Origin: Candidatus Thalassarchaeaceae archaeon | GTDB taxonomy: Archaea; Thermoplasmatota; Poseidoniia; Poseidoniales; Thalassarchaeaceae | Assembly: GCA_030748775.1 (NCBI GenBank) | Contig: JASMLH010000004.1 | Span: 27,234-91,233 of the forward strand | Reading direction: 5' to 3' | DNA: 64,000 bases | In this document: one piece after another, positions 1 to 64,000 of the stretch | Layout: every line of letters begins with the position of its first letter | Position numbering within the stretch: position 1 is the first letter of the stretch | Translations under genes and position numbers: made by a program | The notes under the pieces: model-generated | Databases searched by the model: none | The model's input: only the letters and a program-made list of their open reading frames with translations | What the model was told of the DNA's origin: nothing

Positions 1-109
1 ATTCCCAGTCCGAAGGAGTCGAAAGCGAAGATGGCTCCATCATCTTGCATGACAATCCGATTCCAGCGAAACCCAATGCCTCGAATCCTACTGGGACCTT
101 GTCGTCATT
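1..109 (-). CDS. possible 5' end of an unidentified CDS running off the left edge
   Basis: A minus-strand ATG at 109-107 opens a stop-free frame to position 1 (MTTGPSRIRGIGFRWNRIVMQDDGAIFAFDSFGLG...). Only about 36 codons are visible and no family is recognisable. It is divergent to the HAD gene. Confidence 0.25.
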
Positions 110-241
110 ATTGACCCGGGCCAGTGCAGCAGGCCTCCATTTACCCTCCCACTCTGACATCTTGCGGTAACTAGGAGAGGGTGCATGGCTTCATTCAATC
201 GGTCTGCGAAGGCTTGAATCATAACAGCCCTAGCGAGGGGT

Positions 242-787
242 GTGAATGTTAGCTCACCCGGGCTGCCGCTGGCAGTGGACATGGATGGAACATTGATACT
301 TACAGACATGAGTTGGGTGAGTTTCAGGAAGGTCATCATTAGAAGACCGTGGATGCTCCTAGGAATGCTTCTCAAGGAGTTCTCTGGGAGGAGGGCGGAG
401 TGGAAGAGAGATCTAGCTGAGAGGTTAGATTTTACCCCCTCTGATCTAGAATATCATCCTGGTTTTCTTGATTGGCTAACAGGTGAGCACGCCAAGGGCA
501 GGGAGCTGATTCTAGCCACCGCCTCAGATAGGATAGTTGCAGAGCGGGTTGCTGGTCATGTGGGGTTGTTCTCCGATGTATTGGCATCTGACATGTCATT
601 CAATCTGAGGGGGGAGAAGAAGGCTGAAGCTCTAGTCTCTAGATATGGAGAAAGGGGATTCGCATATGCTGGAAATAGCAAGCACGACATTGACGTCTGG
701 AAGCATTCCGGAGAGGTTATCGTTGTAAATCCGGAGAGGGGGCTTCTAACCAGAATAGGAGATGAGGCGGACATTATTTTCGAATAA
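242..787 (+). CDS. HAD-superfamily hydrolase (HAD-IB / phosphoserine-phosphatase-like)
   Basis: GTG start. HAD motif I DMDGTL lies near the N-terminus, with later ATASD and GNSKHDID motifs. 181 aa. Confidence 0.75.
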   Translation: MNVSSPGLPLAVDMDGTLILTDMSWVSFRKVIIRRPWMLLGMLLKEFSGRRAEWKRDLAERLDFTPSDLEYHPGFLDWLTGEHAKGRELILATASDRIVAERVAGHVGLFSDVLASDMSFNLRGEKKAEALVSRYGERGFAYAGNSKHDIDVWKHSGEVIVVNPERGLLTRIGDEADIIFE

Positions 788-814
788 AGCACCTCAAGTC
801 AGTTGTCATAACAT

Positions 815-1717
815 GTGGTAGCACCGGGTGAATACATGGGAGGGCGCGGAAGAGGCTTTGGCACTAGGTTAGACGACCTTGCAAAATGGCTTCTTCGGTT
901 CAGGATATTCGCAATTCCTGCAACTCTTGTCTCAAACTCAAGAATTGCATGGAGCATGATCTCTAGAGTCGACCGAGTAAGGGTCAGAAGGCAGAAAGAC
1001 AGGATTTCAGCCTTTGATCTTCCCAATCACATTTCAATAATCATGGATGGAAACCGCAGGTTCGCCTGGAACAGAAGCCTAGGGACGGAAATAGGGCACA
1101 AGTACGGCAAGGAGAAGCTCAAAGAGGTCATGGATTGGATTCTAGAATTGGGAATTCCCTATCTGACCGTTTACGCTCTTTCGACTGAGAACATCTCGGT
1201 AAGAAAGGGGAAGGAGCTAGATTCTCTCTACGACCTCTATGTCACGGGACTAGACGAAATTGCAGAGGACCCGCGCATTCATGCAAAGAAGGTCAAGGTA
1301 AGAGTCGCGGGCAGAACTGAAATGCTGCCTCAGAGGGTTCGTGATGCTATCGATAGAGCCGAGGATAGGACTGGTAGCTACTCGGACTTCACTTTCACAG
1401 TTTGTCTTGCATATGGGGGTAGGGAGGAAATTGTTGATGCGGTAAAGGGGGTAGCAGAGGATCATTCGGCAGGTCTATTGCCACTAGAAAATATTGACAC
1501 AGAAGAGATATCAAAGAGGCTGTACGACGCCCACATTCCCGATCCTGACCTAGTAATCAGAACAAGTGGGGAGGAAAGGGTCTCCAACTTCCTTCTTTGG
1601 CAGATTGCCTACTCGGAGCTATACTTCACTGATGTGCACTGGCCGTCATTCTCAAAGGGAGACCTATTCGATGCAATTGAGACATTCCAAGCCAGAAGGA
1701 GGAGATTTGGTGGATGA
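815..1717 (+). CDS. uppS: cis-prenyltransferase, undecaprenyl-diphosphate synthase family
   Basis: Motifs HISIIMDGNRRFA and RTSGEERVSNFLLWQIAYSELYF. The internal Met at 956 would give a more typical 253-aa protein, so the start is uncertain. Confidence 0.9.
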   Translation: MVAPGEYMGGRGRGFGTRLDDLAKWLLRFRIFAIPATLVSNSRIAWSMISRVDRVRVRRQKDRISAFDLPNHISIIMDGNRRFAWNRSLGTEIGHKYGKEKLKEVMDWILELGIPYLTVYALSTENISVRKGKELDSLYDLYVTGLDEIAEDPRIHAKKVKVRVAGRTEMLPQRVRDAIDRAEDRTGSYSDFTFTVCLAYGGREEIVDAVKGVAEDHSAGLLPLENIDTEEISKRLYDAHIPDPDLVIRTSGEERVSNFLLWQIAYSELYFTDVHWPSFSKGDLFDAIETFQARRRRFGG

Positions 1718-2129
1718 AATCCACAGAAGCCCTGCACTGGCAGTGGATGCAATCGCTCTTAGGAATTCAAATTCAGGTACTGAGGTTCTTCTGATTAGAA
1801 GAGGAATGGAACCATGGAAGGGAAAACTGGCCTTCCCTGGGGGGTTCGTAGACATTGGAGAGGACCCAGAGGATGCGGTTCTAAGGGAGCTATTGGAAGA
1901 GACCGGAGTCTCTGGTTCTAATCCTGAGGTTTTTACAGTTAGAGGCGCCCCTTTTCGCGATCCTAGGAAGCATATCGTTTCCGTTTTTTACATTGTAAAT
2001 GTGGAAGGTTCTTCGAAACCGGTTGCTGGAGATGACGCGGCTGACGCCAAATGGATATTGATAGAGGATCTTGAGCGTGAGGATTTGGCAGGAGACCACA
2101 TCGAGGTAATAGAGCAATTACGCAAGTAA
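1710..2129 (+). CDS. Nudix hydrolase
   Basis: Nudix box GGFVDIGEDPEDAVLRELLEETGV. I chose the GTG at 1710, which overlaps the uppS stop. The 1566-1709 part of the ORF lies inside uppS. Confidence 0.85.
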   Translation: MDEIHRSPALAVDAIALRNSNSGTEVLLIRRGMEPWKGKLAFPGGFVDIGEDPEDAVLRELLEETGVSGSNPEVFTVRGAPFRDPRKHIVSVFYIVNVEGSSKPVAGDDAADAKWILIEDLEREDLAGDHIEVIEQLRK

Positions 2130-2158
2130 CCCTATACCGAGAAACTCCTCGCGCCTCC

Positions 2159-2575
2159 ATGAGTAGGAAACTGAAGATTGACACTGGAGGAACAAAGTTG
2201 GGGCCATACAGCCCTGGGATCAATGTGAAAGATCACATCTGGCTTTCGGGGCAAATCGATGTAGACGCCGGTGACGATATTGAGTCTCAGACCAAGGGGA
2301 CATTGGCAAAGATAGACGATTTACTGGCTGCTGCAAACAGCTCCAAGGCCGATCTGGTGAAAGTAACAGTACTAATGACTGACATAGAATTCTATTCTAA
2401 GATTAACGATATCTATGCTGAGTGGCTCGGCGACACGATTGCCCCGTCTAGAGCAGCTTACGAAATCAGCCGCTTGCCTGGAGGAGCTCTGGTCGAAATT
2501 GTCTGTGAGGCCTTCAGAAACTCTGGAGAATTCAGAACGGACCTACCAGCAGAGCTAGAGGAGGCTCTAGTATAG
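2159..2575 (+). CDS. ridA: RidA/YjgF/L-PSP family reactive-intermediate deaminase
   Basis: The GPYSPGI...LSGQI...QTKGTLAKI...PSRAAYEISRLPGGALVEI pattern is typical of RidA. Confidence 0.85.
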   Translation: MSRKLKIDTGGTKLGPYSPGINVKDHIWLSGQIDVDAGDDIESQTKGTLAKIDDLLAAANSSKADLVKVTVLMTDIEFYSKINDIYAEWLGDTIAPSRAAYEISRLPGGALVEIVCEAFRNSGEFRTDLPAELEEALV

Positions 2576-2940
2576 TGAATTCTGTTGACGACATATTATT
2601 GAAGAGATTCGAAAGTCCCGATGAGATTAGGAATTTCGAGAAGGGAAAATTTGAGATCTTGCATTTTGAAGGAATGACGATTGGCAGAGCAACTTACTAT
2701 CCTGGTTGGAAGTGGTCTGTCGATGTTTCTCCAATTTCTGGGACCGGTTTCTGCGAGGTTGAGCATCTTGGTATGGTGTTATCAGGCGTAGCGACCTGTG
2801 CGTTCAAAGATGGTGAGATTCACGAGCTCAAGGCTGGTGATCTATTCTATATCGGCCCTGAGCCTCATGATAGTTGGGTAGTCGGGGAGGAAGACTATGT
2901 TTCCCTACATTTCCTTGGCGCAGAGAAGTACGCGAAGTGA
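2575..2940 (+). CDS. cupin-domain protein
   Basis: 121 aa. A beta-barrel-like pattern (EHLGMVLSG...GD.FYIGP.PHDSW) suggests a cupin. The GTG start overlaps the ridA stop by 1 nt. Confidence 0.55.
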   Translation: MNSVDDILLKRFESPDEIRNFEKGKFEILHFEGMTIGRATYYPGWKWSVDVSPISGTGFCEVEHLGMVLSGVATCAFKDGEIHELKAGDLFYIGPEPHDSWVVGEEDYVSLHFLGAEKYAK

Positions 2941-2989
2941 AGAGTTCCCTACCAAGAAGATTAGGTAGCATCAGCGGGGGCGAAGAAGC

Positions 2990-4375
2990 ATGAGCGTGTT
3001 CAAGGCTTACGATATCAGGGGGATAGCTGGGGCTGAGCTGGATTCGGATTTCGCGGAGCGTCTTGGAGGGGCAATAGCTACTCACTTAGACGCAAGATGT
3101 GTCTCTGTTGTAAGAGATATCAGGGATTCTGGCCCAGAGTACCATGAGGCGTTTGTAAGGGGTCTTCTATCTGCAGGAGCAGATGTGATAGACCTGGGCA
3201 TTTCCACTACAGGCGTTCTATATCGTTCGACAGTAGACCTCCCCGTTGACGTAGCTGTGGCGATTACTGCAAGCCATAACCCTCCGGAGTACAATGGATT
3301 CAAGATTTGCCAAGGAAAAATGCCTCTTGGGGGGGAAGAGTTGCAAGATATCAGAAGGACCTTCGAAGCGGGGGATTTCAGAGTTGGTAATGGAAACTAC
3401 AAGTCCATGGAAGACTATGAATCAAAGTATATCGATTCCATAGTAGAAAGTGTTGGAAGTCCTTCAAGGGATATCCGGGTAGTTTTGGATTGTGGCAATG
3501 CAGTTCCGGGACCTCTGGCAGTTAAGGTTCTGGAAAGGCTAGGGATAGATGTCATACCCCTATACTGCGATTGGGACAGTTCATTCCCAAATCACCCGCC
3601 TGACCCTACTAGACCGAAGAACATGGTGGACCTTGGCAGGGCAGTACTAGAACACGGAGCCGAATTCGGAATCGGGATGGATGGAGATGGTGATCGCCTG
3701 GGAGTAGTGGATGAGAATGGAATTTTCATCCACCCCGATCGGCTAATGGGAATTTTTGTCCAAGACGTCCTATCAGGACTACCGGAAAATGCCACTGAAG
3801 AGCAGCGCACGATTTTCTTCGATGTGAAATGCAGCATGGCATTGGAGGAGGCGATAGAGAGTCTGGGAGGATTGCCTCGGATGGTAAGGACGGGTCATAC
3901 TTTCATGAAGATGGAGTTGCGGAATAATCCAACTTCCCCAATGGCAGGAGAGATGTCGGGGCATTTCTTCATGAATGACCACTGGGATGGTTTTGACGAT
4001 TCGATATATTGCGCTGCTAGGTTGATGAGGATTATAGGAAAGGACCCTGCTCCGGAACAAGGAGGGCCAAAATTCTCAGAAAGATTCGCATTCATGCCAG
4101 AATATCCGACAACGGACGAAGGAAAAGTCCCCTTGGTTGGAGGCAGGGACGAAATCATGGAAGGCGTTGCTAAGGCATTTTCGGATATGCCCCTATCGAC
4201 CGTTGATGGTATCAGGGTCAAGTACGAAGATGGATGGTACCTTTGCCGTCCCAGTAACACGGAGCCGATACTAGTGATGAGGGCGGAGGGCAGAGACCAG
4301 GAGGCTCTAGATTCCATTCTATTAGACGTAGAGTCCAGAATTGGCCAAATCGTGGACCTTGAGAAACTAAAGTAG
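2990..4375 (+). CDS. phosphomannomutase/phosphoglucomutase (alpha-D-phosphohexomutase family)
   Basis: Active-site loop TASHNPPEYNGFK, Mg-binding GMDGDGDR, and GEMSGH sugar-binding loop. 461 aa. Confidence 0.92.
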   Translation: MSVFKAYDIRGIAGAELDSDFAERLGGAIATHLDARCVSVVRDIRDSGPEYHEAFVRGLLSAGADVIDLGISTTGVLYRSTVDLPVDVAVAITASHNPPEYNGFKICQGKMPLGGEELQDIRRTFEAGDFRVGNGNYKSMEDYESKYIDSIVESVGSPSRDIRVVLDCGNAVPGPLAVKVLERLGIDVIPLYCDWDSSFPNHPPDPTRPKNMVDLGRAVLEHGAEFGIGMDGDGDRLGVVDENGIFIHPDRLMGIFVQDVLSGLPENATEEQRTIFFDVKCSMALEEAIESLGGLPRMVRTGHTFMKMELRNNPTSPMAGEMSGHFFMNDHWDGFDDSIYCAARLMRIIGKDPAPEQGGPKFSERFAFMPEYPTTDEGKVPLVGGRDEIMEGVAKAFSDMPLSTVDGIRVKYEDGWYLCRPSNTEPILVMRAEGRDQEALDSILLDVESRIGQIVDLEKLK

Positions 4376-4425
4376 TAACGAGTCACCGATTCTCTTATGC
4401 CAATCGCCAAAGTGGCCGCGACGCT

Positions 4426-4502
4426 GCCACTGTAGCTTAGCCTGGTAGAGCGTCTGATTCGTAATCAGAAGGCCGGGAGTTCGAATCTCCCCAGTGGCTC
4501 CA
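4426..4502 (+). tRNA. tRNA-Thr (anticodon CGU), with 3' CCA encoded in the genome
   Basis: Acceptor stem GCCACTG/CAGTGGC, D-arm TAGCTTAGCCTGGTAGAGC, and anticodon stem TCTGA/TCAGA with loop TTCGTAA (CGT). T-arm GGGAGTTCGAATCTCCC, discriminator T, then CCA at 4500-4502. No intron. Confidence 0.9.
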
Positions 4503-5780
4503 TCAAACTGCCAATCCCAAATCTTCAAGGTTTTCTCGGAATACTGAATATGATTCCTTTAGTGAGCCGATTACTGGCATCGAATCACCGGAAAGGAAGC
4601 TCATTGTTGATCCTCCTCCTGTGCTATTGTGCGTGACCTCGTCGGAAGCACCCCTACTGTTGACCAGTGCACTTGTGTGGCCACCTCCAATAATGGTCAT
4701 GGCCTCAGTCTCAACACACATGTTTAGGATTTCAATAGTGCCAAATGCAAACTCTGGAAGTTCGAAGTAGGAGGCTGGGCCGTTCCAAAGTACGCAACCA
4801 GATTCCTGAACTATGGGCCTCAGATTCCTCAGTGTCTCTATTCCCACATCGTAGATTGGGTTCTCAGTTGGCAAACCCTCCAAGGACATCGGTTTGCGTT
4901 CGCCGTCAACCTCTACTGCTAGATCCTGTGGTAGGAAAAATATTTCCTGGTTCTCGGAGTAAAGTTTCTCTGCCATATCCCACGTGGGAACGAAATCTTC
5001 GCCCAAAGTCTTCCTGATGAACTCCTGGTTCCTCTCTCCGATGTCTTTTCCTGAAACCCAAAGCATTAGATTTCCTACTACTCCAACAAATGCAATCCTG
5101 TCTACATTTCCTCTCTGGATTAAGTTTCTTGCCACTCTCATTGAGTCGTCACACTTGGCTCCTCCAAGGATGGCCAGATATGGCCTAGGTGGATCCCTCA
5201 GAGCAGTCCTTAGACTCTCAATCTCGCTCTCCATTAGGGTTCCAGCTATACATGGCAAAGACTTGGTGAATCCAGTCAGTGTTGGTGATCTCCTATGTGC
5301 AGCAGCGAAGGCATCAGTAACGTATGCATCAGATACCGAGGATAGAATTGAGACCAAGTCTGTAGACTCGGTTTCCTCATTTGAGTGGTATTTGTTCCCA
5401 TACTCCTCTTCATTAGACCGGACGTTATCTAAGAAAATGACTTCTCCTTCTTCCATGGACTGTATTGCCGAAATAGCCTCTTCCCCGCATACGTCTTCTA
5501 CGAATTTTATTTGTCTACCAGTAATGTCCTCAAGAAGCCTACTATGAGCCCTGGTGTCGGTGAAATCTGATTTCCCTGGGCGCGACTGGTGGGACAGCAA
5601 CACTACCCTGGAACCGGAAAGGCGCTGCAGGGTTGGAACAATTGCCCTAAATCTGCCATCATCTAGGATTCTCCCAGAAGCAGGTTCCAATGGGGAATTC
5701 ACGTCTATACGATAGAGAACAGTACGTCCCCGAAGGTCGACGTCGTCCAGCGACAGCACGCCTTCCACGTCATGTCCCAC
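4503..5780 (-). CDS. pgk: phosphoglycerate kinase
   Basis: N-terminus LSLDDVDLRGRTVLYRIDVNSP and C-terminal GGGHTS...STGGGSTMSFL are typical of PGK. I chose the GTG at 5780. The ORF extends to 5888, but that part would overlap the divergent gene. Confidence 0.9.
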   Translation of the reverse strand: MGHDVEGVLSLDDVDLRGRTVLYRIDVNSPLEPASGRILDDGRFRAIVPTLQRLSGSRVVLLSHQSRPGKSDFTDTRAHSRLLEDITGRQIKFVEDVCGEEAISAIQSMEEGEVIFLDNVRSNEEEYGNKYHSNEETESTDLVSILSSVSDAYVTDAFAAAHRRSPTLTGFTKSLPCIAGTLMESEIESLRTALRDPPRPYLAILGGAKCDDSMRVARNLIQRGNVDRIAFVGVVGNLMLWVSGKDIGERNQEFIRKTLGEDFVPTWDMAEKLYSENQEIFFLPQDLAVEVDGERKPMSLEGLPTENPIYDVGIETLRNLRPIVQESGCVLWNGPASYFELPEFAFGTIEILNMCVETEAMTIIGGGHTSALVNSRGASDEVTHNSTGGGSTMSFLSGDSMPVIGSLKESYSVFRENLEDLGLAV

Positions 5781-5813
5781 TGAGATTCCCCCTTTGGCCG
5801 TTGTGGAAGCAAA

Positions 5814-7121
5814 TTGGCAGTCATAAGAGCCAAAATGCCTTTCCCATATGACGAGCCAAGAGGAAACATGGAATGGGCCACATCCCAACTAACGGGGCCA
5901 GAGGGGGAAGACTGGCGAGTACCAGTCTCTGAACTCGAAGACAGGCAAGCAAGGCTTGCAACAAAACTAGCAGATGAGGGGATAGAGTCCGCATTGATTG
6001 ACGACCCTGTCGAGTTATACTGGCTTACAGGCGGGAGGCAGAATTCTGTTCTTCTAATTGGAGCAGAGGGTTCCGGAATTGAGTCAGAACACTGGGTTAG
6101 AAGATCTTTGAAAAGAGCAGAGTTCGAAGCGGGCGGAACCGATTGTCCTCATGAAATCCGCCCCCATCCGCGGATGTCTTCCCTTGGGGAGGAGTTAGCC
6201 AGAGCTGGGTGCAATGTCAAACCGGCTCTATTGGCTGGAAAAATACCGCATGATAGATGGAGATTTCTATCTTCGAAAATGAGTGGAGTTTCCGGAGATC
6301 CTTCCGATTGCACTGGACTACTCTATGAACTAAGAGAGGTAAAATCCAGTTGGGAGATTTCCATGATTCGAGAAAGTGGAGCAATTAATCGGAGGATGTT
6401 TGATGCAGTATTCGAAAATGGTGGATTGGGGAAGAGCGAGTTGGAGATGGCAGGTGCAGCAGATGAAGTTAGTCGGGGTGCTGGTTTTGGTGGGAGGATA
6501 AGGATGCGAAAATGGCCAATGGATTGTGACAGAGTTGTAATCGCGGCAGGTAGATCTGGGGCTGTTCCGTCGTACTTTGATTCGGCTGTTGGCGGAGTAG
6601 GGGGGAGTCCGATTTCGTCCCTTGGTGCTGGCTTCCATGAGGTCAAAGGGAACCAACCTGTTCTTGTCGACATAGTCCATGTCCACAGAGGGTACGTCTC
6701 TGATTGCACCAGGATGTTCGCTGTAGGAAAACTGGCATCGAAGTGGGAGGATAGGCTAGAAGACATGAGTGAGATTAGTAGCCAATTGGTAGATTGGCTA
6801 GGAAAGGGCAAAGAGTGCTCAGAATCATGGAATGATGGGTTCGAAATGGCATCGGAAATGGGGCACGCAGAACACCTAATGGGGATTTCACCAAACCAAG
6901 CAAGTTTCCTAGGCCATTCAGTGGGACTCGAATTAGACGAGACTCCTGTCGTGGCAAGAGGTTTTGATCGTCCCATTCCACGGGGCGGGACTATGGCGAT
7001 TGAGCCCAAGGTAATACATCCAGATGGGGCTATTGGTACAGAAGACACATGGGTTCGGGGCGATGATGGGATGGAGTGCCTCACTGCAGGGGATGATTTT
7101 CCTCTGGTTTCGGAGTGGTGA
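5814..7121 (+). CDS. M24-family Xaa-Pro aminopeptidase/prolidase-like peptidase
   Basis: Creatinase-like N-domain (ALIDDPVELYWLTG) and a pita-bread metal-ligand region (VLVDIVHVHRGYVSDCTRMF, LGHSVGLELDETP). The start could be Met at 5835 or 5868. Confidence 0.8.
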   Translation: MAVIRAKMPFPYDEPRGNMEWATSQLTGPEGEDWRVPVSELEDRQARLATKLADEGIESALIDDPVELYWLTGGRQNSVLLIGAEGSGIESEHWVRRSLKRAEFEAGGTDCPHEIRPHPRMSSLGEELARAGCNVKPALLAGKIPHDRWRFLSSKMSGVSGDPSDCTGLLYELREVKSSWEISMIRESGAINRRMFDAVFENGGLGKSELEMAGAADEVSRGAGFGGRIRMRKWPMDCDRVVIAAGRSGAVPSYFDSAVGGVGGSPISSLGAGFHEVKGNQPVLVDIVHVHRGYVSDCTRMFAVGKLASKWEDRLEDMSEISSQLVDWLGKGKECSESWNDGFEMASEMGHAEHLMGISPNQASFLGHSVGLELDETPVVARGFDRPIPRGGTMAIEPKVIHPDGAIGTEDTWVRGDDGMECLTAGDDFPLVSEW

Positions 7122-7122
7122 A

Positions 7123-7431
7123 ATGTCCAGATCCGTGAAAGGAAATAAATCTGAGGCCCAAAGGAGATTGGCAAGGATACTGAGGAAGAGGGTCGAGCCA
7201 CACGGGACTCCTATTACAGATCCTTCTATTCTGAAGGGAGTTGAGGTGGACGAGTCTGGAATTGTAGAGTTATGGATAAGGCCAGCTCATCCCCACTGCC
7301 CTTGCTGCTTGGGTGATTTGATTGATCTTAGAAGCGAGATTTTGCAGCAGAAGGGCGTTCTCGCCTGCCACTTGGAGATAGTAGGAGTTCCACAGCCTGA
7401 AAGATGGACTTCGGCTGTTAATGAACAGTGA
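7123..7431 (+). CDS. DUF59/MIP18-family protein (putative Fe-S cluster assembly)
   Basis: 102 aa from the ATG at 7123, just after the M24 stop. The ILKGVEVDESGIVELWIRPAHPHCPCC...HLEIVGVP..RW pattern resembles DUF59. Confidence 0.55.
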   Translation: MSRSVKGNKSEAQRRLARILRKRVEPHGTPITDPSILKGVEVDESGIVELWIRPAHPHCPCCLGDLIDLRSEILQQKGVLACHLEIVGVPQPERWTSAVNEQ

Positions 7432-7606
7432 AATTTGTCACTCGTTTTCTCCGGATGATGAATTAATCCTCCAGTTGCTACGTTCCTCAACTTCTCTTAG
7501 CTTCAGGGAAATTCTGTTGAATAGCCACCAGGACATGAGAGAGATTCCCAATGCAGAAATTGTCAGTGAGAAAAGGAAGTCGGGTTCCGATAAATACGAC
7601 AATTAA
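7421..7606 (+). CDS. small hypothetical protein (61 aa), possibly HTH-like
   Basis: The ATG overlaps the DUF59 gene end by 11 nt. ELILQLLRSSTSLSFREILLNS resembles the start of a winged helix. There is no other support. Confidence 0.3.
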   Translation: MNSEICHSFSPDDELILQLLRSSTSLSFREILLNSHQDMREIPNAEIVSEKRKSGSDKYDN

Positions 7607-7610
7607 TCAC

Positions 7611-7910
7611 CTACAAAGGGGGTTTGACGTCAATGTCGCAATTTTCCAAGGGGGAAATACAGCAGGTCAATATTCCGCCCTCCGAGACTAGATCTTCGTC
7701 AAGACCAGGAGGGAGGACATCTGGAAGACCCACCTCCCCACTGATTAGTCTAACTAGGCACGTGCCGCAATTCCCAGAAGTGCAGTTGGTGGGAATTTCG
7801 ATGCCTGCCTGCTCTGCCACATCAACCAATGGAGCACCTGGTGATGCCTCTGCGGAACCTATTATTTCTGAGCCGCGGAAGAATCTGACTACGGGCAGAC
7901 CAGTGGGCAT
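7611..7910 (-). CDS. 2Fe-2S ferredoxin (plant-type fold)
   Basis: Cys motif CTSGNCGTCLVRL plus downstream LTCC. 99 aa. Confidence 0.85.
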   Translation of the reverse strand: MPTGLPVVRFFRGSEIIGSAEASPGAPLVDVAEQAGIEIPTNCTSGNCGTCLVRLISGEVGLPDVLPPGLDEDLVSEGGILTCCISPLENCDIDVKPPL

Positions 7911-7917
7911 CCGGAAT

Positions 7918-9006
7918 TCACCGGTCCTCCCAACGAGTCCATCGCCCAGTCTGTTTGTTGAAGCGCAGTCCTGCCTTCTTCATCCATTTGTTGAACTTCG
8001 TAGCACCTGCTCCTGTAGCGATGATGAACTCTTCTCTGTCCTCCTGTGCCTGGATGTATCCCTTTGCGGCAATGGTCTGATCTATCCATTCATCGATGCT
8101 CATCAGCACACCGGACAGGCTACTTGACTCGAGGGCTGCCTCCAGCTCCTCTGCTGTAGCGCCTGCAGATTCAAGATCTCTCTTCATGAGATCGGTTATG
8201 GACCTGGATTTATCCTTCCTGGGAGGCCTGACAACCTTCAATCGGGGCTTAATCTTGGAGTCAATCTTGATTCTGGAGCCGTTATTCAGCCTCCCCTCCA
8301 CTGCCTCAGCCATAGGAGCATGGAACTCCTCTTCACAGTCCCAGCAGACGAATGAAAAGTCTCTCGAGTCTTCCATGATGTTGCTACCCCTGGGATCCAT
8401 TTCCTCGCCACAGTGGGGGCAGGCGTGTAGGCAAAGTATCGGGGCGATTTTCCTTCTGAAATCGACGATGTCCTGAGGGGTTCCTGCAAGTTCTAGCATC
8501 TCATGATCCCTTGCAGCTTCCAGGCCCCTTGTCTCAAGCTGATCCCTTAGTTTGGACCTCTGCTCATCCTTTGACTCGTCATCAAGGTTGTTCTCAAGCT
8601 TCACAATCAACTCGATGGTCTTGCCTAGTCTATTCATGACGAGTTTCTGGTTTCTGAAAGCCTCTACCCTAGCAAGCCTTAGCTGTTCCTTCTTCTCTTG
8701 GAGCTCTGCGTAGATGTCCTTCTGTTCCCTCTTAAATCTGGTTTCCTCTATCTTGTCTACCTTCTTATTATCATCTGATAGTACGTCTGCTAGGAATCTC
8801 TGCCTGCTAGATGATCTGGGTCCAGACTTAACTGCGTCGAGAACTGAATTTGCGACTTCTTTCTTTATCCCATAGTTGTTAACGAGAGTATCGGAGTCGA
8901 GCTTCTTGAGATCCCCGATCTTTATTCCGCCGTCAGAGAGAATCTGCGCTGTAGTCTCATCTATTCCTCTTCGCAGAAGAGCGAGATAGGTGTCCTTCTT
9001 CGCCAT
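7918..9006 (-). CDS. hypothetical protein: N-terminal HhH-like module, coiled coil, CxxC...CxxC zinc ribbon
   Basis: N-terminus LALLRRGIDETTAQILSDGGIKIGDLKKL, then a long charged helical stretch, then CPHCGEEM...CWDCEEEF. No family recognised. Confidence 0.6.
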   Translation of the reverse strand: MAKKDTYLALLRRGIDETTAQILSDGGIKIGDLKKLDSDTLVNNYGIKKEVANSVLDAVKSGPRSSSRQRFLADVLSDDNKKVDKIEETRFKREQKDIYAELQEKKEQLRLARVEAFRNQKLVMNRLGKTIELIVKLENNLDDESKDEQRSKLRDQLETRGLEAARDHEMLELAGTPQDIVDFRRKIAPILCLHACPHCGEEMDPRGSNIMEDSRDFSFVCWDCEEEFHAPMAEAVEGRLNNGSRIKIDSKIKPRLKVVRPPRKDKSRSITDLMKRDLESAGATAEELEAALESSSLSGVLMSIDEWIDQTIAAKGYIQAQEDREEFIIATGAGATKFNKWMKKAGLRFNKQTGRWTRWEDR

Positions 9007-9106
9007 TGCATCCCTTCCTTCGACCTGGGTCTTCCGTCGGCCCGGTCTTGTACTGCGGGAGAGGGGGGGCCTCTATCAAGTCGATGTCAATTTGTGCTGT
9101 TTTACA

Positions 9107-10015
9107 CTATCTGAGGGAGATTTCCCTGACTAGCGATATCCATTGTGACGGTTCAAGCATCTCAGGTCTTAGATCTGGCCAACCTTCTTCCAATCCTTCT
9201 ATTTCAGATTCAATTACTCGCGACACTGCCGTCTTCCACCTGTCCTTGTGCCAACCGGATATACGTGAGATACGGGGAGGATTCTTAGATAGGAGGTTTC
9301 TCAATTTTCTCCTTCTATTTGAGAAGCAGTGCTTTGTTATCATTCTGAACATCGGCTTATCCAGGCCTTCTGCTTCGGACCTCTCCCTGGGTAGTAGTGA
9401 TACGATCCTCGAGTTTACTTTTGGAGATGGGCTGAACGAGCTGGGAGGGACCTTTATGTCCAGAGATACGTCAAAATCCAGCCATAAGTTCAGGCCTAGG
9501 GGTCCTATATCATACGGCAATGATGACATTGCCATACGATTCGCAAACTCCTCCTGCACTAGAAGAATTGCTGCTTCTATCGGATTTTTCGAGTGGTAGT
9601 CTCTAATTCTCTCAATTATTGGGCTGGAAATCTGGAATGGCAGGTTGGAAATTACGTGAGTTATTCCTGAAGGCCACTTGGACGAGACAGCATCATCAAG
9701 GATTACTTCGAGGTTGCATTCTCTCCCTCCAAAGACCCTTTCCAAATGCTCAACCGCCACCTCGTCAACCTCCATTGCCGTGACTCGCGCCTTCGTCCTG
9801 AGCAGAGAGAGTGTCAGTGAACCGGGACCAGGGCCGACCTCAAAGACGTGTGATGACTCTCCAAGAGGGGATTGCTGCTCCGAAGCAATAGAAATTGGCC
9901 TTTCAATTGCTCCTTCTTCTAACAGGTAGTGCTGGCCGAGTGACTTCTGTGGTCTAACTCTGTCGCGAAGAAGATCGACAAGGAGGCGAGCTTCGAGACC
10001 AGCCAGCGTCTTCAT
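9107..10015 (-). CDS. ksgA: 16S/18S rRNA dimethyladenosine transferase KsgA/Dim1
   Basis: LGQHYL, SAM-binding VFEVGPGPGSLT, and NLPFQISSPI. The ATG at 10015 sits 1 nt after the upstream stop. The ORF extension to 10204 overlaps the DUF655 gene. Confidence 0.9.
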   Translation of the reverse strand: MKTLAGLEARLLVDLLRDRVRPQKSLGQHYLLEEGAIERPISIASEQQSPLGESSHVFEVGPGPGSLTLSLLRTKARVTAMEVDEVAVEHLERVFGGRECNLEVILDDAVSSKWPSGITHVISNLPFQISSPIIERIRDYHSKNPIEAAILLVQEEFANRMAMSSLPYDIGPLGLNLWLDFDVSLDIKVPPSSFSPSPKVNSRIVSLLPRERSEAEGLDKPMFRMITKHCFSNRRRKLRNLLSKNPPRISRISGWHKDRWKTAVSRVIESEIEGLEEGWPDLRPEMLEPSQWISLVREISLR

Positions 10016-10016
10016 G

Positions 10017-10622
10017 TCAGTTCTCTGAGCGAACCAGCAAATCAAGTAAGCGGGGAGTCTGGGCAACATCTTCCATCTCCTTGACATATCGCTCCGCGAG
10101 AAGTCGGACCGACTCGATTCCGCAGGCATCGTCAATATCCTCGAAAGTTTGCCAGCCAGACAAGCCCCTAAGGTTGACCATTTGCATTGCCTTAGAGTTT
10201 CCAATCCCCGGAAGAAGTTGGAAAGAGTGGAATTTGAGGGACATTGGGCCTGCGCTATTGTAGAATGACAGATGCCTGTCCTTATCTGCTGAAATTGAAG
10301 CGCTCAATGCACTCACTATTTCCTGCTGGGCAGAGCCGCTAAGGTCCTTCAGCCGTACTTCCGACATAGGCCCTAAATTTTCAGAGGGTAGCTCGATGCA
10401 GTCACCCGTGGAGATGTTGTCCGAGTCTTGGACTCTAGATCTGACGATATGCAACGATGGTTCGGTAATGCATTGTATTTCTTGGCCAATGGGTCTCCTA
10501 TCCTGTATGTCGAGAACTCTGAGTCGCTCCTCTCCATCGTACGGGCTCACCGAGTCCCCGTCCGAGTCGTTTCCGTCTCCAGGCATCATGTTCTCGGCCC
10601 TACCAGAAAGGTTCTCCCTCAT
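10017..10622 (-). CDS. DUF655-family protein (archaeal, HhH-containing, putative RNA/nucleotide binding)
   Basis: It sits between rpoF and ksgA as in many archaea. The C-terminal part is HhH-like (LLPGIGNSKAMQMVNLR). Assigned from synteny and overall pattern. Confidence 0.6.
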   Translation of the reverse strand: MRENLSGRAENMMPGDGNDSDGDSVSPYDGEERLRVLDIQDRRPIGQEIQCITEPSLHIVRSRVQDSDNISTGDCIELPSENLGPMSEVRLKDLSGSAQQEIVSALSASISADKDRHLSFYNSAGPMSLKFHSFQLLPGIGNSKAMQMVNLRGLSGWQTFEDIDDACGIESVRLLAERYVKEMEDVAQTPRLLDLLVRSEN

Positions 10623-10658
10623 GAAGTGAGTTGTTTGGAATTAGGCTCAGAATCTCTA

Positions 10659-11021
10659 CTAGAGGACATGCTGACGAATTATTGTGATAATTTCCTCAAC
10701 TTCTGATGTATCCATTGCTACCCTCTTGCTTGCGATGACTACCCTAACGTCAGCGACTGTTAGTGGCGCTAGTTCTGCAATCTTTGAGCAAACCTCAGGG
10801 TGCAGTCGAAGCTTTTCATTCTGCATTAGAGCGGACATTAGCTTGGCGTAAACTGCAGGGTCGGTCTTGATATCTCCAGTAGGGTGACCTCCTGCACTCG
10901 CCTTCCATTGAGCATGCTGGAGAGCCATGGTTTGCTCGTAGGAAATCTCTCCTCTTCGTTCAATAGCTTCCAGAAGCTTGTCTCTGACAGTTGCGTAATC
11001 TACGAACTCCCTCTCTGCCAA
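10659..11021 (-). CDS. rpoF: DNA-directed RNA polymerase subunit Rpo4 (RpoF)
   Basis: 120 aa. The pattern ATVRDKLLEAIERRGEISYEQTMALQHA...IAELAPLTVADVRVV and its position next to eL21 support the call. Confidence 0.8.
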   Translation of the reverse strand: MAEREFVDYATVRDKLLEAIERRGEISYEQTMALQHAQWKASAGGHPTGDIKTDPAVYAKLMSALMQNEKLRLHPEVCSKIAELAPLTVADVRVVIASKRVAMDTSEVEEIITIIRQHVL

Positions 11022-11029
11022 TTTCTCAC

Positions 11030-11323
11030 CTACTCTATCGGTCTCAGATGCTCTGGCCTTGCTACAACTGTCTTCATCATGTTTCCATCTGCAACGCGGA
11101 TAACGTATGCCCTGCCCTGAGAACCTGAAATAACACCAGTCCTACCCTGGAAGCGTCGGTGGGGCATCCCTCTCTGCTGGGCCCCGTCAAGAACAATTGC
11201 GACCTTGTCACCCTCCTCATAGGTGTGCATTACTCGACCAATGAAGAGGCGTCGCCTGTCCCTCTTATCCTTCCTAAGGATGCTTCTGGTGCCCCTTCTA
11301 GAACCCTTAGTGCGAGTGACCAT
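11030..11323 (-). CDS. rpl21e: 50S ribosomal protein eL21
   Basis: MVTRTKGSRRGTRS...FQGRTGVISG...Y.I is typical of L21e. 97 aa. Confidence 0.92.
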   Translation of the reverse strand: MVTRTKGSRRGTRSILRKDKRDRRRLFIGRVMHTYEEGDKVAIVLDGAQQRGMPHRRFQGRTGVISGSQGRAYVIRVADGNMMKTVVARPEHLRPIE

Positions 11324-11398
11324 GCTACCAATACTCCATTATAGCGAAAGCGGGCGACCTGTGGGGCGTTCTTAAGGACTCGGATTTGAGTGAAGTCG

Positions 11399-12820
11399 TC
11401 ATTCTGCGTGTATCTCCTCGACGTCCAGCCAGATTACTTCACAATTGGAACCAATAGCACTCTGAACGGATGGATTAGTTCGTCCGTCGTCCGAGTGTAC
11501 TAGTTCCTTGACATATGTCCCGGCCTCGCATCGGAGTGTAACCTGGACCTCTTCTTCCTCAATTTGGACATTTTCGATAGAAACGAGCTTCCTCTTCCTG
11601 ATCTTGGCAGCACGTCTATGGGAAACTCTCTTTGGGGTCTCCTGTTCAATAGTCTGTCCAGATAACGATTGAATCGCTCCGATGATGTCTTCTTCTTTTC
11701 CCATTTCTCCGACCTTGAACCTAATCGTGTATGACTTCTCTGACCTTGATTGTTTAACCTTGTTAATCTTAGATTTATTACACCACTCTAGTGTATCTAC
11801 CTCAACTTTTGTAAGGCCATTTTGGTTAACCTTCTTCACTATGTCGGAAAGAGGATATCTCCTTTTCCTAGGTCTCTTTATCTCTAGGACAAAGGGCCTT
11901 CCAGAACCTAAGCACCTTACATCGATATCCTCCCTTCCCATGCCATGGAAAGAGGTATCATCTGCATCTAGGGCTTGCTTGACCGGTTCTCCGATTAGAT
12001 CCTGGACTGAATCAATATATTGCAGACCCGAACCATCACACGACTCGCAGCCCTCTGCCCTCCCCCTGCAAGCTCTGCATGGCCATCGGGTCTGGGGTAT
12101 CTCACGAGATAATTTTCTATATCTGCCATACAGGAACACTGGCCTTACATCTACATCGACCCTGAGGGTTAGTCCATCGACAAGAACCATGACGTCAGGC
12201 CTCTCCTTAACGAAGTCGACTTTCCTCTCTCTCTTCCTGATATTATTGTGGATTTCCTCAACGATTGAGCCTTTGAGTGGATTAGAACCAGGAGCTCCGT
12301 ATTTTGTCCTGATTCTATCCTCCTCCTGGACAAGGTCCTTTGGGAGGTGTATTCCGAATTGCATGGTTGAGAATTCGACTCCAGATAGGGACTCGAAAAC
12401 CCTGTCAACAATGTTGTCCACGTCCTCAAATAAATTCTCACATAGAGGGCAGAGGTCCTGAAGGATCTTAGAAGATAGCTCAATATCCCTATCATAAGCC
12501 TGGGATCTAATCGATGAACCGGAGGGGAGTTCGGATATTCTGGCCCCTCCAATCCGAGATAAGCAGTGATCACACACGCCCAACTTAATCACGTGTGCAA
12601 TTCCCATGGGGGCGGGGCAGGGAGGGGCATCCCAGTTGATGGATTTCCCATCTACGACAAAGTCATCGCCGTCAAACCAAACTTCATCCTCGCTTGGCTC
12701 CTCCTCCTCTTCTTCTTCGAATGAGGGTTCGATTGCTGCATATCCTGCTGAGGCGTAAAGTTGCCACTCGTCCTCCTCATCAATCTCAACTGACCCAGCC
12801 TCCGGTTCGTCCAATGCCAT
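11399..12820 (-). CDS. pus10: tRNA pseudouridine(54/55) synthase Pus10
   Basis: Zn-ribbon cysteines CDHCLSR...CPLCENLF and CRACRGR..CESCDG, and catalytic motif FHGMGREDIDVRCLG. An acidic N-terminal extension (EEEEEEE) is present. Confidence 0.88.
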   Translation of the reverse strand: MALDEPEAGSVEIDEEDEWQLYASAGYAAIEPSFEEEEEEEPSEDEVWFDGDDFVVDGKSINWDAPPCPAPMGIAHVIKLGVCDHCLSRIGGARISELPSGSSIRSQAYDRDIELSSKILQDLCPLCENLFEDVDNIVDRVFESLSGVEFSTMQFGIHLPKDLVQEEDRIRTKYGAPGSNPLKGSIVEEIHNNIRKRERKVDFVKERPDVMVLVDGLTLRVDVDVRPVFLYGRYRKLSREIPQTRWPCRACRGRAEGCESCDGSGLQYIDSVQDLIGEPVKQALDADDTSFHGMGREDIDVRCLGSGRPFVLEIKRPRKRRYPLSDIVKKVNQNGLTKVEVDTLEWCNKSKINKVKQSRSEKSYTIRFKVGEMGKEEDIIGAIQSLSGQTIEQETPKRVSHRRAAKIRKRKLVSIENVQIEEEEVQVTLRCEAGTYVKELVHSDDGRTNPSVQSAIGSNCEVIWLDVEEIHAE

Positions 12821-12912
12821 GTAAATCGCCGACGTAGTGCCGGGGGAAACCGGTTGCTACGACATAACTGGGAAGAAGGTTGAGAATTTGACTCCTTCGC
12901 AGTAGAAAATCC

Positions 12913-13266
12913 TCAAATTGGGATGCCAGAACCCTCACAGACCTCTCTCAGGTGGGAGAATGAGTGTATGCCACTGGAGCATCCACTGGGCCATTCAAGT
13001 TGTATCCCGTATCTTCCGACTGGGTTAACTCGGGGCTTTTCCAACCTAAGACGAGAAATTTCCTCCTCAAACTCGATTCTGCGTTGTTCGTTCTCCTGGC
13101 GCGGCTTGCAGTTTGCACACTGACAGTGGGCGCGGATTGTCAGATAGGACAGTCTGAAGGATGAGTCGTCAGCAAACCTGAGTACGGCGTCCTCTAAATC
13201 TCTCTCGAAATCAGTCAATATTTCCCTAGACATCGTGGACTCCTCGGGTGCATTCGCTATGTTCAT
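12913..13266 (-). CDS. DUF971-family protein
   Basis: LSYLTIRAHCQCANC...GRYGIQLEWPSGCSSGIHSFSHL is the typical DUF971 pattern. Confidence 0.7.
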   Translation of the reverse strand: MNIANAPEESTMSREILTDFERDLEDAVLRFADDSSFRLSYLTIRAHCQCANCKPRQENEQRRIEFEEEISRLRLEKPRVNPVGRYGIQLEWPSGCSSGIHSFSHLREVCEGSGIPI

Positions 13267-13315
13267 TGCGCTTGATTATTGCGAAAATACCAAAGAAGGA
13301 TGGGGGATAAGTATG

Positions 13316-13336
13316 GAGGACTAACTGATAGTCCTC
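13316..13336. promoter_or_regulatory. perfect 8-bp inverted repeat abutting a start codon
   Basis: GAGGACTA-actga-TAGTCCTC, ending 3 nt before the ATG at 13340, in a 73-bp divergent intergenic region. Confidence 0.5.
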
Positions 13337-13339
13337 ATA

Positions 13340-14785
13340 ATGAATACTGAAATAGGGGCAATTTTGGCCCATGAACATATTTCCAGGGGGTTTTGGATGT
13401 ACAATTACAAGCATGAAACAGAGGTAGAAGCTGATATTGATTCTACATTCGCATGGTTCGAGCACGAGGGTTCCTTCAGAAGACTGATGCCTCCCTGGGA
13501 AGTTGCAGAGGAAATTAGGGCAGACGATTCTCTGGATGTAGGTTCTCAGAGAGTGTTTAGATTTCCAATGGGGCCTTTGAATATGACATGGGTTGCAGAG
13601 CATACTGCATACAACCCTCCAAGTTTTTTTTCTGATAAGATGGTAAAGGGGCCATTTTGGTCATGGAGTCATGACCATCACCTTTCTGAGTCTGAAGGAG
13701 TAACCAAGGTGATAGACGATGTCTCTTACCAGGTTCCTTTTGGCCCTCTTGGAAACTTAGTGGACAGGGTTCTCGGAGGTATGCTAGTGAGAGGTAGGAT
13801 TTCTAGAATGTTTAAGGCCAGGGAGCTACGTCTTAAGCGCGATTTGAAGAGGCATTCAGATTTCTCGGGGCAAAAGAGGAAGAGGATTCTAGTGGCAGGA
13901 TCTTCGGGAATGATTGGGACTCAATTAGTGGCCTTCCTAGACACAGGAGGTCACGAGGTCTGGAGAATGGTTCGAAGAGAGGTTAGTGAAGGAAAAAACG
14001 AGGTTTTCTGGGACCCATCCTCTGGCGAATTGGATGGGACTATCTTGGAGGGTTTCGATGCAATTATTCATCTTGGAGGCGAAGGAATTGGGGACAAGAG
14101 ATGGAGCAATAAGAGAAAGTCGATGATCAAAGACTCGCGAGTGGATAGCACTAAGCTTCTCTCTGATGCGATTTGCTCAATGAAAAATAAACCTGAGTGC
14201 TTCATACTTGCCAGTGCTATAGGATGGTATGGAGCCAGAGGGGAAGAGGAGCTTAGCGAGGATAGTTCCATTGGAGAGGGCTTCCTCTCTGAAGTGTGCC
14301 AAGAATGGGAAGCGGCGGCATCGAAATTAGAAGATTCGGGAGTAAGATCTGTATTTCTAAGAAGTGGAATTGTTTTGGCCGCAACCGGAGGTGCTCTGGG
14401 GAAAATGTTGCTTCCTTTCAAGTTTGGAGCGGGGGGCCCAATGGGAGGAGGCAGGCAGTGGATGTCATGGGTATCCCTGGATGACGAGATTTATGCAATC
14501 CATCACCTTCTGATGAACGAGGCTTCGAAGGGAGCATACAACATCACAGCACCTCGGCCAGTTAGGCAGAAGTCGTTCGCAAAGACGCTGGGAAAGGTCC
14601 TGAGGCGCCCTGCTATTGCTCCATTGCCAAGATTCGTGGTCAAGATTCTATTTGGAGAGATGGGTGAGAAACTCACTCTGGATAGTCAACGGGTAATTCC
14701 AGCGAGGCTCGAAGACGAAGGTTATGAGTTCCTTCACAATGATCTAGAATCTGCGCTTAGAGACTCGCTGGGTATGTGGAATTAG
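13340..14785 (+). CDS. SRPBCC-domain / NAD(P)-binding epimerase-family (TIGR01777, SDR39U1-like, DUF1731 C-terminus) fusion protein
   Basis: The N-terminal ~150 aa resemble an SRPBCC/cyclase fold. A Rossmann motif ILVAGSSGMIGTQLV follows, with a C-terminal RVIPARLEDEGYEF tail typical of YfcH-like proteins. Confidence 0.75.
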   Translation: MNTEIGAILAHEHISRGFWMYNYKHETEVEADIDSTFAWFEHEGSFRRLMPPWEVAEEIRADDSLDVGSQRVFRFPMGPLNMTWVAEHTAYNPPSFFSDKMVKGPFWSWSHDHHLSESEGVTKVIDDVSYQVPFGPLGNLVDRVLGGMLVRGRISRMFKARELRLKRDLKRHSDFSGQKRKRILVAGSSGMIGTQLVAFLDTGGHEVWRMVRREVSEGKNEVFWDPSSGELDGTILEGFDAIIHLGGEGIGDKRWSNKRKSMIKDSRVDSTKLLSDAICSMKNKPECFILASAIGWYGARGEEELSEDSSIGEGFLSEVCQEWEAAASKLEDSGVRSVFLRSGIVLAATGGALGKMLLPFKFGAGGPMGGGRQWMSWVSLDDEIYAIHHLLMNEASKGAYNITAPRPVRQKSFAKTLGKVLRRPAIAPLPRFVVKILFGEMGEKLTLDSQRVIPARLEDEGYEFLHNDLESALRDSLGMWN

Positions 14786-14789
14786 GTCA

Positions 14790-15023
14790 TCACAATGATG
14801 TTCGGAACCCCAGTGCTCTGACTAGGCACCACCCCATCCGTGCCTCGAAAATCGCGAATAGCCCACCTGCAATGATTCCGGTTGGAAGAAGCCATGCGTA
14901 GGCAATATCGACAATTCCGGAAAATACGATTCCAAGTATTGATAGTCCAATTGCTACAGAAATAATTCCTATTCTAAGGCGAAACGCCTTTCCTCTGGCA
15001 TCTATGTTGCATTCGAATACCAT
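14790..15023 (-). CDS. small membrane protein, DUF2892 (YgaP-like) pattern
   Basis: 77 aa, two TM helices, and a C-terminal GWCLVRALGF motif. Confidence 0.45.
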   Translation of the reverse strand: MVFECNIDARGKAFRLRIGIISVAIGLSILGIVFSGIVDIAYAWLLPTGIIAGGLFAIFEARMGWCLVRALGFRTSL

Positions 15024-15042
15024 GTGTTCTCACAACCTATTT

Positions 15043-15052
15043 CTAAATAAAA
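15043..15052 (-). promoter_or_regulatory. candidate TATA box for the (near-)leaderless small membrane protein gene
   Basis: The minus strand reads TTTTATTTAG, ending 19 nt upstream of the ATG at 15023. The same T-rich stretch could terminate the upstream RND gene. Confidence 0.35.
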
Positions 15053-15110
15053 CACCTACGTCCTTGGAGCTTGTTTTTTCCTCCTAATCAATAGGCGCCT
15101 CTGAAGTCTT

Positions 15111-18100
15111 CTAGGCCGAAGAGAGTTTCTTTGGGTCACGATGAATTAGACCGAGGATTGCAGGGGCAAGAATCATGCTAGCAACCAAAGAGAGTCCAAT
15201 CATTACTGCACAGAATAACCCGAAAGTTGAGAAGAATCCCATTTTTGACTGCTTTATCACCCAAAAACCGGCAAAATCAGATATGGCGGAACCAAATAGT
15301 GCAAGTCCTGATGCACCTCCAACGGCTCCTATCGATTCAATTGGTGAGGACCCCCCTTCCATCTCCTCTCGGAATCTCTCCACGAGATGAATGACATAGT
15401 CAATTCCAACCCCTAGTGAAATTGCGGCTATCGAGACAGTAACCATATTGAGACCGAATCCGGCAATCCCAACCATTGCATAGAGCCAGATGATTGCCAG
15501 GAAAATTGGAATTGTAGCAACCGCAGCAAGAGTAAACGCGGGAATTCCCCAGATTATGGAGAGGATGATGGCCATAGGAGCAGCAATTGCCGCCATCTTG
15601 GTCCCGAGTAGGAGGAACACTACAGTCGAAAGCAAGACGGTGTTTAGGACGACTCTGGAGGCAATAATTCTCGAGTTTTGTTTGAACTCAGTTACCCTCT
15701 CGGAGATTGGTTCATCGTCCCGGAAACCCCACCAAAGCGTTACGAAACACATGATTACCCCGAGTAGAATGGTTGATTGTAGGTCGTCCTGCATTGAGTC
15801 AGCGGCGACGAACCTAACTACAGGCTCTCCTGTAGGAATTGCCCATGATATGGGATAATTCTCGTCCTGGAATCCAGAAGAGATGTCTCCTCTTTGCCTG
15901 AGGGGAGACATGGAAAGGTTCTGGAAAGGTGCCATGTCTTCCTCCAGCTTCTCCAAAGCAGGTTCCACAAGAGCAAATTGTTCTGGGCTGGAAATCCCGA
16001 ACCGGAGCGATGCTCTTGGGAAAATTGGTTCATTTCCTGACTCGGTCAACCAGGGCCTATCGAAATCCAATTTTCCCTCGACCTGGATGAATTCCCCCAC
16101 TATGCTGGTGGAAAGAGCAGGATAACCTCCACTAGCTGGAACTCCACGTGTAATTATGAATCCGTATAGGAAATTGAGACACTTGCTATCTTCGGTTGAA
16201 GGGATGAAAATGTATTGCCCTTCCCTATTGGGGATCAGGATTGTTTCGCAACCGACAGCACCGTCATTTTCACTGAAATTCCACCCAGCCTTCTCGAAAG
16301 GAGTTTGGTCCCATGCCATGGCTGCCCTCGTATACCAAAGCATCTGATCGATTGCTAGGAGTTCGACTTCGCCTCCCGGAGTTCGAGAAATCTGATCCGG
16401 CTCATTTGGCTGGTGAGTGTTCATATTTTCTCGGAGTTCTCCTATTGCATCAAGGACTCTGGGATTGGAGATGTTTCCTTCGATCAGAATGAATGCTGGC
16501 TCGCCCTCATCACTGAATCTTTCATTTATCAGGCCAACTCCAATTGCAAGATCGGATTCTTCTTCAATGAAGTCTTCCACTTGGAAATCACCCTCTAAAG
16601 ATAGCATGATTGGAGTAGCAATGGCAGTGATCAGAAGAGCCGACATCAGCACAAGAGGGGAAAGACGGGCGGAGCCTGTGGTAACACTGGAAAGCCACGA
16701 CTTTGGGACCATGTGGACGACATCGTCCCTCTCTTCCTGAAGACGGTCCTTGGAATCGAGCCATTGGTCTACGTCGAGCCTAAGCAATGGGACCCAGAGT
16801 CCAGTAAGGAAGAATGCGCACATTACACCAAGTCCGGCCTCTATTCCGAACGACCTGAGTGCTGCTATGCTGGATGTCATATTGGCCATGAATGCGACGA
16901 TGGTGGTTACGGATGTGAGCATGATTGCAAGGCCTACCTTGCTGATAGAAGTGTGCGCTGCTTGAACGGGGTCCCTGCCGTTCCGCCTCTCTTCCTTGTA
17001 CCGATGCAAACTATGGAGGCTGTCGTCTATTTCCAGAGCTAGAATTAGGATCGGGAGGAGATTGGAAAACTGGGACCTGAAAATTATCTCAAATCCGGTC
17101 TTATTTCCAAAGATAATTGCCCACCCAATCAACCCATACATCCAGAACATAGAAACGGCCAAACTAGTCGCTACGATTGCTACATCTGATGAACGTCGAA
17201 GATTTACCCAAAGCAAGACCAGGACCGCAATTGACATGAGCACTACAAGGTAAGCACTGGAAAGCAATTCACGGTTTATCTCAACATTAACGCTCTCTGC
17301 AAACATCAGAGTTACGATGTCTTGATCGCTATCCCTGAGATCTTCCTCGAGTGCTAGATACAGCCATTCAACCGAGCACAACTTCTCCCCTGAAGACTCC
17401 CTCGCCCGGCATTCAGAGACAGAATTCCTCACGGGATCAGTAGTTAAGCTGAATCCGTCTAGCACATATCCGAAATCCCCACTAGCATTCTTCCAAGAGA
17501 ATGTCCATCCGTTTGATTGCATTTCGTCTCGATTGAAATTCACGATTAGCCATGCAGCAGATGCTGACCATCTTCCGTTTACCCACTCTTCTGATGAAAG
17601 TGAGCCATTATCCGAAACCCTGTGGCTAATTGGGCCAATAATGTCGCTCTCTGGATCCGGAGTGAATGCACGATCATTCGATAGGAATCTAAGAAATGCT
17701 CCATTGCTGTTGTTCGCCATCCTGTGAGCAGCGAGATCAATGTGGGATTGGGTTAGTCCCGGATCATCGAATTGGAGGCATTCTAAATCCCCACAATCTG
17801 TCCAATTTGTTGGAGCCGGGTCAGTAGAGGCTTCAATGTCCAAGGTCATAGCCAGTTTGTAGGGGTTGATTCTTGGTTGTGTCAATGAAGAGTTCCCTGA
17901 CATAAATGATCTAAACTCGCTAGCCAGATCAAGTAAGCCCAAAGCCGGATCTCCAGATATCTCTGAAGCTAGAGGGAGGTAGAATTCCGAAATCTCATGA
18001 TTGCGGAGAGTTTCTGCATTTGTGTCTATCTCCCTCAATATGGATAGGTTCAGAATTCCTCCTTTCGGGTCTTCGAGACCAGAATTGGCTCCGGGGTATG

Positions 18101-18377
18101 AAGCAATCATTGAGACGTCTGAGTTTTCTTCTCCGAAGTAACCGGGTTCCCTGACAAAAACCCCAAATCCCCAGATATTGCCTGCTGCCGTGAATTCTTC
18201 CCTCAGAACATAGTTTGCGTCTAATTCGGGAGATTCCATATCATAGGACTCGATATCTATCGGTTCGAAAGTTGCCATGATGCCTGGAATCATCAACAGC
18301 GTCACAATGACTACTAGAGTGTGGACTTTCTTTCTCCTAGGAATGAGATTGTCCGCAACTCTGGAGAAATCCCTCAT
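15111..18377 (-). CDS. RND-superfamily (MMPL/COG1033-like) exporter
   Basis: 1088 aa. A large extracytoplasmic domain followed by a ~5-6 TM bundle occurs twice, with conserved GLGVDY-like GVGIDYVIHL in the second bundle. Confidence 0.8.
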   Translation of the reverse strand: MRDFSRVADNLIPRRKKVHTLVVIVTLLMIPGIMATFEPIDIESYDMESPELDANYVLREEFTAAGNIWGFGVFVREPGYFGEENSDVSMIASYPGANSGLEDPKGGILNLSILREIDTNAETLRNHEISEFYLPLASEISGDPALGLLDLASEFRSFMSGNSSLTQPRINPYKLAMTLDIEASTDPAPTNWTDCGDLECLQFDDPGLTQSHIDLAAHRMANNSNGAFLRFLSNDRAFTPDPESDIIGPISHRVSDNGSLSSEEWVNGRWSASAAWLIVNFNRDEMQSNGWTFSWKNASGDFGYVLDGFSLTTDPVRNSVSECRARESSGEKLCSVEWLYLALEEDLRDSDQDIVTLMFAESVNVEINRELLSSAYLVVLMSIAVLVLLWVNLRRSSDVAIVATSLAVSMFWMYGLIGWAIIFGNKTGFEIIFRSQFSNLLPILILALEIDDSLHSLHRYKEERRNGRDPVQAAHTSISKVGLAIMLTSVTTIVAFMANMTSSIAALRSFGIEAGLGVMCAFFLTGLWVPLLRLDVDQWLDSKDRLQEERDDVVHMVPKSWLSSVTTGSARLSPLVLMSALLITAIATPIMLSLEGDFQVEDFIEEESDLAIGVGLINERFSDEGEPAFILIEGNISNPRVLDAIGELRENMNTHQPNEPDQISRTPGGEVELLAIDQMLWYTRAAMAWDQTPFEKAGWNFSENDGAVGCETILIPNREGQYIFIPSTEDSKCLNFLYGFIITRGVPASGGYPALSTSIVGEFIQVEGKLDFDRPWLTESGNEPIFPRASLRFGISSPEQFALVEPALEKLEEDMAPFQNLSMSPLRQRGDISSGFQDENYPISWAIPTGEPVVRFVAADSMQDDLQSTILLGVIMCFVTLWWGFRDDEPISERVTEFKQNSRIIASRVVLNTVLLSTVVFLLLGTKMAAIAAPMAIILSIIWGIPAFTLAAVATIPIFLAIIWLYAMVGIAGFGLNMVTVSIAAISLGVGIDYVIHLVERFREEMEGGSSPIESIGAVGGASGLALFGSAISDFAGFWVIKQSKMGFFSTFGLFCAVMIGLSLVASMILAPAILGLIHRDPKKLSSA

Positions 18378-18419
18378 GAAATTATCGCAATATTAGGAAT
18401 ATTTGACTTGTTGCTTGCG

Positions 18420-19385
18420 TCAGAGTCCGCTTTCCTTCAGTTTCTCCAATGAGTCTCTCTGGGATTTGGTCAGTTTTTCGGGTTCTGAGAGAATGAACTC
18501 AATGTCTAGTGGCCCTCCAGAGTGTCCATGGCCCTTCAATCTCCTTCGATCTCCAATCCTAGTTCCCTCGGGAACCTCTACCTCGACCCTCTTTCCTGTG
18601 GGAGTGGTAATCCTGATCTTTCCCCCAAGAATCAAGGTCGTGTATGGAAGTCTGACCTCTTGCACCAATCTTCCATCTTCCCAACGACGTCCCTCCTCTG
18701 CATCTAGCCTCACAGTAATTAGCAAGTCGCCAGAGTCGCCCTCTGGATGTTCATGGCCCATTCCTTTTAGCCGTAACAAATGGCCATGTTCTGCACCTGC
18801 GGGAACTTTCACAGTCAGTGTGCTGCCTTTCGTCTGAACACCTGTGCCTTTGCAGGATGAGCAAGTCCTAGACGTACCAAAACTTGATCCTCTACAGCTG
18901 GGGCATAGCCTCATCCTTCTATGACTGAATTTTGCCTCTGTTCCGGATATTGCCTGCTCAAGAGAAATGTCCAATCCGGCTTCTATGTCTGAACCTCTGG
19001 ATTTCTGTTTATCCTGTGGACGATTTCCGGATCTTTGCTCGTACCGAATGTCGGAACCGGGATACTGGCTACCTCTACCACCCATGAACTGTGAAAAGAT
19101 ATCACCAAGATCTACTCCGCCAAATCCTCTTCCGAATGTTGTTCGTGTTCCGCCTCCTTGGAACATTTCTTCCATCCTCCTTCGCTGATCGTGCTCGCTT
19201 CGTGCCTCGGCCGAACCAATAGATTCGTAAGCAGACTGGATTGACTTGAATCGTTCTTCTGCCGCAGCATCTCCAGGATTCCTATCTGGATGATACTGTC
19301 TTGCTAACTTCCGATAAGAGCGTTTTATTTCTGCATCTGAAGCATCTCTCGAAACGCCAAGAACTCGATATGGGTCCTCCGCCAT
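18420..19385 (-). CDS. dnaJ: DnaJ-family co-chaperone (J domain, Gly-rich linker, short Zn finger, C-terminal substrate domain)
   Basis: DPYRVLGVSRDASDAEIKRSYRKLARQYHPDRN, and CPSCRGS...CSSCKGTG. No dnaK or grpE is adjacent. Confidence 0.85.
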   Translation of the reverse strand: MAEDPYRVLGVSRDASDAEIKRSYRKLARQYHPDRNPGDAAAEERFKSIQSAYESIGSAEARSEHDQRRRMEEMFQGGGTRTTFGRGFGGVDLGDIFSQFMGGRGSQYPGSDIRYEQRSGNRPQDKQKSRGSDIEAGLDISLEQAISGTEAKFSHRRMRLCPSCRGSSFGTSRTCSSCKGTGVQTKGSTLTVKVPAGAEHGHLLRLKGMGHEHPEGDSGDLLITVRLDAEEGRRWEDGRLVQEVRLPYTTLILGGKIRITTPTGKRVEVEVPEGTRIGDRRRLKGHGHSGGPLDIEFILSEPEKLTKSQRDSLEKLKESGL

Positions 19386-19423
19386 CAGTCAGTTCTGGAT
19401 GAGGCGTCCCTTCAACCTGATGA

Positions 19424-20074
19424 ATGAGAACCTGCGACCGGTGTGCTAATGACTGGTTTCGATTTGGTTGTCACATGGGAGTTGGCTGGGCTGTGTTCAG
19501 GAACTACAGAGGCCATGCGAAGGAGATACTGGGAGATGTCACCGATTACCCTAGATTCTTCCTAATGCCCCCTAGTGCGATGGTGGAAGCAGATGAGGAG
19601 GGCGGGAACATAGTCACTCTTCTAGATCCCAGTGACCATATAGATCACGAGGTGGAGATGGTTTTCAGAATTGGAGAAGGGCTGACTCCAGTTCAGATGT
19701 GCGTGGGGATAGACACAACTAACAGAACTCGGCAGACCTTGGCCAAGAAGAAAGGATGGCCATGGCTAGAGGGAAAAGGATTCAGGGGTTCTGGCGTTCT
19801 TGGAACATGGACAGATTGGGATGAGAGGCCAGTGGAGATCGGGCTATCTGTTAATGGAGAAACAAAGCAACTGGAGTCTACAGAACTAATGGTTCACACT
19901 GTTGAGTCGTTGATGAACCATCTACTACAGTGGTACGATCTGGAACCAGGAGATCTGATCTGGACTGGAACCCCAAAGGGAGTGGGGCAAATGAAGCCAG
20001 GAGATAGAATAGAGGCGTGGATGAAGAACATGGACAATGAAACAACCAGTGTTCTAAGTGCTGTTTGCAAGTAG
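19424..20074 (+). CDS. fumarylacetoacetate hydrolase (FAH) family protein
   Basis: HEVEMVFRIG...GDLIWTGTPKGVGQMKPGD is the FAH C-terminal domain pattern. The start may be the Met at 19475. Confidence 0.8.
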   Translation: MRTCDRCANDWFRFGCHMGVGWAVFRNYRGHAKEILGDVTDYPRFFLMPPSAMVEADEEGGNIVTLLDPSDHIDHEVEMVFRIGEGLTPVQMCVGIDTTNRTRQTLAKKKGWPWLEGKGFRGSGVLGTWTDWDERPVEIGLSVNGETKQLESTELMVHTVESLMNHLLQWYDLEPGDLIWTGTPKGVGQMKPGDRIEAWMKNMDNETTSVLSAVCK

Positions 20075-20091
20075 GCAGGAAGGAGTGATTC

Positions 20092-21354
20092 ATGGCCCCT
20101 GGTACTAGGAGAATCACCTCGACATGGCTGGTCGAAGATAGAGGTTCAATCAGAAGAGGCGACTTTCTACTTCACGAGGATGGTTCCTTCAGCAACAGCA
20201 AGGGTGACGAGGATGTTTTGGAAGTTATCGACGGCTCTTCGCGATTAGTTACTAGGTCCTTTCAGAATTGGCATACTCACTTGGCCATGGTCCTAAACAA
20301 GTCGATGGGAGAAGGGCTTCCTCTAATGGAGTGGTTGGAATCGTCCATTTTCCCTGTAGAGAAAGGCCTGACTTCAGAGTTCGTTGAGGCAGGGACAAGA
20401 GCAGCAGTGGCAGAGATGATTTCCACAGGAACCACCTTCGCATGCGATATGTACTACCATCCAGATGTTGTCGCAGACGTACTGGTAGAATCAGGGTTAA
20501 GGGGGATTTCGTGCGGACCAATCACAGACTTCCCCACCCCTTCCTATCCATCCGGAGGAGATGAGGCCCTAGAAAGAATGGATAGTTTGCTCAGGGGACC
20601 TTCGCCTTCCAAGCTAGTCGAATACGGCATTGGTACGCACTCGGTATTCACTTGCAGTGAAGAAACACTGCTGAAGGCATCAGAGATGGCATCTGTTCAC
20701 AACTGCATCCTGCACATTCACACGAGCGAGACTCGCAAGGAGGTTGCTGACTGCTTCTCCGAACATGGAATGTATCCAGTAGAATATCTCGATTCAATTG
20801 GTTACTTCCAAGATGCGAGTGACGGAGGCACGGTGTGTGCACATTGCGGGTGGGTCACAAAAAAAGAAATGAGGATCCTGGCAGGTCACGGTGCCCATGC
20901 CGTTCACTGTCCTACGAGCAACCAGAAGCTTGCCTGCGGTGGGACCATGTCATATCCAGCAATGATAGAGGCTGGGGTGGATGTCAGACTCGGGACAGAC
21001 GGAGCGGCCAGCAACAACTCTCTAGACATGAGGAGCGAGTCAAAGGCAGCTAGCCTTGTTCAGAGGCACGATCACTGGGATGCTAGGATTCTGGGGCCCG
21101 AGGAGACATGGTCACTAGCAACAAAAGGATCGAAGGACTGGATTACATGGGATCTTGATGACATTAGGATGAGGCCTTGGGGACGAGAAGGTAGGCGATT
21201 GCTTCCCAACTTAATCTATACAGGAACGAAGGTGATGGACGTTTTCGTAGATGGGGAGGCTGTCCGCAGAAACGGAGAGACTCTAACTCTTGACGAAACT
21301 AAAGTTTCAGAAGAATTGGAAAGTTCCGTGGAAGAATACTACCGTGAGCTGTAG
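20092..21354 (+). CDS. amidohydrolase, 5'-methylthioadenosine/S-adenosylhomocysteine deaminase-like
   Basis: Metal ligands NWHTHLAM, HIHTSET and GTDGAASNN. 420 aa. Confidence 0.8.
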   Translation: MAPGTRRITSTWLVEDRGSIRRGDFLLHEDGSFSNSKGDEDVLEVIDGSSRLVTRSFQNWHTHLAMVLNKSMGEGLPLMEWLESSIFPVEKGLTSEFVEAGTRAAVAEMISTGTTFACDMYYHPDVVADVLVESGLRGISCGPITDFPTPSYPSGGDEALERMDSLLRGPSPSKLVEYGIGTHSVFTCSEETLLKASEMASVHNCILHIHTSETRKEVADCFSEHGMYPVEYLDSIGYFQDASDGGTVCAHCGWVTKKEMRILAGHGAHAVHCPTSNQKLACGGTMSYPAMIEAGVDVRLGTDGAASNNSLDMRSESKAASLVQRHDHWDARILGPEETWSLATKGSKDWITWDLDDIRMRPWGREGRRLLPNLIYTGTKVMDVFVDGEAVRRNGETLTLDETKVSEELESSVEEYYREL

Positions 21355-21355
21355 T

Positions 21356-22483
21356 TCAGGGATGGAAGAGGAAAGCTGCGCCCAATACTGCGTAAGATGC
21401 CAGAAGCATCGCCCCCTCGAGCCAATTCGACTTGCCGTCCGAAGCAATCGAGTTGACAATTAACACTGCTAAGAATGCAGAAACCGTCTCAAGCATTCCA
21501 AACTCGAATGTAAGTGGGACACCCAGAATCCACGCGAAAACCACCATCAATGGCGCAACAAAGACTGCAATCTGCGTAGAGGAGCCCATTGAGATTGCAA
21601 AGGACAGGTCCATCTTGTCCTTACCTGCCACTGTCACGGCCGTGAAATGCTCTGCTGCATTGCCGAATAGAGGCAGTAGAATCACCCCGATGAATAGATG
21701 CGGGAGACCCATTTCATCGGCTGCAGCTTCCACCGAATGGACCAGTATCTCTGCCATCCATGATACCATTAGAGTTGCGACTACTAGAAGGGTGATTGCG
21801 TCTCGTTGGCTCATCTCTGGCTCTTCATGATGTGTTCCATCTGTGGCAAAAAGATGCACGTGAGTACGAAGTTGGAAGTAGAGGAACATTGCATAAATCA
21901 ACAGTAGGATAACAGCCGCAATGTGGCTTAGATCCTCTACGCCTCTATCTCCAGCTTCCCCACCCACCGTAGAATGGAAGACAGTTGGGATGATCAAGAC
22001 AATCATAGAAAGAAGTAGTAGGGAACCGTTGGAGCTTACCTGAGTCTCAGAGTAACTCTGCTCTGCGTGGTGCATGCCCCCCCAGACGAATGCTAGCCCC
22101 ATTACCAAGAGAAGGTTTCCAAGTATGCTTCCGATTAAGCTGGCTTGAACTAAGTGAATCATTGTGGACGCTGTCTCGGTTCCTGTTCCTGCTTGGTAAG
22201 CAGTGAAAATGGCAAGGAGTGCGATTATCATTTCTGCTGCGTTTCCAAATGTTGCGTTTAAGAGCCCGCCCAGAGACTCTGATGTCCTGAGGGCAATCTC
22301 TTCCGTTGCCCTACCCATCAAGAAAGCAAGAGGCATTATCGCGACTAGAGAGGAGAAGAATGCCATTGAGGAGTCGTGCTCATAGTAGTTGTAGTATACA
22401 GTAATTGGAATTGCTAACAGAAGAAGATTCAGTTTGTTCTCCCTGGGGTCCATTGCTCTAATCCAACTCACGCCAACTGTCAT
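21356..22483 (-). CDS. Ca2+/H+ antiporter (CaCA/CAX family)
   Basis: Two alpha-repeat motifs, FGNAAEMIIAL and FGNAAEHFTAV, and about 11 TM helices. Confidence 0.88.
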   Translation of the reverse strand: MTVGVSWIRAMDPRENKLNLLLLAIPITVYYNYYEHDSSMAFFSSLVAIMPLAFLMGRATEEIALRTSESLGGLLNATFGNAAEMIIALLAIFTAYQAGTGTETASTMIHLVQASLIGSILGNLLLVMGLAFVWGGMHHAEQSYSETQVSSNGSLLLLSMIVLIIPTVFHSTVGGEAGDRGVEDLSHIAAVILLLIYAMFLYFQLRTHVHLFATDGTHHEEPEMSQRDAITLLVVATLMVSWMAEILVHSVEAAADEMGLPHLFIGVILLPLFGNAAEHFTAVTVAGKDKMDLSFAISMGSSTQIAVFVAPLMVVFAWILGVPLTFEFGMLETVSAFLAVLIVNSIASDGKSNWLEGAMLLASYAVLGAAFLFHP

Positions 22484-22539
22484 TGTGAATAGCGGCGGTG
22501 CGGATAAAAGTCAATGTTACGCTATATCACGTAGTGTTC

Positions 22540-23109
22540 ATGGCATCCAATGCACTCGCTGGATTCATGGAGCAGGGATTCAGATTGGGATTGACCGGAA
22601 CGCCTGGTACTGGGAAGACAACGGTGGCGGAGAAATTGGGCGGTTCAGGAATTGCTGTTGATTCGGTTGTTTCCCTGGCTGAGAAGCATGGGTGCTTGGG
22701 AGAACTGGATCCCAATGATGATGCTCGGCCGGTGGATATCGAGTCTCTCTTCTCCAAGCTTAGTGAGGAGTGGGGTTCGGGGCCGGGCCCACAGGTTGTG
22801 ATTGAGGGACATCTATCTCACCTTCTGCCGGTGGATGGATTTGTCCTGCTGAGGTGTTCCCCTGATGAGCTTAGAAAACGTCTTGTTGAGAGAGGTTACT
22901 CGGAAGAGAAGACTATTGCAAATGTTGAGTGGGAGCTACTTGGCGGTGCATGGAACGAGATTAATCCGAATTTACCAATTATTGAGTTCGACACCTCGAA
23001 AAAACCTCCAGACGCGGTTGTTGGAGGTATTGTGGACTGGATCTCAGATGGCTTCAAGCCTGAGAGCCCGAGCAGCGCAATTGACTGGATAGAAAGAGGA
23101 CTGGTTTGA
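22540..23109 (+). CDS. archaeal AK6/Fap7-type adenylate kinase
   Basis: P-loop LTGTPGTGKTTVAEKL. The size is about 180 aa from the Met at 22540 or 22567. The ORF's first start at 22498 leaves only 14 nt to the divergent gene. Confidence 0.75.
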   Translation: MASNALAGFMEQGFRLGLTGTPGTGKTTVAEKLGGSGIAVDSVVSLAEKHGCLGELDPNDDARPVDIESLFSKLSEEWGSGPGPQVVIEGHLSHLLPVDGFVLLRCSPDELRKRLVERGYSEEKTIANVEWELLGGAWNEINPNLPIIEFDTSKKPPDAVVGGIVDWISDGFKPESPSSAIDWIERGLV

Positions 23110-23787
23110 ATGTTCGAAAAAATGAGGGAAAGGTGGACGAAGGCAATCCATCCGCTAGTCCTGAGACTTGGGGGGTTGGATCCTAGCGTTTTGACATGGA
23201 GCAGCCTTGTCCTCGCACTGGTCTCGTTCTACTTGATAGTGGGAGCTGAGGAAGATGGAAATGGTTCCATGGCCATTGTTGGAGCAGTAGTAGTAATCCT
23301 AGTTGCTGCTATTCTTGACGGCTTGGATGGGGCTCTAGCCAGGCATCAAGGAGTAGATGGGGACTATGGGGACTTCCTTGACCACACCATCGATCGAATA
23401 GTGGACGTGGGTCTTCTGGTTGCCATTGGAATGAATGCCGCATTCATTGATGACCCTAGCAGCGGATATTTGGCTGCGCTTCTGACTCTTTTCGGTTCAT
23501 ACATGGGCACCCAAGCACAATCCGTTGGCCTTGACAGGATTTACGGAGGGTTTTCTCGTGCAGATAGAATGGTAATCACACTAGTCTCACTATTGGTGGC
23601 CGCTTGGCAGGCTCAGACGGGAGTCTCAGGAATTGATTTGACTGGAATGAGCGAATTGGTTGGATGGGCAATGCTAGGAAACAACGAATTGAATGGAATG
23701 TCCTTTGCACTGGCAATCTCGGCATGGGGAGGGATGTACACCTTCCTTGTCAGATTCATAAAAACAAGAAGAGGGCTGCTAAACTAA
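23110..23787 (+). CDS. CDP-alcohol phosphatidyltransferase (archaetidyl-inositol/serine-phosphate-synthase-like)
   Basis: Signature DGLDGALAR...G...DHTIDRIVD, with multiple TM helices. Confidence 0.85.
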   Translation: MFEKMRERWTKAIHPLVLRLGGLDPSVLTWSSLVLALVSFYLIVGAEEDGNGSMAIVGAVVVILVAAILDGLDGALARHQGVDGDYGDFLDHTIDRIVDVGLLVAIGMNAAFIDDPSSGYLAALLTLFGSYMGTQAQSVGLDRIYGGFSRADRMVITLVSLLVAAWQAQTGVSGIDLTGMSELVGWAMLGNNELNGMSFALAISAWGGMYTFLVRFIKTRRGLLN

Positions 23788-23841
23788 CCGCTTTCCGGAC
23801 CGTCTGCAAAAACCCGTCTTGCGAGGTCTGGTTCGGGGGCA

Positions 23842-24993
23842 ATGGTTATCCTCTATTCAACGCGCCTGGAAGTTGTGAAGCACCTTATTGAGAGGGTTCT
23901 CGAACTTCAAGGGGATGAAACTCAGGCTCCCGTTGCTACGGAAGTCGAAGACGCCCCGGACCTCGAGAACCTACTGAAATCGCTACAACCAAAAATCAGG
24001 GTCTTCGGTTGTGGTGGGTGTGGATCAAATACAGTAGCAAGGCTAGAGCATGAGGGTTTGTTCGACGGAGAGTATGTCAAGGGGATGGCGGTCAACACAG
24101 ATGCTCAGCACCTACTGAGAGTCAATGTAGAGAACAAAGTCCTGATTGGTCGCTCCGCCCGAGGCAGGGGGGCGGGGGGCGACCCAGAAAAAGGAGAACA
24201 GGCGGCATACGAATCAGAACGTGTGCTAAAATCAGAGGTGGAAGAGTGCGATTTAGCTTTCATCACCGCGGGCCTGGGCGGCGGGACAGGGACAGGGAGT
24301 GCCCATGTCGTCGCCAGGCTCGCAAAGGCCTCAGAAGCCCTGACAATCGCGGTCGTGAGCTATCCCTTTGTCTCCGAGGGAGCAGTTCGCAGACAGAATG
24401 CAGAATGGGGACTAGAAAGGCTCAGGGAGGTCTGCGACACGGTTATCGTTCTTCCCAATGAGAGGCTTCTGGAAGTCGATGGCGTCAGAGACCTTCCTCT
24501 TGATGCTGCCTTCAGAGTAGCAGATGAGCTCTTGATGAGGAGCATCTCGGGAGTCTCGGAAATGATTGCAAAGGAGGGAGTAGTGAACTTGGACTTCCAA
24601 GACCTCAGGTCGGTAATGGAAAACGGAGGAGGAGTAGCCATGATCGGACTTGGGGAGGCTACAGCCGAAGAGGGTGCAGAGAAGGCAACCATGGAGGCCC
24701 TTCAGTCTCCGCTTCTTGACATTGACATCTCCGATGCAAGAGGGGCGCTGGTGAATGTTGTCGGGGGCCCGGGGCTAACTCTAGGAGAGGCAGAGCAATG
24801 TGCAAAGACAATCAGGGAAAGCATCAATCCGTATGCTAGGATGATTTGGGGTGTTACAACTGACGAGACAATGGGCAACGATATCAGAGTTCTACTCGTT
24901 CTCACGGGAGTGAAGAGCGAACAGATACATGGTGCTGCCCTGCATACCCAGATGAAGAACCTGAGGAATCGCACTGTCGAATTTGTTAGTTAG
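23842..24993 (+). CDS. ftsZ: cell division GTPase FtsZ
   Basis: GCGGCGSN, NTDAQHL, and tubulin signature GLGGGTGTGS. Confidence 0.95.
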   Translation: MVILYSTRLEVVKHLIERVLELQGDETQAPVATEVEDAPDLENLLKSLQPKIRVFGCGGCGSNTVARLEHEGLFDGEYVKGMAVNTDAQHLLRVNVENKVLIGRSARGRGAGGDPEKGEQAAYESERVLKSEVEECDLAFITAGLGGGTGTGSAHVVARLAKASEALTIAVVSYPFVSEGAVRRQNAEWGLERLREVCDTVIVLPNERLLEVDGVRDLPLDAAFRVADELLMRSISGVSEMIAKEGVVNLDFQDLRSVMENGGGVAMIGLGEATAEEGAEKATMEALQSPLLDIDISDARGALVNVVGGPGLTLGEAEQCAKTIRESINPYARMIWGVTTDETMGNDIRVLLVLTGVKSEQIHGAALHTQMKNLRNRTVEFVS

Positions 24994-25079
24994 GCCTAGC
25001 CTGCCATTATTCCACATTCTATCTCCCCGTTGTCCTTAAATGGGGTCTGTAGGTCGCCGTGATGCTTCTTGGTGGTAGC

Positions 25080-25343
25080 ATGGCTGTTGAAAATTCCAAT
25101 GTTGGGCCTATCGAAGAGCTCGCACAGTCTTGGCAGGACGAAATTGAGGGCAGGGTCAAGGGCCTTCAGACCGGTTCTTACGCCAGAATTCTGAAGATGG
25201 CGAAAAAGCCGTCTAAGCAAGAGTTCAGGCAGACTGTAATTGTCTGCGGAATAGGCATGTTCGTTCTTGGCGCAATAGGATTCCTGATTCTCGCATTGAT
25301 GGTCAATGTCTTCCCATCCTTCTTTGGATGGTTGACTGGTTAG
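25080..25343 (+). CDS. secE: protein translocase subunit SecE / Sec61-gamma
   Basis: KKPSKQEFRQTVIVCGIGMFVLGAIGFLI forms a single C-terminal TM. The ATG at 25080 is preceded by GGTGG with a 4-nt spacer. It lies upstream of spt5. Confidence 0.85.
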   Translation: MAVENSNVGPIEELAQSWQDEIEGRVKGLQTGSYARILKMAKKPSKQEFRQTVIVCGIGMFVLGAIGFLILALMVNVFPSFFGWLTG

Positions 25344-26218
25344 GTGAGATTTTGTCAGAGGCTTTCACTGTATACCTCCGAAGCGGAGAGAAGGTCCTGC
25401 TAATGCAGCGTGCCGACGAAGTGGGCGACTTCCCAGGCGCATGGGACGGAATCTACGGGGTAGGGGATCACGGAGATGTGGATACAATAGTTTCGAGAAT
25501 AACGGAGTGTACTGGAATTCCAGCAGAGAATCTGGACATAGTTAGAACAGGAATGGCTAGGGGTCTTGCTTATGGAAATCGCTTGAATGATGTTACCCCA
25601 ATTTTGTTTGTGACGGAGGAAGTTGATGTTAGCCCAGGAACATTGTACAAGGGCTATGAGTGGGTCGATCCAGGGAAAATACAGGACAAAGAGTACTCAA
25701 CACCCCAACTAAAGGAGATGTACGGAGACGTTGCATCATACCTCTATATTCTGAAGACTTCCATAGGCCAAGAGCAGAATGTGGCAACTGAGATTCGTGC
25801 TAGACTTTCAGGGACAGGTTCATTGAAGGATATCCAAGACAAGATTTTCGGAGTTCTGAGTCCCCATTTCATGAAGGGATACATCTTCATTGAGGCTACT
25901 GCCATGCATCACGTCCAGAAGTTGATCGGCAGGGTCGGTGTAGGAGTGACGCCCCTAAAGAATTGCAGCAAGGTACTTGACGGGGAGAGTCCACTGGAAG
26001 ACGTCTTACCGTATCTAGAGCCCAAGGCAGCCACCTCGGGAATAGAGGAGGGGTGCATTGTAGAAATCTCGGGCGGTGCATTCCGTGGACAGACCGCCAG
26101 AGTCACACGAGTAGCTGAGTCGAAGGAAGAAGTGACTGTGGAGCTATTCGAGGCAGCTGTTCCTGTTGCACTCACAGTAAGAGCTGACCAAGTAAGGGTG
26201 ACCCAAAGGGTCGAGTAG
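25328..26218 (+). CDS. spt5: transcription elongation factor Spt5 (NusG) with an N-terminal degenerate Nudix-like extension
   Basis: The NGN domain YILKTSIGQEQNVATEIRARL and KOW region GCIVEISGGAFRGQTARV occupy only residues ~139-296. Residues ~10-125 look Nudix-fold-like. An alternative TTG start at 25352 follows AGGTGA with a 4-nt spacer. Confidence 0.85.
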   Translation: MVDWLGEILSEAFTVYLRSGEKVLLMQRADEVGDFPGAWDGIYGVGDHGDVDTIVSRITECTGIPAENLDIVRTGMARGLAYGNRLNDVTPILFVTEEVDVSPGTLYKGYEWVDPGKIQDKEYSTPQLKEMYGDVASYLYILKTSIGQEQNVATEIRARLSGTGSLKDIQDKIFGVLSPHFMKGYIFIEATAMHHVQKLIGRVGVGVTPLKNCSKVLDGESPLEDVLPYLEPKAATSGIEEGCIVEISGGAFRGQTARVTRVAESKEEVTVELFEAAVPVALTVRADQVRVTQRVE

Positions 26219-26300
26219 TCAAATGTCCAATATTTTGACCGTGCATCATCATCAAATAGGGAGAGCAGGTCGGCGAGTCCCGCGGTTAAGAGGTGAATCC

Positions 26301-26579
26301 ATGTCAGCACGCAACGAGACTCCTCACAAAATCTTGCAGACTCTGGGACAAAAAAAGTCCAACGGCTCTTGGGATGCCTCGACTGAGAACATGACAATGG
26401 ACCAGGTGAAGAGCGTGGCAGAGTCTCAGAAGGACCGCTTGACTGGAAAGTCACTTTATGCAAGAAGCAGGGAGATAATGGGAACTTGCGTCGCTATGCG
26501 CATTAGAGTAGAAGGGATGGAGCCAAAGGAAGCTCTGAAGGCAATGAGCGAGGGGGCATTTAACGAGCATTTCAGTTAG
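26301..26579 (+). CDS. rpl11: ribosomal protein uL11, C-terminal (rRNA-binding) domain only
   Basis: NMTMDQVKSVAESQKDRLTGKSLYARSREIMGTCVAMRIRVEG matches the uL11 C-terminal domain. The ATG at 26301 follows AAGAGGTGA with a 4-nt spacer. The ORF opens at 26223, but no PGPPLGP-type N-terminal domain appears in any frame. Confidence 0.7.
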   Translation: MSARNETPHKILQTLGQKKSNGSWDASTENMTMDQVKSVAESQKDRLTGKSLYARSREIMGTCVAMRIRVEGMEPKEALKAMSEGAFNEHFS

Positions 26580-26631
26580 AGTTCACGAATTGCGGGAGAG
26601 GTGAGCCTCGATTACCGCAGAGGTGGGAAAA

Positions 26632-27276
26632 ATGAGAGAAAATCTGCAGACAGCCATTCAAGAAGCCATCGACGGCGCACCCGAGAGGGGATTTGTAGAG
26701 TCGATTGAGATTTCCTTCACTATCAAAGACGTTGATCTGAAGATTCCCACCAACAGAATACAGGAAGAGGTTCGTCTACCATCCGGAAGGGGAAAACCTG
26801 TACGAATAGCAATGTTTGCTGGTGGGGAGATGGCTGCTAAGGCTAAGGCGGCCGGACTCGACATCATCGATCCCTCGACAATAGAGGACCTAGGTGGGAA
26901 TAGGCAGAGAGCCAGGAAGGTTGCGAAGCAATACGACTTTTTCCTCTCTGAGATCCCGCATATGGGAACCGTTGGTAGATTCCTCGGAGGCGTGCTCGGA
27001 CCCAGAGGCAAGATGCCTCGTCCAGTTCCACCCACCTTGGATCCATCTGCATTGGCTTCGGGCCTTAAGGACACAGCCATAGTTCGTTCTCGAGACAGGG
27101 TTACATTCCACACAGCCCTGGGATCTAGGGAACAAGGCATAGACGACCTCACCTCAAACGCCTACGCAATTTGGGAGAGAGTCACTGGAAAGCTGGAGAG
27201 GGGCGCTGGCAATATACGGTCTTGCTATGTCAAGACATCAATGGGCCCTTCCATCAAGGTTGAGGTGATTCTGTGA
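26632..27276 (+). CDS. rpl1: ribosomal protein uL1
   Basis: FVESIEISFTIKDVDLK...RLPSGRGK and GPRGKMP. The ATG at 26632 is preceded by GAGGTGG with a 5-nt spacer. Confidence 0.93.
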   Translation: MRENLQTAIQEAIDGAPERGFVESIEISFTIKDVDLKIPTNRIQEEVRLPSGRGKPVRIAMFAGGEMAAKAKAAGLDIIDPSTIEDLGGNRQRARKVAKQYDFFLSEIPHMGTVGRFLGGVLGPRGKMPRPVPPTLDPSALASGLKDTAIVRSRDRVTFHTALGSREQGIDDLTSNAYAIWERVTGKLERGAGNIRSCYVKTSMGPSIKVEVIL

Positions 27277-28289
27277 TTCCGAAGGTCGCTGAATGGAAGA
27301 AGGATCGAGTATCTGAGCTCGCTGGAATATTCAGTAGCGACGGAGTAGTGGCCGTTGTGGATGTTTCTGGAGTTCCTGCGAACAACATGATCGATATGCG
27401 GAAAACACTCCGAGGCAGGATGTCCATAACAATGGCAAAGAAGTCGCTGATGAGGATTGCCTGGACAGAGGCAGGTAGAGATCCAGATGAGCTCGAGGGG
27501 CTTCTGGAAGGTGCAGAACAGCCGTGTGTAGTCCATAGCGACTCAATGAACGCATTCGAAATTTTCAGTGAGCTTGAGAAAACACGTCAGGGGCGTCCGG
27601 CGAAAGCTGGGGAGAGCTTTCCTGAACAGATTACCATTCCTGCCGGTCCAACAGAGTTCGGTCCAGGACCAATAGTCGGTGAGTTCAACGCCGTGGGGAT
27701 ACCAGCGAAGATTGACAAGGGCAAGGTTGCAATTCAGAAGGATACGACTTTCGAGCAGGGTGACGAGATTTCTGCAGATCTGGGAATCATGCTAGCTAAA
27801 CTTGGAATCAACCCAATCGAGATTGGTCTGATCCTAACTGGTGCAATCGAGGGCGGGCACATATTCTCATCATCGGATCTTGATCTAGATACTGATGGGC
27901 TGAGGAATGACATCATCATGGCCACTTCAGGCTCGTACAACCTAGCTTGCAACGTAAGATGGTTCTCGACAACCACCTCTCCGACTCTCATTTCCAAGGC
28001 AGCAAGTGAGGCTTTGTCGGTCGCCCTTGAGGCAGGCATAGTTAACGATGCCACGGCAACCCACATCCTATCACAGGCACAATCACGTGCTCTGTCCCTA
28101 GCTGGACAATTAGATTCCGATGCTCTTGACGACGAGTTGCGCGCCAGTTTGGGCGCTGCGTCAATGAGCACTGAAGCCGCACCCTCCGAGGCGGCAACAA
28201 CAGAAGAGGCCGAAGAGGCCCCTGCTGAGGAAGAAGAGGAGGAAGAGGGGGATGCCGAGTTCAGTGGACTCGGTGACCTCTTCGGTTGA
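27273..28289 (+). CDS. rpl10: ribosomal stalk protein uL10 (P0)
   Basis: The GTG start overlaps the L1 stop (GTGA) and is preceded by GAGGTGA. The acidic tail [20 protein letters not shown] is typical of P0. Confidence 0.93.
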
Positions 28290-28306
28290 AAAAAAAGGTG
28301 AATGAA

Positions 28307-28621
28307 ATGGAATATGTGTATGCTGCAATGTTGTTGCATTCTGCAGGAAAGGGCATCGATGACAAGGCCGTCAGCTCAGTGCTGAAGGCCGCTGGAGTAG
28401 AGGCAGATGGGGCCAGAGTTACGGCCCTAGTAGCCTCTCTCAATGAGGTTGACATCGATGAGGCCATGGCGACCGCGGTCGCCGCCCCAGTGGCCTCGGC
28501 TGCTCCGTCTGCTTCTTCCGGAGGAGCGCCATCAGAGGCTGCTCCCGCTGAGGAGGAGGCTGCTGAGGAGCCCGAGGAAGACGCGGGCGGCTTCGAGGGC
28601 CTGGGCTCCCTGTTCGGCTGA
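28307..28621 (+). CDS. rpl12: ribosomal stalk protein P1 (L12e)
   Basis: [15 protein letters not shown]...[15 protein letters not shown]. The ATG at 28307 is preceded by AGGTGA with a 5-nt spacer. Confidence 0.93.
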
Positions 28622-28654
28622 AGTAGCGATTGAAACAAATGACGCGAAGCCGCT

Positions 28655-29161
28655 ATGGGCGAGGGCCTAGAGGATGGGGCGAGAACAATGGAGCGGACGC
28701 TTGAGATTCCAGTAAGCATAGTGCCCACCGAAGCCATCAGAGCCATGAGGGTAATCGGAGAGGGGCGCGGCTGGAGGATGCGTAGAGTAGAAGAGTCCAC
28801 AATAGTACACAGATGGGCGATTATCGTCCCTCTAGCCAGAAGGGCCAGAATTCTGGGGCTCGTGGTTGAGGATGGAGTTGCAGATGGTCTTTCTATACGC
28901 TCGTGGAGTTATGTTCCCGGTTCTGCGGGAAGGATCTCATTCGTTTCATTCGGAATACCAGAGTGGTTCGATGGAGAAGAATGGCGGAGATTCCTAGCAG
29001 AGTGGACTCAGCTTCTTCCTAGGTGCCCATGGAAATGGGGCTTCATGGAGCGTTCGATTATAGGGGCTCTACTTCCAGAGTTTAGAAGATCTAGGAAGGC
29101 CTTCTCGGGAGAGGGCATTGACATCAAGTCATGGAGTGGTGTGACAGCAGAGTCAGAATGA
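28655..29161 (+). CDS. hypothetical Trp/Arg-rich protein
   Basis: 168-aa ORF directly downstream of the stalk operon, with protein-like composition. No family recognised. The start may be the Met at 28688. Confidence 0.5.
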   Translation: MGEGLEDGARTMERTLEIPVSIVPTEAIRAMRVIGEGRGWRMRRVEESTIVHRWAIIVPLARRARILGLVVEDGVADGLSIRSWSYVPGSAGRISFVSFGIPEWFDGEEWRRFLAEWTQLLPRCPWKWGFMERSIIGALLPEFRRSRKAFSGEGIDIKSWSGVTAESE

Positions 29162-29222
29162 GTCTCCGAGCATGCACTCGGGAGAGGAATTGATAGGCAG
29201 GCCGTAGACCGAGCAATCGAGT

Positions 29223-29894
29223 ATGGACTTCCAAGACCTTGTAGATACGCCTCAAAAGGTCAAAACTCTCGGAGGGGTAGTAGCCTTCCTAGTTGCCTTT
29301 CCTATCTATTTTGCAGCTATGCCTGCTCTAGTGGATGACGAGATTGTCGGAGGTGGTTCTTCGGGCCTAAGTGGCTCACTATTGGTTTCATTCGAAGAGA
29401 GCGAAATAACACAAGAAGAGTCTGTAGTCCTAGGAGATGGAGAGTCGCATGACACGTTCTTCGATTTGATAGTAGGGGAGATGGATGGCTTATACATCGG
29501 TTACGTAGAATTGGAGGTTTCCTGCTTTGACAACGACGATCCAGGTCCCGGATTCACAGATACCGTCGAAGGGACCAGTGATTTGAGCGACCTAGAAGGA
29601 ATTGATGACCAAACCTCAGATGGAGCCTGCTCCGGAGGAGGTGGGGGGGGCTTCACAATGAGATGGGACGTGACAGAAAACTACACTGGAGTCGAATATA
29701 CAGAAGAAGAAGAGAACGAGGGGGAAATCAGAGAAAGATGGAGCGATGGTGGAAAAGGACGTGGTGCTTGGGCAGCCACCATCACTGCTTCAATTGAGGC
29801 AGCCCCCATCGCTGGAGGGATCATAGACAGTGACGAAGATTTCGACATCACATGGACTGCTGTCACCTTCACGGTGATTGTTGAGTCTGCCTAA
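29223..29894 (+). CDS. hypothetical membrane-anchored acidic protein
   Basis: N-terminal TM helix (LGGVVAFLVAFPIYFAAMPAL) followed by a D/E-rich ectodomain with a Gly6 stretch encoded by a G8 tract. Confidence 0.55.
   Translation: MDFQDLVDTPQKVKTLGGVVAFLVAFPIYFAAMPALVDDEIVGGGSSGLSGSLLVSFEESEITQEESVVLGDGESHDTFFDLIVGEMDGLYIGYVELEVSCFDNDDPGPGFTDTVEGTSDLSDLEGIDDQTSDGACSGGGGGGFTMRWDVTENYTGVEYTEEEENEGEIRERWSDGGKGRGAWAATITASIEAAPIAGGIIDSDEDFDITWTAVTFTVIVESA
29643..29650 (+). repeat. G8 homopolymer inside a CDS
   Basis: gtgggggggg at 29641-29650 encodes part of SGGGGGGF. Confidence 0.9.
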
Positions 29895-29896
29895 AA

Positions 29897-31192
29897 CTAA
29901 TTCTTGGACTGGATGCTTACTACGTCCCCGTCAATTAGTTCATGCTCAGCTCCAATTACTCTACCGGTCCTAGCATCGATTGCTCTAACAAATCCATCTC
30001 CTAGATCGGAATGCACCGAATATGCAAGTCCCTTGGCCGTAGTTCCTCTTGGGACCAAGATGGCGTCGGGAAGAGCATTGCCCTCACCGTCTACCCAATG
30101 TGTCTCATCCTGAACGGGATATGCCACAATCCGCGAAAGTTGCCCATATACTACCTGCCCTAGGAGCCCCACTAATCCGCCACCTTCCCAAGATGATATG
30201 GTATCTGAAATTGATTCAAGAGCAACTCGCTGAGTGTTCGAAAGTTGTTCCTCTCCAATGTCAGTTACTTCGAAACTTGGGTCTCCGGGCTGATATGAAA
30301 TCATCCCCGATGAGGAGGCCCTTCTCAGGGCTAACTCAGCTTCTGAGCTGGTATAGGCCATTTTTCCTCCTTGTGACTCGACTTCGGATTCTAGTTCGGG
30401 ACCACTCAGAATTCGGTTGTCCGCTTTGTTAGCAGCTACGGAAATTGGGAAGAGTGCCTTCCTGATTGCCGAAGCCAATGTCGAGAGTTCTGACTCGCCC
30501 CAGGAGGATGAGTCTGCCGATGATGGGTGTTCCCTCTTTACCTCAGAGAGTCCCAAGGAAACGTGCCATTCGGTTGCACCTATTCCAGTTATCCTACCAA
30601 GAAGGTGATTGGATATTGCCCTGTCCCCTTCCGCTTGGGCCTTTCTAGATGCTCGTTCCCAACCATTGCTGATGATCCCCAATAGCCAAGAGTCTAGTTC
30701 TCTTAGTAGGAAGTGGTGCTCTTCAATGGGATCGGAGCCACCTGAACCCACTGGATTTCCCTCTATGTCAGTAGAACCTGAAACATCTAGAACTTGAATC
30801 AAAGCGTCGCATCTAGATAGGTCTGAGAGGAACTGGTTCCCCCTTCCCCTTCCCTCATGGGCCCCGGGTACTAACCCTGCGACATCGACAAGAGTGACTG
30901 GAACGAGCCTTCGATGGCCACGGCATGAGCCAGAGTTAGGAGAGCAAATGCTTCCATCCCTCTTGCCGTCATCTGAATCCTTAGAAATCCTTCCAGATTC
31001 TTGTTTTCGCATCCTCAGGGTCTGGCAGGCGCAAGCACTTGGAAGTGGGAGCCAAGTAACTCCAACATTGGGCTCTATTGTCGTAAAGGGATAGTTGGCA
31101 ATCTCAACTGGCATCTCCGTAAGCGCAGAGAAAGCGGTTGACTTACCCACGTTTGGTTTTCCAACTAGGCCAATACGCATAATACCACTCAA
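29897..31192 (-). CDS. OBG-family GTPase (Ygr210/YchF-like) with C-terminal TGS domain
   Basis: G1 [12 protein letters not shown] and G3 [21 protein letters not shown] Cys-containing insert lies between G2 and G3, as I recall for archaeal members. The TGS-like C-terminus is [23 protein letters not shown]. Confidence 0.85.
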
Positions 31193-31231
31193 GTCAACAA
31201 GGGTTATCCTGAGGGAGAATGAGGTCGGCTT

Positions 31232-32896
31232 TCAGAGTTCGGTAGGCTTTCCAGGAGATTCGGAATTGGATTCTGGTACTACTACTGTGTCCAACTTGCC
31301 CTCCCTTTGCGCGAGTATTTTCCTAACCGTGGTCTCTTCCGTCAACTTGAATGGGCTTGAAATCGAGGTGGAAGAAGGAGTGGATGATTTGCCAATTAGG
31401 GTTCCCCTGAAAGAGCCACTAATCATATTCAGGCAATGCAACACTGCCCCTATTACAGTACCATAGAATAGGACGGATCCAAGAACTCTCAGACGGTTGC
31501 CGATTGTTGTTTCAGATTCTACCGCAGCCTCTGCAAGGGACATGTCAGCGAAGTCTGACATCATGGTGATAATCAAGCCCGAAAAGGCACCTCCGGCCAT
31601 GGCCCAGTATGCCCATCTTGACCTGCTTTGTGAGAGGACATTCCTTCCTGATACCTCTGGGAAAATGGACAAAGAAGACCCCAGTGCCAAGGGGACCATC
31701 ACTAGCCATGCAACCATTATGACAAGGATAGTTGATATTCCTCCCAACTCGTTGGTACCAGTCAAGTGATCAGTCTGCACGAATAGGGCCCCTATCCCCA
31801 GAGGTAGAAGCATGAAGGCTCCAAGGTTTATCTCAGGCATTCCTGGATAGTCTGGATTCTCCATGAAAACATCATCCCCCCTCATTGTAGCCAGAATATT
31901 TGCTGACAGGGCGATAATTGGGATTGCAGCGAGAGACATTAGGAATGAGCCTGCAATAATATCATTCCTTGACGGTTCAAGCGAGGCTGGGGCCATTCCC
32001 AATAAGTCAGCGGCTATGGAGCCGTCCGTGTAGCCCAATGGGTTGATGGTCAGTACGGCACCTAGCATCGTCACTGCTGCAAGAGAACGCGACCAGAGCG
32101 GATTTCCAGTCCCCCTAGATGCTGCATATAGGCTAATTCCTGCTGCCTGCATGAAGAAGAAGCCGCCCGCAGCAATTCTGACGGCAAGCCATTGTCCCGA
32201 ACCAGTATCCAGGACTCCGGCCAATGCAAGAACCACAATAGATAGTGGATCAGAAATCAATCCAATTATGATAAGCCATGCAGGAAGCGCCATCTTCCTT
32301 GTTCTTGATGCTGCGGTTAGAAGCATATTGACTATGACTGCCATTAACGACAATGTGTGCAAAGCGGTTGCAACCAGAAGCAGCTTGATTCCGAAAACTT
32401 CGGGATTGTTTGAGCCAATGATTAGGAATAGGACCGAAAGAGTCCAAACGAAGGACATCAACGAGGCATTCTTCTCGCTAGCCAGTGTTGTTGCTCCGAG
32501 GCTTGGCACTATGTGGAGTGCTGCTCCGATCATCAGCATCCCAACAGAACCATAGAATGTTGTGAGATTTCCAGCCATGATAAGAGAGGAAGAGGTTGGA
32601 TTTAGTCCCCATGAAGATAGGCTGTGGAGGGCCACAGGGTCGTGACTGAGCCAAAGTCCGCAGAATGTAAGGGTCGATGCCGGGATTAGCCAGAGGGCTC
32701 CCTGTATTATCCAGGTTTTGGCGCCGGATCCTTTCCTTCCCTCTGCAAAATCTGCTGCTGGGCCTAATGCCTTCTCTAGCATGAACATGCTCATGCTCTT
32801 GCTAACGTCTGTGAAAACCCAGATTCCACGGTTCAGCATTATGAAAATAACGAACATTGAGACCCAGAAAACAAGCATTGCTGAAAACAGTCCCAT
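31232..32896 (-). CDS. polytopic membrane protein (>=12 TM), possibly a heme-copper-oxidase-subunit-I-like fold, function unknown
   Basis: 554 aa. Segments such as GAALHIVPSLGATTLASEKNASLMSFVW and FPEVSGRNVLSQSRSRWAYW resemble the repeated helix-loop pattern of HCO subunit I. The HH and other ligand motifs are not evident. The tail is soluble and Ser/Thr-rich. Confidence 0.6.
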   Translation of the reverse strand: MGLFSAMLVFWVSMFVIFIMLNRGIWVFTDVSKSMSMFMLEKALGPAADFAEGRKGSGAKTWIIQGALWLIPASTLTFCGLWLSHDPVALHSLSSWGLNPTSSSLIMAGNLTTFYGSVGMLMIGAALHIVPSLGATTLASEKNASLMSFVWTLSVLFLIIGSNNPEVFGIKLLLVATALHTLSLMAVIVNMLLTAASRTRKMALPAWLIIIGLISDPLSIVVLALAGVLDTGSGQWLAVRIAAGGFFFMQAAGISLYAASRGTGNPLWSRSLAAVTMLGAVLTINPLGYTDGSIAADLLGMAPASLEPSRNDIIAGSFLMSLAAIPIIALSANILATMRGDDVFMENPDYPGMPEINLGAFMLLPLGIGALFVQTDHLTGTNELGGISTILVIMVAWLVMVPLALGSSLSIFPEVSGRNVLSQSRSRWAYWAMAGGAFSGLIITMMSDFADMSLAEAAVESETTIGNRLRVLGSVLFYGTVIGAVLHCLNMISGSFRGTLIGKSSTPSSTSISSPFKLTEETTVRKILAQREGKLDTVVVPESNSESPGKPTEL

Positions 32897-32905
32897 CTTA
32901 TCACA

Positions 32906-33184
32906 TCACTCGCTTGTCGCTTCTGTCAACATTGTTCCCAATATAGCGAAAACCCCGATCATTATCCCTAGAATGAAGAACCAAATCCCAGAGTCAAATA
33001 CTCCTTCAAAAACAGGTAGAACGGATGAAATTACGGGCAGGTCGTTGTTTGGGTACAAGATGCTGAATAATATCAAGAATATCAGTGTCGATACAAAACC
33101 CAGGACCAGGAGAATCCACGAAGAGTTGGGTTCACTCTCCCCTTGCAAGAACTCGCCGATTAATGCTCCTTCTCCATCCATCAC
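32906..33184 (-). CDS. small two-TM membrane protein
   Basis: 92 aa. It ends 9 nt upstream of the 554-aa membrane protein start, so the two are probably co-transcribed. Confidence 0.5.
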   Translation of the reverse strand: MMDGEGALIGEFLQGESEPNSSWILLVLGFVSTLIFLILFSILYPNNDLPVISSVLPVFEGVFDSGIWFFILGIMIGVFAILGTMLTEATSE

Positions 33185-33270
33185 CTAGTCACCCCTGTCT
33201 CTGACGATATATGCTCCTACCACCGGAGATTCGCCCTTAAGCATTGGGCGAGAGGGGGTCTGAGGGAGGT

Positions 33271-34464
33271 TCAAGGAGCACGGGCCAGCTCTGTTGGATT
33301 GCCCCTCCTGAAGGAGCCTGAGCCAAGGGGGGTTGGAAGTGCCGAGTCATTGATGATCTCAGCCCTCCATGTGTCTTTGCATTTGCAATCTATTGTAGCA
33401 AACTCGTCAATATCCCCTGAAACAGAATATCTCTCAATAGCGGCGACTACTTCGCGATCGCACTCCCCGCAGTTGTGAGACCCGCGCAACTTTCCTCCGG
33501 CTGTAGGGTGGACAATGACTCTGGAGTCCAACTTAGATATCTCGGGATGCGCCCTGGAAATCATTTCCACTAGAGACCAAAGCCAAGGGGGCCTGTATTC
33601 CTTGTTCCTGAATAGACGATCTACCACTGTCCCCCTTTGGATATTCATGGGATTAATGGAAACCTCGTCAGAATATGGGGCTACATCGGTTAGCCAGGAT
33701 GTGGTGCATTCCAGTGCATCTGCTTCGGACATGAACGGGGGCTTGAAGAGGAGGTATGTCTTGATCCTGAGGTTGTTTTCCTTTAGCATCTCTACTGCCT
33801 TGTGCCACTGTCTGGTCGTGAATCCCTTATTGACATGAAAACGGAGTACCTTGTCATCGTACGCCTCTAGGCCTATAGCAACAGTACAGCCTGGATGATG
33901 GCCGGCAACCCACGCAATTTTCTCAGGGGTGCACATCTGAGCCTGGGCCTCTATAACCAGATGTAGTCCCATTTCGAATGTCTCCCTTAGAACTGCTTCC
34001 TGCCACTCTGGTGGGTTCTCCCTGTCTTCGAAAAATGTCCCAGAAGTGTATACTTTGACCATTTCACATCCTTCGAAGCCATTGGTCTGCTCTTTCGCAT
34101 TCTCCCACTGGGAGAACATGTCTTCGATTGAGACATCGTCCCTTACATCGTTGAAGTAGCCGCAGAATGTACATCCAGACTTCCACCACCATGCACATCC
34201 CTTGGTTCTGAGGATCACTGTTACCGCAGTACAGGGAGTTCCGTCTGGAAGGTTCTCTGGAGTCTTGTATACTGTTACGGGCTTGCTAGCATCCCACGAC
34301 TCCCTGAATGATACTGATTCGGGAGTATTCTCTGGAGCCTTGATGAGATGGTGAATCTTCACCGCCTTTGTCCCGTCCCCGAGAATCCCGGATGAGTTGG
34401 CCATGAAACGCGTTTGGTGCATTACTCTTGATATTGCCGTGTTCAGCCCTCTCGTTAGAAACAC
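33271..34464 (-). CDS. TIGR01210-type radical SAM protein (candidate archaeosine synthase beta subunit, RaSEA-like)
   Basis: Non-canonical cluster motif ILRTKGCAWWWKSGCTFCGY, recalled as characteristic of this archaeal family. About 380 aa. Confidence 0.55.
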   Translation of the reverse strand: MFLTRGLNTAISRVMHQTRFMANSSGILGDGTKAVKIHHLIKAPENTPESVSFRESWDASKPVTVYKTPENLPDGTPCTAVTVILRTKGCAWWWKSGCTFCGYFNDVRDDVSIEDMFSQWENAKEQTNGFEGCEMVKVYTSGTFFEDRENPPEWQEAVLRETFEMGLHLVIEAQAQMCTPEKIAWVAGHHPGCTVAIGLEAYDDKVLRFHVNKGFTTRQWHKAVEMLKENNLRIKTYLLFKPPFMSEADALECTTSWLTDVAPYSDEVSINPMNIQRGTVVDRLFRNKEYRPPWLWSLVEMISRAHPEISKLDSRVIVHPTAGGKLRGSHNCGECDREVVAAIERYSVSGDIDEFATIDCKCKDTWRAEIINDSALPTPLGSGSFRRGNPTELARAP

Positions 34465-34518
34465 TAAATGTTGTAGAATACACTAAACTCAAAGTATGCT
34501 TTCGATGGGAGTGATAGC

Positions 34519-36324
34519 ATGGCCTTCGGAACGATAGATGGGATGAGTAATGAGTCAAACAAGGCACTCAAAAGTTGGTACTTGTATGATTGGGCGAACC
34601 AAGCATTTGCTCTCACTGTACTCACAGTAGTGGCTCCGATAATACTTTCTAGGATGTTCGAGTTATCGACGGGAGGTGGTTCAGAAGTAGGTAATTTGAA
34701 GATCACTGGAGACACATTCTACGCCATAGTGCTGGGTTCTGCAAGCCTTTTGGTGGCAATTGTCAGTCCGGTCCTGGGAGCAATTGCTGACAGGATGCCT
34801 ATCAAGAAGAAGATCCTCTGGGTGTACACTGTAGTTGGGGTATTGTTCACAGCAATGATGGGTATAGCTCCACACCTAGAGGCTGGTTCGGCATACAAGT
34901 TCCTCGCGTTCTGCCTAGTAATTGGGAACATCGGCTTCGCAGGAGGGAATGTGATCTACTACGCATTCATGCCATATCTCGCAGACAGAGGATCTATGGA
35001 TCACGTTTCTAGTTGGGGGTATGCGTACGGATTCGCTGGCGGATCTTCAATCCTGATTGTCCATCTAATTGTTGGCATGACTGGATTCTTCGGTATTGCG
35101 GAACCCTGGAGTCCGTGGGTACTGAGTTTCATTTTCGCGACCAGCGCAATGTGGTGGTTTGGATTCGGGATGCAGTTGTTCAGGCATACACCTGAACCTG
35201 GAATTCCCGATCCCAAAGAGTACGGCTCGGTAATGGAAGCGGTCAGGGATGGAGTGAAAGAAGTTAGGAAGACCTTCGGTGAAATAAAGAAATTCAAAGT
35301 TCTAGCCATTTACTTGGTATCATATCTGTTGTTTTTCGATGGTATAAACACTATCGGTGGTATGGCTGCGGCGTTCGGTGAAACCGTTCTGAGACTGAAT
35401 CCAACAATGACTTACGTCCTTCTGCTAATGGTGAATATTACTGCAGTGCCGATGAGCGTTGTCGGGGGCAAACTTGCAAACAGATTCGGAACAAAGAGGG
35501 TTCTTGGATGGTCTCTGGGTGTTTATGCAATAGTTGCCATACTGGCAGTGGGGTTCGCTCCTCTGGAGCTAGAGGATGACCACGAAAGGTACGACTTCCA
35601 GTACGACTTCAACGAAGAAACAAGGGAGTACGAGTTGGCTACCCTGTATGACAGGGGAGTTAAGGGCTGGGTTAGCAAGGCCGGTGAAGGGGACCTTGCA
35701 TTTCGGGAGTCGTTCTTTGAATACATGTTTGAAGCGAAACCAGACGGAGTCAACAACAGTAGATGGAACGACGGAGATGTCGTTATTCAATCAATCACTG
35801 AAGAACAGGCAGCAGGTATCGTGGCAGAGATGAATGTGATGAGCGAGCACAGGTTCTCTTTCTCATTCAAGGGAGGGAGCCAAGATGGGAGCAGATCCGT
35901 TGGAGACGAGCATCCTACAATTATTGAAGGAGGAATGGCAGACTGGTGGCCTAACCTACTGAGAGACAACGTGTGGGGTCCCCTGAACTTTGGAGTGAGC
36001 CTTCAGTGGATAATGCTCGGGATGATGGTCGGAGCAGTGATGGGCACTGCAGGAGCTCAGGCCAGGAGCCTGTTCACGATGCTCACTCCCGCATCAAGGA
36101 CGACCGAGTTCTTCGGATTTTTCGGATTCATAGGGAAAGCAGCGGCTGTCATCGGGCCCATTGTGTATGCAATTGCTGCCGCGACTATGGGCAGTAGGAT
36201 GGCAGTATTTAGCATAGTAATTGTAATCCTAATCGGGTGGTCGTTCTTCATCTTCATTGACGTCGAGGAGGGCATGAGAGTAGCCAGGCAAGAGGACATC
36301 GAAGCAGGGCTAATTTCAGAATAG
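34519..36324 (+). CDS. MFS transporter, UMF1/Atg22-like family, with a large soluble insertion
   Basis: N-terminal SWYLYDWANQAF signature and about 12 TM helices. A ~140-aa acidic insertion (residues ~349-488) sits between helices. Confidence 0.75.
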   Translation: MAFGTIDGMSNESNKALKSWYLYDWANQAFALTVLTVVAPIILSRMFELSTGGGSEVGNLKITGDTFYAIVLGSASLLVAIVSPVLGAIADRMPIKKKILWVYTVVGVLFTAMMGIAPHLEAGSAYKFLAFCLVIGNIGFAGGNVIYYAFMPYLADRGSMDHVSSWGYAYGFAGGSSILIVHLIVGMTGFFGIAEPWSPWVLSFIFATSAMWWFGFGMQLFRHTPEPGIPDPKEYGSVMEAVRDGVKEVRKTFGEIKKFKVLAIYLVSYLLFFDGINTIGGMAAAFGETVLRLNPTMTYVLLLMVNITAVPMSVVGGKLANRFGTKRVLGWSLGVYAIVAILAVGFAPLELEDDHERYDFQYDFNEETREYELATLYDRGVKGWVSKAGEGDLAFRESFFEYMFEAKPDGVNNSRWNDGDVVIQSITEEQAAGIVAEMNVMSEHRFSFSFKGGSQDGSRSVGDEHPTIIEGGMADWWPNLLRDNVWGPLNFGVSLQWIMLGMMVGAVMGTAGAQARSLFTMLTPASRTTEFFGFFGFIGKAAAVIGPIVYAIAAATMGSRMAVFSIVIVILIGWSFFIFIDVEEGMRVARQEDIEAGLISE

Positions 36325-36326
36325 GA

Positions 36327-37037
36327 GTGAGTGGGATGAGGTTTGCACTGGTCCAACACCTGTTAACCGTGCCCGCAGCAATCTTTGCTGCCGTAATCTG
36401 GGGGGTTTGTGCTGTTCCATCTTATCTGATGTTCTTGGAAATTAAAAACTGGTCCGAGGGGCATGTCCTCTGGACCGAGGCCTTGGCCATTTGCATTGGA
36501 TTGGGACTTGGATATCTTTTGTGGGGGCTAGTTCTTCTACTAGTCTGCGGCATTCTAGGGGGTCTTCTCCGACCACCGCTCAGAGAAGGTAGATACCCTC
36601 TGAAAAGTTGGGTCACTATCGGTTGGGCCTGGTCATTGCTGTTTCACAAGGTTGCCCAGATGTTCATCAAAAACATAGTACCATCACTTCAGGTAAATAT
36701 CTACTACAAACTGATGGGTGCCAATATCGGAAAGGGCGTGCAGATTCTCACCGACTCATTGAACGACGCCCATATGGTGACCCTAGGCGATGGCGTCGTA
36801 GTAGGGGGCAATGCTACGATTAATGGCCACCTGGTGGAGAGGGGGGAGATCGTCCTTGCCCCAGTTAGGGTAGGAAAAAATGCAGTAATTGGCGGGGGAA
36901 GCACTGTACAACCGGGTTGTACAATAGGAGAAGGAGCGGTTGTTGCATCGAGAGCGGTAGTCCCGAAATGGACCGACATTCCCGCGGGAGAGGCCTGGGG
37001 AGGGATCCCTGCGAAGTTCATCAAGAAAGTCGAATAG
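36327..37037 (+). CDS. membrane-anchored hexapeptide-repeat (LbH) acyltransferase
   Basis: 2-3 N-terminal TM helices followed by left-handed beta-helix repeats (GANIGKGVQI...GDGVVVGGNATI...GKNAVIGGGSTV...GEGAVVASRAVV). Confidence 0.75.
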   Translation: MSGMRFALVQHLLTVPAAIFAAVIWGVCAVPSYLMFLEIKNWSEGHVLWTEALAICIGLGLGYLLWGLVLLLVCGILGGLLRPPLREGRYPLKSWVTIGWAWSLLFHKVAQMFIKNIVPSLQVNIYYKLMGANIGKGVQILTDSLNDAHMVTLGDGVVVGGNATINGHLVERGEIVLAPVRVGKNAVIGGGSTVQPGCTIGEGAVVASRAVVPKWTDIPAGEAWGGIPAKFIKKVE

Positions 37038-37043
37038 CGGTGA

Positions 37044-37685
37044 CTATTCGTTCTCATTTTCCTCTTCTGAGCCGTCGTCGCTGCCCGAGTCGTCGTCGGT
37101 TTCCAGATTCTTCATCTCTTCAATAACGGCCTGCTTCTGCTCGCGGAAGGTCTCATGCTTGGACTGGATCTCCTTGCTTGCAGCGATTGCCCTGTCTATC
37201 ATGTCATGCCTTACCTTGATGGCCTCGCTTAGATCCTCGAACAGTTGCATGTGCTGCACGTACCAATCGTCCCGAGCGGATAACTCGGCTACTGCGGCCT
37301 TGTTCTCCTCATCGATCTCCTCTGCCACGGTAATGACTGAGCCGAGTCTGGCGGTCTCTCTGGAGAGCAGTTCCTTTGTCTTATCAAGCTCGTCCTCCAA
37401 GTAAGGGATCTTTGTATTGGCCTTGGCAAGCTGGACCTCCATGTCGTCCTTCTCCCTTCGGAGGTTGGAGAGAAGCGTCTCCTTACTCTCGACATCGACA
37501 ATACCGTCCCTGATCTCTCGATTCAGTGCCTCTATCCGAACCTTCAAATCTGAAATCTCGGTTTCCTGGCCCTGGTAGGCAAGTAGTAGCTTATCCAATG
37601 CGTCCTTGTCCTTTGCAGCCTGCTGCTCAAGCTGGTTAATGCGGTCCTGAGGATTTCCGCCGGTCGGGTCGTCTTGCCCCATCAT
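37044..37685 (-). CDS. hypothetical coiled-coil protein with acidic tail
   Basis: 213 aa with heptad-rich charged sequence and a C-terminal DDDSGSDDGSEEENENE. No family recognised. Confidence 0.55.
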   Translation of the reverse strand: MMGQDDPTGGNPQDRINQLEQQAAKDKDALDKLLLAYQGQETEISDLKVRIEALNREIRDGIVDVESKETLLSNLRREKDDMEVQLAKANTKIPYLEDELDKTKELLSRETARLGSVITVAEEIDEENKAAVAELSARDDWYVQHMQLFEDLSEAIKVRHDMIDRAIAASKEIQSKHETFREQKQAVIEEMKNLETDDDSGSDDGSEEENENE

Positions 37686-37751
37686 CTCTTACGGTCCACA
37701 GGTGACCCCGATATAACCCCGGCGGCATCTGAGTCATACAATAATGTAAAA

Positions 37752-39170
37752 TCAGGAGTTTCCGGAAACTGCGGCGATTGTTGAGGATAACACAACAGTT
37801 AGCCTCTTTGAAGAAGGAATGTGGAGCTTCTCGTCGGGGCCGTGAGCGTTGTTCCCAGGACCGGAAGTTCCGGTACAAAGGAACATCGCATCGGGGTACT
37901 TTCGCTGCATCATTGCCATGAACGGTATCGTACCCCCTGTCCACGTAGCTAGAGGAGGGAGGCCTGTAAGTGACACTGAAGCTTCGTGAATCGCTTCGCG
38001 GACCTTGCCCTCCATAGGCGGGGCGTGGAATCCGTCTGCACAGGAGTCTGGAGTGAAGGATACCTCTGAGCCAAAGGGAGGGTCCTTCTCCAAAATCTCC
38101 TTGGCAATGGAGATCGCAGACTCTGAGTCAACACCTGGGGGAATTCTGAAACTGAGTTTCAGATCGGTATTGGTCCTCAGAACGTTGCCTGCAACCTGAA
38201 CAGCCGGAATTCCGTCTGCGCCGATTATCGAGAGGGTTGGCTCCCAGTTCATAGCCAAGATCATCTCCTCGGTGGAGTCTGCAACTCGCTCCAAGGAATC
38301 TACGGTAGGAAACTGCTCCCAGATGCTATCTCCCACAACTTCAGCTAGAGCAGTGGCCTTTTCGTGGACCTCCTGGTCAATCTCTACGTGCATCTCGGGA
38401 ATTAGGACCTTTCCAGTTGAAGAGTCCTCCACCCGGTCCAATAGTATCCTAATTATCCTAAATGAAGATGGTATCGAACCCCCCGAGTTGCCAGAATGTA
38501 TCCCCTCGTGAGAAACCTTGACCGACAGAGTCCCAGAAACAAGCCCCCTGAGTGCCTCGGTCATCCAAACGTGCTCGTAATCAGGTCCCCCGCTGTCCAA
38601 TACCACCACCATGTCTGGTTCGCCCATCTGCTCTGATAGCGCTTCCAAATACGGAGGCAAATCAAACGAGCCTGACTCCTCGCAGGTCTCAATCAGGAAG
38701 GTGCACTTGGGATGGGGGATTCCCTCCTCCTGAAGCAGGCGGACGGCTGTTGCGCAGAGATATCCCCCATATCCATCGTCTACTGAGCCCCTTCCGTATA
38801 GCCATGGATCCCTTCGCACTGCCTTTAGCGGATCCAGTCCTTCAGACCATAGCTCTGGCTTTGATGGCTGCTTGTCCAAGTGAGAGTAGAATATCACCTC
38901 CCCAGGTCCGGTTCCCTCTACGGTAACCAATAAGACAGGAGACTTGTCTTCAATCCTATGAGTCTGATAGCTCATCCCAGATATTCCTTGATCGTCGAGC
39001 CAACGACAAAACAGTTCAATGGTCTCATCGAGCTCACCCAGTTCGGCCCAATGTGGCTCAAAGAGTGGCGATAGGGCCTTGATTCCTATGAAATCGGAAA
39101 GGCTGGGTAGGATCGAGTTCTCCCAAATCTCGTCGCTTCTGCTCATCATCGATTCCAAGTCTGGCTGCAT
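37752..39170 (-). CDS. M20-family metallopeptidase (dipeptidase/ArgE-DapE-like)
   Basis: YSHLDKQP, GRGSVDDGYG and ETCEESGS metal-ligand motifs. 472 aa. Confidence 0.85.
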   Translation of the reverse strand: MQPDLESMMSRSDEIWENSILPSLSDFIGIKALSPLFEPHWAELGELDETIELFCRWLDDQGISGMSYQTHRIEDKSPVLLVTVEGTGPGEVIFYSHLDKQPSKPELWSEGLDPLKAVRRDPWLYGRGSVDDGYGGYLCATAVRLLQEEGIPHPKCTFLIETCEESGSFDLPPYLEALSEQMGEPDMVVVLDSGGPDYEHVWMTEALRGLVSGTLSVKVSHEGIHSGNSGGSIPSSFRIIRILLDRVEDSSTGKVLIPEMHVEIDQEVHEKATALAEVVGDSIWEQFPTVDSLERVADSTEEMILAMNWEPTLSIIGADGIPAVQVAGNVLRTNTDLKLSFRIPPGVDSESAISIAKEILEKDPPFGSEVSFTPDSCADGFHAPPMEGKVREAIHEASVSLTGLPPLATWTGGTIPFMAMMQRKYPDAMFLCTGTSGPGNNAHGPDEKLHIPSSKRLTVVLSSTIAAVSGNS

Positions 39171-39217
39171 GTGACGTTGTCAGAGTATGCGCTCATGGAC
39201 CCTTCGACTGTGAGTTG

Positions 39218-42200
39218 TCACTCAGCGGGCCCGCATATTGGCTTCATGCCACTATGAAATGGGCATGATTCGCAAGCAGATGCGGCCTGACCAGACAACT
39301 GAGGGAATTCGGCGATAGGCAGTTGAGAGGAAAGAGCAATCTTAGCGGACCTGGCAAGAAGTGTATGAAGATCGGAGATTGACTCCTGGAGCATTTCTCT
39401 GGGATATTCGACCAACCTTCCAGTAGCTCCCACAAGTATAGCCGGTGAAAGTACATCCCTGTGAGGTATTCCGCGGTCCATCTTTTCTGCCTCCGTGCGA
39501 GATAGCGCTAGGTGGTATAGGGCAAGTTGTAGTCTGTGCTTCCTGAGCATCCTTTCCTCTGCCTCGCACATTGGGCCTGCTTCCGTACATCCCAAAGCGT
39601 CGAGCAAGCCCGTTCTTTCGCGTTCGGAAAGCCTGTCTGCTCCTTCTGTCTTCAAATCTACTGGCCTGATATTGGATTCTCCAGATGAGGTACTTGTACA
39701 AAGGACCAAGTCAATGACTCCACTCATCTCGATGACCGATGAGTCCATTGTGGCAAGAGTCTCGTACCCATCGGGGGTCCACCTGCTCCTCTCGATTTCG
39801 TCAAAATTGACTGGAACTTGGATATTGAATGGCATTTCTGTTCTCAGTCCATCCAGTGAGTGCTCGTCGACTTCCCTTCCTGCAACGAGTTCGCCTATCT
39901 TTCCCCCTCCTATCCTTTCGGCCATTTCTCGCGCTACTCTCGCAACCTCAGAAGAATTAGCAGAGGGAGGGAGCATCTCCTCGAAAACAGTGGCATGAAG
40001 GCTCTCATCCGATAGCAAATCTGGACTGGACTTGGTCCATGAAGGAGGTAGCGGATGGGTCTTTGCTCCTTCACCGGGTCCTGGGTTACCTATTCCAATC
40101 TCCACTATCCTGTGGAAGATGGTTCCGAAGGTGGCCGAATCCAGGTTCATGGGATTTGAGTAGCTGGACCCTGCAGAAGCGTGTGGTAGCACTGGTTCTG
40201 GGTCAATTCCGCCACGGGTCTCCAGCCATTGCCTCCTTGCACAATCCTGGAACACTGGGAGTTGGCTTGGTTTGATACTAACTCTGGTGATTCGCTCATT
40301 TCTCACTGATGGTGCCTCCGTTCCACTCAAATCTGGCTGATAGCGGGAGAACTTGTCGATATCCTCGATTCTTTGTAGAGGTGTCTTAATTTTCTGGTGC
40401 TCATTTTCTTCCTTCAAGAAGCAAGAGGGTTCGTGCATAACTAGCATTCCTCCATGATTTCCTTCATTGCCGAGGTAGGCCCGGTCCAGCATCAAACCGG
40501 GGTCAATGATTAGTGAGCCAGAAGTCGGTGTGCCCTCCGATGTACTCAGAGTAGAACCACTGTTCCATGGAGAGGCTTGCTCTTCCCTCCTTATGGAACC
40601 CTGTCTTAGCGACTCTGCCCACATCTGTCCGAGCTGGGGTATCGACGTGTCATATGTCCATGGAAGCCGAATGCCCTCGCCTTCAACCCACTCGGATCCC
40701 CTAGGCGATCCGGCGATGATCAATTTCTCCTCCGCCCTGGTGGCGGCCACGTATAGCAGTCTCCTCGCCTCTGCGCTCTTCCTTGCCCTATGAAGAATTG
40801 AGACGTGCTCCCAGATTGTTGAACGGGCGTAGGTACCATCCGAAGGCCATGGGTTCGGATGTCCAGCGAAAAGTTCCGGGCTGACAATTAACCTACTGTT
40901 CTGCTCATTCCTCATGTTTGTCTGTCGGTTTGAGAAAATATCCGCAATGATTACAACACGTGCTTCCAATCCCTTCGAACTGTGAATTGTCATAACTCGG
41001 ACAGCATCGCTGGGAGGGGTTGTCTCTGCCACCAGTGGGGTCTCGCTCCTCTCCCGGAGTTCCCTTATCCTGTCGGCTAGAACGATTGGGTCGCCTCCTA
41101 CTTCCAAAGAAATCCTACGGACCATTTCGACAAATTGCTCTGAGTCTTGCCTGGATACCTCGTCCGGGTAGGTTACGAGCAGGTCTGATCTGTCGATTGT
41201 CTCCTCGAGTATCTCTACCAGGTTAGAAGAGTTGGACAAATGGTACCATCTCTTTGCGAGTGACCTCTGGCGTTCTGACAGGCCTTTTTCCGACAGTTGG
41301 AGCAATAGGTTTGTCCCCTTCTTTGATGATTCTAGGAAGTCTTGTAGTTGTCCATCGTCCATGCCAATTAGGCACGAGCGTGCGACCCATGCTGCATTGT
41401 GCCTCGATGTAGGCCTTGCAACTAGTTGCAACAGTCCCTCAAGAGCACTGGATGTGGGCCTATCTAGGATATCTCCCTCTATGTCGACCTGGGTAGGCAC
41501 CCCCATATCGTGCAGGTGCCTGACGATGATGTCCCTAATTTTCACCCTGTTAGGAAGAAGGATCAAGATTTCGCTGGGTTTGATTGGCTCCTGTTCTGCT
41601 GAGTGACGCCAGTCTCCGTTTGATGAAAGTGCTCGTACCGAGGTTCCCTCCAGTAGGCTCTTGACCCTCAAAGCAATCAGCATTGCCTGCCTCTCCAGAC
41701 GATCTTTCTCACCAGGTCCGAATGGATCCAGGTGAGTTCCCAAGTCAATTGGTGGATTGTCACCTTCGGGGGTGTCGATGGGGCAAATCCACTCAACTGA
41801 GCCAGGATTTCCACGTTTGTCAGGAGATGGGAATAGCGTCTGAGGCGAGGCGTAGAAGTCCCCGTTTCTCAGGAGGTGGTGCCTGTCGGAGAATACGTCC
41901 TCCCACCACTCGTTCATTATCCCAAGAAGGCCTCCCTCGGTCCGGTAGTTTACCTGAAGGGAAATCAGTCCTTCTTTTCTATCCCTTACCTCTGCTCTTC
42001 CTGGTGCGGGAAGTTCCCTATCGGTGGAGTCGAATGGAATCCAAGAGACGAGATCGCGGCCTCCCTTTTCCATGTGTTCAGATGCCTTGGCGATTGAGAT
42101 CGAGTGGTCATTCCTTGGATCTCTGCTATGGGATTCTCTTCTAAGGGCAGGATGTCTTGTCAGCTCATCAACACTGTTGAGCTCATGTGTGTTTATTCTT

Positions 42201-44149
42201 CTCAGCGTCTGTGCGAACTCAACGAAACCGGTAACCTCGGCCTGCCTGAAGGCGTAAATGCTCTGCTTTACGTCCCCCACATAGCATACTGTCGGCTGCC
42301 AGGGAGTATCAGGAACGGGGGGCTCTTCCTCGCCAATCTCTCTTGGACCCCATAGACGTGAGAGAATTCTCCACTGTAGAGGCGAGTTGTCTTGGGCTTC
42401 GTCGATAATGAATGCCCTGTACCTACGTCTAATTTCACGTAGAAGTTTGTATCTTCCTTCAAGGTCCGATCTAATTGCCCCCAGCAATGATGCCGAGGCT
42501 CCAGAAGATGCGGGGTCTCCTTCCAGAATCGTCAGGGCCTCGAAGGCCCTGGAAATGTGGTCGTCCCTCCAAGGCCTCTCCCCCAAAGAATCCAAGGCAA
42601 CCTGAATTGAAGGATGATAGAACGGTCTGCATGTTTCTGGGCAATTCGTCAGAAGCAGGTCGCCAGCCAATTTCTGCACATCGTCGAAGTCGTGGACCTC
42701 TTCTCGTTCCTTGAGTCGCTTCAGGATTCCCTGGAATCCTAGGTGCAATAGGTGAAGGTCACCTAGGTTCCTGACCTCTGCTTCTAGGGTGAAGTGGTAT
42801 TTCCCCCTTGGATTATCTAGCCTTTCTGGAAGGAAAAGCGGGAGTGGGGAGCTTGGTGGCTCCCAGTCGTCTGATACCCCTGGGGGTTTCGAGTTTTCTA
42901 GAGTGATTGCGGCACGAACGAAGTGCAGTAGTATCCTATCAGTCTCTCCGGACCAAATTTCACCAAATGATGAGATTTGCTCCTTTAGAAGCATTAGGAA
43001 GTTCTCCTTGGTGTTCTTGTCTGAAATCTTTGAGTAACTCTCGACACCTGGGGCCCAGTCGTCGGAGGGGAATTGGTTTCGGGGGAAGAATGTCATTTTC
43101 TTGCTCATCAGAGTCGATTTTGAGACTGTACACACCAATACTTGTCCCATCCATCGGAGCTTGCCCCACAATTCCACCGGTGGACCGCTTCTGTCTAACT
43201 CGTCCAAGCAGGACATTCTGGAGATCGCTGGCCATCCAACTGAAGAAGGAGACTGGATGTGATCCTTGAAAATCTGGCAAATATTGGATACGATACTATG
43301 CAATATTTCGGCCTGCTTCTTGACCTGCTGCTCATCTGCTGATTCCAATATCTTAGTCATCAATAGATCGGGATCTACAGTCCCATCTTCCTTCATTATC
43401 TTCCGAGCTGCCTCATCGATGAACACCGACTTCGAAGCAAGTCCTCGAAGAACCCTAGAAGCGGCTCGACTTCCGGAGTAGCTTCGTGAAACTCTATCTC
43501 TTGCTGATAGCACATCGGCGACAATTTGCGCCGGAATTCCGGCGTCTACTGCATCTCCAATTCTTGATTTGGCGCTGGGAAGTCTCCAAAGTGTCCTGAG
43601 GGCAGAGTCGACTAGTATATTCCTGCCAGCATCAGTTACATTTTCCCTGCTCAGAGCATCGCCGAGTTTTCCTCGGAAAGGAGAAACCAGTTGGCTCAAG
43701 AATGAGTCAATGGTTCCAATTGGCGCATCCTCCAATAGGGTGAGGAGTTGTTCTATGAATCCCTGATTCCTGATCCTTGGATCTGTCCTATTTCTCCCAT
43801 TATCCCCTATTGGTCCTGGTTTCAATCGAGAAATTTCCTTACGGAGTCGGTCCCTCATCTCATCTGCAGCTCTGTTGGTAAACGTCAGGAGTACAACCTC
43901 TCCCGGAAGTAATCCCCCCCATTCTCGAAGGTCTATCCTTTCAGATGGAGGAGATGAAATCGTCCCAGATCTTAGTTTGGCTGGACGGGTTGGTTTTGGA
44001 AGAAGCCTAGTAGCTCTCTGGTCTTCTGAAAGATAGTGCTCAATCACCCGATCTACAATGGTGCTGGTTTTTCCTGTTCCTGCTCCAGCATCGATTACGA
44101 TATGTGAATCTAGATTCAGAGCCAATCGCTGAGCAGTGTTCAGTCTCAT
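39218..44149 (-). CDS. addA: AddA/RecB-like SF1 (UvrD-type) helicase fused to a RecB-family nuclease, 1643 aa
   Basis: Motif I DAGAGTGKTS, Ia LLTFTNRAADEM, II FIIDEAQDNS, III VGDVKQSIYAFRQA, IV QVNYRT, V IHSSKGLEARVV, VI LLYVAATRAEEKLII. Nuclease motifs GVIDLVLC...VDLKTEG...LQLALYHL, plus Cys 1303 and CESCPFHSGMKPIC. Confidence 0.8.
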   Translation of the reverse strand: MRLNTAQRLALNLDSHIVIDAGAGTGKTSTIVDRVIEHYLSEDQRATRLLPKPTRPAKLRSGTISSPPSERIDLREWGGLLPGEVVLLTFTNRAADEMRDRLRKEISRLKPGPIGDNGRNRTDPRIRNQGFIEQLLTLLEDAPIGTIDSFLSQLVSPFRGKLGDALSRENVTDAGRNILVDSALRTLWRLPSAKSRIGDAVDAGIPAQIVADVLSARDRVSRSYSGSRAASRVLRGLASKSVFIDEAARKIMKEDGTVDPDLLMTKILESADEQQVKKQAEILHSIVSNICQIFKDHIQSPSSVGWPAISRMSCLDELDRSGPPVELWGKLRWMGQVLVCTVSKSTLMSKKMTFFPRNQFPSDDWAPGVESYSKISDKNTKENFLMLLKEQISSFGEIWSGETDRILLHFVRAAITLENSKPPGVSDDWEPPSSPLPLFLPERLDNPRGKYHFTLEAEVRNLGDLHLLHLGFQGILKRLKEREEVHDFDDVQKLAGDLLLTNCPETCRPFYHPSIQVALDSLGERPWRDDHISRAFEALTILEGDPASSGASASLLGAIRSDLEGRYKLLREIRRRYRAFIIDEAQDNSPLQWRILSRLWGPREIGEEEPPVPDTPWQPTVCYVGDVKQSIYAFRQAEVTGFVEFAQTLRRINTHELNSVDELTRHPALRRESHSRDPRNDHSISIAKASEHMEKGGRDLVSWIPFDSTDRELPAPGRAEVRDRKEGLISLQVNYRTEGGLLGIMNEWWEDVFSDRHHLLRNGDFYASPQTLFPSPDKRGNPGSVEWICPIDTPEGDNPPIDLGTHLDPFGPGEKDRLERQAMLIALRVKSLLEGTSVRALSSNGDWRHSAEQEPIKPSEILILLPNRVKIRDIIVRHLHDMGVPTQVDIEGDILDRPTSSALEGLLQLVARPTSRHNAAWVARSCLIGMDDGQLQDFLESSKKGTNLLLQLSEKGLSERQRSLAKRWYHLSNSSNLVEILEETIDRSDLLVTYPDEVSRQDSEQFVEMVRRISLEVGGDPIVLADRIRELRERSETPLVAETTPPSDAVRVMTIHSSKGLEARVVIIADIFSNRQTNMRNEQNSRLIVSPELFAGHPNPWPSDGTYARSTIWEHVSILHRARKSAEARRLLYVAATRAEEKLIIAGSPRGSEWVEGEGIRLPWTYDTSIPQLGQMWAESLRQGSIRREEQASPWNSGSTLSTSEGTPTSGSLIIDPGLMLDRAYLGNEGNHGGMLVMHEPSCFLKEENEHQKIKTPLQRIEDIDKFSRYQPDLSGTEAPSVRNERITRVSIKPSQLPVFQDCARRQWLETRGGIDPEPVLPHASAGSSYSNPMNLDSATFGTIFHRIVEIGIGNPGPGEGAKTHPLPPSWTKSSPDLLSDESLHATVFEEMLPPSANSSEVARVAREMAERIGGGKIGELVAGREVDEHSLDGLRTEMPFNIQVPVNFDEIERSRWTPDGYETLATMDSSVIEMSGVIDLVLCTSTSSGESNIRPVDLKTEGADRLSERERTGLLDALGCTEAGPMCEAEERMLRKHRLQLALYHLALSRTEAEKMDRGIPHRDVLSPAILVGATGRLVEYPREMLQESISDLHTLLARSAKIALSSQLPIAEFPQLSGQAASACESCPFHSGMKPICGPAE

Positions 44150-47100
44150 CTGAAGTCACCCTCTTCCATGACATGGCAAGTCTTGCTAACCGAACAGTAC
44201 TGACAGACACCGGGAGAGGGAGTTGGGTGAACTCTGCCAGTGGATGCTTGTGCTGCGACCCTCAGTGCAACGGAAATTCGATGGGCCATCCAGGCTCTGA
44301 AGTGGTCACTTGTGGAAGGTGGTTTTTCGTCCGAGAACCTATAGAGTCTTGAGGTGATGGAAGTCCTAGTTCCAAGACGGAGCTGCGGTAGGCTCTCGGA
44401 GTAGTTGGATGATATCTCCAAGCGGTGCTCAGAATTATGACCGAAGAGGGAAATCCCCGCCGCTAAAACTAGATCACCTGGATGAGAAACCTCCCAAGCC
44501 CTGGCATAAATGGCAAGTTGGAGTTCCTCGAGCAGTCCCTTGAGGTGCCTCCTCGATGAAGACCCGGTGTCAGTGGTCTTCAAGTCCCTGATAGCAATAA
44601 TTCGCCTTGGTTTCCAGTCTGAGCCTTGCAGCCTAATCGGGGCAACACTGAGGTCTCCTTCTTCATCTAGCCAATTCTGGGCCAGGTCATCGAACGGAAG
44701 TAGGTCAACCCTATCTATGAAACCCCGGATCTTGATTGGTGGGATTTTTTCGCCGCTAGTGAACTCCGGAGAGAGGGAGATTTCCACCCCATCTTCATGG
44801 AAGTTATCGGTACTCCACTCTAGTGAGATTGGTGAGGAGTCAGCACATGACGATTCGGATGAGACAATCGTGCCTATCCGACCAGATACAGGTAGCTGAG
44901 TCGGTTCGGCCAGCCAACCCCCCCACTGCTTGAGATTCATCCCCGTCAGCGAACGAAGACTGTGAGTTGCCACAGCATCTGTACGCTCCAGCCAGGGAGC
45001 CCTAGAGTCTAGTGACTCAAACGCTAATTGCATTAATTCGCCCTCGCTGATTCCAGATCGAGAGATGCTGGGTATTTTCTCAACTCCCGATATATCCCTC
45101 TCATCCCCCATGGGGATTCCCAGTACTCGTGATAGGATGTCATGATGGACTAGATGGAGTAGATTGCCCTGTGTTCTGCTATCAATTTCCTCTCCAATCA
45201 ACTCCTCGTTATCTACCATCAGGCCTCTGGATAGCCAGCCACTTCTAGGGCACTCTAGCCACTTCTGGAGTCTGGTTGGCGACCAGACGCGAACGTCCTG
45301 CTCGGCTCCTTCTGAATGTCCATGCCTGGAGTCACTGACCAATGACCCAGTGGGAGCAGGCGAGAATGGCCTCGGGTCTATGGTTGGGGAATGCTTGCCT
45401 GAATCATTGACCCCACCTATTACCGGCCATCTTGGATTATTTCTTGGATGGGCCACGCCCTCGGGAGTTCTTGCATTGAGGCTGGACCTCTCGAACGAGA
45501 GGACATGGGGTGAAGCCGAAGAGGGAAGGTACCCATCATCCTCCGATCTGAAGGGTTGTCGTCTTTGGCGGTCCACTTGCATCTCGAAGTCTAGACCTAT
45601 CGACACTGCACTAGGATTGATTGGAGGCCTTGAAGGAGGCTGATTATTCCTAATCTGGTTCCCGTCGAACTGGCGAAAGTCCCTGGGAGCTGCCAGTTGC
45701 CCCTCAGTCGGGTTGATCTCTGACTTGGTTCCATCTGGGTCAAAGGCCCCCGCCCACTCTCTGATGGGAGCGGCCGGGGGACGGGTTTCGTCTAGAGTCG
45801 GATCTAGGACGATGACCTCAGCTGCCGAATTTAGCAGATGCTTGAGATGGTGCCGTGCATCTCGAATAGGACCATCTGGCCTCAGGATGTCCATTGAGTT
45901 CCGCTCTTCATCTCCAATGAAGGGAAACTTGGGGACCCTGAGGTTCCATGATGAAGAAGATAAGTTGCATAGAATGGTGATATCGGAGTTACAACCGAGC
46001 GCCTCGCTAGGCCCCATCAAGCGTACTCTGCCAGTTGCCCCGGTTGCGTTTCCCCTTATGGAGGACTCGAGGCAGAGGGAAGTGAATTCTGCAACCCAAT
46101 CTTGCCCGCCTGCTGGAGCCTTCTGTCCTGTGTGTTCCTGCATCTCCCTAAGACTTGAATGACCTCTCCAAATTGTCTGAATTACTGAGGCTGGAGAGGT
46201 AGATTCACCATCGAGATTTTCCATTGCAGAGGAAATATCGAATGAAGATAGTGTGTTCAGAAGCCATTCGTCCCCATCATGCGGTGGCTCTGGTAATGGT
46301 AGCCTATTTCCAGTTACGCAGCCAACGGAAACCGAGTCTTCTTCCAGTGCCTTTCTGTCTTCTGGCCGCAATAGAGGCTTTAGCGAGTTGGCGATGCAAA
46401 GCAACCACCATTGAGTGCATTCTTTTGCTAAGGCGTTCTTTTCCTCTGAAGGGGGTCTCGACATTGTCGAAAGCCATCTGGAAAGAGCCCCGGGGCCACC
46501 GAGAACGTGTTCTTCCCTTGCAAGGTTAGTCAGTAGTTCTGAATCTGCCATGGGACTCAGAGAACTGTCTGATGGGTGCTCGGAGATGAGTTCGAAAGGT
46601 GAAATGGCTTGCTGAAGAGAAAGTGCCCTCAGGGACTCAAGTGAGAAAGAGTCGGGCCCATAGGGGAGATTTGCTAGGAAGAGTGTCCAATGGGCATAAC
46701 TGTCAGAGGTAAGGTTTCTTCTTGACCGATTGATAAGAATTCCAAGCTCGGAAAGCAATCTTTCCCACTTAATTCTATTTTCTTCGATTGCCGGATCGAC
46801 TATCATCACTGTAGCATTGGGTTTGTCGAGTAGCCGTTCTTGAGTTAGCCTGATTGCAGTTTCGAAGGAATGCTTCTCTCTCCGGAGAAGGATCCTCCTT
46901 ACATTCGAGCCATTATGTTCATTCCCCCTTTCCGAACGGACTATCCATTCCGGGAGTTCTTCGGGATTGGTAATTGGGTACTCGTCTACCAAAAGGTGGC
47001 CATGATGGCCAAGACGGAAACTTCCTGGATAAGACAGTTGATGGATTGGTCTAAGTCGGGAAATCTGCAATAGCATCTCAGAGTAGGATTTGCACATTCC

Positions 47101-47721
47101 AGGAGCGTGATCCAATAGGACAATACCATCTATGTCTGATATGCTGAAAGGCTCCTTTCCCCCCTTTAGCTCGTTAATTATCCTAGGCACGACCCTGTCT
47201 GGATGGGTTCCTCCGAGCTTTCTCTCAAGTCTGAGGATTATTCTTCTGAAAGTGGGCATTCCCGGGCCTTCCCAACTCTCGAGTGCTAGTTCCCTAGAGA
47301 GTATAGCATGAAGATCTGCCAAGGCACGGGTCTTTCCCATTCCCCAATTCATCTCAGGAAGAGGGTTGATCATCGGGAATCCCAGATTTGCCGATTCCCT
47401 GCTACACTCCGTATGGAGAATAATCTCATATGCGCCATCATTGGGAATTACCCTAGGTAGCCTGAAATCGGCCAATAAGGAGGCTGTTAGTGAGTCGAGC
47501 GTATGGTGAAGGGTCGTGTCTATAGCCCCACTAAGGCCCAGTTCGGACAATGTCTCTCTGCGGGATCCCTCGTTTGGATAAATCACCATTATTCTCCCTG
47601 GAGAGCCTGTCACAGGACCGCTGGGGTTCAGCGCTTGTGTCCGAATGTGCTCATGCAACCACCTCGGCAGTCGCCCTGGGTTGGTTTCCTCATTGCTTAC
47701 AGAATATACCACGGACCCCAC
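44146..47721 (-). CDS. addB: AddB-like subunit: degenerate helicase-like scaffold plus C-terminal Fe-S-type PD-(D/E)XK nuclease, 1191 aa
   Basis: No canonical Walker A. The C-terminus has LECPRSGW (Cys824), GFIDRVDLL, IRDLKT, LQLAIYARAW and CQYCSVSKTC. Its stop overlaps the addA-like start (ATGA). The gene order is addB then addA. Confidence 0.7.
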   Translation of the reverse strand: MGSVVYSVSNEETNPGRLPRWLHEHIRTQALNPSGPVTGSPGRIMVIYPNEGSRRETLSELGLSGAIDTTLHHTLDSLTASLLADFRLPRVIPNDGAYEIILHTECSRESANLGFPMINPLPEMNWGMGKTRALADLHAILSRELALESWEGPGMPTFRRIILRLERKLGGTHPDRVVPRIINELKGGKEPFSISDIDGIVLLDHAPGMCKSYSEMLLQISRLRPIHQLSYPGSFRLGHHGHLLVDEYPITNPEELPEWIVRSERGNEHNGSNVRRILLRREKHSFETAIRLTQERLLDKPNATVMIVDPAIEENRIKWERLLSELGILINRSRRNLTSDSYAHWTLFLANLPYGPDSFSLESLRALSLQQAISPFELISEHPSDSSLSPMADSELLTNLAREEHVLGGPGALSRWLSTMSRPPSEEKNALAKECTQWWLLCIANSLKPLLRPEDRKALEEDSVSVGCVTGNRLPLPEPPHDGDEWLLNTLSSFDISSAMENLDGESTSPASVIQTIWRGHSSLREMQEHTGQKAPAGGQDWVAEFTSLCLESSIRGNATGATGRVRLMGPSEALGCNSDITILCNLSSSSWNLRVPKFPFIGDEERNSMDILRPDGPIRDARHHLKHLLNSAAEVIVLDPTLDETRPPAAPIREWAGAFDPDGTKSEINPTEGQLAAPRDFRQFDGNQIRNNQPPSRPPINPSAVSIGLDFEMQVDRQRRQPFRSEDDGYLPSSASPHVLSFERSSLNARTPEGVAHPRNNPRWPVIGGVNDSGKHSPTIDPRPFSPAPTGSLVSDSRHGHSEGAEQDVRVWSPTRLQKWLECPRSGWLSRGLMVDNEELIGEEIDSRTQGNLLHLVHHDILSRVLGIPMGDERDISGVEKIPSISRSGISEGELMQLAFESLDSRAPWLERTDAVATHSLRSLTGMNLKQWGGWLAEPTQLPVSGRIGTIVSSESSCADSSPISLEWSTDNFHEDGVEISLSPEFTSGEKIPPIKIRGFIDRVDLLPFDDLAQNWLDEEGDLSVAPIRLQGSDWKPRRIIAIRDLKTTDTGSSSRRHLKGLLEELQLAIYARAWEVSHPGDLVLAAGISLFGHNSEHRLEISSNYSESLPQLRLGTRTSITSRLYRFSDEKPPSTSDHFRAWMAHRISVALRVAAQASTGRVHPTPSPGVCQYCSVSKTCHVMEEGDFR

Positions 47722-47790
47722 CTAGCCATCTCCGAGCATACGCCATGCACGACGGTGGTTATTCAACCCAACTGAAAATCCTATGGATTT

Positions 47791-48714
47791 TCAACAAGAA
47801 GAGGCATGGCGGCGAGGCACCAATGCAGCTAGCATGCACAGCAATGTAGAGACCCCTGGTGCTGGAAGAGCGTCCCACATGCCTGACTCGGCATCTATGA
47901 TCTCCCAGTCTATTACGAGGACGGCGGACATGTCTTCTCCTTCCCAAGGATCTGGAGCTTGGATTTCCAAGGAGTTCCCCTCTAACGGGAGAAGAACTGC
48001 CTCGTGCAAGACGTGCCCATAGTTTTCAACTCCGTTAGACCCCTCAGGATAGTGGGCGTTGTCCTCAACAAAGAGGATCCATGCCTCGAATCTCTCCTCT
48101 CCGGAATGGAAGTGCTCTCCAAGATCGAAATCCCAATGGAAATTGAGTGCATTTCCCGATGCTTCCACACCAAGGGTTAGTTCCCCCGAACCATCGAATG
48201 GGTGGCTTGATCCAAATGCAATAGAGGTGGAGTAGTCTGTTTGTAGGCTGTCCGACTTGGGATTGGTACCCATATACATCCTCTCTCCGTCAAAAACAGT
48301 CGCTGGCGCTAGGCGAGATAGTCCTCCTATGTTGGTTGAAGCTGTCCCATAGCTAGACTCCCATCTCTCCTCGGTTGAGTTGCTTCCGAATGGGTCCATT
48401 GTCTCGAACTTGTGCCTGTGATAGTGGATCCGTGTAATATCATCGTCACCTATGGCCTCGTCCAGTGCTGACTCAGAGGTTATGCAGTTCATGCACCATG
48501 TTGCTGTATAGACTTCTACCACTCCTGGAAGATCATCGATTCCGCTGGAAATCGATGTATTCGTCATATTCTCTGAAAGATGAATGGAAATACCCCCAAT
48601 AGTGCCCCCGTTCACTCCCACCCTAGCATCATCCCACAGGGTTTCGCTAGTAGCTGAGGCTTGCATAGGAAGAAGCAAGAGCAACGTGATTGCCAGCGCC
48701 CCAACAGCCCTCAT
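47791..48714 (-). CDS. secreted thioredoxin-fold (DUF1223-like) protein with a PGF-CTERM-like tail
   Basis: Signal peptide MRAVGALAITLLLLLPMQASA. VVEVYTATWCMNC...IHYHRH resembles DUF1223. The C-terminal LPAPGVSTLLCMLAALVPRRH is a hydrophobic segment followed by basic residues. Confidence 0.55.
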   Translation of the reverse strand: MRAVGALAITLLLLLPMQASATSETLWDDARVGVNGGTIGGISIHLSENMTNTSISSGIDDLPGVVEVYTATWCMNCITSESALDEAIGDDDITRIHYHRHKFETMDPFGSNSTEERWESSYGTASTNIGGLSRLAPATVFDGERMYMGTNPKSDSLQTDYSTSIAFGSSHPFDGSGELTLGVEASGNALNFHWDFDLGEHFHSGEERFEAWILFVEDNAHYPEGSNGVENYGHVLHEAVLLPLEGNSLEIQAPDPWEGEDMSAVLVIDWEIIDAESGMWDALPAPGVSTLLCMLAALVPRRHASSC

Positions 48715-48753
48715 ATGTGATTCGAGATGGGACTGTTATTGAACGCTTACGGG

Positions 48754-49806
48754 TCATTGGGAGGATTCGAATGCAGCAATTGACCTGTCGATGTCCTCAT
48801 CGGTGATATGCAGGTGTGTGACTGCTCTGATTGATGAGTCGTCAATCGTAAGCGTGTCTACTCCTTTCTCCGAGAGGCGAGAGACTAGGTCATCTGCTTC
48901 TCCCTCCTCGCATCCGACGTACACCATGTTGGTCTGGACCTGTTCCAAATCTACTGTGAAGGATGGCATCTCGTCGATTGCCTCGGCAAGCTTCCTGGCC
49001 AGACGGTGGTCCTCCCCTAGCCTCTCTATGTTATTTTCAAGTGCATATATCCCTGCAGCGGCTAGGACTCCCACCTGACGCATTCCCCCTCCGAACATCT
49101 TCCTCCATCGATACGCCCTGTATATCATTTCCTTGGTTCCGACCAGGACGCTGCCCACGGGAGCACCCAGGCCCTTGCTAAGACAGATGGAAACTGAGTC
49201 GTAATCCCTGGCTATCCTAGAGACTTCGATCCCCGTTGCGACTGAAGCATTGAAAATTCGGGCTCCGTCAATGTGAGAGGTGCAGGAATTGTCACTGGCT
49301 ACAGCAGCTATCGCATCCATTGTATCCAATGGATAGCATGTTCCCCCACCCCTGTTGGAAGTGTTCTCGACGCAAATCATGGAGCCGTTTGGGAAGTGCC
49401 CTAGGCTACCATCTCCCTTGCGGACGGCCCTAGCCACCTCTGCTGGATCCATGATCCCCATCTTTCCGGGAACCAATGCAACCGAGACTCCTGAAAGCGC
49501 GGCGAACCCCCCTCCCTCGTAGATGTATATGTGACTGTGAGCCTCAGTGATTATCTCGTCTCCCGGTTCCGTCTGTGCCCTAATCGCTGTGGCGTTGCAC
49601 ATGGTTCCCGATGGGACGAATAAGGCAGATTCCTTGCCCAACATGGCAGCCATTCTGTCCTGCAACTCGATTACTGTGGGATCGTCCCCAAGCACGTCAT
49701 CGCCGACTGTAGCATGAGACATAGCCTCCCTCATGGTCGGGGTTGGCTGGGTTACTGTGTCACTTCGAAGATCTACCCGGTCACCAGGGTATTCACGCAT
49801 GGTCAC
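48754..49806 (-). CDS. ltaE: low-specificity L-threonine aldolase
   Basis: DLRSDTVTQPTPTMREAM at the N-terminus and PLP-lysine region SICLSKGLGAPVGS. Confidence 0.88.
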   Translation of the reverse strand: MTMREYPGDRVDLRSDTVTQPTPTMREAMSHATVGDDVLGDDPTVIELQDRMAAMLGKESALFVPSGTMCNATAIRAQTEPGDEIITEAHSHIYIYEGGGFAALSGVSVALVPGKMGIMDPAEVARAVRKGDGSLGHFPNGSMICVENTSNRGGGTCYPLDTMDAIAAVASDNSCTSHIDGARIFNASVATGIEVSRIARDYDSVSICLSKGLGAPVGSVLVGTKEMIYRAYRWRKMFGGGMRQVGVLAAAGIYALENNIERLGEDHRLARKLAEAIDEMPSFTVDLEQVQTNMVYVGCEEGEADDLVSRLSEKGVDTLTIDDSSIRAVTHLHITDEDIDRSIAAFESSQ

Positions 49807-49842
49807 CCAACTGCGTGCTTCACATAACTAGTGCGATTGGGA

Positions 49843-52800
49843 TCAAGTCTTCTTCCTGATGTCCTCTGCATACATGTACGACCTATCTTTGGTTCGTCCC
49901 TTGCCCTTTCTGGAATTGGAGATGTATAGGACGGCCATGGTCCCAAGTACCACTGCGGGAATGCCAAACATCAGTATAGACATCCATAGGGGCCTCTCGA
50001 TCTTGCTGCACCCTATCTGCCCGCTCATCTCTTGCTCATACCCTGATTGGCACTTTGTCTGCTTTGTGGAACCGGCCTCGTCAACGAAGTAACCCGGTTC
50101 TGCGTTCTTGCACCAGGACATTCCAGATTCGGGTTGGAAAGTGCCGGGCTGGCACGGTGTCTGGGCGGGAGATCCTGATTGCCCGACGAAGTTTCCGGCA
50201 GTTGCGTCTATGCACCCTTCACTGCCTGAATCGGGTTGGTAGGTCCCGACACCGCATGTGCTTTGGGAAAGGGCCCCCTCCTCTGGGACATGGTGCCCAG
50301 GCATAGCATCTGAACAGCTTGTCTGTCCTTCCGAAGACTGGAATGTCCCCTTGGAGCATGCTGTCTGGCTGGAGGAGCCAGAGGAAGCCACGAAGTTACC
50401 TGGGCTAGCTTCCAAGCACGCTGTCTGTCCTGAATCTGGCTGGTAGTTTCCAGTCTCACATGGAGTCTGCTCTGAAGACCCTGGCTCGCTAACGAAGTGC
50501 CCGGGTGATGCTTCTATGCAAGAAGGCTGACCTCCTGGTTGGTACTTCCCTGCAGGGCATGGTGATGTAGAGGAGCCATCAGCGCTGACCACCTGTCCCT
50601 CTGGGGCCTGCTCGCATCCAGCAGAGCCCGTATCAGACTGGTATTCTCCGGTTGGGCAGGGCATCTGACCTGTTGCGCCATCCAATTCAACGAAGTTACC
50701 CGGTTCGGCCGGAGTGCACTCATCCTGTCCTGGTTCCGAGGTGAATGACCCGGCTGAGCATGGGATCTGACCAGTCGATCCGGGCAACGAAGAGAAGCTC
50801 CCTGGATCAGCAGCTATGCAGGATGTCTGCCCGGACTCGGGTTGGAATGTACCTGGCTCGCATGGGTTCTGATTGGCAGATGCCTCTGAATCGGTATAGT
50901 GTCCGGCTTGGACGATGAGACAGGAGGTCTGTCCAGATTCTCCTTGGTATTCCCCTGGCAGGCAGGGAGACTGGGAAGTCATCATGGGCTCAGAAACGTA
51001 GTATCCTGGAGAAGCATCGCTACACAGCGGCTGTCCGGATGAAGATGAGTAAGTCCCTGATTCGCATGGCACCTGAGAGGTTGATGCAGCGGATGGGGCC
51101 TGGTATCCCGGGCTTGCGTTGAAGCACGAGGTCATCCCAGATAGCATCTGGTAGGTTCCTGGAGTACAGGGGGAATGGTGGTGCGCCCCGACTGTCGACA
51201 CGAAATGGCCAGGGGAAGCCTGCATGCAGTCGATGGCTCCACTTTCATTCTGATAGTAGCCTATCGAGCACTGGACTTGCTGGGCTGCCGCCTCCAATGA
51301 GGTATAGTTACCCGGAGATGTGGAAATGCAGGAGCTCTGTCCTTGGTTGGGCTGGTAGGTCCCTGGTAAACAAGGAGTAGGACTAACCGAGCCAGTCTGG
51401 TTCACGTAATAGCCGGGCGAAGAGGGGATGCAATCCGATTGGTTCGAAGAGCCCGACGATGGTTGGAATGTTCCTATGCTACAGGGGTACTGCAAGTATG
51501 GGAAGACTCCGTCTGCGTACCATCCTGGAACGGCATCTTCGCAAATCCCGTCAGAAGCGTAAGTCCCGGCAGGGCATCCTTCTGGGAACGGGTCGAAGAG
51601 GAATGGGATGCCATCACCGTCGCTGTCCCTCTCTGTCATGTGGGCGTGGCTGCCATTGCCCAGGTCAACGTACGCCGGGACGTTGCTGTCCACCCCCTCG
51701 CCTAGGCCTAGTGAGCCCTCTTCGTGGGCCCCCCAGCAGTATACTGACGCGTTGGCCGCAACCGCGCAGGTGTGGTAGCTGCCCGCCGAAATCTCGCCCA
51801 CTCCGAGTCCTGCTGGCATTGATACGACGACGGGGGTTGTACTGTTGTCGGTAGTGCCATCGCCGAGTTGCCCGTAGTCATTCCTACCCCAGCAAAGCGC
51901 GCTACTGTCATCCAATATAGCGCAGGTATGGCCGATGCCCACGTCAATCGAGATCGCGGTCCTTCCCGCGGGTAGAGATGTAGCCCTTGGGTATGTTGAC
52001 GAGTTCTCGGAGCCATCGCCGAATCGTCCGTGGGTGTTGTCGCCCCAGCAGTAGACCAAGCCGTCGTCTAGGATCCCGCAGGTGTGTCCGTAGCCAATAT
52101 CCATCGCAACTAGAGAACGGTTTGCTGGGAGCACCGAAATAGGCGTTGGGGAGTTCCTGTCGTTGTAGGCACCGTCGCCTAGGTGGCCGTGGATGTTCTG
52201 GCCCCAGCACATCCCGCTGCCGTTGTCCAGGATGACGCAGGTCGCATTCCCACCAGCGTTGACGGAAACAGGTGTTCGTCCGGAAGGGAGTAAGATTTGT
52301 GTTGGGGCGACCCGGCGAGAGTTATCCCCAGTTCCTAGCTGACCGTATCCGTTGTCCCCCCAGCAGTAGAGGGTGGAGTCGTCAGCGATTCCGCATGTGT
52401 GGTGAAAGCCGGTAACAATGGTCACCATGGACGCACTCACTACAGCAGGGCCATGGGGCTGATTGCAAGCTCCGCCGCAACTAATGTGGTTGTGTCCTAT
52501 AGGACCGTTTGTGTCTACACCCCAGCATTTTACGGAGCCGTTTGTAAGGGCACAGGTGTGTTCGCCATCGGGGCTTATCTCCGTCACGTCCTCTAGGCAG
52601 CAATCGGTTGAGTCGCGCTGGTTGACGCTCACTGGGGTGTGTTCGGGTGCCCATGGGCCTTGCGAATTCCCCAAGTATCCCGTTCCCCAGCACCGAACCT
52701 GATTAATGTCCGTCACAACGCAAGTGTAGTTGTATGATGCCCCCAATGCGGTGTGAGAGTATATTGACCCGACGGTTGAGCCTGGTAAGCTGAGTCCAGA

Positions 52801-52938
52801 ATGGGTGTTCATAGGACTGGCTACTTCTTCCAATTCCCCTTTCTCGGCAACCTGTAGTCCCGACGAAGCAGACATCAAGATGAAGAGTGCGGCTAGAGTA
52901 ATTGACAGGGCTCTGCTGCACGCAGATGGTTCTCTCAT
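49843..52938 (-). CDS. large cell-surface protein: signal peptide, 7-bladed RCC1-like propeller, ~16 cysteine-rich 34-aa repeats (ephrin-receptor-like/GCC2_GCC3 type), C-terminal TM anchor
   Basis: Seven CWG blades (Cys/Trp at residues ~83, 138, 192, 244, 297, 349, 401, with GQLGDG motifs). Repeats follow the form C-P-x-G-T-[YF]-Q-P-x-S-G-Q-T-S-C-x-x-A-x-P-G-x-[FY]-V. The TM anchor is residues ~984-1006. Confidence 0.85.
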   Translation of the reverse strand: MREPSACSRALSITLAALFILMSASSGLQVAEKGELEEVASPMNTHSGLSLPGSTVGSIYSHTALGASYNYTCVVTDINQVRCWGTGYLGNSQGPWAPEHTPVSVNQRDSTDCCLEDVTEISPDGEHTCALTNGSVKCWGVDTNGPIGHNHISCGGACNQPHGPAVVSASMVTIVTGFHHTCGIADDSTLYCWGDNGYGQLGTGDNSRRVAPTQILLPSGRTPVSVNAGGNATCVILDNGSGMCWGQNIHGHLGDGAYNDRNSPTPISVLPANRSLVAMDIGYGHTCGILDDGLVYCWGDNTHGRFGDGSENSSTYPRATSLPAGRTAISIDVGIGHTCAILDDSSALCWGRNDYGQLGDGTTDNSTTPVVVSMPAGLGVGEISAGSYHTCAVAANASVYCWGAHEEGSLGLGEGVDSNVPAYVDLGNGSHAHMTERDSDGDGIPFLFDPFPEGCPAGTYASDGICEDAVPGWYADGVFPYLQYPCSIGTFQPSSGSSNQSDCIPSSPGYYVNQTGSVSPTPCLPGTYQPNQGQSSCISTSPGNYTSLEAAAQQVQCSIGYYQNESGAIDCMQASPGHFVSTVGAHHHSPCTPGTYQMLSGMTSCFNASPGYQAPSAASTSQVPCESGTYSSSSGQPLCSDASPGYYVSEPMMTSQSPCLPGEYQGESGQTSCLIVQAGHYTDSEASANQNPCEPGTFQPESGQTSCIAADPGSFSSLPGSTGQIPCSAGSFTSEPGQDECTPAEPGNFVELDGATGQMPCPTGEYQSDTGSAGCEQAPEGQVVSADGSSTSPCPAGKYQPGGQPSCIEASPGHFVSEPGSSEQTPCETGNYQPDSGQTACLEASPGNFVASSGSSSQTACSKGTFQSSEGQTSCSDAMPGHHVPEEGALSQSTCGVGTYQPDSGSEGCIDATAGNFVGQSGSPAQTPCQPGTFQPESGMSWCKNAEPGYFVDEAGSTKQTKCQSGYEQEMSGQIGCSKIERPLWMSILMFGIPAVVLGTMAVLYISNSRKGKGRTKDRSYMYAEDIRKKT
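50008..51576 (-). repeat. tandem array of ~16 cysteine-rich coding repeats (102-nt/34-aa period)
   Basis: Cys pairs recur at residues 523/537, 557/571, 591/605 ... 963/977, with an almost exact 34-aa period. Confidence 0.85.
51694..52731 (-). repeat. seven RCC1-type beta-propeller blade repeats (coding, ~52-aa period)
   Basis: Recurring V.CWG.N..GQLGDG... and HTC..LDDG motifs in the translation. Confidence 0.8.
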
Positions 52939-53039
52939 GATGCCCGAGTTAGGTTGGAAGTATTAACGGTTATTTCGGATTCGAAATTTCCTAGAGCTTG
53001 CATGGTCAAACTCATTTGTGTGCTACCCCACCGGAAAGC

Positions 53040-54305
53040 ATGGCAGGTTTGGAGGGGGGACAGTATGAGTCCTTCCTCTCTGATAACTGTCCACCGATGG
53101 GGATCTACGAAACCCTGTATGCTTTCAGGGACTCGTTTGGAAGTTTCATGGGTACTGAGGGCACGCACCCGTGGTCTCAGGGATTCCCACTTACCACTCC
53201 ACTGGAGAAGTTTGGAGGCCCCTCCCTCCCGGACAGCGTCGAAGTGACCTGGGAGGACCGATTCTACCCGAAGGCATGGGGGCATCCCAAGTTGCGCGAT
53301 GCCATTGCAGATTACTACAACACACAATATGGTACCAGAATTTCACCCGAGAACGTAATGGTCTTCGCAGGAGGAAGGCCGGGAATCTACACCGTCATGG
53401 CCTTCCTCAAGAAGCACGTCAAAGTGAGGATTGGCAACATAGAATGGCCCGCATATCTCGACATAATGGAGCAGACAAATACGGAGTTCGAAGTTGTCCC
53501 CTTCACCAAGGAGAACAACTTCCACCCTAGCAATGCATCTTACTTCGACCGTTCCAATATAGACGCCAAGACACGTCTGATGCCTGTCATATCCAACCCC
53601 CAGAATCCATCGGGACAGACACGATCAGGAGACGAGCTGAAAGAGTTGTTACAGATGGCAGAGCAGCCTGGGAACGGCATACTTCTGGATGAGGCATACG
53701 AGATGTTCCACTCCCCCTCCGTAAGTGGCATAGAGTACGTAGGGGACTTGGACAGCAGCAACGTGTTCATCGCAGGAGCCTGCACCAAGGGCCTACAGTC
53801 ACCGGGAATCAGAATCGGTTGGATGATCGCAAGCAGGAAGAACATCGAGACGATGTCCAACTACTCTAGCTTCGGGATGGGCGGGGTCAGCCACCCATCG
53901 CAGCAATATGCTCTCATGCTCCTAGAGCCTGGTCGTGTCAAGAAGGCTCGAAAGGCTGTAGAGCAGCACTACAACTGGCAAAGGGAGAGATACGGGAAGG
54001 CTTTCGAGGACATGGGGCTAGGTGTTTTCACAGGCAACGGTGGATTCTACCATTGGCTAGAGCTACCCGAAGGGATGACGAGTTCGGAGCTGAACAAGCG
54101 CCTGTTCAAGCGCGGGGCTGCAATTCTATGCGCTTCGGATTGCGACATGGCCCGCCCGCATTCGAAGGACCCGGGCTATGAAACTCCTTATTCCCGGTTC
54201 TTCCGCTTCTCGTTCGGACCTTTGTTGCCAGAAACATTTGATTCCGATGTCCAGCTGTTCAGTGAAGTTCTAGAAGATTACAAGCTTGATTTTGAGATTG
54301 TTTGA
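53040..54305 (+). CDS. class I/II PLP-dependent aminotransferase
   Basis: NPQNPSG, DEAYEMF, and PLP-lysine region ACTKGLQSPGIRIGW. I preferred the ATG at 53040 over the ORF's first start at 52998. Confidence 0.85.
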   Translation: MAGLEGGQYESFLSDNCPPMGIYETLYAFRDSFGSFMGTEGTHPWSQGFPLTTPLEKFGGPSLPDSVEVTWEDRFYPKAWGHPKLRDAIADYYNTQYGTRISPENVMVFAGGRPGIYTVMAFLKKHVKVRIGNIEWPAYLDIMEQTNTEFEVVPFTKENNFHPSNASYFDRSNIDAKTRLMPVISNPQNPSGQTRSGDELKELLQMAEQPGNGILLDEAYEMFHSPSVSGIEYVGDLDSSNVFIAGACTKGLQSPGIRIGWMIASRKNIETMSNYSSFGMGGVSHPSQQYALMLLEPGRVKKARKAVEQHYNWQRERYGKAFEDMGLGVFTGNGGFYHWLELPEGMTSSELNKRLFKRGAAILCASDCDMARPHSKDPGYETPYSRFFRFSFGPLLPETFDSDVQLFSEVLEDYKLDFEIV

Positions 54306-54374
54306 ACTAGGGATTCTTGGTTTCCAAGTTGGGTTCATGAGCCAGAATGGATGTCCGAACGGTCAAAAACTTAA

Positions 54375-55922
<1,548 letters not shown>

Positions 55923-55924
55923 AG

Positions 55925-56449
55925 CTACTCCAATGGCGCGTACATGTTGAATCCACTGAGTGGTGGAGTGTATACGTGGAGATTTATCAGTTTCGAACGC
56001 TCTTCGTTTGAGACCCTGTGTATATCAGGCTCATCAGCAGCACAGACCTCTCCCGGTTCGTACCTCCTAGATGATACTGGGAATGCCAGCCCTTCCTCAT
56101 TGGTCTTGTATACCGTTTCCGTTGAGGCTCCGGACAGAATAAGGAAGGCGCAGTCGCTGCCTACGTGGTCATGGATTGGCGTTTCCTGGCCCGGTGTCCA
56201 ACAAATTGCCACTAGCTCGTAGTGCTCTGTCTTCTTGATGACGTTTCGCTGATAGCCATCTTCTGAATAACCGATACACCTCTCTATTGCCTCCAAATTG
56301 ACATCCAGATTGGATAGTCGGGTGTCAAGCTCGGGGAGTCCGGGCCTCCTGTCCAGGCCATCCAACCATTCGATTAACCCGGAAATTCCAGAGCACTCCG
56401 AGGCAAGTGCCGAGCGCTCATCGGGTGAAAGTAGAGTCTGAGTAACCAT
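55925..56449 (-). CDS. cysteine-dioxygenase-type-I-like cupin (thiol dioxygenase family)
   Basis: ICWTPGQETPIHDHVGSDCAFLILSG...IHRVSN is a His-triad cupin pattern like bacterial CDO / 3-mercaptopropionate dioxygenase homologs. Confidence 0.65.
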   Translation of the reverse strand: MVTQTLLSPDERSALASECSGISGLIEWLDGLDRRPGLPELDTRLSNLDVNLEAIERCIGYSEDGYQRNVIKKTEHYELVAICWTPGQETPIHDHVGSDCAFLILSGASTETVYKTNEEGLAFPVSSRRYEPGEVCAADEPDIHRVSNEERSKLINLHVYTPPLSGFNMYAPLE

Positions 56450-56492
56450 GAGCGGCCCAGAGCAAGCTCGCTCATGACTCTTCTGATGGGAG

Positions 56493-56837
56493 TCATCCTA
56501 CCAGAGGAAGATCACCGGTTATCTTGTCGATATCCCCTCTTGGGCCGGGACCGACCCCCACCACGGTCTCGGTTCCAGGGGGAATCTCTGTATGGCCAGC
56601 ATCGGTAACAAGATGGCATATCAAGCCCGCCTTCTTTGCTCTGGCAAGGACTTGTCTCAGAGAAACCATATCTGGGACCTTGCAGACTACCTTTCTAGCT
56701 CCGTTCCTAAGGTACTGGTCAAGTTTCCTAGGGCCTTTCCTCTTTGCAATCAGGACGCATTCTGCCGCAGCGTGAGAGCACTGGGCAGCCAACTTCCCCT
56801 TCGACAGCTGGAGGTCGTTTCTAGTCACCAGAACCAT
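56493..56837 (-). CDS. pth2: peptidyl-tRNA hydrolase, archaeal/eukaryotic type (Pth2)
   Basis: MVLVTRNDLQLSKGKLAAQCSHAA...LVTDAGHTEIPPGTETVVGVGP. I preferred the ATG at 56837 over the TTG at 56861. Confidence 0.9.
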   Translation of the reverse strand: MVLVTRNDLQLSKGKLAAQCSHAAAECVLIAKRKGPRKLDQYLRNGARKVVCKVPDMVSLRQVLARAKKAGLICHLVTDAGHTEIPPGTETVVGVGPGPRGDIDKITGDLPLVG

Positions 56838-56847
56838 GGTAAGTTCT

Positions 56848-57510
56848 TCAGTTCGCGACAACTTCGCTCACCGCCTCGCGAGCAGGTTCGGGACTGTGCC
56901 GAAGAATCATTTCGCTCAATGGAACTGCCATCCATGCCACGAAGGCCACGTTGCCCGCTGCATGGTACAGGTCGAAGGCTAGACCGTTGATCAGGTAAGG
57001 GACAATCATCGAGGTATCTGCTTCCAGTAAGATGCTCAGTGACACTATCCAGTCGAACAGGAATGCGGAAGCCGCCGACACGAAGGCGAGTCGGGTAGCC
57101 CTGATCCGCCCCCCATCCAGCAAGAGTCCCGATAGGGCCGCTCCGGACAAGCCAACCGCGCCCCAGCCCAATGCCTGGAAGAGGGTCCATGGCCCATGTC
57201 CGAGAACTAGGACATTGGAGGCCCACGCGATTGCCCCCGCTAGTGCGAGCGCACGCCATCCGCCGAAGTAGACTCCAGCAAGCAACACCAGCATCGTAAC
57301 TGGCTGTATGTTTGGCAGCGGATCGAGAAGGATCCTACCGGAAATTCCGAAGATTGCTAGAAGTGATAGCATGGCCCACGGCCTGTTAGAATCGAGGTGT
57401 CTCTCTCCCCTGTACAGGGCGAGCATAATGATGGAAAGTGTCGCCACATTCAGTGCTAGCATCTCGGCAGGAGAAAGTGAGATGCTGTGGAAGTCGTACA
57501 TGTAGACCAC
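56848..57510 (-). CDS. ECF-transporter S-component-like membrane protein
   Basis: 220 aa, about 6 TM helices. The LDPLPNIQPVTMLVLLAGVYFGGWRA pattern resembles S-components. It lies immediately downstream of a DUF4430 gene. Confidence 0.45.
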   Translation of the reverse strand: MVYMYDFHSISLSPAEMLALNVATLSIIMLALYRGERHLDSNRPWAMLSLLAIFGISGRILLDPLPNIQPVTMLVLLAGVYFGGWRALALAGAIAWASNVLVLGHGPWTLFQALGWGAVGLSGAALSGLLLDGGRIRATRLAFVSAASAFLFDWIVSLSILLEADTSMIVPYLINGLAFDLYHAAGNVAFVAWMAVPLSEMILRHSPEPAREAVSEVVAN

Positions 57511-57542
57511 TGTGAAGGAACCCGATTCATAGTATTATGTCA

Positions 57543-58094
57543 TCACCAAGTGGAAATCCTCCAAAGGATTACGTCTCCATCGGACATTACAAGATCGCCA
57601 ATCCCGACCATTGAAGGAGCGCCATTGTGTTCGAGGTTCCAGGAGGCACTGCTGAAATCGCCAGTGATGTTGTTTGAGTTAATGCCACCAATAGTGTGTA
57701 CGAATGGGCCCCATTCCCCGACATCGTAACCGACATACAGGCTGTTTCCTACTACTTCGGATGCATTTAGCATGAAGTCCATGCCCTGGGTGAATCCCTC
57801 GAATCCACCCACACAAGCGCCGGTTCCGTTGTATTCCTCGTTAACTCCCAGAGTTGAGCCTCTGGAGTCTATCATCGTCACTCCTGTGGAGTACTCGGCA
57901 TGAGGGAAGTCCTCGGGGAAGAGCGTGCAGAAAACCTGCTTGCCGTCCCATTCCATGGGCATTCCTTCGTGTGCTGACTCGTTGTCCTCGACGTACTTTA
58001 TCGCTTCCTCCGATAGCCTATCCTGGATAACGGGGGCCAGTAGAATCACGGCGAATAAGACTAGCAGAGACCCGGGTTTGAGTTTGTCAGACAC
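57543..58094 (-). CDS. DUF4430-domain (transcobalamin-like) secreted/anchored protein
   Basis: An N-terminal signal anchor. The C-terminal SWNLEHNGAPSMVGIGDLVMSDGDVILWRISTW is the typical DUF4430 ending. Confidence 0.65.
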   Translation of the reverse strand: MSDKLKPGSLLVLFAVILLAPVIQDRLSEEAIKYVEDNESAHEGMPMEWDGKQVFCTLFPEDFPHAEYSTGVTMIDSRGSTLGVNEEYNGTGACVGGFEGFTQGMDFMLNASEVVGNSLYVGYDVGEWGPFVHTIGGINSNNITGDFSSASWNLEHNGAPSMVGIGDLVMSDGDVILWRISTW

Positions 58095-58142
58095 AGGACT
58101 CTCTATTGGCGAGAATAGCCTATCAACATTATCGGGATGGGT

Positions 58143-60173
58143 TTAGTCCGTCATTCCTTCTATTCTCTCTTTCAGTACCTTGCTGACCGCCTGACCGTCT
58201 GCAGATCCCCCTAGCTTGGCCATCACCATCCCCATTAGGGGGCCTATGGCCGCCATTCCACGTTCTTCGATGAACTCGGATCTCTCGCTGATCACTTCGT
58301 CGACTGCAGTCTCTATCCTGGAGTTGTCAGCAGGTACGAATCCCCTGGAGTTTGCCTCCTGTGCCATCCATTCGACCATCTGATCAGAATCTAGCATCGG
58401 AGCCTCGGAAACTAGGGTTTCTATTCCCTCCCTGGTCATCTCCCCGGTCTCTCGGAGGTGAACTGCAGCGGATAGTGCCGTTGGCCTTTCGGTTCCATAC
58501 TCCAATAGTGCGCTGGCCCATGCCTTTTCGGGCAGTCTCAGTGAGCCATCTATTCCTTCGAAAAGCAGGTCATCTAGCTCTGCATTCAGGATTGCCTCGA
58601 CCTGGTTTGAAGAGATATCCAATTCCTGCAGGCGCTCCATTCTCTTTTCGGAGGAAGGAGGGAGGTTTTCGCGAATCTTCTCCCATCTATCTGGCGTGAT
58701 CAGCAATAGTGGGATGTCTGTTTCCGGGTACATTCTAGCTCTCCCTGGTAGAGGCCTTAGTGCAGTTGTTGTTCCATCCTCCGGTTTCCCCTTTCGGATC
58801 ACCACGTTCCTTACTTCCTTGGGAATCCTATGATATGCCAGCCTCGCTCGATTGACGACCGATTCCAATGCTAGCTCGGACTGCCATGCTGGTGCAACGC
58901 ATAGGGCAAATGCATCCTTTTCCTCCAGGGAGAGTGTGGTCCGTACAGTACTTACATCGGACTCCGAAATCCCGTAATTGGGCAGTTCGTCGGAATGGAA
59001 AACTCCTGCCACCCCAGCAAGACGAGCGGCGCTGGCCAATTCCCTGCCCAGCCTTGGTAGCTGTGCCCCGTCCTGATCTAGTTGCTTTGTGCCTAGTTTC
59101 CCAGATAGGCCTGGGAGTGCCACCCCGAGCACCGATGCGCCTGCATCGACGGACTTGCGGACCATTTCGGATTCACATTCGGACAGGGCTTCAGTAAGAT
59201 CGTTAATTTCGAGCGGGAGTCTGTTTGTTGCGGCAAGTTGGACTCTGTTCTCAGTAGGTATTGCGTCTTCTTCGCGGTTTGGCGGCAGTGCGGGGAGGGA
59301 TGATTCCTGTCTCAGCTCGTTTGCTAGGCGGTAGAAGTGTAGTTGCCGTGCCATCTCGAGCCTGATTATCCTCGGAATCCAATCAAGATCCTGGCAACCC
59401 TTGATCTCAACACGATCGCCACAGGCTATGCTGACGTTCAGATCCTGTCTGATTGACCCGAGTCCCCTTCTAACCTGTCTAGTGTCCCTTAGCAGCCTCC
59501 CGAGAGACACAGCGGTCTGCTTCGCATGTTCCGGAGACCTCACTTCGGGTGCTGTGGCTACCTCGACCAGAGGCATTCCCAGCCTATCCAGAGTGTATAC
59601 GACAGTCTCTCCTCCCTCCGAGAGGATGGTGTCTAGCTTTCTCGCAGAGTCCTCTTCCAGGGAGATGAGGTCGACTCCAACACTACCCGAATCGGTCTCT
59701 ATGCTTCCACCGGTTGCGACTAGCGTGGTCCTTTGGAAGCCACTCGTGTTCGAGCCGTCTACCACTGTCTTCCTCATTGCCTGGAGCGATGGGATGGGTT
59801 TTGCGTCCATCATCGCAGCCATGGTCAGGACTACATCGACCGCATCTTTGTCGTGTCCCTCTGGGGGTGACTCATCTAGCTCAATTAGTCCGGAATTCGG
59901 AGTCTGCACGTACTCGAAGGAGCGGTTCCTCCTCTGTTCAAACCTAGCTGCCACGTCTTTCCTGCCGCCTTCTCCTTCTGAGGCTCGTAATTTTCTCTTT
60001 GAGCGATTCCAGTCCACTGGAATCTCATCTATCTTGTAGTCGAACAGTTCGCTGGGCATCCTTGAGTGCAGCTTGTCTGTAGCAAGTTGCTGATGAATCT
60101 CCAGTCCGCACATGAATCCTAGCGCTACTGGGTCCAACGAATCGGGAACGCTCGGATCTCCAATCGGCTCCAT
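58143..60173 (-). CDS. gatE: Glu-tRNA(Gln) amidotransferase subunit E (archaeal GatE)
   Basis: The GatB/E core starts with CGLEIHQQL. It has the GatE-specific insertion and a YqeY-like tail. 676 aa. Confidence 0.92.
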   Translation of the reverse strand: MEPIGDPSVPDSLDPVALGFMCGLEIHQQLATDKLHSRMPSELFDYKIDEIPVDWNRSKRKLRASEGEGGRKDVAARFEQRRNRSFEYVQTPNSGLIELDESPPEGHDKDAVDVVLTMAAMMDAKPIPSLQAMRKTVVDGSNTSGFQRTTLVATGGSIETDSGSVGVDLISLEEDSARKLDTILSEGGETVVYTLDRLGMPLVEVATAPEVRSPEHAKQTAVSLGRLLRDTRQVRRGLGSIRQDLNVSIACGDRVEIKGCQDLDWIPRIIRLEMARQLHFYRLANELRQESSLPALPPNREEDAIPTENRVQLAATNRLPLEINDLTEALSECESEMVRKSVDAGASVLGVALPGLSGKLGTKQLDQDGAQLPRLGRELASAARLAGVAGVFHSDELPNYGISESDVSTVRTTLSLEEKDAFALCVAPAWQSELALESVVNRARLAYHRIPKEVRNVVIRKGKPEDGTTTALRPLPGRARMYPETDIPLLLITPDRWEKIRENLPPSSEKRMERLQELDISSNQVEAILNAELDDLLFEGIDGSLRLPEKAWASALLEYGTERPTALSAAVHLRETGEMTREGIETLVSEAPMLDSDQMVEWMAQEANSRGFVPADNSRIETAVDEVISERSEFIEERGMAAIGPLMGMVMAKLGGSADGQAVSKVLKERIEGMTD

Positions 60174-60207
60174 CTCTAGTCACTGGAACGGGGCTGGGCT
60201 CATAGGC

Positions 60208-62382
60208 TCAGCGGACGAATGAGAACTGATCTATCCTAGGACTCCATAGCTCCCCGCTGGTCAGCATCTTCGAGAGGACGGAGTCGACCTCGTGTTCTGA
60301 GATTCCCTTGTCTATTGCGAGGTTGTATATCTGGGACCTCTCGGCCACGCCTCCGTGTTGGGAGCAGACATCCCTGACCATCTGCCTGACAGTTGAGTTG
60401 TTCGACCTAGCCCTGACTGAAACTCCCGAGTGGAGTTCTGACTCGTCTTCGATTCCCGACTCCTCCCTCCAATGCTTGAACACAGCAAGGGCGACCTTTG
60501 CGTCATCCGCCGTAGCGACATCTCGCAAATGCATTCTCGCATGTGACTCAGTCAGTCGAATTAGGGCCTCTAGAGCCCTAGCGGTAATTGGAATGATGGA
60601 TTCTCGATCTGATTGATCGGACTGGAATTGGTCCTCTCGTCCGAAAGACTGCCTCTCGTTTGTGTAATAATCCAGAATCGCTGTCTTTGCTTCATCATTC
60701 AACTGGGGGTGTACTGTTCTCTTGGCATATGCGATGTACTTCCTGAGAAATTCTTGAGTCAGATGCTCAACACCCTGATTGGTTGTTGCAAAGATGGCTT
60801 CAGAGTCCTGGTTTGTTTCGCTGAGCTCAATGGTCCCTTCTATCAGCATCTCAGTCCTCCCGGCTGTCCTGTTTTCGAGGATGTGCCTTGCAATCCTCTC
60901 ATCGTCCCTTACCCTGATCTCGTCTCTTATCATCCAAATAATGTCAAATCTAGATGCTAGGGGTGGGGGCAGTCCAGTCTCCTGAAATGAACGCATTACA
61001 CTCTGGTTTGGACCCCTCTTGCTGAATCGTCCGTCTTTTGGGTTTGCTGCTGCTAGAATCGAGCAGCGCGAATGTAGTGTGGCGGTTATTCCACCCTTGG
61101 CAACGTGTACCTGCTGTTGTTCCATGGCCGGGTGCATCATTCTCCTGTCTTCTTCCGAGATTTTGTCGAACTCGTCGATTGCTGCCAAACCCCGATCGGA
61201 TAGGGGGAGGACTCCCGCCTCCAGAGCGAATCGTCCGTCTCCGAAGGCATCTCTAACCGCAGCTGCAGTTAGCCCGGCTCCAGAGACCCCCCCACCGGTA
61301 GCGAATCGTCCTCTGGGCGAGAGTTCGGAGATGAATGTCAGCAGATGGGACTTGGCGACTCCCGGGTCACCCATCAGCAAGATGTGAATGTCCCCTCTGG
61401 ATCTTGTCTTGTCGTTCAAGCGCCTGGAGACGCCCCCGAACAACTGCAGTGCCAAAGAGCGCTTCACATGCCCCAAGATACCGGTGGCAAATACAGAGGG
61501 TGCTATTGAGTCCTGAACCAGTGACATCAAATCGTCTCTTTTCGAGACCTCGATTATGCGGGCGCTGTCTTCCTCGTCGATAGAAATCTCAGTGAACGGT
61601 GTGCTTTCGTGTTCTGAGCTAATCAGATGGAAGATAACATCGAACATCGGGGTCTTCTTGCGGTTCCTTACTTCGCTTCTCACGACGGGAATGACATTGG
61701 CGGTAATCCTCTCTCCCGGGAGGTGCTTGTTTACCTGGTCCCCTTCGATCAGGACCATTCCTCTACGAGGCTGAGCGCCACCAGGGACATTCTCCGGTTG
61801 CTCTTGAATCTCGATCCATTGATTGTTCACCATCCTTGAGCTTAGTAAGACTAGGTCAAACCTGGTGGCTGGCTTAGAGCTGCCACATCCACCGAGGGCT
61901 TGGGGGCAGTTGAGTGGCTCCTTTAGCTCTCTCTCGTTCTCCTGATCGATATCGATGTCATGTCCGCATGATTCGCACTTGAACACGGCTCGATGGATCC
62001 TGGGCTTGATCTCTGAAATCTTGGTTACTATCACATCCACGCTTCTGAGCTTGTCGATATCTGCGCTTCCAATCTCACGCAGCGGCTTTCTGCTGTCGCT
62101 TGGGAGTTCTCCGACGCGGAGCATTGCATCTATTTCCTCCCCCCTCTCCCTACAAATCTCTACTAGTGTCCTTGAACCAGAGGAAAGGATGGTCTTTGGG
62201 CTCTCCAGAATGTCCTCGGCGAAATCTGGGTCAAAGCTCTGTAACTCGTGGAACGGGATAGCGAGGAAAGGATAATTCGACTGCCTGGAAAGAAGGGCCA
62301 TGACCTCGGAGTCCTTCGCCTCCTCTAGGAAGGTCCTCCATCTCGAGGAGGCATCATGTGCTGCCATTGTCAAAGAATCCAC
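60208..62382 (-). CDS. mcm: replicative helicase MCM
   Basis: Zn motif CESCGH...CPQALGGCGS, Walker A IHILLMGDPGVAKS, Walker B AAIDEFDK, Arg finger SRFDIIW, and a C-terminal winged helix. The start is GTG 62382 or ATG 62367. Confidence 0.95.
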   Translation of the reverse strand: MDSLTMAAHDASSRWRTFLEEAKDSEVMALLSRQSNYPFLAIPFHELQSFDPDFAEDILESPKTILSSGSRTLVEICRERGEEIDAMLRVGELPSDSRKPLREIGSADIDKLRSVDVIVTKISEIKPRIHRAVFKCESCGHDIDIDQENERELKEPLNCPQALGGCGSSKPATRFDLVLLSSRMVNNQWIEIQEQPENVPGGAQPRRGMVLIEGDQVNKHLPGERITANVIPVVRSEVRNRKKTPMFDVIFHLISSEHESTPFTEISIDEEDSARIIEVSKRDDLMSLVQDSIAPSVFATGILGHVKRSLALQLFGGVSRRLNDKTRSRGDIHILLMGDPGVAKSHLLTFISELSPRGRFATGGGVSGAGLTAAAVRDAFGDGRFALEAGVLPLSDRGLAAIDEFDKISEEDRRMMHPAMEQQQVHVAKGGITATLHSRCSILAAANPKDGRFSKRGPNQSVMRSFQETGLPPPLASRFDIIWMIRDEIRVRDDERIARHILENRTAGRTEMLIEGTIELSETNQDSEAIFATTNQGVEHLTQEFLRKYIAYAKRTVHPQLNDEAKTAILDYYTNERQSFGREDQFQSDQSDRESIIPITARALEALIRLTESHARMHLRDVATADDAKVALAVFKHWREESGIEDESELHSGVSVRARSNNSTVRQMVRDVCSQHGGVAERSQIYNLAIDKGISEHEVDSVLSKMLTSGELWSPRIDQFSFVR

Positions 62383-62412
62383 CGCCGGGCTTTGCTACCC
62401 TGAATTCACAGC

Positions 62413-62418
62413 CTATAA
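62413..62418 (-). promoter_or_regulatory. candidate TATA box of the mcm promoter
   Basis: GGTTATAGGC on the minus strand, about 33 nt upstream of the GTG start. It is the only A/T-rich hexamer in the right position. Confidence 0.3.
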
Positions 62419-62440
62419 CCATAGGGTTGGTGATTCCCAA

Positions 62441-62462
62441 CCCCCTTGCTTCCAGTGGAGAA
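62441..62462 (-). promoter_or_regulatory. origin-recognition-box (ORB)-like element
   Basis: The minus strand reads TTCTCCACTGGAAGCAAGGGGG. This is a dyad core TCCACTGGA followed 5 nt later by a G-string, as I recall for Orc1/Cdc6 ORB sites. Confidence 0.4.
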
Positions 62463-62584
62463 TTTGGATAGCGCAGGAAGGCAGAAGCCCATGATTGGAC
62501 TTCTAGTGCAGGGGCCCCGTGGAGGGCGCCAGAATCCATGTACGTGGAGCGTGAGTTTCAAGTCCCGCATTCAAATCGGACACC

Positions 62585-63019
62585 ATGGATTACCGGCGGA
62601 TAGGGCGAGACCTGTTTGTTAGGCTTGACAGAGGCGAAGAAATTCACGAGTCTATTAGGAGCCTGAGCGAACAGGGAATAACGGCAGCAGCGATAACCAG
62701 TGGGATAGGGAGGATACGCGGGACGGTAATCGGATACCTTGACTCCAATGGAGTGTACCAGAAGGTCACCTTGGATGAGCCGATGGAGCTAGTTTCTATG
62801 CAGGGCAACCTTGCACCGGGTCCAGAGGGGCCCTTCACACACATACACCTAGTTGGTTCGGATGATGACCACGTGGTTCACGGGGGGCATCTTTTTGAGG
62901 CGACGATCGAGGTGACTGCAGAGATTCACATGCGAATTCTTGGAGAGGCTGATTCTCCCATGGAGAGGGAGTACACTGACAGTGAGTTCATCAGAATCTC
63001 GTTCTGCGAAATGGGGTGA
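62585..63019 (+). CDS. PPC/DUF296-domain protein
   Basis: LFVRLDRGEEIHESIRSLSEQGITAAAITSGIG.IRG...HIHLVGSDDDHVVHGGHL is the typical PPC-domain pattern. Confidence 0.75.
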   Translation: MDYRRIGRDLFVRLDRGEEIHESIRSLSEQGITAAAITSGIGRIRGTVIGYLDSNGVYQKVTLDEPMELVSMQGNLAPGPEGPFTHIHLVGSDDDHVVHGGHLFEATIEVTAEIHMRILGEADSPMEREYTDSEFIRISFCEMG

Positions 63020-63623
63020 GCTTCTGAGGGTCCTATTCGCTCACGGTTTCGAGGGTAGCGCAACCGGAACAAAGCCGACATACATGAGAGAGGCACTGGG
63101 GTGGGACGTTACTGCTCCATTGATGTCCGAGTTGGGATGGAGCATAGAGAGCCAGACCGAGGTGCTTCTTAGGCACCTCGACTCCGAGGAGTTCGACTTG
63201 GTGGCTGGCTCATCCATGGGAGGGCTAGCCGCCGCGAACGCTTCGGCGATGAGGAAGGATGCGGGCTTCAGAGTGTTCCTCATTGCCCCTGCATTCGGAC
63301 TGGCCGAGCATTGGGACGGCATGGAGGAATCTGGCAGGATGGCTTGGAAACTGACTGACCAGAGGAGGTACAAGGGCTTCGAGCTCGACATAGTGCTGCC
63401 ATGGGAGTTCATGGAGGCGGCAGATAGGATGTCCTGGCCAGTCCCAGCGCATTTCACGGCGATAATGCATGGGAAGTACGACGAGATCGTCCCTATCAGT
63501 TGCTCTCGAAAGGTCGCGGAGAAGAATGACCTTGTTGAGCTGCACGAAGTCGATGACAACCACAGGATGAAGGAGACCCTGGGTCTGATTCCAGGAGTTG
63601 TCGAGCGGCTAATGGCCCGTTGA
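62982..63623 (+). CDS. alpha/beta-hydrolase (YqiA-like esterase family)
   Basis: VLFAHGFEGS, nucleophile elbow GSSMGG, and C-terminal DDNHRM. The start is uncertain: TTG 62940 or GTG 62982. Either overlaps the DUF296 gene end. Confidence 0.7.
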   Translation: MSSSESRSAKWGELLRVLFAHGFEGSATGTKPTYMREALGWDVTAPLMSELGWSIESQTEVLLRHLDSEEFDLVAGSSMGGLAAANASAMRKDAGFRVFLIAPAFGLAEHWDGMEESGRMAWKLTDQRRYKGFELDIVLPWEFMEAADRMSWPVPAHFTAIMHGKYDEIVPISCSRKVAEKNDLVELHEVDDNHRMKETLGLIPGVVERLMAR

Positions 63624-64000
63624 TCCCAGGAAGTACTCCCCGATCTCTGGATCGGTTAGTATGTGCTGTGCGTCACCAGAGTGTACGACCTTGCCGTTCG
63701 CCATGATGTAGCCCCTGTCAGAACGAGCCAGGGACAGCCTGGCGTTCTGCTCGACTATCAGGATGGTTATTCCCTGTTCCCTCAACGAGTCGATCCTCTC
63801 GATTATCTGCTGCTGGTAGAGAGGTGAGAGTGCGGCTGTGGGCTCATCGAGGAGAAGGAACTTGGGATCTGAGATCAGGGCGCGCGAAATAGCTAGCATC
63901 TGCCTCTCGCCCCCGGAAAGAGAGGCTGCCAGGTCGTACTCCCTGGAGCGGAGGTCGGGGAACATATCGATGGCCCTCGCAATCCTCTCGTTCAGAACGC
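63609..64000 (-). CDS. ABC transporter ATP-binding protein (LivF-like), 5' end beyond the window
   Basis: ABC signature LSGGERQML, Walker B LLLDEPTAALSP and H-loop ILIVEQN. The frame stays open upstream of Met 63965 to the window edge. Confidence 0.85.
   Translation of the reverse strand, partial: VLNERIARAIDMFPDLRSREYDLAASLSGGERQMLAISRALISDPKFLLLDEPTAALSPLYQQQIIERIDSLREQGITILIVEQNARLSLARSDRGYIMANGKVVHSGDAQHILTDPEIGEYFLGSTGH

Follow-up and report, generated by a model that had tools for sequence, protein, structure and literature searches.

Comparison of the uL11 locus in a 64,000-nucleotide stretch of a Candidatus Thalassarchaeaceae genome (contig JASMLH010000004.1; hereafter the window) with the corresponding loci of its relatives indicates that the uL11 gene of Poseidoniales (MGII) encodes the C-terminal domain (CTD) only, and that no N-terminal domain (NTD) occurs in any Poseidoniales genome sampled. 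We consider it very probable that this single gene specifies a complete CTD together with the archaeal tail, that an NTD of ~66 residues has been lost, and that the ribosome works without it. uL11 is universally conserved. Textbooks place its NTD in the GTPase-associated centre, as a conformational switch that contacts EF-G/EF2 and EF-Tu/EF1A and supplies one wall of the site bound by thiostrepton and micrococcin. What is new is that a whole abundant order natively has only one of the two domains of a universal ribosomal protein; a full-text literature search, which covered subscription papers in part so that prior mention is possible, returned no publication on uL11 without an NTD, whether in Poseidoniales or elsewhere in archaea. 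Our confidence is high in the genomic facts and moderate in the mechanism proposed from them.

Gene limits, locus layout and upstream region

The gene lies in a conserved archaeal cluster, FtsZ-SecE-Spt5-L11-L1-P0-P1, which has the following features in the window.

23842-24993: FtsZ
25059-25343: SecE, upstream of Spt5
25328-26218, + strand: Spt5, the upstream neighbour (Pfam Spt5-NGN 139-202, KOW 244-272), with a ~135-aa N-terminal extension
26223-26300, + strand: upstream 26 codons of a 118-aa ORF, read as non-coding, the open frame being accidental
26252-26275, + strand: promoter-like motif TCAAATAGGGAGAGCAGGTCGGCG, a TATA-like box with a conserved AGGTCGSCG element
26288-26296, + strand: Shine-Dalgarno-like sequence AAGAGGTGA, read from the sequence, with a 4-nt spacer to ATG 26301
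26301-26579, + strand: CTD-only uL11 gene, 92 aa and a TAG stop; the protein (MSARNETPH...) begins at the relic of the inter-domain TPP hinge
26632-27276, + strand: uL1 (Pfam Ribosomal_L1, 140 bits); the ORF is callable from GTG 26623, and the Shine-Dalgarno sequence is at ATG 26632
27273-28289, + strand: stalk protein P0 (uL10; Pfam Ribosomal_L10 6-102, RL10P_insert 110-179 corresponding to profile positions 1-71 of 71)
28307-28621, + strand: stalk protein P1 (aP1; Pfam Ribosomal_60s)

An earlier note on this DNA had assigned uL11 the span 26219-26579, in the canonical slot between spt5 and L1, had counted 26 further codons upstream of an internal start, and had proposed a product of about 92 residues comprising the CTD alone. 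The slot, the codon count and the product stand, since a 118-aa ORF at 26223-26579 sits between Spt5 and L1/P0/P1 and from ATG 26223 it is 26 codons to ATG 26301; the span has to be shortened. In a comparison of ~70 orthologous loci, drawn from its genus, its family and its order, the codon matching 26301 is ATG in all Thalassarchaeaceae (MGIIb) loci (n=60+), with TTG in two, and the length of the Thalassarchaeaceae orthologs is always 92 aa, or 91 aa in the one locus with an ambiguous base. A GGAGG- or GAGGTGA-like motif is kept 5-10 nt 5' of the conserved start, and about 20 of the loci have an in-frame stop (TAA, TAG or TGA) 1-4 codons 5' of it. Residues 3-26 of the 118-aa ORF do have apparent amino-acid similarity within the genus, owing to a conserved nucleotide motif whose reading frame differs between genomes. 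From the retention of the ATG and of the 92-aa length, together with the upstream stops and shifting frames of orthologs, we therefore take the true coding region to be 26301-26579, and the 78 nt at 26223-26300 to be a conserved non-coding promoter and leader. The related public protein clusters, 155 in number, are nearly all of 92 aa with PF00298 as their only domain. The Shine-Dalgarno sequence described in the note is present before ATG 26301; its further claim, that the same GGTGA signal precedes L1, P0 and P1, holds for P0 (GAGGTGA, 4 nt upstream of GTG 27273) and P1 (AGGTGA, 5 nt upstream of ATG 28307), and for L1 only approximately (GAGGTGG, 5 nt upstream of ATG 26632).

The order SecE-Spt5-L11c-L1-P0-P1 seen in the window is the same in MGIIa, and the Spt5-L11 adjacency is present also in MGIII. 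In the MGIII locus spt5-L11 is followed by a 306-aa ORF, carbamate kinase-like by eye, and not by L1-P0-P1; the L11-L1-P0-P1 linkage of MGII is therefore not common to the sister order. The adjoining Spt5 gene has a peculiarity of its own. MGIII Spt5 aligns only to residues 137-294 of the window protein, and the Spt5 of a marine metagenome lineage considered below (contig L111) is a plain 149 aa, which argues that the ~135-aa N-terminal extension is, like the truncation of uL11 in the gene next to it, specific to MGII.

Every MGIIb locus has the motif at 26252-26275, and it is conserved more weakly in MGIIa. The metagenome-assembled genome (MAG) to which the window belongs, of 890 kb, has three copies of its core, T[CT]AAAT[AG]GGG-N6-AGGTCG[GC]C, against ~0.8 expected, all in sense orientation: at 25035-25057 and 26252-26274 of the window, and from 13114 on another contig of the same MAG (C35). 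The first copy is followed closely by secE(-spt5), the second by L11-L1-P0-P1 and the third by the S13-S4-S11 operon. The motif is probably the L11-L1-P0-P1 promoter, and can be read as a TATA box followed by a conserved proximal element that promoters of translation-apparatus genes have in common. The start codon of secE follows directly after its copy, and for this reason a leaderless secE mRNA is suggested. The possibility that the leader is an rRNA mimic, serving as an autoregulatory site for L1 or L11, was considered and rejected: the conserved leader gave no Rfam match at E<=10, and comparison with MGII 23S rRNA revealed no similarity beyond 8-mers. A promoter is preferred over such a mimic, given that further copies of the motif stand before secE and the S13 operon.

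Identity, fold and selection of the C-terminal domain

The likeness to the uL11 CTD claimed in the earlier note is upheld by several comparisons. PF00298 is the sole Pfam domain in the 118-aa ORF (residues 36-96, corresponding to profile positions 8-69 of 69; 25.6 bits vs a cut-off of 21.4), and this gene is the only PF00298 match in its genome. Over its full length the 92-aa protein can be aligned with P. furiosus L11 (residues 76-158, E=1.5e-11), the archaea-specific C-terminal tail included. The archaeal L11 equivalog model, NCBIfam NF002232 (PRK01143), is matched over positions 77-158 of 164 with 59.3 bits, below its cut-off of 162, which MGIII uL11 passes with 177.6 bits. This low score probably explains the name "hypothetical protein" that the protein bears in NCBI records; JGI names it ribosomal protein L11.

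An AlphaFold2 model of the protein (pLDDT 84, pTM 0.77) was compared by Foldseek with known structures, and superimposes on M. jannaschii L11 in the P-stalk-base/thiostrepton complex 5d8h (chain 5d8h_C; TMq 0.85, rmsd 1.6 Å over 88 columns) and on 4v9f_I (TMq 0.81), as well as on CTD-only chains such as 1hc8 and 1s72_I. The predicted structure thus has the L11 CTD fold, including the archaeal C-terminal helix. When MGII proteins are aligned with MGIII uL11 they are found to start at the inter-domain Thr-Pro-Pro hinge, where MGIII reads ...SVGTPPAASLVKQ, MGIIb MSARNETPHKILQ and MGIIa MPKPWTSELIKK.

Among 54 unique MGIIb coding sequences, dN/dS is 0.06-0.08 at a mean dS of ~1.3 (Nei-Gojobori), and the N-terminal stretch MSARNETPH hardly varies (omega 0.004 over these nine residues). 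A dN/dS of ~0.07 indicates strong purifying selection on a CTD-only gene that is actively maintained and not a decaying remnant. The domain itself nevertheless diverged markedly, and fast, after the NTD was lost: PF00298 scores fall from 64.8 bits in MGIII to 40 in MGIIa and 25.6 in the window's genome, and the motif KGSG has become KSNGS, and GTxxSMG of helix 5 has become GTCVAMR. On account of this divergence we call binding of rRNA by the 92-aa protein plausible, and go no further. A variant form occurs in a Thalassarchaeaceae-labelled cluster of 65 members, whose CTD-only uL11 is 101 aa long and has, as judged by eye, an insertion of ~9 residues in the loop that follows the KxNGSW motif.

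Absence of the N-terminal domain in Poseidoniales, and CTD-only proteins beyond

Because the window's MAG is 58% complete, the case for absence of the NTD rests on its relatives. A six-frame search of the MAG with PF03946 gave no match at E<=10, the same search being positive in 14 of 14 control genomes. PF03946 exceeded its cut-off in none of 41 relatives drawn from three families of the order, a single-contig closed genome of 2.06 Mb included; a short uL11 homolog was found in 39 of them. A second NTD profile was built from the NTDs of MGIII, the nearest full-length relatives. Applied to the window's genome with HMMER filters off, it reached at best 7.9 bits, against 162 bits at a control locus. 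Across 201 Poseidoniales genomes of 24 genera, closed ones included, it yielded noise only (<=17 bits), in scattered places and often broken by stops. The few matches of 12-17 bits are either at unrelated positions or inside the L1 gene. Those inside L1 of three MGIIa genomes were set aside as noise, this L1 being of normal length (216 aa), and the fact that the NTD region of MGIII uL11 itself weakly matches the L1 profile (E 0.083) would account for them. The earlier note's claims that no frame of the locus encodes an NTD and that the domain is missing agree with these searches, and three circumstances that it had named as fatal to its reading were not found: there is no NTD ORF elsewhere in this genome or in the 201 of the order, the residues of the upstream ORF are no divergent NTD since the 26 codons are non-coding, and a deletion or frameshift artefact is excluded by conservation of the locus in related genomes and by its dN/dS.

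The best-matching ortholog locus is that of Ca. Thalassarchaeum MGIIb-O3 (97%), and the same CTD-only architecture recurs in independent assemblies of many studies, well over 100 in all, among them single-cell and closed genomes. In a class-level sample PF03946 was found in 22 genomes (72-90 bits, with one partial match at 30.5 bits), all of them from sister families (MGIII) and none from Poseidoniales; the MGIII genes encode two-domain proteins of 156 aa. At the level of the phylum, PF03946 is present in 219 of the 301 Thermoplasmatota sampled, and all listed genomes that are without it belong to Poseidoniales. A normal uL11 of 156-160 aa is the rule in MGIII and in ~97% of the other Thermoplasmatota sampled outside Poseidoniales. 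Gaps in the phylum-level match listing point to six genomes outside the class with no NTD match, of which five are also without a CTD and one has a CTD fragment of 20 residues only. These were rejected as further CTD-only cases, since none has a complete L11 gene; most likely they are assembly gaps, because the NTD is present in the other members of the genus to which three of them belong. The simplest history for this distribution is that the NTD was lost once, in the ancestor of Poseidoniales after it had parted from MGIII.

Proteins of the same kind also exist outside MGII. An exhaustive phmmer search of 1.84 billion representatives returned 85 matches, among which PF00298-only proteins starting at the hinge occur in MAGs labelled Candidatus Micrarchaeota (93 aa), Aenigmarchaeota (138 aa) and Ca. 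Tiddalikarchaeum (194 aa). An abundant marine type is represented by an 89-aa CTD-only protein on 141 contigs. The marine metagenome contig L111 has the order ftsZ-secE-spt5-L11c, with L11c at 2863-3099, its ATG overlapping the spt5 stop and no NTD within the 3.1 kb of the contig. These ORFs resemble the MGII gene in their domain content and in beginning at the hinge, but some of them, including those of Aenigmarchaeota and Ca. Tiddalikarchaeum, have long low-complexity C-terminal extensions (50-100 aa, rich in Lys, Glu, Ala and Pro) that MGII proteins do not have. Since they are only 28-42% identical to the MGII protein, they probably reflect independent losses. It therefore looks as if archaea have lost the uL11 NTD more than once, the cases outside MGII being known from ORFs and one 3.1-kb contig.

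Proposed translation without the factor-contacting half of uL11

The rRNA partner of uL11 could be compared across the same groups, with 23S sequences taken from genomes of the same genus, of the same family and of MGIIa, the window's MAG having no 23S. Eight MGIII or related genomes encoding a full-length uL11 served for contrast. Throughout MGII, in MGIIa and MGIIb alike, the GTPase-associated-centre RNA (58 nt, E. coli 1051-1108) has one and the same sequence. A1067 and A1095, the adenines contacted by thiopeptides, are unchanged. Positions 1061 and 1083, which are unpaired or tertiary, are G in MGII and U in MGIII and related genomes as well as in E. coli; apart from these two the MGII centre is canonical, the closing stem (1053-1106, 1054-1105) having undergone neutral compensatory swaps. 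The pair U1091-A1100 was considered as an MGII adaptation and rejected, as MGIII genomes with full-length uL11 have the same pair.

C-terminal fragments of L11 bind the GTPase-centre rRNA on their own, and ribosomes of thiostrepton-resistant L11-minus bacteria work without uL11. In the two-domain protein the CTD is the rRNA-binding part, and the NTD contacts factors, its GPLG motif/helix binding eEF2 (PMC9122527), and touches the extension domain of P0 (PMC9122527; CTD-RNA structures such as 1HC8). A yeast uL11 null (the rpl12a/b double deletion) is viable but slow, and ribosomes can work without uL11 at a cost in speed and accuracy (PMC9122527). We propose that the 92-aa protein of MGII would occupy the uL11 site on helices 43/44 of 23S rRNA and would stabilize the fold of the GTPase-associated centre and the stalk base beside P0. 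Indirect support for this placement comes from the MGII rRNA centre, canonical but for G1061 and G1083, and from the strong purifying selection on the gene. P0 in the window is normal in its length and in its domains, the insertion (EXT) domain being intact. The ribosome would run without the GPLG helix that contacts aEF2 and aEF1A, and the protein wall of the thiostrepton/micrococcin pocket would be missing. Factor recruitment and GTPase activation would fall to the P0-(P1)n stalk and the sarcin-ricin loop alone, the functions of the NTD being either dispensed with or taken over by other components. Such ribosomes are predicted to be intrinsically insensitive to thiopeptides and to have altered factor kinetics.

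The MGII protein differs from each of the systems with which it can be compared. Canonical archaeal uL11 (PF03946 plus PF00298; M. jannaschii 5D8H and 5COL, P. furiosus 4V6U chain BH) occupies the same slot after spt5 and has the CTD fold and C-terminal tail in common with it, but possesses in addition the NTD of ~66 residues, including the factor-contact motif AGPPLGPALG. Engineered CTD fragments on the 58-nt GTPase-centre RNA (1HC8, 1Y39), and chain I of 1S72, in which only the CTD is modelled, comprise the same part of the protein and match the MGII model (Foldseek TMt 0.80-0.84, rmsd 1.5-1.8 Å over 67 columns); these, however, are laboratory truncations or partly disordered two-domain chains, whereas the MGII truncation is a native, selected gene of a whole order. 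Likewise, uL11-deficient yeast and bacteria are laboratory mutants with a fitness cost, in contrast to the reduced state fixed in abundant free-living plankton.

Several other explanations of the short gene have to be weighed against a genuine loss. It is hardly credible that the locus is an artefact of assembly or binning, or that a full-length uL11 has decayed here to a pseudogene: the genome is indeed a fragmented MAG, but the architecture is common to far too many independent assemblies, and a gene with this dN/dS, free of frameshifts and with its start and Shine-Dalgarno sequence conserved, does not behave as a remnant. Nearly as improbable is a 118-aa product initiated at ATG 26223 with a novel N-terminal extension of 26 residues. 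The frame is open in this genome and the extension has some similarity within the genus, but ortholog stops interrupt it, its conserved nucleotides fall in differing frames, the Shine-Dalgarno sequence lies inside it, and gene callers settle on 92 aa for almost every one of the 155 clusters. Somewhat more room, though very little, is left for an NTD that survives elsewhere as a separate or fused ORF beyond recognition, given that the MAG is incomplete and that HMM searches can miss extreme divergence; against it, both PF03946 and the profile of the closest relatives, applied in six frames to 201 genomes of the order, single-contig ones included, returned nothing credible, and the weak matches that did arise lie in unrelated places or in L1, where the resemblance to the L1 profile would explain them.

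The only rival that keeps an appreciable, if small, probability is functional replacement, in which a lineage-specific protein, altered surfaces of P0 or aEF2, or the two rRNA changes have assumed the role of the NTD in a remodelled centre. This would refine the main reading without contradicting it. In its favour are the fixation of G1061 and G1083 in both MGIIa and MGIIb where MGIII and E. coli have U, the fast evolution of the CTD after the loss, and the near invariance of the new N-terminus; on the other hand, no candidate protein has been identified, P0 is unremarkable in length and domains, and the rRNA changes are few and leave A1067 and A1095 untouched. We favour loss of the NTD, with the CTD retained, as the account of these genes.

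MGII thus probably translate without the half of uL11 that touches factors and forms the thiopeptide pocket. On a broader view, we think it likely that the whole order is natively without the NTD, that the reduction has been repeated in archaea (in MGII, several DPANN-labelled lineages and a marine lineage), and that the stalk base can work without the factor switch or thiopeptide pocket. A practical corollary is that marker sets containing PF03946 or the L11 equivalog would presumably underestimate the completeness of MGII genomes. With regard to the ribosome itself, an order-wide, selected loss in abundant free-living organisms would mean that the NTD is dispensable outside the laboratory, and would make MGII a natural system in which the contribution of this domain to speed, accuracy and stalk assembly can be approached, with thiopeptide insensitivity as an intrinsic trait predicted for the group. 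If this is true, the NTD is a part of the ribosome that can be dispensed with in nature, and one that may be shed under certain selective regimes, thiopeptide pressure or slow-growth oligotrophy for example.

What the first reader, a model, noticed from the sequence alone, without database searches (positions are those of the whole stretch)
39218..47721. Bacterial-type AddB/AddA helicase-nuclease pair inside an archaeal informational-gene backbone
Two giant ORFs are translationally coupled by an ATGA overlap at 44146-44149 and lie in the addB-then-addA order. The downstream 1643-aa protein shows a full SF1/UvrD motif set, read directly from the translation: DAGAGTGKTS, LLTFTNRAADEM, FIIDEAQDNS, VGDVKQSIYAFRQA, QVNYRT, IHSSKGLEARVV and LLYVAATRAEEKLII. 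These are followed by a RecB-family nuclease (GVIDLVLC, VDLKTEG, LQLALYHL). The upstream 1191-aa protein has no canonical Walker A. It ends in an AddB-style nuclease (LECPRSGW, GFIDRVDLL, IRDLKT, LQLAIYARAW, CQYCSVSKTC). The surrounding genes (MCM, GatE, Pus10, Rpo4, eL21, P0/P1, Pth2) are clearly archaeal. Archaeal DNA-end resection is classically attributed to Mre11-Rad50-HerA-NurA, whereas AddAB/RecBCD is regarded as a bacterial machine. This pair is therefore either a horizontally acquired repair complex or a repurposed DNA-degrading system, for example against viral DNA. The AddA-like subunit is also roughly a third longer than the ~1200 aa I recall for characterised AddA/RecB.
Basis: partly seen in the sequence, partly recalled or inferred. 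Interest (0 to 1): 0.75.

Follow-up and report, generated by a model that had tools for sequence, protein, structure and literature searches.

The report
Archaeal AddAB-like DNA-end helicase-nuclease pair
Two very large overlapping genes in this Marine Group II archaeon encode a divergent version of the bacterial AddAB machine that chews back broken DNA ends, and the pair is a conserved core feature of this abundant ocean lineage, not a recent import or an assembly error.

Summary
Two minus-strand ORFs (47721..44146, 1191 aa; 44149..39218, 1643 aa) overlap by ATGA, and every quoted motif is present.

The downstream protein is a complete UvrD-type helicase plus a PD-(D/E)XK nuclease. Its best solved relative is B. 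subtilis AddA. The upstream protein matches only a C-terminal nuclease by sequence, but its predicted fold matches AddB best (Foldseek E 2e-15), then AdnA and RecC.

The pair is neither chimeric nor recently acquired:
- 207 species-level genomes encode it, and the best 80 are all Marine Group II.
- addB-addA adjacency holds in 80/80 of those.
- Composition matches the rest of the window.
- A 71%-GC archaeal contig with only 27-28% identity keeps the overlap and all key residues.

No bacterial donor is detectable. A profile search of 1.84 billion proteins found only 260 family members.

It differs from canonical AddAB in four ways:
- Both nuclease domains carry a four-cysteine "iron-staple" signature.
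- The AddB-like subunit has no Walker A.
- Both proteins score far below the NCBIfam AddA/AddB cut-offs.
- The AddA-like subunit carries about 410 extra residues.

The most likely function is DNA-end resection feeding RadA. Public records give the genes only generic names. Whether it replaces HerA-NurA could not be tested.

The parts
44146..47721 (-). AddB-like gene (1191 aa, GTG start; the true start may lie a few codons downstream). The protein has an inactivated helicase-like N-terminal region and an iron-staple PD-(D/E)XK nuclease at the C-terminus.
   Evidence: ORF; translation; PDDEXK_1 at E 2.4e-12. The AF2 model's best Foldseek match is AddB 4cei_B at E 2e-15. 152+ full-length homologues at 47-99% identity.
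45622..47721 (-). AddB-like residues ~1-700: a UvrD/Rep-like four-subdomain fold with no helicase motifs. The P-loop position reads YPNEGSRRE.
   Evidence: Foldseek alignments to AddB, AdnA and RecC over the full length, and to UvrD/Rep over ~700 columns at E ~1e-5. No Walker A in 25/25 family members or in L081. No Pfam or PDB sequence hit.
45304..45627 (-). AddB-like residues ~699-806: a low-confidence, probably flexible linker between the helicase-like region and the nuclease.
   Evidence: pLDDT below 50 over residues 699-806.
44149..45294 (-). AddB-like nuclease domain (residues ~810-1191). Catalytic residues are D1002, D1045-x-K1047 and Q1067-xxx-Y1071. The four cysteines are C823 ... C1172-xx-C1175-x5-C1181.
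   Evidence: All of these residues are invariant in 25 homologues and conserved in the 27%-identical L081 protein. The cysteine spacing matches the AddB iron staple described in PMC3321194 and PMC3378879.
44146..44149 (-). ATGA overlap of the AddB-like stop codon with the AddA-like start codon (translational coupling).
   Evidence: Sequence read. The same ATGA junction is present in the distant locus L081. addB-addA adjacency in 80/80 genomes.
39218..44149 (-). AddA-like gene (1643 aa): an SF1A UvrD-type helicase followed by an iron-staple PD-(D/E)XK nuclease.
   Evidence: UvrD-helicase 1e-30, UvrD_C 2e-12, PDDEXK_1 4e-10. Best PDB relative is AddA 3u44_A, at 6.8e-10 with the single sequence and 1.2e-20 with the profile. 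470+ homologues.
40691..44149 (-). AddA-like helicase region (residues 1-1153). It contains Walker A AGAGTGKT (21-28), motif Ia, DEAQD (583-587), motif III (624-637), and motifs IV, V and VI. Compared with B. subtilis AddA it has insertions in the 1A loop, in 1B (about +164 aa) and after motif III (about +82 aa).
   Evidence: Motifs are invariant in 25 homologues and conserved in L081. Positions were mapped against AddA 3u44_A.
39221..40282 (-). AddA-like nuclease domain (residues ~1290-1643). Catalytic residues are D1480, D1498-x-K1500 and Q1541-xxx-Y1545. The cysteines are C1303 ... C1626-xx-C1629-x9-C1639.
   Evidence: Invariance, and compensating relocation of the fourth cysteine in 5/25 sequences. 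hhalign to the AddB-like nuclease gives probability 94.6% with motifs in register. AF2 pLDDT 78. Foldseek top hits are AdnA, Dna2 and Cas4-family ACE1, ahead of AddA and RecB.
37752..39170 (-). M20-family peptidase gene immediately downstream on the same strand. It is a conserved neighbour and is not shown to be functionally linked.
   Evidence: Peptidase_M20 at 4.6e-20. Present next to addA in 72/80 MGII loci and in the distant L081.
47791..48714 (-). Conserved upstream gene (307 aa). It looks like a secreted or anchored protein with a CxxC motif. It is context only and is not considered part of the system.
   Evidence: Translation shows a signal-peptide-like N-terminus, TWCMNC, and a hydrophobic C-terminus. 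No Pfam or PADLOC hit. Present in 74/80 loci.

Best explanation
The two genes encode a lineage-specific AddAB-type, single-motor, dual-nuclease complex that is a core, vertically inherited component of Marine Group II (Poseidoniales) archaea and at least one more distant high-GC archaeal relative.

Proposed mechanism, by homology with B. subtilis AddAB:
- The translationally coupled subunits form a heterodimer that binds a double-stranded DNA end.
- The AddA-like SF1A motor translocates 3'->5' and unwinds the duplex.
- The AddA-like nuclease cuts the 3' strand and the AddB-like nuclease cuts the 5' strand.
- The AddB-like N-terminal region, a helicase fold stripped of ATPase motifs, acts as a passive scaffold and ssDNA-scanning channel, possibly recognising a Chi-like sequence.
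- The product is a 3' single-stranded tail for the archaeal recombinase RadA. Linear foreign DNA would be degraded as a side effect.

Both nuclease domains are held together by a four-cysteine, presumably [4Fe-4S], iron staple.

Shown here: the gene structure and coupling, the domain content, the intact catalytic and ATPase residues, the AddB-like fold, the cysteine signatures, the phyletic distribution and the synteny.

Inferred: complex formation, strand assignment, the Fe-S cluster itself, Chi-like control, hand-off to RadA, and an ultimately bacterial origin.
For: Anatomy:
- ORFs and ATGA overlap.
- The AddA-like protein has UvrD-helicase, UvrD_C and PDDEXK_1 domains. Its top NCBIfam hits are addA_alphas, recB and addA_Gpos. 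Its best PDB relative is AddA.
- The AddB-like model matches AddB chains first (E 2e-15 to 4e-13), then AdnA (9e-9), then RecC (8e-7).

Active sites under selection:
- Walker A, DEAQD and both D / DxK / QxxxY sets are invariant in 25+25 homologues.
- The same residues are kept at 27-28% identity in L081.

Iron staples:
- AddB-like C823 / C1172 / C1175 / C1181 are invariant with AddB spacing.
- AddA-like C1303 / C1626 / C1629 are 25/25. The fourth ligand is either C1639 or a compensating cysteine elsewhere.
- The two nuclease domains align profile-to-profile.
- The AddA-like nuclease model hits the Fe-S nucleases AdnA, Dna2 and Cas4-family ACE1 first.

Core-gene status:
- 207 GTDB species genomes encode the pair, and the best 80 are all MGII.
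- addB-addA adjacency is 80/80, with conserved housekeeping neighbours.
- Both Poseidoniaceae and Thalassarchaeaceae are represented.
- A syntenic copy sits on a 3.0-Mb 71%-GC archaeal contig.
- Tetranucleotide correlation with the rest of the window is r=0.96.
Against: - No biochemical or genetic data exist; MGII archaea are uncultured.
- Both proteins score far below the curated AddA/AddB equivalog cut-offs.
- The AddB-like profile finds no canonical AddB at E<=1e-3 among 1.84 billion representatives and nothing in PDB by sequence. The AddB assignment therefore rests on a moderate-confidence model (pLDDT 67, pTM 0.39; TM-score ~0.33) plus the nuclease and cysteine signature.
- The AddB-like subunit lacks the Walker A that B. 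subtilis AddB uses to stabilise Chi complexes.
- Heterodimer formation was not modelled.
- Archaea use RadA, and no AddAB-RadA hand-off is known.
- I could not check whether these genomes keep Mre11-Rad50-HerA-NurA, so the physiological niche of the complex is open.
Confidence: 0.68

Rival explanations
1. The pair is primarily an innate defence nuclease. On this view it is a UvrD-Cas4-type helicase-nuclease with an accessory nuclease whose main job is to destroy linear viral or plasmid DNA, not to repair the chromosome.
For: UvrD fused to a Cas4-like Fe-S nuclease is the architecture that PMC5704561 links to defence contexts. The AddA-like nuclease is Cas4/Dna2/AdnA-like. The AddA-like protein hits GajB (Gabija helicase) models in PADLOC at up to 5e-18. 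RecBCD and AddAB are themselves known to degrade foreign DNA (PMC6452273).
Against: The GajB hits cover only the generic UvrD core and are much weaker than the AddA/RecB hits (63 bits against 127-129). There is no GajA, restriction-modification, Dcm/Vsr or other defence gene within +/-10 kb. The AddB-like protein has no PADLOC hit. The pair is a fixed, syntenic core gene among housekeeping genes in 80/80 genomes, unlike patchy defence islands. No copies are found in viral contigs.
Confidence: 0.12
2. The two proteins are independent enzymes that merely share an operon. The AddA-like protein would be a stand-alone helicase-nuclease, for example for fork processing or flap removal as with Dna2. 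The AddB-like protein would be a separate structure-specific nuclease.
For: The AddB-like profile does not detect canonical AddB by sequence. The AddB-like model is of only moderate quality. The heterodimer was not modelled. The AddA-like protein alone already has a motor and a nuclease.
Against: The ATGA translational coupling is conserved even at 27% identity. Strict adjacency holds in 80/80 genomes. The best full-length fold match of the upstream protein is specifically the AddB chain of the AddAB complex, followed by its functional equivalents AdnA and RecC. An inactivated helicase fold has no obvious role outside such a complex.
Confidence: 0.1
3. It is an AdnAB-type dual-motor, dual-nuclease enzyme, or a RecBCD-type enzyme, and not an AddAB-type one.
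For: AdnA is the second-best fold match for the AddB-like protein and the best for the AddA-like nuclease. RecC is the third-best match for the AddB-like protein. The absence of a Walker A in the AddB-like protein resembles RecC.
Against: AdnA keeps Walker A and B (PMC3321194), whereas the AddB-like family has neither. RecC has no active nuclease, and RecBCD needs RecD. Here the AddB-like nuclease motifs are invariant, and no RecD-like gene is adjacent.
Confidence: 0.05
4. It is an assembly or binning artefact: a bacterial segment wrongly joined to an archaeal contig.
For: None beyond the bacterial flavour of the domains.
Against: GC content and tetranucleotide profile match the window (r=0.96). 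The same gene order appears in 80 independent MGII genomes, including single-cell genomes and a 1.6-Mb contig. No bacterial near-relatives exist.
Confidence: 0.01

Closest known systems
Bacillus subtilis AddAB (PDB 3U44, 4CEI; PMC3321194)
   Same: - Gene order is addB then addA.
- One active SF1A UvrD-like motor (AddA) carries a C-terminal RecB-family nuclease.
- The partner has a helicase fold lacking the helicase motifs and a C-terminal nuclease stapled by C...CxxCx5C.
- It gives the best sequence match for the AddA-like protein and the best fold match for the AddB-like protein.
   Different: - The AddB-like subunit has lost even the Walker A that B. subtilis AddB keeps.
- The AddA-like nuclease carries its own four-cysteine staple. 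As far as I know, canonical AddA does not, and PMC3378879 places the Fe-S nuclease in AddB.
- The AddA-like protein is about 411 aa longer, through several insertions.
- Sequence scores are far below the equivalog cut-offs.
- The host is an archaeon whose recombinase is RadA.
Mycobacterial AdnAB (PDB 6PPJ, 6PPR, 9NP6)
   Same: It is a heterodimer of two helicase-fold plus nuclease subunits, and AdnA carries an Fe-S nuclease subdomain. AdnA is the top fold match of the AddA-like nuclease and the second-best match of the AddB-like protein.
   Different: AdnA retains Walker A/B motifs (PMC3321194), whereas the AddB-like protein here has none. The Fe-S signature here is on both subunits.
E. coli RecBCD
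   Same: RecB is a UvrD-type motor plus nuclease and scores like AddA against the AddA-like protein (127 bits). RecC is an inactivated helicase with no nucleotide site, as the AddB-like N-terminus is here.
   Different: No RecD-like gene is present. RecC has no active nuclease, while the AddB-like nuclease is intact. RecBCD has no Fe-S cluster.
UvrD-Cas4-like fusion helicase-nucleases of bacteria and mesophilic archaea (Hudaiberdiev et al. 2017, PMC5704561)
   Same: A UvrD-like SF1 helicase is fused to a pfam12705 Cas4-like, four-cysteine nuclease, and the family is reported in mesophilic archaea.
   Different: Those proteins are described as stand-alone or next to type III restriction-modification or Dcm/Vsr genes. 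Here there is an obligatory AddB-like partner and a housekeeping context. A phylogenetic relationship was not tested.
Archaeal Mre11-Rad50 / HerA-NurA end-resection system
   Same: The presumed task is the same: 5' strand resection at DNA ends to feed RadA (PMC3326311).
   Different: The proteins and architecture are unrelated: a hexameric HerA translocase plus a NurA dimer. Whether MGII genomes also encode that system could not be checked here.

Membership tests
AddAB-type helicase-nuclease (architecture as defined by the B. subtilis structure, PMC3321194) | AddA subunit: a complete SF1A UvrD-like helicase motif set | tested here: met
   UvrD-helicase at 1e-30 and UvrD_C at 2e-12. Motifs I, Ia, II, III, IV, V and VI are invariant in 25 homologues and align to AddA 3u44_A.
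AddAB-type helicase-nuclease (architecture as defined by the B. subtilis structure, PMC3321194) | AddA subunit: a C-terminal RecB-family nuclease with catalytic D, D/ExK and QxxxY | tested here: met
   PDDEXK_1 at 4e-10. D1480, D1498/K1500 and Q1541/Y1545 are invariant. The fold matches the AddA and RecB nucleases at E 5e-5 to 6e-5.
AddAB-type helicase-nuclease (architecture as defined by the B. subtilis structure, PMC3321194) | AddB subunit: an N-terminal UvrD-like fold with inactivated helicase motifs | tested here: met
   Foldseek's best hits are AddB chains over 1226-1373 aligned columns at E 2e-15 to 4e-13. UvrD/Rep align over ~700 columns at E ~1e-5. The model is only moderate (pLDDT 67). 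No helicase motif is detectable.
AddAB-type helicase-nuclease (architecture as defined by the B. subtilis structure, PMC3321194) | AddB subunit: a retained Walker A nucleotide-binding site (a B. subtilis-type feature) | tested here: not met
   No [AG]xxxxGK[ST] in the N-terminal region of 25/25 homologues or of L081. The structurally equivalent strand-loop-helix reads YPNEGSRRE.
AddAB-type helicase-nuclease (architecture as defined by the B. subtilis structure, PMC3321194) | AddB subunit: a C-terminal nuclease with a four-cysteine iron staple, the first Cys ~300 aa before CxxCx5C | tested here: met
   C823 ... C1172-xx-C1175-x5-C1181 is invariant with a 349-aa gap, and the catalytic residues are invariant. 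The pattern is as described. The metal cluster itself cannot be tested with these tools.
AddAB-type helicase-nuclease (architecture as defined by the B. subtilis structure, PMC3321194) | Adjacent, co-transcribed addB-addA genes | tested here: met
   ATGA overlap. Adjacency in 80/80 genomes and in L081.
AddAB-type helicase-nuclease (architecture as defined by the B. subtilis structure, PMC3321194) | Heterodimer formation, dsDNA-end-dependent helicase-nuclease activity, and Chi regulation | not testable with these tools
NCBIfam AddA/AddB/RecB equivalogs (TIGR02784, TIGR02785, TIGR00609, TIGR02773, TIGR02786) | Whole-protein score at or above the curated cut-off | tested here: not met
   AddA-like: 129 bits against 861, 118 against 708, and 127 against 696. 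AddB-like: addB_alphas matches only 5/25 members at E>=0.003, and addB_Gpos 2/25 at E>=0.034.
AdnAB (actinobacterial dual-motor helicase-nuclease) | Both subunits keep the Walker A/B ATPase motifs | tested here: not met
   The AddB-like family lacks them. The definition is taken from PMC3321194.
RecBCD | Three subunits including the SF1B RecD, with RecC lacking nuclease activity | tested here: not met
   No RecD-like gene is among the conserved neighbours. The AddB-like nuclease motifs are intact.
UvrD-Cas4-like defence-associated fusion (PMC5704561) | A UvrD helicase fused to a Cas4-like Fe-S nuclease | tested here: met
   The AddA-like protein has this architecture.
UvrD-Cas4-like defence-associated fusion (PMC5704561) | Stand-alone, or next to type III restriction-modification or Dcm/Vsr genes; monophyletic helicase clade | tested here: not met
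   The context is an AddB-like partner, an M20 peptidase and other housekeeping genes, with no restriction-modification or Dcm genes. Monophyly with that clade was not tested.
Gabija (GajA/GajB) | A GajB UvrD-like helicase encoded next to a GajA OLD-family ATPase-nuclease | tested here: not met
   Only generic GajB hits to the helicase core were found. There is no GajA hit among the neighbours or for the AddB-like protein.

The most novel reading that the evidence does not exclude
In the most abundant planktonic archaea of the surface ocean, DNA-end resection for RadA-mediated recombination is carried out by an ancient, archaeal-specific AddAB lineage and not, or not only, by Mre11-Rad50-HerA-NurA. 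In this lineage both nucleases are Fe-S iron staples and the scanning subunit is nucleotide-free. That would imply an AddAB-to-RadA hand-off and possibly an archaeal Chi-like sequence, neither of which has been described.
Probability: 0.3. Interest if true: 0.75.

Novelty: new variant of a known kind. Interest (0 to 1): 0.58.

Why it matters
Textbook accounts give archaea the Mre11-Rad50-HerA-NurA resection machinery and reserve RecBCD, AddAB and AdnAB for bacteria. Transfer of addAB "even into the archaea" has only been suggested (PMC2887965, citing Cromie 2009).

Here an AddAB-type pair is a fixed, syntenic, strongly conserved core component of a whole order of ecologically dominant archaea. 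It has diverged so far that public annotation names it only "UvrD-helicase domain-containing" and "PD-(D/E)XK nuclease family" protein.

If it functions as predicted:
- It offers a natural experiment in how an AddAB-type machine couples to a RadA/Rad51-type recombinase.
- It offers a variant in which both nucleases carry Fe-S staples, which is useful for asking what the cluster does.
- It gives a reason to look for Chi-like sequences in archaeal genomes.

It also flags a gap in automated annotation that affects hundreds of MAGs.

Tried and rejected
- **PDB sequence searches with the AddB-like protein.** Neither the single sequence nor the 25-sequence profile gave a meaningful hit. Only fold comparison identified AddB.
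- **Bacterial donor or outgroup.** The exhaustive profile search returned only family members and fragments (260 hits). The most distant full-length hits were archaeal or frameshifted copies. Searching with the distant member P0276 returned only itself. No donor phylogeny could be built, because sequences of bacterial AddA, AddB, RecB and AdnB are not available to the scripting tool.
- **Defence hypothesis.** PADLOC gave only generic GajB helicase hits and nothing for the AddB-like protein or the upstream gene. A viral-contig scan found no relatives.
- **Third subunit.** The conserved upstream 307-aa gene looks like a secreted CxxC protein, and the downstream gene is an M20 peptidase. Neither suggests a nucleic-acid function, so I rejected both as subunits.
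- **A second metal site in the AddA-like helicase region** (invariant C503, C507, C622, C789, C1243, C1484 within MGII). I rejected it as a family-wide feature because C503, C789, C1243 and C1484 are absent from the distant L081 protein. It remains possible within MGII.
- **Literature.** Seven full-text searches found no paper that mentions AddAB, RecB, Mre11, Rad50, HerA or NurA together with Marine Group II or Poseidoniales. Cromie 2009 is not held.
- **Mre11, Rad50, HerA and NurA in MGII genomes.** This was not possible.
- **Chi-like motif search.** Not attempted, because it needs closed genomes with known replication orientation.

Full report
**1. The observation**

The window carries two long minus-strand ORFs: 47721..44146 (1191 aa, GTG start) and 44149..39218 (1643 aa, ATG start). 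The stop codon of the first overlaps the start codon of the second in the tetranucleotide ATGA at 44146-44149. The finding did not mention that the genes lie on the minus strand; otherwise it is accurate.

Pfam finds UvrD-helicase (1e-30), UvrD_C, UvrD_C_2, AAA_19 and a C-terminal PDDEXK_1 (4e-10) in the 1643-aa protein. In the 1191-aa protein it finds only a C-terminal PDDEXK_1 (2e-12). The neighbours I checked are plainly archaeal: MCM, GatE, ribosomal P0/L10 and L1, Spt5 and FtsZ.

**2. The organism and the artefact question**

The proteins have hundreds of full-length homologues at 45-99% identity. The ones that carry names come from Candidatus Thalassarchaeaceae, Poseidoniaceae, Poseidoniales and "Euryarchaeota/Thermoplasmatota archaeon" MAGs, that is, Marine Group II.

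- A scan of one genome per GTDB species found 207 genomes encoding a relative of the upstream protein. The best 80 are all MGII.
- In all 80 the AddA-like gene follows the AddB-like gene directly.
- The wider order is largely conserved: beta-eliminating lyase, 307-aa protein, addB-like, addA-like, M20 peptidase, coiled-coil protein.
- GC content and tetranucleotide usage of the pair match the rest of the window (r = 0.96, the highest of any part of the window).

A chimeric or mis-binned bacterial insert, and a recent transfer, are therefore excluded.

A much more distant copy sits on a 3.0-Mb, 71%-GC archaeal contig. There GatE is 50% identical and the AddA/AddB-like proteins only 27-28%. The local order is MCM, GatE ... 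Pth2 ... addB-like, addA-like, M20, and the ATGA overlap is the same. So the pair predates the MGII radiation.

**3. The downstream protein**

All seven SF1 motifs, including Walker A AGAGTGKT and DEAQD, are invariant across 25 diverse homologues and conserved in the distant copy.

- The best NCBIfam models are addA_alphas (129 bits), recB (127) and addA_Gpos (118). These are far below the equivalog cut-offs of about 700-860 bits.
- The best solved relative is B. subtilis AddA, at 6.8e-10 with the single sequence and 1.2e-20 with the family profile.
- Mapping motif positions onto AddA shows where the ~411 extra residues lie: a loop between motifs I and Ia, domain 1B (about +164), the segment after motif III (about +82), and the linker plus nuclease region (about +146).

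The nuclease catalytic residues (D1480, D1498-x-K1500, Q1541-xxx-Y1545) are invariant.

The first three are present in 25/25 sequences. The fourth is present in 20/25, and the five exceptions each have a compensating extra cysteine (CPRC at the first site, or CxCxxC at the last). The distant copy keeps all four. That relocation pattern is what a four-ligand metal site predicts.

An AF2 model of residues 1200-1643 (pLDDT 78, pTM 0.73) matches the Fe-S-bearing nucleases first: AdnA, Dna2 and Cas4-family ACE1 (2e-6 to 4e-5). The AddA and RecB nucleases follow (5e-5 to 6e-5). The margins are small, so the fold result is supportive and not decisive. The cysteine pattern is the stronger evidence.

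**4. The upstream protein**

By sequence it is nearly an orphan. No PDB chain matches, even with a 25-sequence profile. A profile search that read all 1.84 billion cluster representatives found only 260 proteins at E <= 1e-3, all of them family members or fragments and none a canonical bacterial AddB.

Scanning 25 members against NCBIfam gives recurrent but very weak hits: Cas4 (15/25), TIGR03623 "probable DNA repair protein" (14/25), addB_alphas (5/25) and addB_Gpos (2/25). Against Pfam there are weak hits to Dna2 (3/25).

The AF2 model is of moderate quality (pLDDT 67, pTM 0.39, with a disordered stretch at 699-806). Foldseek against the PDB is nevertheless clear.

- The five best hits are the B chains of the B. 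subtilis AddAB structures (E 2e-15 to 4e-13, aligned over the whole length).
- Next come AdnA (9e-9) and RecC (8e-7), the two proteins that occupy the AddB position in AdnAB and RecBCD.
- After those come UvrD and Rep over ~700 columns.

The C-terminal nuclease has invariant D1002, D1045-x-K1047 and Q1067-xxx-Y1071. It also has invariant C823 ... C1172-xx-C1175-x5-C1181. This is the arrangement described for the AddB iron staple: the first cysteine lies ~300 residues before the other three (PMC3321194, PMC3378879).

There is no Walker A. The strand-loop-helix where it would sit reads YPNEGSRRE, and none of 25 homologues nor the distant copy has a P-loop there. In this respect the protein resembles RecC more than B. 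subtilis AddB, which keeps a nucleotide site that stabilises Chi complexes.

A profile-profile comparison aligns the nuclease domains of the two proteins with each other (probability 94.6%, E 7e-8). The first cysteine, the three catalytic motifs and the CxxC are all in register.

**5. How it most likely works**

The anatomy is that of a single-motor, dual-nuclease AddAB-type enzyme. It has one active 3'->5' SF1A motor, two intact PD-(D/E)XK nucleases, one inactivated helicase fold, and translational coupling of the two genes.

By homology with AddAB (PMC3321194), I expect the following.
- A heterodimer binds dsDNA ends and unwinds with the AddA-like motor.
- It cuts the 3' strand in the AddA-like nuclease and the 5' strand in the AddB-like nuclease.
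- It threads the 3' strand past the AddB-like dead helicase domain, which may scan for a regulatory sequence.
- In an archaeon the resulting 3' tail would be used by RadA.

What is shown: the domains, the motifs under purifying selection, the fold, the coupling, the distribution and the synteny.

What is inferred: complex formation, strand assignment, the Fe-S clusters themselves, any Chi-like control, and the link to RadA.

I put 0.68 on this reading.

**6. Rivals**

*A primarily antiviral role (0.12).* It is suggested by the resemblance of the AddA-like protein to the defence-linked UvrD-Cas4 fusions (PMC5704561) and by generic GajB hits in PADLOC. Several results argue against it.
- Those hits cover only the UvrD core and are weaker than the AddA/RecB hits.
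- No GajA, restriction-modification, Dcm or other defence gene is nearby.
- The AddB-like protein has no PADLOC hit.
- No viral contig encodes the family.
- The pair is a fixed core gene and not an island gene.

Degradation of linear foreign DNA would still be an expected side effect, as it is for RecBCD.

*Two independent enzymes (0.10).* This is hard to reconcile with the conserved ATGA coupling and with the specific match to the AddB chain.

*AdnAB or RecBCD type (0.05).* This fails on the missing ATPase motifs, the intact second nuclease and the absence of a RecD-like gene.

*Assembly artefact (0.01).* Refuted, as set out in section 2.

**7. Comparison with what is known, and novelty**

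The idea that addAB genes reached archaea is not new. PMC2887965 cites Cromie (2009) for transfer "even into the archaea". From memory, that paper reports archaeal addAB genes, but I could not read it. UvrD-Cas4-like fusions in mesophilic archaea have also been noted.

I found no paper in the held library that connects Marine Group II with AddAB or with any end-resection system. Public records name these proteins only "UvrD-helicase domain-containing protein", "PD-(D/E)XK nuclease family protein" or "hypothetical protein".

The pair works like AddAB and shares its architecture. It fails the curated sequence thresholds for AddA and AddB, and it differs in defined ways:
- a second iron staple on the motor subunit;
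- a nucleotide-free AddB-like subunit;
- an enlarged AddA-like subunit;
- distribution confined to archaea.

I therefore rate it a new variant of a known kind, not a new member of the named families and not something categorically new.

An ultimately bacterial origin is plausible on distribution grounds, since AddAB, RecBCD and AdnAB are overwhelmingly bacterial. No donor is detectable, and any transfer would be ancient.

**8. What remains open**

The question that would raise or lower the interest most is whether Poseidoniales also keep Mre11-Rad50-HerA-NurA. It could not be addressed with the capped tools. The donor phylogeny, the heterodimer model and the presence of the metal clusters are likewise untested. 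Section the next steps lists the analyses and the outcomes that would decide each point.

Noticed in passing
window 47791-48714 (-): A 307-aa protein with a signal-peptide-like N-terminus, a TWCMNC (CxxC) motif and a hydrophobic C-terminal anchor (…LPAPGVSTLLCMLAALVPRR). It has no Pfam or PADLOC hit, yet it sits directly upstream of the addB-like gene in 74/80 MGII genomes and, weakly recognisable, on the opposite strand in L081.
   Followed up: partly
window 37752-39170 (-): An M20-family peptidase gene follows the addA-like gene on the same strand after a 47-nt gap. It does so in 72/80 MGII genomes and also in the 27%-identical L081 locus. This adjacency persists over a depth at which most other synteny has decayed, and no functional link is apparent.
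   Followed up: partly
window 37044-37685 (-): A 213-aa coiled-coil protein downstream of the M20 gene is conserved in 67/80 loci. It has only weak coiled-coil-type hits (CENP-F, ATG16; JetC/LmuB in PADLOC at E 2e-4 to 4e-3), most likely compositional.
   Followed up: no
window 39218-44149 (-), AddA-like residues 503, 507, 622, 789, 1243, 1484: Six further cysteines are invariant in 25 MGII homologues, including a C503-P-x-x-C507 pair in the 1B insertion. Several of them (503, 789, 1243, 1484) are absent from the distant L081 protein.
   Followed up: partly
window 49843-52938 (-): A 1031-aa protein combines RCC1-like repeats (WD40_RLD at 1e-68) with three Ephrin_rec_like domains, an architecture with a eukaryotic flavour. 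The surrounding 48-56 kb stretch has higher GC (0.55) and the lowest tetranucleotide correlation with the rest of the window (r ~0.72).
   Followed up: no
L081 (ENA ERZ26167216 ctg495766, 3,002,195 bp), locus 10001-18168: A single 3.0-Mb, 71%-GC archaeal contig carries the most divergent copy of the pair (AddB-like 1164 aa, AddA-like 1558 aa). Synteny is conserved (MCM, GatE ... Pth2 ... addB, addA, M20). The organism could not be named, and its AddB-like protein has no other relative in the word-indexed 5.8-billion-protein search.
   Followed up: partly
L008 and L046 (isolate Guaymas_23); L037 and L068 (isolate MAG_45): Two MAGs each contain two contigs with different copies of the pair (56% and 48%, and 49% and 45%, identity to the window's AddB-like protein). 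This is more likely two populations mixed in one bin than true paralogues.
   Followed up: no
L082 (ENA ERZ28548060 NODE_28, coverage 1.4x): A low-coverage contig carries the same locus with both genes broken into several ORFs (AddB-like 901 aa; AddA-like split into 875 + 270 + 198 aa). Sequencing frameshifts are the likely cause, not pseudogenisation.
   Followed up: no
window 54375-55922 (+) and 31232-32896 (-): Two sizeable ORFs (515 aa and 554 aa) have no Pfam match at E <= 1e-3. The 515-aa ORF is only partly conserved among the MGII loci (23/80).
   Followed up: no
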